Shown one piece after another: positions 1 through 35,023 of a stretch of DNA of 35,023 bases. Both the position numbers and the translations under genes were made by a program. The notes under the pieces were generated by a model, which did not search any database, was not told the origin of the DNA, and saw nothing but the letters and a program-made list of their open reading frames with translations. The DNA is taken from positions 1-35,023 of the IMG/VR virus record IMGVR_UViG_3300025803_000004; one strand, written 5' to 3'. How positions within the stretch are numbered: the first letter of the stretch is position 1; the number at the start of each line of letters is the position of its first letter. The stretch is from a virus. Lineage: Duplodnaviria > Caudoviricetes.

Positions 1-136
1 TAGTTCAAAGTAGCGAAACTAAAAAAGCAACTATAAGTCAAGTTATAAATTATATTCATAACACAGATATTACTGCTTCTGATGGTGTTAATCTTGATTT
101 AGACGATTCTCTTTATGATGACTCAAGAATGATTAA
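1..136. repeat. Terminal direct repeat, left copy (probably circular assembly overlap)
   Basis: 1-136 is identical to 34888-35023, and an ORF reads through the junction in frame. Confidence 0.97.
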
Positions 137-389
137 GTTAAGCTGGTCAGGTGGTTCTGGAAATATGGTTTTAAGTTTACCAGATGCTACAACTTCTAAA
201 AGCACAAACAGAATTATAAGAATAGTAACAAATGGAGGTTTTAACACAAACACAAGAGTGAGATTAACTCCTATAGCTGGTCAAACATTAGATGGTTCAT
301 CTAATTATTATGAGTTAAATGTTTCTTATGAAGGATTAATGATTTGGTCAGATGGTTCTGAATGGTTTATAATCCAGAAAAAAGCATAA
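1..389 (+). CDS. 3' part of a ~150 aa putative virion protein that starts at 34824 and crosses the junction
   Basis: ATG 34824 (MSKKISQLNAATEL...) is in frame with the 129..389 ORF after circularisation. It lies in the head module. Confidence 0.8.
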   Translation, partial: VQSSETKKATISQVINYIHNTDITASDGVNLDLDDSLYDDSRMIKLSWSGGSGNMVLSLPDATTSKSTNRIIRIVTNGGFNTNTRVRLTPIAGQTLDGSSNYYELNVSYEGLMIWSDGSEWFIIQKKA

Positions 390-395
390 AAATCT

Positions 396-418
396 AACAA
401 CCCTTTTTCATTTAATTA
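396..418 (+). promoter_or_regulatory. Candidate late promoter AACAA-N12-TAATTA
   Basis: Same spacing as the copies at 2636, 16236 and 26048; upstream of scaffold/capsid genes. Confidence 0.5.
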
Positions 419-454
419 CTTTAATAGTAAAATTAATTTTATAATACTTAATTT

Positions 455-988
455 ATGGAAAAACAAAAAGCTACATCAATTCTAAACGACATCATGGAGA
501 GACTATCTCTAATTAAAAAAGATGACGTTAAAGAAGTTGAGCTTAAAGAAGAAGAAGTTCAGCTTTCTGAGCAGCTTACTGAAGTAGAAGAAATGTCTAA
601 GGAACTTACAGAACTTGCTTGTCAAGAAGAAGTAGTTGCAGAAGAACTTTCTTCTGATGAGGTTGAAGCTGAAAAATTAGAAGAAGAAGCTCCTGTAGAG
701 GAAGTTTCTGAAGAAATTGAAATGGACGAAGATAAGTACGTTTCAAGAGAAGAATTTGATTCTAAAATCAAATCAATTATGGATAAGATTGATGAGATGA
801 AGTTAGGTTACGATAAAGAAAAAGTTTCTATGAGTAAACAAATAGAAGAGCTTTCTAAAGAACCTGCTGCAGAACCAATCAATCAAGGTTCAGAGAATGA
901 ACCACTAAAGAAAATATTATATGCACAGAATAGAGCATATACTACTAAAGATAGAGTATTAAACTCAATTTATAACATTAATAATTAA
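455..988 (+). CDS. Putative capsid scaffolding protein
   Basis: Very acidic, coiled-coil-like, directly upstream of the capsid gene. Confidence 0.65.
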   Translation: MEKQKATSILNDIMERLSLIKKDDVKEVELKEEEVQLSEQLTEVEEMSKELTELACQEEVVAEELSSDEVEAEKLEEEAPVEEVSEEIEMDEDKYVSREEFDSKIKSIMDKIDEMKLGYDKEKVSMSKQIEELSKEPAAEPINQGSENEPLKKILYAQNRAYTTKDRVLNSIYNINN

Positions 989-1000
989 ATAGATTAAAAA

Positions 1001-1948
1001 ATGGCTACAACCACTTCAATTACTACTACTTATGCTGGGGAATTTGCTGGTAAGTATATTTCTGCTGCATTACTATCTGGTGATACTTTAAATAGAGGTA
1101 ACATCGAGATTAAACCTAATGTAAAGTTCAAAGAGGTAATCAAAAAAGTTGCAACTGATTCTAACGTAATCAAAGATGCTACTTGTGATTTTACTGATAC
1201 TGCAACTGTTACATTGACTGAAAGAGTTTTACAACCTGAAGAGTTCCAAGTGAACCTTGAGTTATGTAAAAAAGACTTTAGAAGCGACTGGGAAGCAGTT
1301 CAAATGGGCTACTCAGTATATGACAACCTACCTCCAAAATTCTCTGACTTCTTAATCGGGCACGTTGCTGGATTAGTTGCTGAGAAAACTGAATCTAATA
1401 TCTGGGGAGGTGTTAACGGAAACGCTGGTGAGTTTGACGGATTTACAGTTTTAATGGCTGCTGATTCTGATGTAAACGATGCTGCTAATGGTTCTGAAAC
1501 TTCATTTACTTCATCTAACATCGTTACTTTATTAAGTAATGTTGTTGATGCAATTCCAAATGCAGTTTACGGAAAAGAGGATTTAAAAATCTTCGTTCCA
1601 CCAGTTGCATACCAAGCGTATATCAGACACTTAGGAGGATATGGTGCTAACGGACTAGGAGCTCAAGGTTATGATAATAAAGGAAACCAATGGTATAACA
1701 GCAATGCTTCAATATCTTTTGAAGGTATCGAAGTTGTTTATACACCAGGTATGCCTTCTGACCATGCTGTTGCTGGACAAAAATCTAACTTATACTTTGG
1801 TACAGGATTAATTGCTGACCATAATGAAGTAAAAGTATTAGATATGGCTGACTTAGATGGTTCTCAAAACGTAAGAGTTGTTATGAGATTTACATCTGGT
1901 ATTCAGTATGGAATCGGTTCAGATTTAGTATTATTAACATTAGCTTAA
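1001..1948 (+). CDS. Major capsid protein
   Basis: 315 aa, follows protease and scaffold, ends at a strong terminator. Resembles capsid proteins of flavobacterial phages (recall, not searched). Confidence 0.85.
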   Translation: MATTTSITTTYAGEFAGKYISAALLSGDTLNRGNIEIKPNVKFKEVIKKVATDSNVIKDATCDFTDTATVTLTERVLQPEEFQVNLELCKKDFRSDWEAVQMGYSVYDNLPPKFSDFLIGHVAGLVAEKTESNIWGGVNGNAGEFDGFTVLMAADSDVNDAANGSETSFTSSNIVTLLSNVVDAIPNAVYGKEDLKIFVPPVAYQAYIRHLGGYGANGLGAQGYDNKGNQWYNSNASISFEGIEVVYTPGMPSDHAVAGQKSNLYFGTGLIADHNEVKVLDMADLDGSQNVRVVMRFTSGIQYGIGSDLVLLTLA

Positions 1949-1970
1949 TAATTAAATAATTGTATAACAT

Positions 1971-2007
1971 AAGAAGGGTAGGTGGTGTATTCTACCTGCC
2001 CTTTTTT
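1971..2007 (+). terminator. Intrinsic terminator
   Basis: AAGGGTAGGT...ACCTGCCCTT stem followed by a T run. Confidence 0.85.
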
Positions 2008-2025
2008 ATTAAAAAATAAAATATT

Positions 2026-2574
2026 ATGGCTTGTGATTTAACATTAGGAAGAAAAGAACCATGTAAAGACGTAGTTGGTGGTATTAGAGCTGTCTATTTC
2101 ACAGATTTTGGTGATTTAGGCACAATAACACTTACTAATGATGAGATTACAGATATGAGTGGAGAATTTACTGCATTTAAATATGAAGTAAAAGGAAATT
2201 CATCATTTGAGCAAAACATCACCTCGTCAAGAGAAAATGGTACAACTTTCTTTGAACAAACATTAAACTTAACATTACATAAATTAACAAAAGAAGATAA
2301 TAAAGAATTAAAACTTATTGCTTTTGGAAGACCTCATGTAGCTGTTGAAGATTATAATGGAAATGTATTTTTAATGGGTAGAGAGCATGGAGCTGATGTA
2401 TCTGGTGGTACAATAGTTACTGGTGCTGCTATGGGAGATTTAAGTGGTTATACACTTACTTTATCTGCTATGGAAACTTTACCTGCTAACTTTGTTGCTA
2501 GTCCAACTTCTGCTGACCCTTATGCTGGAATGAGTAGTGCGACTGTAACAGTAACAGTAGGAACTAATTCTTAA
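2026..2574 (+). CDS. Putative major tail (tube) protein
   Basis: 182 aa, Thr/Gly-rich beta-type sequence, flanked by terminators as expected for an abundant virion protein. Confidence 0.6.
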   Translation: MACDLTLGRKEPCKDVVGGIRAVYFTDFGDLGTITLTNDEITDMSGEFTAFKYEVKGNSSFEQNITSSRENGTTFFEQTLNLTLHKLTKEDNKELKLIAFGRPHVAVEDYNGNVFLMGREHGADVSGGTIVTGAAMGDLSGYTLTLSAMETLPANFVASPTSADPYAGMSSATVTVTVGTNS

Positions 2575-2598
2575 TAATTAGATATACTTTGTGAATTT

Positions 2599-2630
2599 AA
2601 AAGAGGGGTACTTTATGTATCCCTTTTTTT
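2599..2630 (+). terminator. Intrinsic terminator
   Basis: GAGGGGTAC-tttat-GTATCCCTT stem plus T run. Confidence 0.85.
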
Positions 2631-2635
2631 ATGCA

Positions 2636-2658
2636 AACAATTTATTATATATTTATTA
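2636..2658 (+). promoter_or_regulatory. Candidate late promoter AACAA-N12-TTATTA
   Basis: Sits between a terminator and ATG 2667. Confidence 0.55.
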
Positions 2659-2666
2659 TTTATAAT

Positions 2667-3002
2667 ATGATAATATTAACAACATCAACAAGTTCGCAAA
2701 CTTTTAAGATAATTCCTAGAAGCGCACCGAGCTCTGTTACATTTAATCTTACTGATAAATCTAAACGTACTACAACTACAGTTTCAGTCTCAGTAAGCAA
2801 TTCAAACGGATATATGTCAATTACTGGCACATTTGGATTAATTGCCAATAGATTTTATTCGTTTGTAGTAAAAGATGGTAATACAATTATATATAGAGGA
2901 AGTATATTTTGTACTGACCAAACTGACTATAACGTATTTGATGTTCACTCTGGAGATTATACTACAGAAAACTCATACGATAATGATTTTGTAATAATAT
3001 GA
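2667..3002 (+). CDS. Hypothetical virion protein (start moved to 2667)
   Basis: ATG 2631 abuts the terminator and precedes the promoter motif. The stop overlaps the portal start (ATGA). Confidence 0.7.
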   Translation: MIILTTSTSSQTFKIIPRSAPSSVTFNLTDKSKRTTTTVSVSVSNSNGYMSITGTFGLIANRFYSFVVKDGNTIIYRGSIFCTDQTDYNVFDVHSGDYTTENSYDNDFVII

Positions 3003-4261
3003 CAAAAAAGACAAACAGAGCTATGAGAAGAAAACTTAGTGCTCCACAACCAAAATTAGAAATACAACAAGGTAAAATCCATGTTGTAAATCTTGCCTCC
3101 TATACAAGACCTGAGATTAATGAAAGATATAATCAAGATTGGATTGAATATGGAGATGATAACAATTATTTTCAATACTTAATAGATAGATACAACGGAA
3201 GTCCTACAAACAATGCTGCAATTAATGGTATTGCAGAAATGGTATATGGTAAAGGATTGGATGCTGTTGATAGTATTGATAAACCTGAAGAATATAAAGA
3301 ACTCAAAGAATTATTCACTAAGGATTGTATGAAAAAGATATGTTATGACTATAAAATGATGGGTCAAGCTGCACTTCAAATAATCTATTCTAAAGACCGT
3401 TCTAAGATTGTTCAGGTAGAACACATCCCTGTAGAGACGTTAAGGGCAGAGAAGGTAAATAATCAAGGTATAATCAAGCATTATTACTATGCAAAAGACT
3501 GGTCAGAAATAAAAGGCAGTAAAGTGCCAAAAAGAATACCTGCTTTTGGAACAAGTAATGCAGGATTAGAAATACTTTATATCAAACCTTATAGAGCAGG
3601 GTTTTATTATTATTCTCCTGTAGATTATCAAGGAGGTTTACAATACGCAGAGCTTGAAGAAGAGATAGCGAATTACCATATTAATAATATACAGAACGGT
3701 CTTGCGCCTAGTATGCTTATTAACTTTAATAATGGTGTACCTACGGAAGAACAAAGAGAAATGATTGAAAGAAGCATACAAGAAAAGTTTAGTGGTTCGT
3801 CTAATGCTGGTAGATTTATATTGGCATTTAATGATAGCAAAGACCTTGCAGCTTCTATAGAACCTGTCATACTTTCTGATGCTCATGAACAATACAGATT
3901 TTTATCTGATGAATCTATGAGAAAAGTTATGGTATCACATAGAATTGTATCTCCTATGTTGGTAGGTATAAAAGATAATACTGGTCTTGGCAATAATGCT
4001 GAAGAATTACAAACAGCATCAATTCTAATGGATAATACTGTTATAAGACCTATGCAAGTTACTATACTTGATGAATTAGAAAAGATATTAGATTACAATG
4101 GTATTGAATTAGATATATACTTTAAAACATTACAACCTCTTGAATTTACTGATTTAACAAATGCGATTACTGATGCAGAAGTTGAAAAGGAAACAGGTAT
4201 AAAAAAAGAGGACCAAGAACCAGAACAAGAAGTCGAACAACCTGAAAATATTGAAGAATAA
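2999..4261 (+). CDS. Portal protein
   Basis: 420 aa with portal-like segments (NGLAPSMLINFNNG, FSGSSNAGRFIL, VSHRIVSPMLVG). Confidence 0.85.
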   Translation: MTKKTNRAMRRKLSAPQPKLEIQQGKIHVVNLASYTRPEINERYNQDWIEYGDDNNYFQYLIDRYNGSPTNNAAINGIAEMVYGKGLDAVDSIDKPEEYKELKELFTKDCMKKICYDYKMMGQAALQIIYSKDRSKIVQVEHIPVETLRAEKVNNQGIIKHYYYAKDWSEIKGSKVPKRIPAFGTSNAGLEILYIKPYRAGFYYYSPVDYQGGLQYAELEEEIANYHINNIQNGLAPSMLINFNNGVPTEEQREMIERSIQEKFSGSSNAGRFILAFNDSKDLAASIEPVILSDAHEQYRFLSDESMRKVMVSHRIVSPMLVGIKDNTGLGNNAEELQTASILMDNTVIRPMQVTILDELEKILDYNGIELDIYFKTLQPLEFTDLTNAITDAEVEKETGIKKEDQEPEQEVEQPENIEE

Positions 4262-4764
4262 TGGCAACAGCACTATTTATAAAAAGGTCAGATATTGTAA
4301 AAAATACAGCATTAAATGCTAATGTTGATACAGATAAATTTATACAATTTATTGCTCTGGCTCAAGAGATTCATGTACAGAATTATTTAGGTACTGATTT
4401 ATATGATAAAATTAGTGCAGATATAATTGCTGGTACGTTAAGCGGTGATTATTTAAGTTTAGTAAATGATTACATACAACCTATGTTAATTCATTTTGCT
4501 ATGATTGAATATTTACCATTTGCAGCATATTCTATATCAAATGGAGGTGTATTTAAACATAATTCAGAAAATAGTTCTCTTGCCAGTAAAGATGAGATTG
4601 ACTTCTTAATTCAAAAGGAAAGAGATTATGCTGAATATTATGCGCAGAGATTTATAGATTATATGAGTTTTAATGCACCAAGTAAATTTAGTGAGTATTA
4701 TAGTAACAACAATGAAGATATATATCCTGATAAAGATACAGGGTTTCATGGATGGCAACTATAA
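4261..4764 (+). CDS. Putative head-tail adaptor/connector
   Basis: Helical 167 aa protein coupled (TAATG) to the portal gene. Confidence 0.55.
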   Translation: MATALFIKRSDIVKNTALNANVDTDKFIQFIALAQEIHVQNYLGTDLYDKISADIIAGTLSGDYLSLVNDYIQPMLIHFAMIEYLPFAAYSISNGGVFKHNSENSSLASKDEIDFLIQKERDYAEYYAQRFIDYMSFNAPSKFSEYYSNNNEDIYPDKDTGFHGWQL

Positions 4765-4847
4765 AAAAGACATATAAACCTAAACAGGTTAATCAAAAAA
4801 AACTATTAACTTATCTGAATAAGATAAATAATAAAACAAATAAATAA
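4752..4847 (+). CDS. 31 aa basic micro-protein (not in ORF track)
   Basis: MATIKKTYKPKQVNQKKLLTYLNKINNKTNK fills the gap; its TAA overlaps the fibre ATG. Confidence 0.6.
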   Translation: MATIKKTYKPKQVNQKKLLTYLNKINNKTNK

Positions 4848-7800
4848 TGGCTTCATTATCAGGAAATAAAATAAAAGATACTTATCAGTCATTAATCAAA
4901 CTAACAGATAATGGCAATTTAACCACAGGAGCTAAACAACTTACTGATGGTTTTGGCAATAATTCTCCTTTATATATCTCTACAACTCAAATAGGTATAG
5001 GAGTAACACCAGAAGCAACTTTTGACCTTCACGTTTATCAAAATGCAAAAGTAGGAGGTAATTTAACAATAACAGGAGATTTAACAGTAAACGGAACAAC
5101 AACAACTGTAGGAACAGATACATTATCTGTAAAAGACCCATTAATAGTATTAGCTAATAATAACACAAGTGCAGATTCAGTAGATATAGGATTTTATGGT
5201 AAGTACGCACCTAGTGGAACAACTTTATACGCAGGTCTATTTAGAGACACAGGAGACAATAAATTTAAACTATTTAGAGATTTAGAAGAAGAACCAACAA
5301 CTACAGTTAATACAAGTGGTACAGGTTATACTAAAGCAGGTTTAGTTATTGGCGGTTTAGAAGCAACAACAGGGAGCTTTGCTGATGATATAACTTTAGC
5401 TGCTACAAAACGTCTTAAATATGCAGATGAAAAAATTATTATAGGTAACACAAATTCAACCTTAGGCAATCAAGCAATTAGTTTAGGTTACGATGCGGAC
5501 TCTACAGGAAATCAATCTATCGGTATAGGTTATAACCCTGAAGCAAGTGGAACATATTCTGTAGCTATTGGATATAATGTTACAGCTAGTGGTACAGGCA
5601 CATTTGTTTTTGGAACGAGTGGTTCTCATAGTGATGATAACACTCTTGTTGCTAGTGGGTTAGATTTAAAAGTTACAGGTACAGGACAAAGTAGTTTTGC
5701 AGGACAAGTTACTATACCTGCTACTCCAAGTGCAAGTACAGATGCAGCAAGTAAAGGATATGTAGATAGTCAAGTAGGTGCTAATAACGAATTATCAGAA
5801 GTATTAGCAAACGGAAACACTACAGGAGGTACAGATATATCGGTAAGTAGCGGAGACGATATTACTTTTGCAGATAGCAGTAAAAGTATTTATGGTGCAG
5901 GTAGTGATTTACAAATATATAGTGACGGAAGTTACAATTATATTCATTGCACAAGTAATGAATTAAGAATAAGGTCAAATACTTTAAGATTACTTAATTC
6001 GGCTGGTACAGCAAACTATATAACTGCTGATAATTTACAAGCAGTACAATTATACTATAATAACTCTAAAAAGTTTGAAACTACAAGCACAGGTGTTACA
6101 GTTACAGGCGCAGTTAGTGCAACTACTTTTAGTGGTCAATTAGATGGAACAATAAGTTCTGCAACTACAGCTACAACTCAAAGTGATGGAGATAATTCTA
6201 CTAAAGTTGCTACAACTGCTTATGTTGATACAGCTATACAAGGACACGATACATTAGCAGAAGTTTTAGTTGGCGGAAATACTACAGGGGCAACTAAAAT
6301 AGAAGTAAACAACACTTCAAGTGGAATAGATTTTATAGACAATGCAAAAGCAAGATTTGGAACAGATGATGATTTAGAAATATATCATAATGGTACAAAC
6401 GCAGTAATTGATAATGGTACAAATAATATAGTATTTAACGTAGCAGGTAAAACTATAATAAATTCAAGCAGTACAGACAATGAATTAAATTTAGGACACA
6501 GCTCAGGAAACTGGTTTGCAAAAGCAACTAATAGTAATACACTTATAATAGGTAGCGAAAGTAATGCTACAAACAATATAACGCTTGACACTACAAATGG
6601 AGGAAGTGCAACTTTTTCAGGAGATGTTACTGTAACAGGTGGCGATTTAACTTTAGGTACTGATTCAATAGCTTCTAATATTAATGCAGTTGGAGATGTT
6701 TTAGGTATTAATGTGGATAGCAATACAGGTGGAGGTGCAGGTGCTAATATTCAATTAAAAACAGCAGGAACTACACAACTTACAATTAATAGTTCATCAG
6801 CAACTTTTGCAGGTCGAGTAGGAATAGGACAATCTGCAGGTACTGCTAAATTAGAAGTAGCAGGTGAAGCGAGAGTTTATACAGGTTCAAATCTAGGTTA
6901 CTGGGGTGTTGATTCAGGTAATTCTTATGTTTACTTTGGTACAAATACATCAGGATATGGTTTGTCTTTTCAAACTAGTGGTTCTGAAAGAGTTCGTATA
7001 GACAGTTCAGGTCGAGTAGGAATAAATCAAACTTCTCCTAGTTCATTTTTCGCTAATGCTTCTCAATTAGTTATTGGAGATGGAAGTACAAGTAGAGGTA
7101 TGACTATTTATGGTTCAAGTGCAGGTGATAGTCAGATATTTTTTGCTGATGGAGTAACAGGAGACCAACAATATAGAGGAATATTTAGATATGAGCATTC
7201 TTCAGATGCTATGGTTATGTTTACTTCAGCCACAGAAAGAATGCGTATAGATAGTTCAGGTACTGTATCTATTGGAAGTTCTGCTACATCAACAGATAGA
7301 AGGTTTCAAGTAACAGGAACAAATACAGATTTATCTGCAACTACAACACAATTTGGTATTGTAAATAATCCTACATATCCTAACACTATAACAAGCAATA
7401 TTTATAACTTATATACAGGGCCTAATGTAACAAGTGGAGCAACACTAACTAATTTATATAATTTATATTTAGAAGCAAATAATTATTCAGGTTCAACTGT
7501 AACAAATTCATATGGTTTATATCAAGCAGGTACTTCTGACAAAAATTATTTTGCAGGAAACGTAGGAATTGGAGTAACTTCGCCTTTAGGTAGTTCTAAA
7601 TTGCACGTTTCATCAGCCAATGGAACAGCTTATACTTCAAATGCACAATTAAGAGTAAGTGGAGGTGCTACTAATAATAATAGAGCAACTATTTTATTTA
7701 GTGATGATGCTTTATCAGATGGTAAACTGTCTTATTACCCTGCAAGTGGTACAAGTGCATATTTTTCATTATCTGCGAGAGGTACAGAAGCAGATTTTAT

Positions 7801-9184
7801 AGTAAAAGCAGATGGAAACGTAGGAATTGGATTGACTAGTCCTGCGGCTAAATTAGAGGTTTATGGAAATGTACAAAACAACACTACAAGTATAGCTAAT
7901 TCTGCTGCTTACATACGAGGAGCAGATGTAGGTATAGCTATCGGTCAATCGGCTTCTTCTCCATACGGTACTTGGGTTCAATCTCAAAGAAATTCAGACG
8001 GAGTAACTTTTCCTTTATCATTAAATCCATCGGGTGGTAATGTGGGAATTGGAACAACTTCGCCAAATGCTAAATTAGAAATTGGTAGTGGTCAAGCAAA
8101 AACTGTTACATCTGGTGTAGAATGGGCAAGATTTGGAACATCAAATGAAGCATCAAATTATGCAACTCTAACTTGTGAAGTAAAAGGTGGAGCAACGGCT
8201 GCTGATAGAAAATGGATATTTCAAACAATAGAATCTGGAGTTGCTAATGCAGGTAATATAATTTTTCAACCTTCTGGTGGAAACGTAGGCATTGGTACTG
8301 ATTCGCCTAGAAATGATGCAAATTTTGTTACTTTACAAGTTGGAAACACAACAACTGGAGGTTCTCAAATAGTATTAGATGACAACGATACAAATGGACC
8401 TTGGAGAATCATAAGTAATCAATCTTTAATAATTAATGATGATGCAACAGAAAGAATGCGTATAGATTCTTCAGGAAATATCAAAACTGGGGATAATATA
8501 AAAATTATGGGGACTACTTTTGGTGATAGCTTTTTATCATTTTCATCAAATGGCAATACAGTATTAAAAGCAAATGATGATGTTGTAATTGGATACTCTA
8601 GTAGTTTGTATGTAAAACAAGGTGGAAACGTAGGAATTGGAACATCTTTGCCTGGATATATGCTTCACGTGCAAAGTAATAGTTCAAGTACATCAGCTGC
8701 TTTTTTTAGACCTAATGTTATTGGGTCAGGAGACCCTGCTGAACCTACAACTGTTTTTATTGATGGACAAAAAGCCGCTGCATTAGATATAAATAGATTT
8801 TATTCTCACGGAACTATAGTAAATATAAGACAAAACAATTCTAATGTAGGTAGCATAAGCGTTACAGGTGTTGCTACGTCTTATAACACATCTTCAGATT
8901 ATAGATTAAAAGAGAACGTAGTTGAAATGACTGATGCTTTAGATAGAGTAAGTCAATTAAAACCTAGTAGATTTAATTTTATAGGACACGAAGAAATAGT
9001 AGATGGATTTTTAGCACACGAAGTAAGTGATATAGTGCCAGAAGCAATTACAGGTACTAAAGATGAAGTAGATGCAGAAGGCAATCCTGTTTATCAAGGA
9101 ATAGACCAAAGTAAATTAGTACCATTATTAGTTGGTGCGATACAAGAATTACAAAAAAGAATAGAAATATTAGAAAATAAATAA
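4847..9184 (+). CDS. Long tail fibre with C-terminal intramolecular chaperone (peptidase S74-like)
   Basis: 1445 aa, G/S/T/N-rich, GNVGIG and ERMRIDSSG repeats, short YadA-head-like repeats (AISLG, SIGIG, SVAIG), then SDYRLKEN...GFLAHEV...PEA and a terminal coiled coil. Confidence 0.92.
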   Translation: MASLSGNKIKDTYQSLIKLTDNGNLTTGAKQLTDGFGNNSPLYISTTQIGIGVTPEATFDLHVYQNAKVGGNLTITGDLTVNGTTTTVGTDTLSVKDPLIVLANNNTSADSVDIGFYGKYAPSGTTLYAGLFRDTGDNKFKLFRDLEEEPTTTVNTSGTGYTKAGLVIGGLEATTGSFADDITLAATKRLKYADEKIIIGNTNSTLGNQAISLGYDADSTGNQSIGIGYNPEASGTYSVAIGYNVTASGTGTFVFGTSGSHSDDNTLVASGLDLKVTGTGQSSFAGQVTIPATPSASTDAASKGYVDSQVGANNELSEVLANGNTTGGTDISVSSGDDITFADSSKSIYGAGSDLQIYSDGSYNYIHCTSNELRIRSNTLRLLNSAGTANYITADNLQAVQLYYNNSKKFETTSTGVTVTGAVSATTFSGQLDGTISSATTATTQSDGDNSTKVATTAYVDTAIQGHDTLAEVLVGGNTTGATKIEVNNTSSGIDFIDNAKARFGTDDDLEIYHNGTNAVIDNGTNNIVFNVAGKTIINSSSTDNELNLGHSSGNWFAKATNSNTLIIGSESNATNNITLDTTNGGSATFSGDVTVTGGDLTLGTDSIASNINAVGDVLGINVDSNTGGGAGANIQLKTAGTTQLTINSSSATFAGRVGIGQSAGTAKLEVAGEARVYTGSNLGYWGVDSGNSYVYFGTNTSGYGLSFQTSGSERVRIDSSGRVGINQTSPSSFFANASQLVIGDGSTSRGMTIYGSSAGDSQIFFADGVTGDQQYRGIFRYEHSSDAMVMFTSATERMRIDSSGTVSIGSSATSTDRRFQVTGTNTDLSATTTQFGIVNNPTYPNTITSNIYNLYTGPNVTSGATLTNLYNLYLEANNYSGSTVTNSYGLYQAGTSDKNYFAGNVGIGVTSPLGSSKLHVSSANGTAYTSNAQLRVSGGATNNNRATILFSDDALSDGKLSYYPASGTSAYFSLSARGTEADFIVKADGNVGIGLTSPAAKLEVYGNVQNNTTSIANSAAYIRGADVGIAIGQSASSPYGTWVQSQRNSDGVTFPLSLNPSGGNVGIGTTSPNAKLEIGSGQAKTVTSGVEWARFGTSNEASNYATLTCEVKGGATAADRKWIFQTIESGVANAGNIIFQPSGGNVGIGTDSPRNDANFVTLQVGNTTTGGSQIVLDDNDTNGPWRIISNQSLIINDDATERMRIDSSGNIKTGDNIKIMGTTFGDSFLSFSSNGNTVLKANDDVVIGYSSSLYVKQGGNVGIGTSLPGYMLHVQSNSSSTSAAFFRPNVIGSGDPAEPTTVFIDGQKAAALDINRFYSHGTIVNIRQNNSNVGSISVTGVATSYNTSSDYRLKENVVEMTDALDRVSQLKPSRFNFIGHEEIVDGFLAHEVSDIVPEAITGTKDEVDAEGNPVYQGIDQSKLVPLLVGAIQELQKRIEILENK

Positions 9185-9186
9185 TT

Positions 9187-9510
9187 ATGGCAAATACTTA
9201 TAATTGGAGAATTAACGCATTAGATGCAAAAATCCACGAAGGAGATAACGATAATGTTATCTATACTGTACATTGGAGCTACATAGCTACTGATGAGACA
9301 GGCGAGTATTCAGCAAGTAGTATTGGTACTATGGGCGTTGAATATAATCCTGAAGAACCTTTTATTGAATATGCTGACTTAACTAAAGAAGATGTAGTCG
9401 GATGGTTAGAAGAAGGTTTAGATGTTGAAACGATGAAATCTAGTTTAGACAATCAAATAGAGTTAAAGATAAATCCAGTTGACGAAACACTAAGACCTGA
9501 CTGGGATTAA
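9187..9510 (+). CDS. Hypothetical, probably tail-fibre-associated protein
   Basis: Acidic 107 aa protein directly after the fibre gene. Confidence 0.55.
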   Translation: MANTYNWRINALDAKIHEGDNDNVIYTVHWSYIATDETGEYSASSIGTMGVEYNPEEPFIEYADLTKEDVVGWLEEGLDVETMKSSLDNQIELKINPVDETLRPDWD

Positions 9511-9539
9511 TTTATTATATTTGAATAAAATTTAATATT

Positions 9540-9785
9540 ATGTCAAAAATTACAAAAGAAGAACTAGAAACTTTATCAGAATCACAAAAGAAGTACGCTG
9601 CTATAAAGCACGACTTAGGACAACTTGAAGTACAGAAACACGGATTATTACATATGTGGGCTGCTATTCAAGAAGAAGATAACAAATTCAAACAAGAGCT
9701 AGAAGAAAAGTATGGTAAAATAAATATCAACTTAGAAGATGGTTCTTATGAAGAAATAAAAGAAGAAGAACAAGATAAAAATTAA
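9540..9785 (+). CDS. Hypothetical coiled-coil protein
   Basis: ORF in operon; a TATATTTG (TAnnTTTG) element lies just upstream. Confidence 0.7.
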   Translation: MSKITKEELETLSESQKKYAAIKHDLGQLEVQKHGLLHMWAAIQEEDNKFKQELEEKYGKININLEDGSYEEIKEEEQDKN

Positions 9786-9790
9786 TTAAA

Positions 9791-10078
9791 ATGAGCAAAC
9801 CAAGTGAAATAGGAGAAGACACTAAGCTAACCTTAGATTTAAAAACAATCGGAATAGTTATAGCTGGAGCAGTTTCACTTGCTTTAATGTACACAGACCT
9901 TAATAAAGAAATTGAGGTTGCCAAAGAACTACCTAAACCTGAATTAACAAGAACAGAATATGATTTAAAAGACCAGTTAATCAGGGAGACTATTGAAAAT
10001 ACAGCAGAGCAAGTGCAAGAAAACTCAGAGAAACTAGACAAAATAGATGAGAAATTATATGAAATTATACAGAGATGA
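9791..10078 (+). CDS. Membrane-anchored coiled-coil protein in the lysis region
   Basis: One hydrophobic helix (TIGIVIAGAVSLALMY) followed by a coiled coil. Confidence 0.6.
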   Translation: MSKPSEIGEDTKLTLDLKTIGIVIAGAVSLALMYTDLNKEIEVAKELPKPELTRTEYDLKDQLIRETIENTAEQVQENSEKLDKIDEKLYEIIQR

Positions 10079-10413
10079 AAAAAATACTTGCCCTGATTGC
10101 ATTTTTTGTATTTGCAATATCCAGTAGTCAAGAATATACTGTATTACACATTAATAGTTCTTGGAATTGGAAAAACGATTATAAGCATCTTAATAAAATA
10201 GAAGGTGCTAAAATTGTAAAGGCTTTATTAGAAGAACAAAATCCTTCAATAAAAAGTCAAATAAAAGCTGTACCTGTAATATTTATTTATAAAGATAGAA
10301 GCGTTATAGGTAGATGGGATGCTGATATTTCATTAACTATAAAAGCATCTGTTGAAGAAATACAAGATGTAATAAATAAAAGTAAATATACAAGAAGAGC
10401 ATCAACTAACTAA
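10075..10413 (+). CDS. Exported protein, possibly cysteine-free thioredoxin-like fold
   Basis: Signal peptide MKKILALIAFFVFAISSS; IKAVPVIFIYKD resembles the thioredoxin cis-Pro strand; no Cys in the protein. Confidence 0.5.
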   Translation: MKKILALIAFFVFAISSSQEYTVLHINSSWNWKNDYKHLNKIEGAKIVKALLEEQNPSIKSQIKAVPVIFIYKDRSVIGRWDADISLTIKASVEEIQDVINKSKYTRRASTN

Positions 10414-10419
10414 TAAATT

Positions 10420-10884
10420 ATGATAAGCAAACATATATCTGAAAAAGAAGCAACAAAAAGTGTTACAGCTCTAAGATTAGGTATAGACAATACACCTAAT
10501 GGAGATTCTCTAAGTAATATGAAATTAGTTGCTGAAAAAGTATTTGAACCATTAAGAGATTGGGTAGGTGGTCCAATCAAAATAAATTCATTTTATCGCA
10601 GTACAGCTTTAAATGAAGCTATCGGAGGAAGTGGTCGGTCTCAGCATTGTCAAGGACGTGCACTTGACCTAGATGATATATATGGTTATAAAACAAATGC
10701 AGAAATGTTTGCATATATAAAAGATAATCTTGATTTTGACCAAATGATTTGGGAGTTTGGCAATGAAGATAATCCTGATTGGGTTCACGTTTCTTATGTA
10801 AGTGAAGAAAAGAATAGAAACAAGATACTCAAAGCAGTAAGAGATGATGGTAAAACTAAATATATAGATATAACAAATGGCTGA
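10420..10884 (+). CDS. Endolysin, peptidase M15 family
   Basis: INSFYRS, SQHCQGRALD and WVHVSY zinc-peptidase motifs. Confidence 0.9.
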   Translation: MISKHISEKEATKSVTALRLGIDNTPNGDSLSNMKLVAEKVFEPLRDWVGGPIKINSFYRSTALNEAIGGSGRSQHCQGRALDLDDIYGYKTNAEMFAYIKDNLDFDQMIWEFGNEDNPDWVHVSYVSEEKNRNKILKAVRDDGKTKYIDITNG

Positions 10885-11338
10885 TAAAAAGAAATTTAAA
10901 GATACTACTGTAGGTAAATTATTATTTGGTGCTGCAACAGTTGTTTCACCACAACTAGGTTCTATATTAAATGGAGTTACATCTCCTAAAGATGCTATTG
11001 CAGAAATAACAAAAGCTAAAATACCTACAGAAGATAAAATAAAACTACAAACATTAATTTATGAGCAACAAAATAAAGAAATGGAAGAAATTAGTACAAG
11101 ATGGAAAGCTGATGCAGCTAGTGATAGTTGGCTTAGTAAGAATGTTCGTCCTATTGTGCTTATTTGGTGTATTGTGGTGTTTAGTTTTGCTGGTATATTG
11201 GATTCAGTTGATTCAATACCTTTTAACATAGGCACTACATGGAACGATACATTTGAAAAAGTTATGATGGCTGTTGTATTAGCATATTTTGGTGGTAGAA
11301 CAACAGAAAAAGCAAGTAGCATTATCAAAGGTAAATAA
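10877..11338 (+). CDS. Putative holin
   Basis: RW.AD..SDSWLSKNVRP, two hydrophobic helices and AYFGGR; adjacent to the endolysin. Confidence 0.75.
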   Translation: MADKKKFKDTTVGKLLFGAATVVSPQLGSILNGVTSPKDAIAEITKAKIPTEDKIKLQTLIYEQQNKEMEEISTRWKADAASDSWLSKNVRPIVLIWCIVVFSFAGILDSVDSIPFNIGTTWNDTFEKVMMAVVLAYFGGRTTEKASSIIKGK

Positions 11339-11472
11339 TGGCAAAAAGAGCGGCTGTACATATCTATAAATCTAATAGTCGCAAAAGAAAAGGCGTACAC
11401 GCTAAAACAAAATCAAGTAAAGTAAAATCAAGTAAGAACTATCTTAAACGATATAAAGGACAAGGAAAATAA
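11338..11472 (+). CDS. 44 aa highly basic micro-protein (not in ORF track)
   Basis: MAKRAAVHIYKSNSRKRKGVHAKTKSSKVKSSKNYLKRYKGQGK, TAATG-coupled to the holin. Confidence 0.8.
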   Translation: MAKRAAVHIYKSNSRKRKGVHAKTKSSKVKSSKNYLKRYKGQGK

Positions 11473-11545
11473 ATTCAATAGGTATATTTTTCCTCCTTTG
11501 TGAATTTAATAGGTATTTTTTACTATCTTTGTGAATTCAATAGGG
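11472..11545 (+). repeat. Tandem repeat with 31-bp period (AATTYAATAGG...CTTTGTG)
   Basis: Units start at 11472, 11503 and 11534; the second contains TATCTTTG (TAnnTTTG) at 11524-11531. Confidence 0.85.
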
Positions 11546-11620
11546 TGTTTTATTAACTCTCATTGATTTTCTTTGTTTTCATTGTTGAAAAAGAGTGGCT
11601 ATAAAAAGTTGCTCTTTTTT
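11538..11620 (+). ncRNA. Candidate sRNA/3'UTR element antisense to AACAATGAAAACA start regions
   Basis: 11574-11587 is the exact reverse complement of 12936-12949. Bounded by a TAnnTTTG element and a terminator; the 5' end is a guess. Confidence 0.5.
11588..11620 (+). terminator. Intrinsic terminator ending the structural/lysis block
   Basis: AAAGAGTGGC-tataaaaa-GTTGCTCTTT plus T run. Confidence 0.8.
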
Positions 11621-11623
11621 GTT

Positions 11624-11652
11624 TTGCATATGACAATTTTTGTATATATTAG
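11624..11652 (+). promoter_or_regulatory. Host-type promoter TTGCATATGACA...TATATTAG
   Basis: Resembles the Bacteroidota -33 TTG / -7 TAnnTTTG consensus; same 5' core as 23096 and 24093. Confidence 0.6.
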
Positions 11653-11656
11653 CAAT

Positions 11657-12220
11657 ATGAAAAATTTGCAAAGTAAATTGGTGAATGTTCAAGCGACCTT
11701 GAAAGCACCTAAAAATCAACGAAACAATTTTGGTAATTATAATTATAGAAGTTGTGAAGACATTTTAGAAGCAGTCAAACCTATATTAAAAAAAGAAGGT
11801 TTAACTCTTATGTTATCAGACACTATAAATAACGAACCATTATATGTTATTGCTACTGCTACTATTTCTGATGGTACAGATAGCGTGAGTGTATCTGCTC
11901 AGGCAGGTATTGACCCTAATAAAAAAGGGATGGATGTTGCACAAAGTTTTGGTGCATCTAGCAGTTATGCAAGAAAATACGCTTTAAACGGCTTATTTTT
12001 AATAGATGATACCAAAGATGCTGATGCGACTAATATGCACGGAAAAGTGTCTAAAACGGCTTCTAAAGGCACATTAACCGATTCTAAACAATGGCTACAA
12101 AAAGATTCTGTTCAATTTAACAATGTTTTAAAGGCAATTAAAGAGAAAGGATTTACAATGGCTGATGTAAGACAAAAATACAAAGTAAGTAAAGAAGTCG
12201 AAAGTTTATTAACAAATTAA
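11657..12220 (+). CDS. ERF-family single-strand annealing recombinase (start moved to 11657)
   Basis: LKAPK.Q.N.FG.YNYRSCEDILEAVKP and GASSSYARKYALNGLFLIDD..DAD. The upstream TTG start runs through the terminator. Confidence 0.9.
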   Translation: MKNLQSKLVNVQATLKAPKNQRNNFGNYNYRSCEDILEAVKPILKKEGLTLMLSDTINNEPLYVIATATISDGTDSVSVSAQAGIDPNKKGMDVAQSFGASSSYARKYALNGLFLIDDTKDADATNMHGKVSKTASKGTLTDSKQWLQKDSVQFNNVLKAIKEKGFTMADVRQKYKVSKEVESLLTN

Positions 12221-12231
12221 ATTTAATTATT

Positions 12232-12480
12232 ATGAATGAAAAAAAGTATGTCGGTAGTGGAAAAAAAGTTGGAAACTACGATTTAGTTAATTTCACTATT
12301 AGTGAAGACAAGACCAAAGATGCTTGGATAGAGTATAATGGCAGAAGGTTTTTAAAGATGACTATTGGTAAAAAGAAAGAAGTTGACCAATATGGTAAAA
12401 CACACTCTATTTGGTTAGATGAGTGGAAGCCAGATGAAAAGTCAGAACCACAAAAAACGGAAACTGATTTACCATTTTAG
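12232..12480 (+). CDS. Small SSB-like protein
   Basis: Beta-rich, acidic tail ending DLPF, next to ERF. Confidence 0.6.
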   Translation: MNEKKYVGSGKKVGNYDLVNFTISEDKTKDAWIEYNGRRFLKMTIGKKKEVDQYGKTHSIWLDEWKPDEKSEPQKTETDLPF

Positions 12481-12487
12481 TTTAACA

Positions 12488-12560
12488 TAATCTTAGAGTG
12501 CCTAGCACTTTTCATGTTATATTTTTAGTTGTTTATTTACAGCTAGGCACTTTGAGATTA
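12488..12560 (+). ncRNA. 19-bp RNA hairpin whose 35-nt loop is antisense to the start of gene 22093
   Basis: 12488-12506 pairs with 12542-12560 (two G-U pairs on the + strand); loop 12509-12530 complements 22076-22099 with a 2-nt bulge. Confidence 0.6.
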
Positions 12561-12573
12561 AAATAATGAAACA

Positions 12574-12864
12574 ATGAATAATTATATCAATATTAATTTA
12601 GCATTTATGAATACAAATTTATCTATACAAGAATCGGCAGTTTTATCATATATTAGTTCTTTGGCAATAAAAAAGAATTATTGTTATGCTTCTAACGAAG
12701 CGATATGTAATGCCTTGAAACTCAACGATAGAACTTTATATAGAATATTAAAAAAACTAGAAGACAAAGAATATATTAAAAGGGAAACAAAAAGTATTGG
12801 AAACTACGGAAAGCAAAGAAAAATATTTATTTCTGCAAATGCCAGACTTGTCAGTTCCTTGTAA
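12574..12864 (+). CDS. Winged-HTH protein resembling the N-terminal domain of phage replication initiators
   Basis: CYASNEAIC..LKLNDRTLYRILKKLEDKEYIKR; upstream of iteron-like repeats and primase-helicase. Confidence 0.75.
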   Translation: MNNYININLAFMNTNLSIQESAVLSYISSLAIKKNYCYASNEAICNALKLNDRTLYRILKKLEDKEYIKRETKSIGNYGKQRKIFISANARLVSSL

Positions 12865-12927
12865 TACATAGTGTAATATATAATAAATATATAACATAGT
12901 GTAATATATAATATAATACATAATGTA
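12865..12927. repeat. Array 1 of (T/A)ACA-TA(G/A)-TGTA palindromes, 3 copies
   Basis: Copies at 12865, 12893 and 12917, separated by A/T-only linkers. Confidence 0.85.
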
Positions 12928-12940
12928 ATACAAAGCAACA

Positions 12941-14671
12941 ATGAAAACAGAATTTGAAAAAATTGGTATATTGCCAAAGGGTAATAATACACAACAAAAA
13001 GTAAAGTGCCCAAATTGTTATAAGATAGGCAAAGAACATTATAACGACCCCTGTTTAAGTATAAATCTTGATTCTGGGGTTTTTAATTGCCATAAATGTT
13101 CGTGGCATGGTAAAGTAAAAACAGAATATTATATGCCTGAGAAAAAAGTATATCAAAAACCTGTAAAGAATAATCTAAAGAAGCTCAATTTAAAATGTAA
13201 GAAGTTTCTTACCAAAAGAGGAATTACAGAAGAGGTTATTGAAGCAAACAAAATTATATCTACAAAAGATGGCAATAGTATTGTGTTTCCATACTTTAAA
13301 AACAATGAGCTTATAAATTATAAAACTCGTGGTATTAATGATAAAATATTTACACAAAGCAGAAATGGTTTGCCAATTATATATAACTATGATAGGGTTG
13401 CCAATGAAAAATTAATTATTATTTGTGAAGGAGAAATAGATTCATTGAGTTGGGAGGTAGCTGGTATTACTTGGCATACTTCTGTAAATATGGGTGCTCC
13501 TAATGTACACGATAAAAACATAGATAAAAAACTAGAATGTATATCTAATAGTTATGAAGTGTTTGAACAAGCTGAACGAATTTATATAGCTACTGATGAA
13601 GATGACAATGGTAGATATTTGTCTGAAGAATTAGTTAGAAGATTTGGAGCAGAAAAATGTAAGATAGTTAGTTTTAAACCTTATAAAGATGCTAATGAGG
13701 TTTTACAAAACGAAGGAGTAGAATCCTTAAAAGATAGAGTTAGAAATGCTATTGACCCAAAAGTTGAAGGTATATTTGGCATTGATGATATATTTGATTC
13801 AATGCTAGATAATTATAGAAATGGTCAAGAGAGAGGTACAACAACTTATATACCAAGTGTAGATTCTGCATGGACTTGGAGAAATGGAGAGTTAAATATT
13901 TGGACTGGCTATCAAAATGAAGGTAAGAGTATGTTTTTAAATCAGTTGGCATTATTAAAAGCATTTTTTGATGGTTGGAAGTTTGGAGTATTTTCACCTG
14001 AGAATATGCCAATCAATGACTTCTTTAATGATTTAATTGAAACTTATATTGGTAAAAGTGCCGACCCATTTTTTACTAATAATTATATGAGTGAAGATGA
14101 GTTTAGAAAGGGTATGGCATTTATGAAAAAACACTTTTTTATAATATATCCAAAAAAAAGTTATAAATTAGAAGATATATTTGACAGAGCTAAGTTTTTA
14201 GTGAAGACAAAAGGTATTCGTTCTTTGATTATTGACCCTTACAATACAATTCAACATAGGATGCAACATGGAGAGAGAGAAGATTTGTATATAAGTAGAT
14301 TTATGAGTGAGTTAAAAAGGTTTGCTATTGAAAATAAAATATCAATTCATTTAGTAGCACACCAAGTAACACCACAAAAAGATGACAACAACAAATATTT
14401 TAAACCTGATTTAAACAGGATTAAAGGTGGGGGAACATTTTCGGATAAAGCAGACAATGTATTGTTTGTGTGGAGACCAAATAGAGCAATAGACTTTTCT
14501 GATACTTCAGTAATATTTGGCAGTCAAAAGATAAAGAAGCAAAAACTCGTAGGTTATCCCCAAGAGATACATGGCATAACTTTCGATAGAAAATCATCGA
14601 GATATTATTTTCATAATGAAACACCATTTGAAGATATAGATAAGTTTCGATGCGAAGAAGAGCAAGAGTAG
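12941..14671 (+). CDS. Primase-helicase (T7 gp4/Twinkle-like)
   Basis: Zn finger CPNC...CHKC, TOPRIM ICEGEIDSLS / ATDEDDNG, Walker A GYQNEGKS, IIDPYN, VAHQ. Confidence 0.93.
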   Translation: MKTEFEKIGILPKGNNTQQKVKCPNCYKIGKEHYNDPCLSINLDSGVFNCHKCSWHGKVKTEYYMPEKKVYQKPVKNNLKKLNLKCKKFLTKRGITEEVIEANKIISTKDGNSIVFPYFKNNELINYKTRGINDKIFTQSRNGLPIIYNYDRVANEKLIIICEGEIDSLSWEVAGITWHTSVNMGAPNVHDKNIDKKLECISNSYEVFEQAERIYIATDEDDNGRYLSEELVRRFGAEKCKIVSFKPYKDANEVLQNEGVESLKDRVRNAIDPKVEGIFGIDDIFDSMLDNYRNGQERGTTTYIPSVDSAWTWRNGELNIWTGYQNEGKSMFLNQLALLKAFFDGWKFGVFSPENMPINDFFNDLIETYIGKSADPFFTNNYMSEDEFRKGMAFMKKHFFIIYPKKSYKLEDIFDRAKFLVKTKGIRSLIIDPYNTIQHRMQHGEREDLYISRFMSELKRFAIENKISIHLVAHQVTPQKDDNNKYFKPDLNRIKGGGTFSDKADNVLFVWRPNRAIDFSDTSVIFGSQKIKKQKLVGYPQEIHGITFDRKSSRYYFHNETPFEDIDKFRCEEEQE

Positions 14672-14931
14672 ATGCTAACCAAAAAGAGATAGTTGCCAAG
14701 CTAAGAGAGTTTGGTTGCTCAATCTTACACACACATCAATTAGGCAAAGGAGCACCAGATATTATTATTGGATTTAATAATCGAAACTATTTAATAGAAT
14801 TAAAAGATGGTAGTAAAACAAAATCTCAACAGAAACTCACACCAGATGAGGTTGAGTTCCAGAATGAATGGAAAGGGAACTATCATGTATGCAATAGTTT
14901 TGAACAAGTTAAATCTATATTGGTTGAGTAA
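14650..14931 (+). CDS. VRR-NUC-like PD-(D/E)XK endonuclease (resolvase-like)
   Basis: GKGAPDIIIG...LIELKDG...LTPDEVEF. Confidence 0.8.
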   Translation: MRRRARVDANQKEIVAKLREFGCSILHTHQLGKGAPDIIIGFNNRNYLIELKDGSKTKSQQKLTPDEVEFQNEWKGNYHVCNSFEQVKSILVE

Positions 14932-15499
14932 GATACTAAACATATTGGCAAAAAGACATACTGAATGGTTGAGAATGGCTTCTAGTTTTAAAATTAATAA
15001 TGAAGATGCCAATGAGATTGTACAAGAAATGTATATAAGGATGCACGATTATACAAAAGACATTGAAAGAATTATGTACAATGAAAAAGAAATAAATACT
15101 TTTTATATATATATTACAATGCGAAACATTTATTATAGTAAATTCTTGCAGTTTGGCAAGTCTGTAAAAAACAAAAAGATATTTTTATTTAGTGAATTTA
15201 ACAGAGATGATATATATAAATTATATGAGGATGTTGTAGAAGACTATAATGATTTTATAGATAATTACGAAAAAAAGGTTAAATTAGAAGAGTTGTTTGA
15301 TGTCATTGATAAAGAAATTGATGACTGGTATTGGTATGACAAGAAATTAACTAGGTTGTATTTTAATACTAAAATGAGTATGAGAGACATAAGTAAAGAA
15401 ACAAAAATAAGTTTAAGTTCAATATTTAATACATTAACAAATGCCAAAGAAAAAATCAGAAAAAAAGCAAAAGAGCATTACAAAAAGTACAAAGAGTAA
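14924..15499 (+). CDS. Phage sigma factor, sigma70/ECF-like (likely TTG start at 14924)
   Basis: Region-2-like DANEIVQEMYIR...YIYITMRN and region-4 HTH MSMRDISKETKISLSSIFNTL. Confidence 0.8.
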   Translation: MSKILNILAKRHTEWLRMASSFKINNEDANEIVQEMYIRMHDYTKDIERIMYNEKEINTFYIYITMRNIYYSKFLQFGKSVKNKKIFLFSEFNRDDIYKLYEDVVEDYNDFIDNYEKKVKLEELFDVIDKEIDDWYWYDKKLTRLYFNTKMSMRDISKETKISLSSIFNTLTNAKEKIRKKAKEHYKKYKE

Positions 15500-15845
15500 A
15501 GGTTTAGGAGATACTTTAGAAAAAGTATTTAAGAAAACAGGAATTGACAAAGTAGCTAAATGGGTATTAGGTGAAGATTGTGGTTGCGATGATAGAAAAG
15601 AAAAGCTCAATTATTTATTTCCATATTACAAACCAGAGTGTTTAACAGAAGATGAATTTAAATATCTTGATAAATATTTTAAAGAAGATAAAAAAACAAT
15701 TCATCCACAAACACAACAGAAGTTGTTAAAGATATTTAACAGAGTGTTTCATCAAAATAAAAAAATGACTAGTTGTAGTTCATGTTTTAAAACTGAATTA
15801 CACAATAAATTACATAGAGTGTATATCGAATATTTAGATGAGTAG
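15441..15845 (+). CDS. Hypothetical Cys-containing protein
   Basis: SKGLGDT..., CGC and CSSC motifs. Confidence 0.75.
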   Translation: MPKKKSEKKQKSITKSTKSKGLGDTLEKVFKKTGIDKVAKWVLGEDCGCDDRKEKLNYLFPYYKPECLTEDEFKYLDKYFKEDKKTIHPQTQQKLLKIFNRVFHQNKKMTSCSSCFKTELHNKLHRVYIEYLDE

Positions 15846-16236
15846 TTTAATAAGAAACAGAAAAAAGGTTAGACAAGTTATAGATTTTACAGGAGTGCAA
15901 AATGGTAAAATGCACCCTAGCGATATTGATGCTGTGTTAGAGTTTGATAATGAGATACTTATACTTATTGAAGTAAAATATAAATATAAAAAGATACCTA
16001 CTGGTCAAAGATTATTATTAGAGAGATTATGTAATTCTTGGCATACAAAAAAATCTATTGTATTAAAAGTTGAGCATGATTACGAAAGTGATGAAGAGAA
16101 TATACCATTAGAAAATTGTAAAATAACTGCAATATATTATGATAATAAATGGATTTATTATAGTGAGGGTTATGAATTTAAGAGATATATAAATAAGCTC
16201 GGTGAAAAATGGGAATGTAAAAAGTGCTCCTTTTAA
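15838..16236 (+). CDS. Putative PD-(D/E)XK nuclease-fold protein
   Basis: SDIDAVLEF...LIEVK. Confidence 0.55.
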   Translation: MSSLIRNRKKVRQVIDFTGVQNGKMHPSDIDAVLEFDNEILILIEVKYKYKKIPTGQRLLLERLCNSWHTKKSIVLKVEHDYESDEENIPLENCKITAIYYDNKWIYYSEGYEFKRYINKLGEKWECKKCSF

Positions 16237-16258
16237 ACAAATCTAATAGTTTTTATTA
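16236..16258 (+). promoter_or_regulatory. Candidate late promoter AACAA-N12-TTATTA
   Basis: Upstream of ATG 16266. Confidence 0.55.
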
Positions 16259-16265
16259 TTTATAT

Positions 16266-16412
16266 ATGCCACTAATAAAACCAAAGAGATACGAACAAAG
16301 AGAAAACTTCTTACAGAGGTTTATGAATAACGCCAAAATGATTTTAGAATATCCAGACCCTAAGCAAAGATATGCAGTTGCTATGGATATTTGGAAAAAG
16401 AAATTTAATTAA
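16266..16412 (+). CDS. 48 aa hypothetical protein (start moved to 16266)
   Basis: MPLIKPKRYE...EYPDPKQRYAV, lying between a promoter motif and a terminator. Confidence 0.75.
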   Translation: MPLIKPKRYEQRENFLQRFMNNAKMILEYPDPKQRYAVAMDIWKKKFN

Positions 16413-16466
16413 CCCTGCATCCTGCAATCATTCCGTCACTTAACACCATTGGGTGTGGGGTTTTTT
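16411..16466 (+). terminator. Terminator-like hairpin with unusually large loop
   Basis: AACCCTGCATCC pairs with GGGTGTGGGGTT (G-U pairs), 28-nt loop, then T run. Confidence 0.65.
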
Positions 16467-16475
16467 AAATAAAAC

Positions 16476-16506
16476 TTGCATAATTAATTAATTATTATTT
16501 AATTTG
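16476..16506 (+). promoter_or_regulatory. Host-type promoter TTGCAT...TTAATTTG
   Basis: TTG-to-TTG offset of 28 bp, as at 19815, 23096 and 24093. Confidence 0.55.
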
Positions 16507-16523
16507 TTTATAACAATGAAACA

Positions 16524-16763
16524 ATGAGAATAATATTACTACTATTAATTATGTTTATACAAAGTTGCACAAAGGAGAATTGTGATTTAGAATATTATCC
16601 TTCGCCTCCTAGACTTGAGCCATACCATGTCGAGTATGGAGATTACAATGTCAAATATGTTTATATATGTATAAATGGTTATAATGAAGTGTATAACTAT
16701 TATGTCTCAGGTGATTGTTGGGAACTAAATTATTCACAAAATTATAATTACGATTGTCAATGA
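16524..16763 (+). CDS. Lipoprotein
   Basis: MRIILLLLIMFIQSC signal peptide with lipobox Cys. Confidence 0.75.
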   Translation: MRIILLLLIMFIQSCTKENCDLEYYPSPPRLEPYHVEYGDYNVKYVYICINGYNEVYNYYVSGDCWELNYSQNYNYDCQ

Positions 16764-17533
16764 AAGACTTATTTACAACATTAGATGGCGAAGTTTGGGA
16801 TAGAAACGAACTTGTCGAAAAAGCCATACAAGATAAATTCTATTATGGTTATTTATCAACTGCTTGTTTTTCAAGTAGTGCTGTTAGCAAATTATTAAAA
16901 TCTCCTAGAGAATATAAAAAGGTAGAAGACTTACCAACTGAATCTGATGCACTTGCACAGGGATATTTATTTCATGCAAGTATTTTAGAACAGGATAAAT
17001 TTAATGAATGTTTATTCTTAGATGTGGCAACTAAAGCCAATAAGCAATACAAACTTGCCAAAGCTGAAAGATGGGATGTCTTTACAATGAAAGATAGAGA
17101 CAAAGCATTAAGAATGCGAGATAGATTTTATAGTTGCAAGGAAGCTAGTGATTTAATATCTGATTGTGAGTTTGAAGTACCACAAGTAGATTATTTATTA
17201 GATTATCCTTTTAGGGCAAAAGCTGATGCACTTGGTAGTTTGCTTGTAGATTTAAAAAGTACAAGCGACTTGAATAAATTTAAGTATAGTGCCAAAATAT
17301 ATAATTATGATAGTCAATGTTATATCTATTGTAATATGTTTGGCAAATCTTATAAGGATTTTAGATTTGTTGTTATTGATAAAACACCTACAAATGAAAT
17401 AGGAATATTTGATGTAAGCGAGGATTTTTATTATAGTGGCGAACAAAAAGTAGAGATGGCATTGAATGTCTATGAAAGGTTTATTAAAAATGAATTTAAC
17501 TTAAATGATTACTTAGTTATAGATACTTTGTAA
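16760..17533 (+). CDS. RecE/exonuclease VIII-like PD-(D/E)XK exonuclease
   Basis: SSS...LLKSP, G.LFH..ILE, RAKAD, VDLKST, YDSQ..IY. ATG 16760 overlaps the upstream stop. Confidence 0.82.
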   Translation: MKDLFTTLDGEVWDRNELVEKAIQDKFYYGYLSTACFSSSAVSKLLKSPREYKKVEDLPTESDALAQGYLFHASILEQDKFNECLFLDVATKANKQYKLAKAERWDVFTMKDRDKALRMRDRFYSCKEASDLISDCEFEVPQVDYLLDYPFRAKADALGSLLVDLKSTSDLNKFKYSAKIYNYDSQCYIYCNMFGKSYKDFRFVVIDKTPTNEIGIFDVSEDFYYSGEQKVEMALNVYERFIKNEFNLNDYLVIDTL

Positions 17534-17754
17534 TGAATAATATTTTATACCTAGATAAAGAAGAATGCTACTTAGACACCTTATTATGTTTGCAAACAAA
17601 TGTAACAACGCTTACAGATGCAATGATGATACTAAAACATTATGAAGATACTGAAGAATATGAGTGTTGTAGTGGCATATTAAAAGCAATAAATGAATAC
17701 AGAGAATCTATTAAAATTAATAAAAGACTTACAAGAGGACATAAATTATTATGA
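17533..17754 (+). CDS. Hypothetical protein
   Basis: TAATG-coupled; YEDTEEYECCSGI motif. Confidence 0.65.
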   Translation: MNNILYLDKEECYLDTLLCLQTNVTTLTDAMMILKHYEDTEEYECCSGILKAINEYRESIKINKRLTRGHKLL

Positions 17755-17935
17755 ATCTTATAAGCGCAATTTAATTCAATACATAATTCAAAGGTCTTGT
17801 TTTCAATGTAGAACAAGATTTGATTCGCAACAGATGTTAAGAATTTTGAAAGAATTACTTGAAGTTAACACAAAGATATATAAATTAAAATATGAAAAAC
17901 AAATACAGAGAGCTATTGAAAAAGGAATCTCCTAA
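17693..17935 (+). CDS. Hypothetical protein
   Basis: Overlapping ORF within the operon. Confidence 0.55.
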   Translation: MNTENLLKLIKDLQEDINYYESYKRNLIQYIIQRSCFQCRTRFDSQQMLRILKELLEVNTKIYKLKYEKQIQRAIEKGIS

Positions 17936-18230
17936 CTTATATAAGAATTATGAATCTATTATGTTAGAGCAATTTGAGTTGTTTGCCAAAAAACAATTAG
18001 ATTATGGCATAAGTAATATAAGTACAGGTGCTGACTTAAACACCGAAGAGGGCAAAAAGTTTGCATTATCTGGATTATGGTTTAGAATGAATGATAAGAT
18101 TAGTCGTTGGAAAAACCTTATTATTAAGAATCGAAAAGCTAACAATGAATCATTAGTGGATACTTTTCAAGACTTAGGTAATTATTCAATTATATCACAA
18201 TTAATAAGTAAAAATCAATGGAAGAATTAG
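17892..18230 (+). CDS. DUF1599/nucleotide-modification-associated-domain-1-like protein
   Basis: KKQLDYG...RMNDKISR..NL...ESLVDTFQDLGNYSII. Confidence 0.75.
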   Translation: MKNKYRELLKKESPNLYKNYESIMLEQFELFAKKQLDYGISNISTGADLNTEEGKKFALSGLWFRMNDKISRWKNLIIKNRKANNESLVDTFQDLGNYSIISQLISKNQWKN

Positions 18231-18586
18231 AAAACAACAAAAAGAAACCTGATGGTAGAAAAAATAATGGTGCAGTAAAAGGCATCTCAAGAGGTCAAGG
18301 AAGAAAACCAAAAGCGACTGAAAAGAAGTTAAGTAGCTTTGCTTTACAGAGTATGAAAAAAGTATTTGGTAGTGAAGAGAAAGCATGGTTAGAATTAGCT
18401 AAGATGTCAAAAGAAAGTTTCCCTCATATGAGATTACTTTGGGAATATAAATATGGCAAACCAAAAGAAAGCAAAGAATTAGATGTTAAGACTGAGGTTA
18501 ATATTCCTGTAATAAACTTCTTAGAAAAAGAGAAAACTATTGATATTGAATCTAAAGATGTAGATGAAGAATCTGAATCTAAATAA
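18218..18586 (+). CDS. Terminase small subunit (putative)
   Basis: DGRKNNG...GQGRKPK N-terminus, YGKPKE; directly upstream of the large subunit. Confidence 0.7.
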   Translation: MEELENNKKKPDGRKNNGAVKGISRGQGRKPKATEKKLSSFALQSMKKVFGSEEKAWLELAKMSKESFPHMRLLWEYKYGKPKESKELDVKTEVNIPVINFLEKEKTIDIESKDVDEESESK

Positions 18587-19778
18587 AAAGTATCAAGCTC
18601 TATTCAATTCAAAGAATAGATATTTTGTAATTACTGGTGGTCGTGGAAGTGGAAAGTCATTTGCAGTCAATACCTTCTTAGTATTACTAACTTTTGAAAA
18701 AGGACATAGAATATTGTTTACTCGTTTTACGATGACTTCGGCAGGTATGTCTATTATACCTGAATTTATTGAGAAGCTAGAATTAATGGGTATTGCTCAA
18801 CAATTTACCATAACTAAAACAGAAATAATAAATAATTTAACAGGCAGTTCAATATACTTTTCTGGTATTAGAACAAGTAGTGGAGACCAAACTGCAAAGC
18901 TAAAATCAATTCAAGGGGTATCTACATTTGTATTAGATGAAGCAGAGGAATTAACTGATGAGGAAAGTTTTGACAAAATAGATTTTAGTATCAGAGCTAG
19001 AGAAGTGCCAAACAGATGTATATTAATTCTAAACCCTACTACAAAAGAGAATTGGATATACCAACGATTCTTTCAAAACAGGGGAGTTCCTGATGGATTT
19101 AATGGCAATAAGAATGATATAACTTATATTCATACTACATACTTAGATAATCTTGAACACTTATCTAAATCGTTTGTTGAACAAATAGAAGATATGAAAG
19201 TAAGGAGACCAGAGAAATATAAACATCAGATTATGGGTGGATGGTTGCAAAGAGCAGAGGGAGTTATATTTACTCATTGGAATATAGGTAAATTCAATAA
19301 GGATATAGATTCAATATTTGGATTAGACTTTGGTTTTAGTGTTGACCCCTCAGCTTTAGTTGAAGTGGCAATAGACAAATCTAGGAAAATTATTTGGTTA
19401 AAAGAACATTTTTATAAAACAGGATTAACAACAAGTCAGATATTTGATTTAGCAATTCGATATTGTGGTAAGAATTTAATTGTAGCAGATAATTCTGAGC
19501 CAAGACTTTTGACTGAATTAAAAGTAAAAGGATTAAATATAGTGCCAACAATAAAAAAGAAAGGAAGTATATTAACAGGAATTACTTTAATGCAAGATTA
19601 TCAAATAGTCATTGACAATTCAAGTATAAATCTAATTCGTGAATTTAATAATTATGCTTGGAAATTAACAAATTCAATTCCTCAAGACAAATTCAATCAT
19701 GCTATTGATGGAAGTAGATATTCAATTCAATATTTATTAACTCGTTCAGTACCTCATGGTAGCTATTTTGTAAAATAA
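18564..19778 (+). CDS. terL: Terminase large subunit (PBSX/SPP1-like)
   Basis: Walker A GGRGSGKS, Walker B FVLDEAEE, LNP, GLDFGF..DP, NHAIDGSRY. Confidence 0.95.
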   Translation: MKNLNLNKKYQALFNSKNRYFVITGGRGSGKSFAVNTFLVLLTFEKGHRILFTRFTMTSAGMSIIPEFIEKLELMGIAQQFTITKTEIINNLTGSSIYFSGIRTSSGDQTAKLKSIQGVSTFVLDEAEELTDEESFDKIDFSIRAREVPNRCILILNPTTKENWIYQRFFQNRGVPDGFNGNKNDITYIHTTYLDNLEHLSKSFVEQIEDMKVRRPEKYKHQIMGGWLQRAEGVIFTHWNIGKFNKDIDSIFGLDFGFSVDPSALVEVAIDKSRKIIWLKEHFYKTGLTTSQIFDLAIRYCGKNLIVADNSEPRLLTELKVKGLNIVPTIKKKGSILTGITLMQDYQIVIDNSSINLIREFNNYAWKLTNSIPQDKFNHAIDGSRYSIQYLLTRSVPHGSYFVK

Positions 19779-19814
19779 TTTACAGAGGTAGATTAAACTT
19801 TTTATATTTTTTAT

Positions 19815-19845
19815 TTGGATATGTCATGTGGAATGTATAGTATTG
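19815..19845 (+). promoter_or_regulatory. Early host-type promoter TTGGATATGTCA...TAGTATTG
   Basis: Matches the promoters at 23096 and 24093. Confidence 0.7.
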
Positions 19846-19867
19846 TATAAACATTAAAACAATTATT

Positions 19868-20110
19868 ATGAAAACAATTAAAATAAATGCTTATCAATTT
19901 GATGAGCTATCAAACGATTCAAAATTTAATGTAAAATGTTGGTTGGATGAATTTCCAATTGAATACGAAGATGAATTGCCAAGTGGCGAACTTGTTACAA
20001 AGTATCAATATTTTACGGAAGAAGATGATGAATTTTCATCTGAAACTTGCAGAATAAATGAATATTTATTTACTAAACAGGGTAAACCAATACATCATTT
20101 GAAGATATGA
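19868..20110 (+). CDS. Hypothetical early protein
   Basis: First ORF after the promoter. Confidence 0.75.
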   Translation: MKTIKINAYQFDELSNDSKFNVKCWLDEFPIEYEDELPSGELVTKYQYFTEEDDEFSSETCRINEYLFTKQGKPIHHLKI

Positions 20111-20241
20111 AAAAAGCAAACATTAAAGCAACCTTAAAAAGATACGATGAGAACAGATATTTTCATCGTGCAGACTTTGATATTATTATGAAAAATAATA
20201 TTAAGATATTAGATGAATCCATTAAAAACAAAAAGAAATGA
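20107..20241 (+). CDS. 44 aa micro-ORF
   Basis: ATGA overlaps at both ends; MKKANIKATLKRYD... Confidence 0.65.
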   Translation: MKKANIKATLKRYDENRYFHRADFDIIMKNNIKILDESIKNKKK

Positions 20242-20375
20242 AACAAAGAAAACATACAATAGACGAGTTAAAACAATTAGTTTCTGTATTTAATTTCAGG
20301 CATCAATTTACAAATGATAGTGTACTGATGTCTGGAGATTTAAAAAAGTTAAACGAATTAATAGATAACTTATGA
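20238..20375 (+). CDS. 45 aa micro-ORF
   Basis: ATGA-coupled; MKQRKHTIDELKQL... Confidence 0.65.
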   Translation: MKQRKHTIDELKQLVSVFNFRHQFTNDSVLMSGDLKKLNELIDNL

Positions 20376-20539
20376 AACGAAGAGAAAAAATAATAGAATG
20401 TGCTGAGGGCATTATAGATTATATGTCTGAGCAAATGATTATGCCAAGAATATTTGAAGATTTTGGTAACGAGTTAGAAGCAGAGGAATATATAGAAATA
20501 GCAAACAAAGTCTATAATCAAATTAAATTAAGAATGTAA
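20372..20539 (+). CDS. 55 aa micro-ORF
   Basis: ATGA/TAATG-coupled; MKRREKIIECAEG... Confidence 0.7.
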   Translation: MKRREKIIECAEGIIDYMSEQMIMPRIFEDFGNELEAEEYIEIANKVYNQIKLRM

Positions 20540-20718
20540 TGAGCATAAAAGAATTAAGGCAAAAAATGAGTATGCTTGAAGATGAAGTTGATTGGTGGAG
20601 AACATATGGAGAATATGTTTCACGAGTTTATAGAAATGTAGATGCTGAAGCTTCTGGGTATGCTGATGGAGATGATGAATATAAAGACAACTTTAATAAA
20701 AATGCAGATAACTTATGA
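20539..20718 (+). CDS. 59 aa micro-ORF
   Basis: Coupled; MSIKELRQKMSMLEDEVDWWRTYGEY... Confidence 0.7.
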   Translation: MSIKELRQKMSMLEDEVDWWRTYGEYVSRVYRNVDAEASGYADGDDEYKDNFNKNADNL

Positions 20719-20867
20719 AAACAATTTGGCAAATCAGAGAAATGGATATTGAAGATTTAAAAGATGAGCTTACTGAATTAGGAGATAGAATTAAATATGA
20801 TTATTCAAATAGTAAAGATTTAAAATACTTTAGAAAACTACAAAACGAATTTAATAATAGAATATGA
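20715..20867 (+). CDS. 50 aa micro-ORF
   Basis: ATGA-coupled; MKTIWQIREMDIEDL... Confidence 0.7.
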   Translation: MKTIWQIREMDIEDLKDELTELGDRIKYDYSNSKDLKYFRKLQNEFNNRI

Positions 20868-21022
20868 GAACACTAGGAAGAATATTAAGAAAGTTCTTTG
20901 GCACAAACAAAGAGCAATATTGGTTATGTATCCCAAGATACATGGATAGCAAGAAAGCTAAGGATTTGTTCATTATGGACACAATAGAATTTTTAACAAG
21001 TAAAATACAAACAGATGACTAG
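20864..21022 (+). CDS. 52 aa micro-ORF
   Basis: ATGA-coupled; MRTLGRILRKFFG... Confidence 0.65.
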   Translation: MRTLGRILRKFFGTNKEQYWLCIPRYMDSKKAKDLFIMDTIEFLTSKIQTDD

Positions 21023-21185
21023 AACACCAGACATAGTTAGAGTGGAAATAAACCACTTAAGACAATTACTAAACAATGCAACAGAAAAGAATAAAGAATA
21101 TGAAAATAAAATTGCAGAGTTAGAAGCTAAACTTGATGTATATCATAAAAACTTAGAGCATGAGTACAGAAAGCAAAATGTTTAA
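21015..21185 (+). CDS. 56 aa coiled-coil micro-ORF
   Basis: Overlaps both neighbours; MTRTPDIVRVEINHLRQLL... Confidence 0.65.
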   Translation: MTRTPDIVRVEINHLRQLLNNATEKNKEYENKIAELEAKLDVYHKNLEHEYRKQNV

Positions 21186-21357
21186 TTATATTTTTGCCAT
21201 AAAAGAACATGGCGAAAACATATATTTAAAAGAATTTAAAACTGATAGAACTCCTGAATGGACTAAATCAGAATATTGTAGAAACAGGAAAATAGAATAT
21301 ATGAATCTATTATCTAAAGAAGAATATAACACTTATTACAAAGATTTAAAACAATGA
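21160..21357 (+). CDS. Hypothetical protein
   Basis: ORF track; stop overlaps the next start. Confidence 0.7.
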   Translation: MSTESKMFNYIFAIKEHGENIYLKEFKTDRTPEWTKSEYCRNRKIEYMNLLSKEEYNTYYKDLKQ

Positions 21358-21653
21358 AAACAACTTTAGAAGAATTAAAAGAATATAATAGAAGTTTAAT
21401 ATCTACACCAAGAGGTAATGATTTAAATACACTAGAAAATGATGTGTTAATTGAAGTAACATCTCATTGGCAAATAAAAGGAGAGGAGAAAGAGAATAGT
21501 GAGGTTTTAGCGAGGTTAGAGATATATAGTTATACAATTACTCAACAAGAGTTAGAAGTGTTGTTAGAATCGCTTAAAATGATTTATACACTACATCCTG
21601 ATGGAGAGATAAAAATGAAAGTAATTCATAATCACGATTACTTAAATTGTTAA
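21354..21653 (+). CDS. Hypothetical protein
   Basis: ORF track; A-rich start region. Confidence 0.75.
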   Translation: MKTTLEELKEYNRSLISTPRGNDLNTLENDVLIEVTSHWQIKGEEKENSEVLARLEIYSYTITQQELEVLLESLKMIYTLHPDGEIKMKVIHNHDYLNC

Positions 21654-21663
21654 TTCAATAGCT

Positions 21664-21924
21664 ATGCAACATAAATTTGTTAGAGAGCTTGTAGTGTTTA
21701 AATTTAAAAGTATTCGTAAAGCTACAAAAAGAGCTAAGTTGTTTGTTGATTATGATAATTCAATGGTTTGGATACCAAATTATATGATATTTAGGTATAA
21801 TTGGAATAAAGAAAAAAAAGTTGTAAATGTCATGTGTCCTAAAAAACATTTAGTTACAATTTTAAATCAACCAAGACATAAATACGAATATAAAAGGCAC
21901 GATAAAAATAAATTTAATACATAA
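21664..21924 (+). CDS. Hypothetical basic protein
   Basis: ORF track; last gene before the terminator. Confidence 0.7.
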   Translation: MQHKFVRELVVFKFKSIRKATKRAKLFVDYDNSMVWIPNYMIFRYNWNKEKKVVNVMCPKKHLVTILNQPRHKYEYKRHDKNKFNT

Positions 21925-21956
21925 ATTCAATATACATAAATTTAATCCATGTTTTT

Positions 21957-21995
21957 ACCCCTGTCAATTTAATAGCAATTCGATGGGGGTTTTTT
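21957..21995 (+). terminator. Intrinsic terminator preceded by anti-start TCCATGTTTTTA
   Basis: ACCCCTGTC...GATGGGGGT plus T run. Confidence 0.8.
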
Positions 21996-22036
21996 ATAAC
22001 CTATAAATATAAATAAAAATTATTTACACTTGACAT

Positions 22037-22066
22037 TTGGTCATATGGAATATTATAGTTAACTTG
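22037..22066 (+). promoter_or_regulatory. Early host-type promoter TTGGTCATATGG...TTAACTTG
   Basis: TTG-N19-octamer ending TTG, upstream of 22093. Confidence 0.55.
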
Positions 22067-22092
22067 CCAATGTTTAACTAAAAATATATAAC

Positions 22093-22662
22093 ATGGAAAC
22101 AAAACAAAAAACATTTACAGAATTCACTCCGATTGGCAAAACTTATTGGAATGATGAGGGGTTTTATCAAAAAGAATATACTGAGCATTATGATTGGTAT
22201 GTCCCAAATTCAGGCGATGCGCCAACAATTCATGGCGAATTATTAAGAGCAGTTTCAAGGTTACATTACGATTATTTTAACAATGGTAATTGCAATGTGC
22301 AAGAGGTGATTGAAGAAGATTGTCCTGATTGTTATGGTACAGGTTGGCAAGAAAGTGATTATGATGATGAAGAAGAAATTGATTGCTCAAGTTGTGGTGG
22401 TAATTGCACTTGGGAAACAGGGGTTGAAATCAATGAGTATTATCAAAGAATGATTGACTTTCTACAAGAATATTCTAATGCCCAAAACGAGATTGATGAG
22501 TTGGTTAAATTTTTAACCGATTATTATCATTATAGAAAACCTAATTTATTTGCTGAAAAGAATGAGCAACTTTATACAAGATTGGTCGATAAAATCATGC
22601 AACAGATTTTAACTGAAGGTAAAGATGGAAATAAACCGAACCCTAAATTTAAAAACATATAA
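22093..22662 (+). CDS. Hypothetical early protein with inserted DnaJ-type zinc-finger motifs
   Basis: VPNSGDAPTIHGELLRA...YDYFNNG core; CPDCYGTG and CSSCGG. Confidence 0.8.
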   Translation: METKQKTFTEFTPIGKTYWNDEGFYQKEYTEHYDWYVPNSGDAPTIHGELLRAVSRLHYDYFNNGNCNVQEVIEEDCPDCYGTGWQESDYDDEEEIDCSSCGGNCTWETGVEINEYYQRMIDFLQEYSNAQNEIDELVKFLTDYYHYRKPNLFAEKNEQLYTRLVDKIMQQILTEGKDGNKPNPKFKNI

Positions 22663-22663
22663 T

Positions 22664-22816
22664 ATGCACAGAATAGAAAGAAACATTTTGCACCACGCAA
22701 AACAAAATAGAGAATTAAGAAAATATTTAATGCACAGAGACGAAATGTCTAACGGAATTATAAAAAGAACTTATTTAAACAAAGATGGTTCAATTCATAG
22801 TGTTAGATATTTTTAA
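22664..22816 (+). CDS. 50 aa hypothetical protein (start moved to 22664)
   Basis: In-frame ATG just after the upstream stop. Confidence 0.6.
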   Translation: MHRIERNILHHAKQNRELRKYLMHRDEMSNGIIKRTYLNKDGSIHSVRYF

Positions 22817-22837
22817 AAAATTATGTTCATGTTTTTT

Positions 22838-22867
22838 AAGGGGGTCAATTTAGACCCTCTTTTTTTT
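22838..22867 (+). terminator. Intrinsic terminator preceded by anti-start TTCATGTTTTTT
   Basis: AGGGGGTC-aattta-GACCCTCT plus T run. Confidence 0.85.
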
Positions 22868-22883
22868 GTGTTTGATTTAAATA

Positions 22884-22911
22884 ATTTAACATAATGTAAG
22901 TTATAATTCAT
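22884..22911 (-). other. XerCD dif-like recombination site 1
   Basis: Minus strand ATGAATTATAA-CTTACA-TTATGTTAAAT: canonical XerD arm, 6-bp spacer, XerC arm ending ATAA. Confidence 0.8.
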
Positions 22912-23094
22912 TTTATAAATACTAAAAGTTAGATATTGTATTAAATCTCCATATGCCAAATAAAGCGCTTTTTAAGCGATTTAACGAATTATCTATGTTC
23001 TGTAATATATTACCCTTCAAAAAAAAAGTTATGCCAATAGCGACAATTTTCCTGAGGTAGAAAAATGACCATAAAAAAAATATTTAATAAAACA

Positions 23095-23126
23095 CTTGCA
23101 TATGTCAGTTGCGTTTTGTAGTATTG
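23095..23126 (+). promoter_or_regulatory. Early promoter, copy 1 of a 32-bp repeat
   Basis: CTTGCATATGTCAGTTGCGTTTTGTAGTATTG; 30/32 identical to 24092-24123. Confidence 0.8.
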
Positions 23127-23152
23127 AAAATATTAATTTTAAACTATAAAAT

Positions 23153-23314
23153 ATGAAAATACCTAAAGACACAAACTTTGTAAATTACAATGATTTGAAC
23201 CCACTTCAACAAAAGTACATTGATGATTGCCTTTTGTTAGAAAACATGGGTTTGCCAAATGATTTATTTGATGACTTGTATAGAGCAATATATAAAATAG
23301 AAAACAAAAAATAA
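23153..23314 (+). CDS. 53 aa micro-ORF
   Basis: MKIPKDTNFVNYNDL..., after the promoter. Confidence 0.65.
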   Translation: MKIPKDTNFVNYNDLNPLQQKYIDDCLLLENMGLPNDLFDDLYRAIYKIENKK

Positions 23315-23331
23315 TTTAAAACAACAAAAAC

Positions 23332-23505
23332 ATGGCAATTAAAAAACACACATTAGAACGAGCACAAAGACACACCGACAGAGATTTGTCGATGCTGACT
23401 GACTCAGGAGTCGTAAATTGTTTAATATCTACAATTGAAGAACTCAAAAGAGAAATATTAAAAGAATGTCGGGACCAAATATCTGATTATTCAGATGATA
23501 TATAG
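23332..23505 (+). CDS. 57 aa micro-ORF
   Basis: AAAAACATGG start; MAIKKHTLERAQRH... Confidence 0.7.
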   Translation: MAIKKHTLERAQRHTDRDLSMLTDSGVVNCLISTIEELKREILKECRDQISDYSDDI

Positions 23506-23527
23506 AACCATTTAAAACAATAAAAAC

Positions 23528-23959
23528 ATGGGAAAAGATTTAATAATTGGTGGACTCATTAGAAACATGAGAAAGCAAGAAAAAGCACCTAAAGACAAAT
23601 TTAAACATTTAGTCAAGTTGGGAAATGTAATTGATTTTACTTGGTGGGATTTGTATGGCAAAGGACAAGCAGAAAGAGTAATTGTCAGCACAGATAGTGA
23701 GGGCAGACCTCAAGTTAAATTCAAAGATACTTATTGGACCATAGAATGGATTGAGATTGTTGATATAAAGGAGCATGGTTGGTACACAAAAGAAAGGATT
23801 GAGAGATATAAAAAAGATGTTGAAACCCATATTGACATATCATTAGAAAATGATAAGGATGTTTTGTGGTGGAGTGTTGAAGAATATCTTTATCATCACA
23901 CTAACGATTGTGAATCTGATTGGGAGGGCGAAGATGATTGTGATTGTGAAGATGATTAA
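23528..23959 (+). CDS. Hypothetical protein with acidic Cys-containing tail
   Basis: ORF track; TAAAAACATGG start. Confidence 0.75.
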   Translation: MGKDLIIGGLIRNMRKQEKAPKDKFKHLVKLGNVIDFTWWDLYGKGQAERVIVSTDSEGRPQVKFKDTYWTIEWIEIVDIKEHGWYTKERIERYKKDVETHIDISLENDKDVLWWSVEEYLYHHTNDCESDWEGEDDCDCEDD

Positions 23960-23985
23960 ATAAATTCAATACTTAAAAATTCAAT

Positions 23986-24023
23986 ACCCTGTGAATTCAA
24001 TATGAATTTAACGGGGTTTTTTT
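23986..24023 (+). terminator. Intrinsic terminator with AATTYAA motifs in the hairpin
   Basis: ACCCTGT...ACGGGGT plus T run; similar to the hairpin at 21957. Confidence 0.8.
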
Positions 24024-24091
24024 GTGCTTAATTTTGGCAAGATATATCAAACCTAATTTATAAAGCTAATAAAAAAATAATTAAAAAAGTT

Positions 24092-24123
24092 CTTGCATAT
24101 GTCAGTTGCGTTTCGTAATATTG
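24092..24123 (+). promoter_or_regulatory. Early promoter, copy 2 of the 32-bp repeat
   Basis: CTTGCATATGTCAGTTGCGTTTCGTAATATTG. Confidence 0.8.
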
Positions 24124-24177
24124 TTTCTAAGTTCATTGACATCTCGGAAAACAAAGTAAAATCTAAAATTTAAAAAC

Positions 24178-24438
24178 ATGGAAAAACAAATTTTAAAAGT
24201 TATTAATTCTGATACTTTCGCAGTTTATCAAGGATACACAAAGGAGCATATTAAAAATATGTCTGGAAAAAGTATTTTTGAGCAAGGCGCAAGACAGACA
24301 CAAAATGGCAAACATTTATTAATGTGTTATAAAATTGCCGAAGGGATTTTTAACCCTTACCATATTTGGTTTAATAATAAATCAAAAGCATTGAGAGTAA
24401 AAAAATTAATTTCTAAACTATATGAAAACAATAATTAA
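24178..24438 (+). CDS. Hypothetical protein
   Basis: ORF track; TAAAAACATGGA start. Confidence 0.75.
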   Translation: MEKQILKVINSDTFAVYQGYTKEHIKNMSGKSIFEQGARQTQNGKHLLMCYKIAEGIFNPYHIWFNNKSKALRVKKLISKLYENNN

Positions 24439-24442
24439 AAAC

Positions 24443-24727
24443 ATGGAAGAAATACAAAAACAAGTTAAAAAAATTGTAATTGAATATTTAGTCAAAGACG
24501 GACACTTAAATATGTTCGCATTAACTGAATTTATTTATTTTGACATGAGTAAAGAACTCGGAAAGTCAATAATTGGATTAGAGAATTATAAAAAAGCTAA
24601 CCCAGACCGAATAAAAGAAATAGACATGAAAATATGTTTAGCTCATGACATCGGAGGAATTTTAAGAGGTGATAAAATGTTTATCCCTCGCTCATTATCT
24701 TATACTGAATATTATGAAAACAATTAA
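24443..24727 (+). CDS. Hypothetical protein (start probably 24443)
   Basis: TAAAAACATGGA start context follows the upstream stop. Confidence 0.7.
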   Translation: MEEIQKQVKKIVIEYLVKDGHLNMFALTEFIYFDMSKELGKSIIGLENYKKANPDRIKEIDMKICLAHDIGGILRGDKMFIPRSLSYTEYYENN

Positions 24728-24866
24728 AAACTTAATTATTAAAGCCCTTGAGATTTATTCTTTTGGGCTTTTCACACTCTTTTTGATAGTGTTGGGAGGG
24801 TTACTATTATTTGAGGTAATTATGCCTTTATTCTATCAATTTTTATTATTAATCTTTAAACTATAA
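24714..24866 (+). CDS. 50 aa membrane protein (start moved to 24714)
   Basis: Mostly hydrophobic sequence. Confidence 0.65.
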   Translation: MKTIKNLIIKALEIYSFGLFTLFLIVLGGLLLFEVIMPLFYQFLLLIFKL

Positions 24867-24870
24867 AACA

Positions 24871-25152
24871 ATGAAAACATTTGTAAGAAATTTAGAAAGC
24901 CCAAAGTCATTAAGACCTGTGGCAAATCAATTTATTATCTTTTCTGGTAATTATGAATACTTTCAGAGCTATGATTCATTAATAGCTAAGAAAAACATAA
25001 ACACAGGAAAATTAATCCTTGATGATTATTACTGGAATTATTCTCGAACAACTTCAAAGTACAGAAATCAATTTACAGGATTAACAACAAAGGAAACTGA
25101 GAAAGCTATAAAAGATAAACAAATAATATTAACTAATTTAAATCAAACATGA
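24871..25152 (+). CDS. Hypothetical phage protein
   Basis: FQSYDSLIA...WNYSRTTSKY motif, which I recall from other phage early proteins. Confidence 0.8.
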   Translation: MKTFVRNLESPKSLRPVANQFIIFSGNYEYFQSYDSLIAKKNINTGKLILDDYYWNYSRTTSKYRNQFTGLTTKETEKAIKDKQIILTNLNQT

Positions 25153-25208
25153 TATCATTAATTACTGGAGTGTTATTTATTATAACTTTAATAATCACAC
25201 TTAAATAA
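25149..25208 (+). CDS. 19 aa hydrophobic peptide
   Basis: MISLITGVLFIITLIITLK; ATGA-coupled and ends exactly at the terminator. Confidence 0.55.
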   Translation: MISLITGVLFIITLIITLK

Positions 25209-25239
25209 AAGAGGGGGACACAAAGTCCCCTTTTTTTTT
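25209..25239 (+). terminator. Intrinsic terminator
   Basis: GGGGGAC-acaaa-GTCCCCT plus T run. Confidence 0.9.
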
Positions 25240-25254
25240 GCTTCAAAGCTATTA

Positions 25255-25282
25255 ATTTAACATAATATTAATTATGGTGCAT
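25255..25282 (-). other. XerCD dif-like recombination site 2
   Basis: Minus strand ATGCACCATAA-TTAATA-TTATGTTAAAT. Confidence 0.82.
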
Positions 25283-25646
25283 TTAATAATAATTAAATTT
25301 TATTAATCATTCTAACCTGTTTTTTAAATCTTAAATCATAGCTGTAAAAATCTAAGTTGTTGGTAATCAGTTAAAAAAGATTAATTAAACTAAATTTTTT
25401 TATTATTCCTTTAAATTCCACCCAAAAGACACAATTTAAGCCATTAATTCAATTCTAGTGGTATGTTACCCTTATTTTATTGTAAAGTACGCTAAAAAGC
25501 ACCTTAAAATGACTCTGTGCGCTTGATTTAGTGTTATATTGATGAGTATGCCTGTTTGAAATCGCGCCAATGTTATTACTCCACTCTCTCTACAAACTAA
25601 GGTTTCCATCTGACACTTGTAAGTTCAATGTGAATTTAATACCTTT

Positions 25647-25898
25647 ATGAATCTAATGGGTAAAATGTTTTATACTGTTTTGAATCATACTTTAAATGCC
25701 GCAGGGTTTTGTATTGATAATGGGATTAAGGTGTATCCTGTGCCAAAGACACAGACGGAGTTTTACATTGAAGTAGATAATAATGGTAATATTACAAGAA
25801 GTCCTAAGACTTATGGAACAAAAGAATGGAGTGAGAAAGTATGTGAGATATATGTTCATTATTATAAAAAATTATCTCCAAATGTCAAAAAGTCATAA
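25647..25898 (+). CDS. Hypothetical protein
   Basis: ORF track; start uncertain (25647, 25656 or 25665). Confidence 0.7.
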   Translation: MNLMGKMFYTVLNHTLNAAGFCIDNGIKVYPVPKTQTEFYIEVDNNGNITRSPKTYGTKEWSEKVCEIYVHYYKKLSPNVKKS

Positions 25899-25977
25899 TA
25901 TATATATTATATATATAATACATAGTGTATATAATACATAGTGTAATATAAACATAGTGTAATGCCTACATAGTGTA
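25896..25977. repeat. A/T-only tract plus array 2 of (T/A)ACA-TAG-TGTA, 4 copies at 16-bp period
   Basis: Copies at 25919, 25935, 25951 and 25967. Confidence 0.9.
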
Positions 25978-26047
25978 TTACATATATGTTACATACATAA
26001 ATAATAACATATTCTACCTGACATATATTCAGATGAGTAAGTTGAGA

Positions 26048-26070
26048 TACAAAGTTTAAACAAATTATTA
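26048..26070 (+). promoter_or_regulatory. Candidate late promoter TACAA-N12-TTATTA
   Basis: At the head of the tail operon. Confidence 0.55.
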
Positions 26071-26078
26071 ATTATTAT

Positions 26079-26789
26079 ATGGCAAGAAAAACTATTGAGT
26101 TAGAAGTACCTACAACTCTTGAAGATATTAAATTATGGCAATATCAAAAGTATATGAAAGTTGTAGAAGCTCACAAAGACGCTGAAGAAACAGAAGAGTT
26201 AAATAACTTTTTAAATATGAAGCTCGTTGAAATATTTTGTAACGTATCTTTAAAAGATGTTTCTAAAATATCTGTAAGAGGTTATAAAAGAATATTAGAT
26301 ATACTTAACAAAGCATTTGAAGAGAAACCTAAGTTAGTTCAAAGATTTGATTTGGAAGGAGTAGATATGGGTTTTATACCAAAACTAGATGATATAAGTT
26401 TAGGGGAGTATATTGATATTGAAAATAATTTATCTGATTGGCAAAAAATACATAAAGCGATGGCTGTATTATACAGACCAGTTAATTTTAAGTTGAAAGA
26501 TAAATATACTATTGCTCCTTATGAAGTTAAAGAAAACATACAAGAAGTAATGAGAGAGATGCCAATGAATGTAGTGATAAGTTCAATGGTTTTTTTTTAC
26601 GATTTAGGGAAAGCATTACTGAGAGCTATACCGAAATATATGGAGAAGAATCTGGAGAAAAAGAATATGCAACAGCTAGAAGTGTATTTGGAAAAAAATG
26701 GGGATGGTATCAATCAGTTTACGCACTTGCTAAAGGAGACATCAGCAAGTTTGAAGAAGTTACAAAGTTACCACTCTTCCAATGTTTAA
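26079..26789 (+). CDS. Putative tail assembly chaperone (0-frame product)
   Basis: Contains a T9 slippery run at 26590-26598; first gene of the tail operon. Confidence 0.65.
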   Translation: MARKTIELEVPTTLEDIKLWQYQKYMKVVEAHKDAEETEELNNFLNMKLVEIFCNVSLKDVSKISVRGYKRILDILNKAFEEKPKLVQRFDLEGVDMGFIPKLDDISLGEYIDIENNLSDWQKIHKAMAVLYRPVNFKLKDKYTIAPYEVKENIQEVMREMPMNVVISSMVFFYDLGKALLRAIPKYMEKNLEKKNMQQLEVYLEKNGDGINQFTHLLKETSASLKKLQSYHSSNV

Positions 26790-26860
26790 ATTATTTATCA
26801 TTTGAGAAAGAAAAAGTAGAAATAGAAAATCAAGAAATAAAAAAGGCATATAGAACATGA
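26591..26860 (+). CDS. -1 frameshift extension of gene 26079 (GT-like product)
   Basis: Open -1 frame FFLRFRESITESYTEIYG...FGKKWGWYQSVYALAKGD...KAYRT*, with no ATG of its own; its TGA overlaps ATG 26857. Confidence 0.75.
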   Translation, partial: FFLRFRESITESYTEIYGEESGEKEYATARSVFGKKWGWYQSVYALAKGDISKFEEVTKLPLFQCLNYLSFEKEKVEIENQEIKKAYRT

Positions 26861-27348
26861 CAACATATTACGACATATTAGATACACTTAAAACATATCT
26901 TCAAGGTAATTCAAATATTAATACAGTTACAAGTGGAGATATATTTGAAGTAGATTTAGCTAAACAAAGTATTTTTCCTTTGGCACATATAATTGTAAAC
27001 AACTGTACATTTCAAGAGCACGTTGTTGTTTTTAGCATACAGATTATTTGTATGGATGTTGTACATGATACTAATGAAGATGTTAAAGACCAGAACGATT
27101 ATTTTCATGGCATAAATAATAAACAAGATATACAAAACACAATGTTCTTTGTAGTTAATGGATTGCAAAGTGCAATGAGAAGAGGAGAGTTATTTACTAA
27201 TTTATATCAAGTTGAATCAGATTTTTCGGCAAATGTATTTGAAGATAGATTTGAGAATCTACTTGCTGGTTGGTCAATGGAGTTTGATGTAATAGTGCCA
27301 AACAATCAAATATCAGATATTAATGCTAACGGACAATCACCTTGCTAA
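26857..27348 (+). CDS. Putative tail terminator/completion protein
   Basis: 163 aa alpha/beta protein with FPLAHI; located in the tail operon. Confidence 0.55.
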   Translation: MTTYYDILDTLKTYLQGNSNINTVTSGDIFEVDLAKQSIFPLAHIIVNNCTFQEHVVVFSIQIICMDVVHDTNEDVKDQNDYFHGINNKQDIQNTMFFVVNGLQSAMRRGELFTNLYQVESDFSANVFEDRFENLLAGWSMEFDVIVPNNQISDINANGQSPC

Positions 27349-27929
27349 TGAGTTTTAGATTTAAAAATACAGAAGCATATTTAACTAATTATACAAAAAA
27401 ATTACTTGTATTAACTAGACAAGAAATACTTAATCCACAAAAAAGGACATATAGAAGTAAATTATTTGGCAATAGAACAATTAATGCACCAATAAATTCA
27501 AGTGGTAGTTTGAGAAATAGTTTAAGGTTACAAAAGAAATTAGACAATGAAATAAGTCAGCAAGGTTTTATTGCAAATCAATCTTTTAGAATAGTTGGTA
27601 ATTCTTATGGAGAAATATTAGATGAAGGTGGTAGTCCTCAAAAAGTTAAAGCTACTGTTTCAGGTTTAGAAAAATGGATAAATAAGAAACCAGTAAAGCT
27701 AGAAAAAATAAAAGATGCTACAAAAGTTGCTGAATATATGAAAAGAAAAATAGACAGATATGGTGTTCAAGGAACAGGATTTTTGCAGAAAGTTGTAGAT
27801 AAACAATTTAATAGCATTATGGGTATTTTACCAAGTATAACAGAAGATATAGAATTTAATCTTGAAGACATTTTAATAACATTAGGTTATGATAAAAAAG
27901 GAGAAACATTTACAAGAAAAATAAAATGA
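27348..27929 (+). CDS. Putative neck/tail completion protein (start probably 27348)
   Basis: SGSLRNSL...YGEILDEG...GVQGTGFL, typical of virion morphogenesis proteins. Confidence 0.55.
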   Translation: MSFRFKNTEAYLTNYTKKLLVLTRQEILNPQKRTYRSKLFGNRTINAPINSSGSLRNSLRLQKKLDNEISQQGFIANQSFRIVGNSYGEILDEGGSPQKVKATVSGLEKWINKKPVKLEKIKDATKVAEYMKRKIDRYGVQGTGFLQKVVDKQFNSIMGILPSITEDIEFNLEDILITLGYDKKGETFTRKIK

Positions 27930-29284
27930 GTACAGTAATAAACACAAGAAGTCCATATTATTTTAAAGTATCTAATGCAAACTTAGATTCTGTTAAATTA
28001 CAATTATATATTTGGACTGGAACACACGCACAAAGAACAAGTGCTTATTTAAGATATACTATAACTAAAGACCAAAGACTAGATGAGCTAGACAGAGGAA
28101 CAACAAGCTCAACAACTGCTAATAAATTAGTTGATAGTACACAAAACTTTAATACTACAGCACAAGTTGGTAGCTTTGTAAAAAATACAACAGATAATAC
28201 TACAGCTAGTGTTACTGCTATTGATAGCGATTCTACATTATCATTAAGTGCAGATATTATGGCTTCTGGTGAAAACTATATATTATTTGCCAAACCATAT
28301 GTTGTATTTGAATTAAGTGAACTTATAAGAGATTATTTAGAAACAGAATATAATAATTATGCTACTGATACAGTTTGGGTAGATGCAGATATTACTATAT
28401 ACAATTCAAGTGGAACTATTGTTCAAGTAAATAGTCAAGATACAAATACAAGTACGTTTTTAGGTGTAGATGGTTATGGATATTTTGAAGATGGAACAAA
28501 TCCTAGAGAAACAACAACTCCTATGGTTTTACAAGATAATACAGATGTTTATTATTTTGATGGGCAAGATATAAAAATACCTGTGTTTGCAGAAGCTCTA
28601 CCATTAGTTACACTTACGTCTTCAGCAGGTGCTAATATAAATTGGGAAGCTGCTAATGATTTTTGGGAAACTAATGATTCTACTTGGGGTTCTGGTACAA
28701 CACCAATACAAATTGCTGATAATGGAAATACTAATCAAAAAATACAATATATAATTATTGAAGATACAGCAACATTAAATGATGGTGATACAGTTACTTT
28801 TGACACTTCAGTAAGTGGATATACAGATACAATAATTACATTGAAAAAAGTAAACGAATGTAAATTCAGTCCATTGAATGTAATATTCTATAATAAATAT
28901 GGAGCACTACAAAACTTATGGTTCTTCAAGAAGTCTATTACAAATATCAATATAACATCAGAGAAGTTTAAAAATAATATTTTAGATATAGAAAACTCAG
29001 GAGGGACACCTTCTTATGCTTTAAGTAAACATCAAGAAAAGAAATTTATGGCAAACGGAAAAGAATCTATTACAATGAATACTGGATTCTATCCTCAAAG
29101 TTATAATGAGGTTGTTAGACAAAAGATGTTAGCAGAACAAGTTTGGGTTGATGACTTATCAAATGTATTGCCAATAAACCTAAAATCTAATTCATTACAG
29201 TTTAAAAAGTCAGTAAATGATAAACTGATTACTTATACAGTTCAATTTGATTATGCGTTTGATAAGATAAATAATATTTTATAA
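27926..29284 (+). CDS. Tail structural protein (tail tip region)
   Basis: 452 aa; C-terminal FYNKYGALQ..WFFKKS. Confidence 0.6.
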   Translation: MSTVINTRSPYYFKVSNANLDSVKLQLYIWTGTHAQRTSAYLRYTITKDQRLDELDRGTTSSTTANKLVDSTQNFNTTAQVGSFVKNTTDNTTASVTAIDSDSTLSLSADIMASGENYILFAKPYVVFELSELIRDYLETEYNNYATDTVWVDADITIYNSSGTIVQVNSQDTNTSTFLGVDGYGYFEDGTNPRETTTPMVLQDNTDVYYFDGQDIKIPVFAEALPLVTLTSSAGANINWEAANDFWETNDSTWGSGTTPIQIADNGNTNQKIQYIIIEDTATLNDGDTVTFDTSVSGYTDTIITLKKVNECKFSPLNVIFYNKYGALQNLWFFKKSITNINITSEKFKNNILDIENSGGTPSYALSKHQEKKFMANGKESITMNTGFYPQSYNEVVRQKMLAEQVWVDDLSNVLPINLKSNSLQFKKSVNDKLITYTVQFDYAFDKINNIL

Positions 29285-31521
29285 TGCAAAAAATAGTTTT
29301 ATATATAAAAGACAACGATGATGTATATCGTAGGATTGATATGTTTGATGATGAAACAATAAATCTAACATCAAAGATTCAAGATGTAAAAGATATAGGA
29401 AAAGTATTTACTGATTTTAGTGAAACATTTACAGTTCCAGCTTCAAGAGAAAACAATAAAGTATTTCAACATTGGTATAAATATGAAATAGATAATGGTT
29501 TTGATGCTAGAACAAGAAAAGATGCCATTATGGAAATGGACTTTAATCCATTTAAAAGAGGTAAAATATCATTAGAAAATGTAAAGCTAAGAGACAATAA
29601 ACCTTTTTCATATACAGTTGTTTTTTATGGCAACCTTATAAACTTAAAAGATTTACTTAAAGATGATAAAATACAAGACCTACCACAACTAGATGATTAT
29701 ACACATGATTATAATAATACTAATGTTAAGGTAGGATTACAAAGTGGATTATCTTCAGGTAAAGTAATATATCCATTAATTTCACACACTAAAAGATTTT
29801 ATTATGATTCAGCACAATCAACTCCAGAATATAGCGGAAACTTGTATTATAATACTACTGCCAATAATATTGGATTGGCTTTTGATGATTTAAAACCTGC
29901 TGTAAAATGTTTAACAATAATTGAAGCTATAGAAAATAAATATACAACAACAAATGGCTATCCTTCAAATATTGTATTTACTAGAGACTTTTTTGGAACA
30001 ACTCCTTTTTCTAATTTATTTTTATGGTTTAGTAGAAACAAAGGAAAGATAGGAGGAGATGAAAACCAAGAAGAATTACTTACTCGTATTTGTGGAGACT
30101 GGGGTTTTTCTTCAGGAGATTTAGGATTTGCTGTTGATGGAGATACTTGGACTTTCTCAGTAGGAAATGGAGACAGAAGTTATAAAGGGGTACTTACTGT
30201 TACTACTGCTGGTGCAAATCAAAATATACCATTTAAAATGAAAGCTATTGATTATGTAAGTGGTAATACTTTAATAGAATCTAGCCAACAAGCAGGTGCT
30301 AGTAGAAGTATTACTTTTGAAGTAGCTGCTAGTTTTAGTTCAACTAATTATCAAGTTAAATGGATTATTGAATCTAATACAGCTATTTCATTTACACCAA
30401 GTATAGAATTAACAGAATTTATTGTTAATCCATTAACAGGAACGCCAACAGGTCAAAATGTGGCAACTTGGAATATTGATGGAAGTGGCAATTCAATATC
30501 TACAGTTAGTGAAATTATTATAACACAAAATGCTCCAGACATAAAAGTTATAGACTTTTTATCAGGATTATTTAAGATGTTTAATTTAACTGCTTATTAT
30601 GTTGATGATGTAGGTGATGCTGATTTTGGTAAAATAAAAGTAGATACTTTAGATAATTTTTATGCTGATAGAGTAAATAATCCATCGGAAGGAGAATGGG
30701 ATATAACTAAGTTTGTTGATACATCAAGATTACAAATAGACAGAGCTTTTGAATATAATGAAATAGATTTTAGCTATCAAGAACCAAGCACTTTACTTTC
30801 TATAAATCATCAAGAACAATTTAATGACATATTTGGTGATGAAGAGGTTAGACCACAAAATATAGATAGAGGAACTATTTATGATGTTGAAGTGCCTTTT
30901 GAACACATGAAATTTGAAAGAATTATTGATGCTAATCAATCAGGCACAAGTCCATATTCAGCAGTTACATCTCCAGCAGCATATATAACAGATATATTAT
31001 GGGGATATTCTGCCGCAGGTGAATTTACATCAGATACAGATGTTACACCTAATACTGGTAATTATGAAGCTGTATTGACAAAACCATTAGTGTTTTATGC
31101 AATTCAAGAAACAGGATTGACTTCTGCAAAAGGAATTAAATGGATTTCTGATGGCACACCTATTTCTTTAACACAATATTATAGACCATCAAATACAAAC
31201 GAAGATGCAACAACTTCAACTGCTGCTGCATTTACAATTAATTTTGATGATGAAATAGATGAATGGAACTTAACTAATTATGGTGGAACAACTAATTCAT
31301 TATTTAAAAAGTTTTATGCTACTTATATAAACGGAATATTTAATGAGAAAAAAAGATTGTTTAAACTTAAAGCATATTTATCTACAGATATTTTGGCAAA
31401 CTATAGATTAAACGATGAGCTTGTGATACAAGATAAGACCTTTCGTATTAATTCTATAGAGACAAACTTTAATACTGAGGTTAGTAATTTAGAACTTTTA
31501 AATAAATTAACAGATGATTAG
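29284..31521 (+). CDS. Large tail structural protein (hub/tip-like)
   Basis: 745 aa; FTDFSETFTVPAS..NN.VFQHWY N-terminus; upstream of the tape measure gene. Confidence 0.65.
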   Translation: MQKIVLYIKDNDDVYRRIDMFDDETINLTSKIQDVKDIGKVFTDFSETFTVPASRENNKVFQHWYKYEIDNGFDARTRKDAIMEMDFNPFKRGKISLENVKLRDNKPFSYTVVFYGNLINLKDLLKDDKIQDLPQLDDYTHDYNNTNVKVGLQSGLSSGKVIYPLISHTKRFYYDSAQSTPEYSGNLYYNTTANNIGLAFDDLKPAVKCLTIIEAIENKYTTTNGYPSNIVFTRDFFGTTPFSNLFLWFSRNKGKIGGDENQEELLTRICGDWGFSSGDLGFAVDGDTWTFSVGNGDRSYKGVLTVTTAGANQNIPFKMKAIDYVSGNTLIESSQQAGASRSITFEVAASFSSTNYQVKWIIESNTAISFTPSIELTEFIVNPLTGTPTGQNVATWNIDGSGNSISTVSEIIITQNAPDIKVIDFLSGLFKMFNLTAYYVDDVGDADFGKIKVDTLDNFYADRVNNPSEGEWDITKFVDTSRLQIDRAFEYNEIDFSYQEPSTLLSINHQEQFNDIFGDEEVRPQNIDRGTIYDVEVPFEHMKFERIIDANQSGTSPYSAVTSPAAYITDILWGYSAAGEFTSDTDVTPNTGNYEAVLTKPLVFYAIQETGLTSAKGIKWISDGTPISLTQYYRPSNTNEDATTSTAAAFTINFDDEIDEWNLTNYGGTTNSLFKKFYATYINGIFNEKKRLFKLKAYLSTDILANYRLNDELVIQDKTFRINSIETNFNTEVSNLELLNKLTDD

Positions 31522-31660
31522 AAATATAATAGACTTGTTAAATGCTTCTGATTGGTACGGAGAAGATGAGTTAATTGAAATTGCCAAAGGCAAATATTCT
31601 GCTGTTGGTAATTATAAAGAAATGAAAGAACAATTAAAACGATTGAGACATGGCAAGTAA
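31514..31660 (+). CDS. 48 aa micro-ORF (not in ORF track)
   Basis: MIRNIIDLLNASDWYGEDELIEIAKGKY..., overlapping both neighbours. Confidence 0.7.
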   Translation: MIRNIIDLLNASDWYGEDELIEIAKGKYSAVGNYKEMKEQLKRLRHGK

Positions 31661-33263
31661 AAAAATATTAATACAAGTAGATTTACAAACTAAAGGAGTT
31701 GATATTAGTGCTAATAAAGTAGTAAAAAGTATTAATCAAATGGAGGGTGCTCAAGCTAAGTTAATTGAAACCCAAAAAAAAGGTAGAGCTCAGTCTGGAT
31801 TAAATAACGCTATATTACTAGAAACAGGTCGTTTAGCTTCAGATGCTTCTTTTGGTTTTACAGCTATTGCCAACAACTTATCTCAGGTTGTTACTTTAAT
31901 GTCAAGTTTTATTGAAACAAACGGAAGTGCTATTGCATCTTTCAAAGAGTTAGGAAAGTCATTATTAGGAACTGGAGGGTTTTTAATTATTGTACAACTC
32001 CTAATTTCATTTGGTCCTAAATTATGGGATATGCTTACTGGAACTACACAAAGAGTTAAGGACTTAAAAAAAGCATATGAAGATGCAGCTAACGCAGCAG
32101 GAGAACAAGTAGGAAAAATAGAAGCCTTAACAAATGTGTTAAATTCTTCAACACAATCAACTTTTGAGAAAAAACAAGCTCTTGATGAATTGAATAGAAG
32201 TCATCAAAAACTAAACTTAGAATTAGATGAAGAAGGTAAATTAACAGAAGAATCTAATATAAAAATAAAACAATATATAGAAGTTATAAAGCAAAAAGCA
32301 AAAGCTCAGGCATTATTATCTTTAGTACAAAAAGAATATACTAAACTTATTGAAATGGAAAATGAGGAAGTTGGAGAAAATCTAACTTTCTGGGACAAAG
32401 TTAAAGCAAAACTTACTATTAGAAAAGATTATAATTATCAAAATATAATAGAGGAAAAATCATTAGAAAAAAGAAAAGAAACCACAAAAGAAGTACAAGA
32501 AAACATTGATAAATTACTTGCTTCATTTAATACATTAGACGTTACAGGATTTGAAGCAGATGTTGTTGATGCAGTAAACTCTCTTAAATCATTTAGAGAC
32601 GTAGTAACAGACGAAACATTATTTGACAGAAAAACAGGTGTACAAATAATGGCTGAAAAAGAATTAGATACTATTGCTGAAACAGCTCTTGATGGACTAA
32701 AAATAAGAGCAAACACATTAAAAGAAAATGATAAAAGACAGAGAAAAGCATCTAAGGATTCTATAAAACTAGCAGAAATAGAATCTGAATCTAAAATACA
32801 AGCATATCAAGACACAGGAAATGCTTTAATGGCATTAAGTCAATTAGCTGGTAAAGAAACAGGAACAGGTAAAACATTAGCTATTGCAGCAACTTTAATA
32901 TCAACTTATGCCGCAGCACAGAAAGCATATCAAAGTCAATTTGAATTACCAACACCTGATGCACCAGTTAGAGCAGCTATTGCGGCAGCAGCAGCTATTG
33001 CTCAAGGTTTAGCAAATGTAGCTGCTATAAGAAAAGTTCAAACTCCAGCAGGAGCAGGTGGCGGTGGTGGCGGACAAACAGGAACGCCAACAACAGTAGA
33101 AGCACCAGACTTTAATGTTGTAGGAACAGGAGGAGCATCACAATTAGCTGCTGGATTAGCAGGTATTACAGGAAGACCAATAAAAGCATTTGTTGTTAGT
33201 AAAGAAATATCATCAGCTCAAGAGCTTGACAGAAATATTACAAACAATGCACAAATAGATTAA
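31650..33263 (+). CDS. Tape measure protein
   Basis: 537 aa, helical with hydrophobic segments, Ala/Gly-rich C-terminus. Confidence 0.75.
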   Translation: MASKKILIQVDLQTKGVDISANKVVKSINQMEGAQAKLIETQKKGRAQSGLNNAILLETGRLASDASFGFTAIANNLSQVVTLMSSFIETNGSAIASFKELGKSLLGTGGFLIIVQLLISFGPKLWDMLTGTTQRVKDLKKAYEDAANAAGEQVGKIEALTNVLNSSTQSTFEKKQALDELNRSHQKLNLELDEEGKLTEESNIKIKQYIEVIKQKAKAQALLSLVQKEYTKLIEMENEEVGENLTFWDKVKAKLTIRKDYNYQNIIEEKSLEKRKETTKEVQENIDKLLASFNTLDVTGFEADVVDAVNSLKSFRDVVTDETLFDRKTGVQIMAEKELDTIAETALDGLKIRANTLKENDKRQRKASKDSIKLAEIESESKIQAYQDTGNALMALSQLAGKETGTGKTLAIAATLISTYAAAQKAYQSQFELPTPDAPVRAAIAAAAAIAQGLANVAAIRKVQTPAGAGGGGGGQTGTPTTVEAPDFNVVGTGGASQLAAGLAGITGRPIKAFVVSKEISSAQELDRNITNNAQID

Positions 33264-33282
33264 TTATAAAAATAGATTCAAT

Positions 33283-34614
33283 ATGAAAATAGTAGAATTA
33301 TTAATAGATGAAGAACAATTATTATCTGGCATAGAAGCCATATCTATTGTGGACCAACCTGCAATAGAAGAGAACTTTATTGCTTTATCAAAACAGCATG
33401 AAGTTAAACTTGCACAAGTAGATGAAGAGAAAAGAATATTAATGGGTGCTGCATTAGTGCCAGACAAAAACATATATAGAAAAGATGGTGAAGATGAATA
33501 TTATATATATTTCTCAAAAGATACTGTAAGAAAAGCATCTCAATTATTTTTAATGAGAGGTAATCAAAATAAATCTACATTAGAGCATCAAGCTGAATTG
33601 CATGGATTATCTGTAGTTGAATCTTGGATTATAGAAGATGAAATACACGATAAGTCAAGAAAGTATGATATGGATTTACCTGTAGGAACTTGGATGGTTT
33701 CTATGAAAGTAAATAACGATGAAGTATGGGATAAATATGTAAAAACTGGATTAGTAAAAGGATTTTCTATTGAAGGATATTTTACAGATAAATTACAAAT
33801 GTCTGCTATAAACGATATAGAAGATGAAGAAGAAGCAAGAGAAATATTATTAGAGATTGCCAATTCAATACTAGATAATAAATATGAATTAAAAACATAT
33901 AGTGATTATGGAAGCGGTGTTAGAAATAATGCTAAAAGAGGTATTGAACTAAATAAAAAAGTAAATAATAAATGCGCTACTTCTGTAGGAAAAGTTAGAG
34001 CTCAACAATTAGCTAGAGGGGAGAAGCTATCTGTTGGCACTATAAAAAGAATGTATTCATATTTAAGTAGAGCAGAAACTTATTACGATGCTAATGACAC
34101 TAAAGCGTGTGGAACTATATCATATTTGTTATGGGGTGGTAAAGCAGGATTAAACTGGTCAAGAGGTAAACTAAGAGAACTTGGAGAACTAGATTTAGCA
34201 GAAGTTGGACCAGAAGGAGGAATAAAATCAAGTCCTAAAGCACCTAAATCTGATACGCCTAATCCTAATCCTAAAGGAAAAGGAACAGCTAAAGGTGATG
34301 CTTCAGGTAAAAAAGGAGCTAAGGTTTCTGCAAAAGATAGAGAAGCATTACAAAAAAAAGCAGATGACTTTAATAAAAGATATAAAGAAAAATTAGGTTA
34401 TGGTATAACTGTAGGTATGTTGGCATCAGTATTTCAAAGAGGTCTTGGTGCTTTCAACACAAGTCATTCACCTAATGTAAAATCAGCTTTACAATGGGCA
34501 CACGCCAGAGTTAACGCTTTTATGTATTTGGTAAGAAATGGAAGACCAGAAAATGCCAAGTACACTACAGATTATGATTTATTACCAACTAAACATCCAA
34601 AAAGCAAAAAATGA
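33283..34614 (+). CDS. Prohead protease (XkdF-like) with two extra C-terminal domains
   Basis: AISIVDQPAIEENF, GTWMVSMKV, VKTGLVKGFSIEG; precedes scaffold/capsid on the circle. Confidence 0.75.
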   Translation: MKIVELLIDEEQLLSGIEAISIVDQPAIEENFIALSKQHEVKLAQVDEEKRILMGAALVPDKNIYRKDGEDEYYIYFSKDTVRKASQLFLMRGNQNKSTLEHQAELHGLSVVESWIIEDEIHDKSRKYDMDLPVGTWMVSMKVNNDEVWDKYVKTGLVKGFSIEGYFTDKLQMSAINDIEDEEEAREILLEIANSILDNKYELKTYSDYGSGVRNNAKRGIELNKKVNNKCATSVGKVRAQQLARGEKLSVGTIKRMYSYLSRAETYYDANDTKACGTISYLLWGGKAGLNWSRGKLRELGELDLAEVGPEGGIKSSPKAPKSDTPNPNPKGKGTAKGDASGKKGAKVSAKDREALQKKADDFNKRYKEKLGYGITVGMLASVFQRGLGAFNTSHSPNVKSALQWAHARVNAFMYLVRNGRPENAKYTTDYDLLPTKHPKSKK

Positions 34615-34820
34615 AAAAGACAAATGAAACATTAGGAAGAAATGTTCCAAATAACGGAAGAAGAGGTTGTCTTTGTAAAGATGGTAAAACATATTCAAGA
34701 AAATGTTGTGATGGAACTTTAAGAGCTCAAGGTATTGGAAGAATAACAGGAATAGGAGTTTTACTTCTTGAATCTGGAGCAAATTTATTACAAGAAAATG
34801 GAAATAATATAATACTATAA
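34611..34820 (+). CDS. Small Cys-rich putative virion protein
   Basis: GCLCKDGKTYSRKCCDG and a C-terminal LLLESG.NLLQENG repeat. Confidence 0.7.
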   Translation: MKKTNETLGRNVPNNGRRGCLCKDGKTYSRKCCDGTLRAQGIGRITGIGVLLLESGANLLQENGNNIIL

Positions 34821-34823
34821 ATA

Positions 34824-35023
34824 ATGTCAAAAAAAATATCTCAATTAAATGCAGCTACAGAATTACAAGGACCAGAAACTTTTGCAGTAGTTCAAAGTAG
34901 CGAAACTAAAAAAGCAACTATAAGTCAAGTTATAAATTATATTCATAACACAGATATTACTGCTTCTGATGGTGTTAATCTTGATTTAGACGATTCTCTT
35001 TATGATGACTCAAGAATGATTAA
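34824..35023 (+). CDS. 5' part of the junction-spanning gene (continues to 389)
   Basis: Open frame from ATG 34824 to the window end. Confidence 0.8.
   Translation, partial: MSKKISQLNAATELQGPETFAVVQSSETKKATISQVINYIHNTDITASDGVNLDLDDSLYDDSRMI
34888..35023. repeat. Terminal direct repeat, right copy
   Basis: Identical to 1-136. Confidence 0.97.

Follow-up and report, generated by a model that had tools for sequence, protein, structure and literature searches.

E1, a predicted small RNA gene

The window, by which we mean the whole 35,023-nt stretch of phage DNA analysed here, carries on its + strand an HTH, replication-initiator-like gene (12574-12864; its PHROG match is a replication initiation protein), a primase-helicase gene (12941-14671) and four elements, E1 to E4, which a first-pass annotation had proposed to act as RNAs against the phage's own translation starts. 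E1 is a predicted ~85-nt small RNA (about 11536..11621, + strand) whose 5' end we place from a Bacteroidota -7 box at 11524..11531, recognised by the consensus TAnnTTTG as given in PMC7366714. A U-rich seed (11561..11587), predicted to be single-stranded with a mean unpaired probability of 0.88 for 11574-11585, is the complement of (CAACA)ATGAAAACAAAG and of AAAACAAAGAAA leaders and is followed by an intrinsic terminator, a hairpin and then a U-run (11587..11621). E1 is present in the genome as one copy, and the word TTGTTTTCAT, picked post hoc, occurs in the window in E1 only (expected 0.06).

The promoter, U-rich stretch and terminator are found together in 53 of 57 related ERF+primase loci, at ERF identities down to 57%; rows left out of this survey are L030 and L149, which are incomplete, and L067 and L074, which have no unit directly before ERF. 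Where an inserted gene displaces E1 by ~460-495 nt further upstream, the unit is still kept in 14 of 19 loci checked. Eleven loci without the primase 5' end, and loci without ERF, were also dropped in the course of the locus comparison. Of 37 unique E1 units, 35 have TATCTTTG, TATATTTG or TATCTTTA as their -7 box, the other two having been mis-picked by the script, and the terminator varies in its stem letters between lineages while keeping hairpin and U-run. The CAT adjoining the terminator is absent from the L006 clade. E1 had been taken for an RNA derived from a 3'UTR; judged by its sequence, it looks instead like an independent gene equipped with a conserved -7 box and a terminator, and apparently a non-coding one, as its minus-strand frames are not conserved.

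That the CATs of these elements are the start codons of small minus-strand proteins is an idea to which we give almost no credence. Their reverse complements do resemble strong Bacteroidota starts, and an E2 peptide frame of the type MKSxRHSKIxLN is kept in four close relatives, but the frames vary between relatives (7-25 aa with frameshifts for E1, 4-16 aa for E2) and promoter box and U-tail lie on the + strand, which largely refutes this reading.

The E1 unit is carried by an uncultured phage family whose hosts are probably marine Flavobacteria. A pattern scan of 185,579 prokaryote genomes found no relative of the primase, and a scan of prokaryote genomes for ERF returned distant matches only, the best (61%) on a Polaribacter MAG contig. 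RNA-labelled runs (X2, X6, X8 and X9) consist of assembled contigs only. The nearest primase from a cultured phage is that of Tenacibaculum phage JQ (48%). This phage carries a comparable promoter-TTTTTCAT-terminator unit.

Proposed pairing of E1 with translation starts

The matches originally claimed for the four elements hold at every coordinate. Positions 11574-11587 of E1 are the exact 14-nt complement of the primase-helicase start (12936-12949), and exact complements also extend over 14 nt at the early start at 21354 (21350..21363) and over 13 nt at that at 24871 (24867..24879). Only three 14-nt matches exist among all 412 CAT x 857 ATG pairs; E1 gives two of them, and the third belongs to a coding CAT at 13091. 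The HTH gene start is matched exactly over 9 nt (12570..12578). In addition, the E1 seed mirrors a start tag, ATGAAAACAA, which stands at the early starts at 19868..19877 (an E1 complement), 20715..20724 and 24714..24723, and at an upstream in-frame ATG (24422..24431) of gene 24422/24443-24727, whose true start is uncertain; all of these sites are on the + strand.

We compared whole-element duplex energies in the window with those of 300 dinucleotide shuffles and 149 internal ATG windows. E1 did not beat the shuffles in the window alone (best 75/300), with the primase start ranking 8th of 57 window starts, and the case for E1 is therefore comparative. A start-context matrix placed E1 5th, E2 15th and E3 215th among 411 CATs, each scoring lower than the median true start, and E4 12th among the 58 intergenic CATs; intergenic CATs made up only 7 of the top 20 (p = 0.014).

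Across 15 lineages, the primase-helicase and HTH/initiator starts of the same lineage make better partners for the E1 seed than the corresponding starts of foreign lineages (0-4 of 10,000 permutations). By longest exact match and by duplex energy, respectively, the permutation counts were 0 and 0 of 10,000 for the primase start and 4 and 1 of 10,000 for the HTH start, and the other nine of the 11 gene starts tested showed no own-lineage preference. With the same two scores, own versus foreign primase starts gave 2 and 4 of 20,000 in 10 lineages, 1 and 2 of 50,000 in the 14 lineages without the window, and 4 and 8 of 120 in five new lineages alone; in disjoint nearest-neighbour pairs the exact-match contrast was above zero in six of seven and zero in one, for primase and HTH each. 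The L012 pair ATATTTCCCTT / AAGGGAAATAT exemplifies this, as do exact matches at the primase start of 11 nt in L013, 14 nt in L062 and 9 nt in L385, and one of 12 nt at the HTH start in L393. Five of the 15 lineages (L006, L016, L018, L322 and L368) have a primase match of just 5-7 nt and weak duplexes; in L019 and L393 this match is just 6 nt, yet the duplexes rank high. When E1 was scored against all early starts of its own phage, 6-92 of 20,000 permutations were as good across scores (11-12 lineages), the L006-type RNA being paired here with early starts of L111, a member of the same clade whose seed differs by one T. What decides the matter is this comparative evidence, and it bears on E1.

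The tag itself is concentrated at early starts: it stands at 96 of 385 early, 3 of 476 middle and 0 of 295 late starts, and is spread over 42 of 123 early protein families. Exact E1 matches of at least 10 nt occur at 104 of 327 early starts versus 8 of 946 internal ATGs, with a mean of 9.9 and a maximum of 24 early-start matches in 200 shuffles, although these early starts were counted in phages related to one another and so are not independent. The codons AAA ACA are used in 109 of 109 early MKT starts, compared with ACA for 101 of 137 other N-terminal Thr; distant lineages with other seeds have AAA ACA in 15 of 20 MKT starts, and the needs of translation alone may select for A-rich MKT starts.

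Taken together, the accessible, complementary seed, its covariation across lineages and its choice of early over late starts argue for the proposal that E1 base-pairs with the phage's own translation starts, including that of the primase-helicase, and point to the HTH/initiator start at 12574 as a further putative target that had not been proposed. One may ask whether E1 mainly targets host mRNAs with A-rich Bacteroidota starts, in a takeover reminiscent of the small RNA FopS, the phage matches being a by-product of shared start grammar. FopS and GibS work at host mRNA starts, and the 16 of 541 Polaribacter starts that E1 matches over at least 10 nt could translate into tens of host targets, which could be as numerous as the phage targets in absolute count. 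We nonetheless consider this unlikely, given that E1 covaries with the primase and HTH starts of its own phage and with none of nine others, and that the tag is found at only 3 of 541 Polaribacter starts and thus ~45 times commoner at phage early starts.

Elements E2, E3 and E4

E2 (12488..12560, + strand), located between the SSB-like and HTH genes, is a 35-nt U-rich loop with TTTCAT on a 19-bp stem (z = -5.5 for the stem-loop), and TTTCAT is retained in 10 of 13 long-loop versions. Its best target is the leader and start of gene 22093 (22076..22099, + strand), with which 12509-12530 pairs through a 2-nt bulge and a G-U pair at -20.4 kcal/mol, top of 57 starts. Post hoc, covariation of E2 with gene 22093 gave 51/40320. 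When all own early starts were compared with those of 22 other phages, the own phage came first in just 3 of 23 rows; this test left out five L003 starts that a mis-trimmed overlap had duplicated, from L001 two doubtful ORFs along with two late starts, from L099 three late starts, and from the window and L093 one late start apiece. Support for E2 is moderate; its loop may be cut out of the stem, and the chances that it adds a second anti-start RNA seem to us evenly balanced.

E3 (21946..21957), an anti-AAAAACATGG trailer just ahead of the first early terminator (21957-21995), and E4 (22826..22836), an anti-AAAAACATG trailer before the terminator at 22838-22868, are weak candidates on the + strand which, like E1, lie directly 5' of terminator stems. 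E3 matches 12 exact nt at 24171-24182 and at 24436-24447 and 11 at the 23528 start, and E4 pairs with AAAAACATGG-type starts through a G-U. Four early starts with AAAAACATGG (23326, 23522, 24172 and 24437; 23326..24446, + strand) are possible targets of both. Within the window, CATGTTTTT is confined to E3 and E4 (expected 0.13) and AAAAACATGG to these four starts (expected 0.16), both words having been picked post hoc; with E1, E2-E4 share only TTCAT/CATG cores. Starts with AAC directly before ATG occur more often in phages that have a CATGTTT trailer (18/116 vs 19/349; Fisher p = 0.001), a comparison of one clade with the rest. That E3 and E4 are clade-specific 3' trailers is a tentative assignment, which we would put at somewhat less than even.

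Against shuffles in the window, the elements fared unevenly: neither E1 nor E4 (98/300) beat them, E2 was borderline (best 18/300, early mean 4/300), and E3 reached 4/300 with its top three targets. Covariation across lineages is found for E1 at the primase and HTH starts; for E3, covariation without the window was not significant (16907 and 2424 of 40,000), in a test where the script chose a later, non-homologous terminator for several distant lineages. The four-member network envisaged by the first-pass annotation is thus weak as a whole: it is supported for E1 and partly for E2, and for the clade-limited E3 and E4 no covariation is seen without the window.

These results bear on the possibility that the U-rich pre-terminator stretches serve protein binding (by S1, or by RRM proteins like RbpB) or RNA stability, or are AT-rich by chance, with incidental complementarity. 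It suits E3 and E4 much better than E1, since farther kin carry GTTTGTTTG, also given as TTTGTTTGTTTG, without CAT at the E3 position, and E3 covariation and E4 pairing are as poor as just described; RbpB, moreover, contacts single-stranded FopS regions. Because it leaves unexplained both the target-specific covariation of E1 and the confinement of CATGTTTTT to E3 and E4, we deem it quite improbable.

Related RNAs and a proposed mechanism

Bacteroidota are described, in PMC7366714 and PMC11697453, as using neither Shine-Dalgarno pairing nor Hfq. The FopS family of Bacteroides thetaiotaomicron (Rfam RF04319; PMC11697453) comprises small RNAs that bind RbpB and repress SusC mRNAs, with one copy recorded in a phage. 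FopS is short and has a sigma-ABfr promoter, which E1 resembles in its conserved -7 box and terminator, and its U-rich seed, which is single-stranded and contains TTTTCAT, blocks translation by pairing around start codons. However, the FopS seed lies at the 5' end and that of E1 adjoins the terminator, FopS targets host SusC mRNAs and E1 would target the phage's own replication and early genes, FopS forms multicopy paralogues with a common R1' seed and E1 is single, and only the E1 seed appears to be rewritten together with its targets lineage by lineage. GibS (RF04182) is likewise trans-acting, with a long unstructured AT-rich seed over target start codons; it is chromosomal with metabolic targets, whereas E1 is phage-encoded (PMC7366714 for GibS). 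Lambda PreS/LPR1 (bioRxiv 10.1101/2024.10.31.621285) is a phage small RNA that modulates DNA replication through base-pairing close to a translation start, but it is Hfq-dependent and activates host dnaN, while the covarying targets of E1 are phage genes and its pairing would lie over AUG or leader.

Membership in either Rfam family was rejected: the best FopS score was 18.8 bits at 22788-22869, in the E4 region, against a gathering cut-off of 56, with E1 unmatched and weak matches also in 8 of 14 control genomes, and the best GibS score was 11.2 bits against 115. On our best reading, E1 would work like GibS and FopS while belonging to neither. The view that nothing of this kind had been described thus needs qualifying, as the kind of mechanism has precedent in Bacteroides (GibS and FopS); for similar RNAs in other Bacteroidota phages, we found nothing in print.

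The c4 antisense RNA of P1/P7 and the CI RNA of P4 are phage-encoded, act in trans and silence the phage's own genes. Unlike these, E1 has no cloverleaf or RNase P-type fold, and where they act on one operon, E1 would reach many targets via a common start tag; a search of the window against Rfam 15, including C4, at E <= 1 returned no family match but one chance-level SraG outside the elements. Together with plasmid antisense RNAs on rep, P1 c4 and P4 CI also offer models for a non-lytic carrier state in which E1 pairing would serve immunity or the control of copy number instead of lytic timing. A -7 box of the host-sigma type could make E1 constitutive, and among its putative targets are both a replication initiator-like gene and that of the primase-helicase, yet none of the 46 window proteins scanned matched an integrase, repressor or partition protein and the primase pattern scan found no relative in prokaryote genomes, which makes such a role improbable in our judgement.

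By sequence comparison, E1 is a conserved unit running from promoter to terminator, and its seed changes in concert with the primase-helicase, HTH/initiator and early starts; we consider it probable that it yields an ~85-nt RNA that would pair over these start codons and repress translation. E1 would be transcribed from its -7 box and pair in trans, in vivo, with the start codons of replication and early genes of the same phage. We expect repression rather than activation, because the duplex would mask the AUG or the A-rich leader on which Bacteroidota depend, like the duplexes of GibS and FopS. Accumulating with genome copy number, E1 could exert a negative feedback on early and replication genes from which structural genes are exempt. 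More speculative, and on balance doubtful, is a layered RNA timer in which translation starts carry address tags that are read by E1 as master and, as by-products, by RNAs from the E2 loop and the E3/E4 trailers, tag selection fixing ATG AAA ACA in members of a third of all early protein families and excluding it from late genes.

Beyond a few coliphages, little is understood, to our knowledge, of the way in which early and replication genes are shut off in phages that have no obvious repressor. Here, a phage non-coding unit appears to reveal its own targets, an initiator-like gene, the primase-helicase and tagged early genes, by co-evolution, which also defines exact seed and compensatory mutations. 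Repression by E1 would account for the many small early proteins of these phages that start MKT, and its design may offer a compact route to repressor RNAs for Bacteroidota. If the layered timer were true, early and replication genes would be shut off without a protein repressor, and an RNA regulator would shape protein N-termini.

The E1 unit and its putative promoter

The window amounts to one complete phage genome, has a terminal overlap of 136 nt and, as the first-pass annotation held, carries all its credible genes on the + strand. The described gene order opens with structural and lysis genes; ERF (11657) comes next, then an SSB-like gene, a small HTH/replication-initiator-like gene (12574), the primase-helicase gene (12941), and then a sigma-like gene (protein at 14984-15499), an exonuclease and the terminase; a block of small unannotated + strand genes at 19868-25152 we infer to be early from its position and promoter content. 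A host among the Flavobacteriia is indicated by boxes of the TAnnTTTG type, by leaders that are A-rich and have no Shine-Dalgarno sites, and by the closest primases from cultured phages, namely Tenacibaculum phage JQ (48%) and Cellulophaga and Flavobacterium phages.

By its sequence, E1, a predicted small RNA of about 85 nt (11536-11621, +), is a gene-like unit: a -7 box (11524-11531) immediately precedes it and marks a putative promoter of its own, a terminator (11587-11621) closes it, and ERF follows with a separate promoter. Of 57 loci with both ERF and primase, 53 yielded the unit, at ERF identities of 57-100%; 35 of the 37 unique units carry TATCTTTG, TATATTTG or TATCTTTA as the -7 box. 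The terminator letters vary freely among relatives, and we found no conservation of minus-strand frames in the E1 region among them. In the L062-like group, where a gene is inserted before ERF, the unit is displaced upstream by ~460-495 nt in 14 of the 19 loci inspected; an inserted gene of ~450 nt separates unit and ERF in L067 and L326-L349. Folding predicts the seed (11561-11587) to be unpaired, with a mean probability of 0.88 over 11574-11585. Readthrough from the lysis operon may be a second source of E1 RNA.

A TTG..TGTCA(GTTG)/TGACA box precedes the degenerate -7 box of both the ERF and the early promoters (11623, 19815, 22030, 23096, 24093) and is possibly the site of the phage sigma-like protein; before ERF, TGTCAGTTG is kept in distant relatives. 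The ERF ATG follows its -7 box by only 4 nt (11645-11659) in the window and most relatives with an E1 unit, so that the ERF mRNA is probably leaderless. The E1 promoter is devoid of the TGTCA box and carries RAATTYAATA, found also before the first late gene, which hints at control separate from the ERF and early promoters; these motifs leave the timing of E1 undated. RAATTYAATA is strand-specific in 10 of 10 whole genomes checked, with 3-20 copies on the + strand (expected 0.7-2.1) versus 0-2 on the - strand, and clusters at the E1 promoter, the terminase gene 3' end and the early terminators as well as ahead of the first late gene (window, +: 11471, 11502, 11533; 19290, 19641; 21910, 21923; 23962, 23977, 23993; 25632). 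The motif might act in RNA, as a bound (antitermination) box, or in DNA, where a regulator of the phage would recognise it as a directional site.

Predicted pairing of E1 with replication-gene starts

Four intergenic elements had been proposed as RNAs directed against start codons: E1, E2 (a hairpin at 12488-12560) and the trailers E3 (21946-21957) and E4 (22826-22836). Every match quoted for them is present, and three do lie 5' of terminator stems and one in a hairpin loop. Within the window alone they are not impressive: among 300 dinucleotide shuffles per element, the best duplex was equalled by 75 for E1, 18 for E2, 29 for E3 (its top three by 4) and 98 for E4, the primase start ranked 8th of 57 by E1 pairing, and a start-context matrix placed E1 5th, E2 15th and E3 215th of 411 CATs. 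The accompanying caveat that AT-rich sequence produces chance matches is thus fair, making comparison with relatives necessary.

We therefore compared own-lineage with foreign-lineage pairing, setting the last 40 nt before the terminator against a 60-nt window at the primase start. Across 10 lineages, the longest exact E1 match was 9.2 to the own primase start versus 6.9 to foreign ones (2 of 20,000 permutations; duplex energy 4, local alignment 81 of 20,000). Five new lineages, added by two further scans for loci, gave on their own 4 and 8 of 120 permutations (exact match and duplex energy, as in the pairs of figures below), and the 14 lineages without the window 1 and 2 of 50,000. We tested 11 gene starts, using as many as 15 lineages; the effect appeared only at those of the primase, with 0 and 0 of 10,000 permutations, and of the HTH gene, with 4 and 1; the other nine showed no covariation with E1 (lowest value 352 of 10,000), and the lowest value in eight offset windows around or inside the primase gene was 100, versus 0 at its start. 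For both genes, six of seven disjoint nearest-neighbour pairs had a positive exact-match contrast and the remaining pair a contrast of zero; the duplex contrast was positive in six of the seven. Covariation in relatives, in line with the check proposed at the outset, was found for E1 at both starts and supports its predicted pairing with these targets.

Single lineages illustrate the pattern. L012 has CCC in the RNA opposite GGG of the primase leader; L013, L017, L062, L384 and L385 show matches of 8-14 nt, a different one in each; and the L006 clade has lost CATTGTT from the RNA and ACAATGAAA from the primase, its HTH start still being matched by 10 nt. Five lineages have just 5-7 nt to the primase, in weak duplexes.

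The spacer between HTH and primase genes is AT-rich and repetitive in 15 of 15 lineages; in the window (12865-12930) it holds TACATAGTGTAATATA-type repeats, which recur just after the gene at 25647-25898 and suggest a candidate origin-like region or HTH binding sites. In L019/G013 the reading frame of the primase-helicase stops early, filling 39% of the alignment columns, and the best tblastn piece begins ~650 nt later than in kin; this gene is probably interrupted by an intron or insertion.

The elements E2, E3 and E4

Only the subclade to which the window belongs, 13 of the 23 phages compared, has the long U-rich loop of E2; there, TTTCAT is kept in 10 of 13 versions and the flanks vary. No general own-phage preference of E2 was found across all early starts; there was one for the gene directly following the first early terminator detected, under a rule fixed post hoc (51 and 982 of 40,320, or 33 and 491 of 5,040 when the window was left out). 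RNase III might cut the 19-bp stem of E2 and release the loop.

CATGTTTTT has only two genome copies, at E3 and E4, and AAAAACATGG occurs in the window only at four early starts. Both trailers are kept in close kin although the upstream genes differ; farther kin have GTTTGTTTG, without CAT, at this position. E3 showed no covariation in relatives with the window left out. E3 and E4 are candidates for anti-start RNAs. Two related conserved non-coding stretches after early terminators (22870-23090 and 25240-25400), also present in relatives, share the motif AATTTAACATAAT...TTAT.GTTCATTT.

Early-gene starts and the proposed role of E1

In 22 related phages, with heuristic start calls, exact E1 complements of at least 10 nt occur at 104 of 327 early starts versus 8 of 946 internal ATG windows; over 200 shuffles the mean was 9.9 and the maximum 24. 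Among unique start windows, E1 of the window matches 140/385 early, 64/476 middle and 5/295 late ones, as well as 16/541 Polaribacter starts, taken from 800 kb of a 2.9-Mb MAG that may not be the host's genome. The tag ATGAAAACAA, complementary to the seed, opens 96, 3, 0 and 3 of these, respectively, and tagged members occur in 42 of 123 early families. Early MKT starts read ATG AAA ACA in 109/109 cases, ACA serving for 101/137 other N-terminal and 664/1358 deeper threonines; in distant lineages, mostly with other seeds, 15/183 starts carry ATGAAAACA and 5/20 MKT starts use other codons. In 11-12 lineages, E1 fits its own early starts better than foreign ones (6-92 of 20,000, depending on score). 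Genomes related to one another underlie these counts, and translation by itself might favour an A-rich start, which E1 would then track; whichever cause holds, the E1 seed separates early from late starts.

E1 matches no Rfam family. It would work like GibS and FopS, but scores far under either model. Lambda PreS targets host genes. The P1 c4 and P4 CI RNAs are further phage RNAs that act in trans on genes of the phage itself. We found no published phage RNA of this kind in Bacteroidota, a statement on which the FopS supplementary target tables and phage alignments may bear; comparative sequence evidence for the putative E1 targets is unusually direct. In the cultured Tenacibaculum phage JQ (L395, MT002873.2), 3567-3660 holds a TATATTTG box, the FopS-seed-like GTTTTTCATG, a run rich in U and a terminator, behind which lies another stretch rich in CAT; this layout suggests a candidate analogue of E1.

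The RNA-labelled runs examined consisted of assembled contigs, and we infer the transcription, repressive sign and timing of E1 as follows. Most likely, host polymerase would transcribe E1, and its unpaired seed would pair across the AUG or the A-rich leader of its targets, a leader that, according to PMC7366714, serves Bacteroidota in place of a Shine-Dalgarno site. As phage genomes multiply, E1 would accumulate and damp the initiator, the primase-helicase and the tagged early genes, while late genes would be spared.
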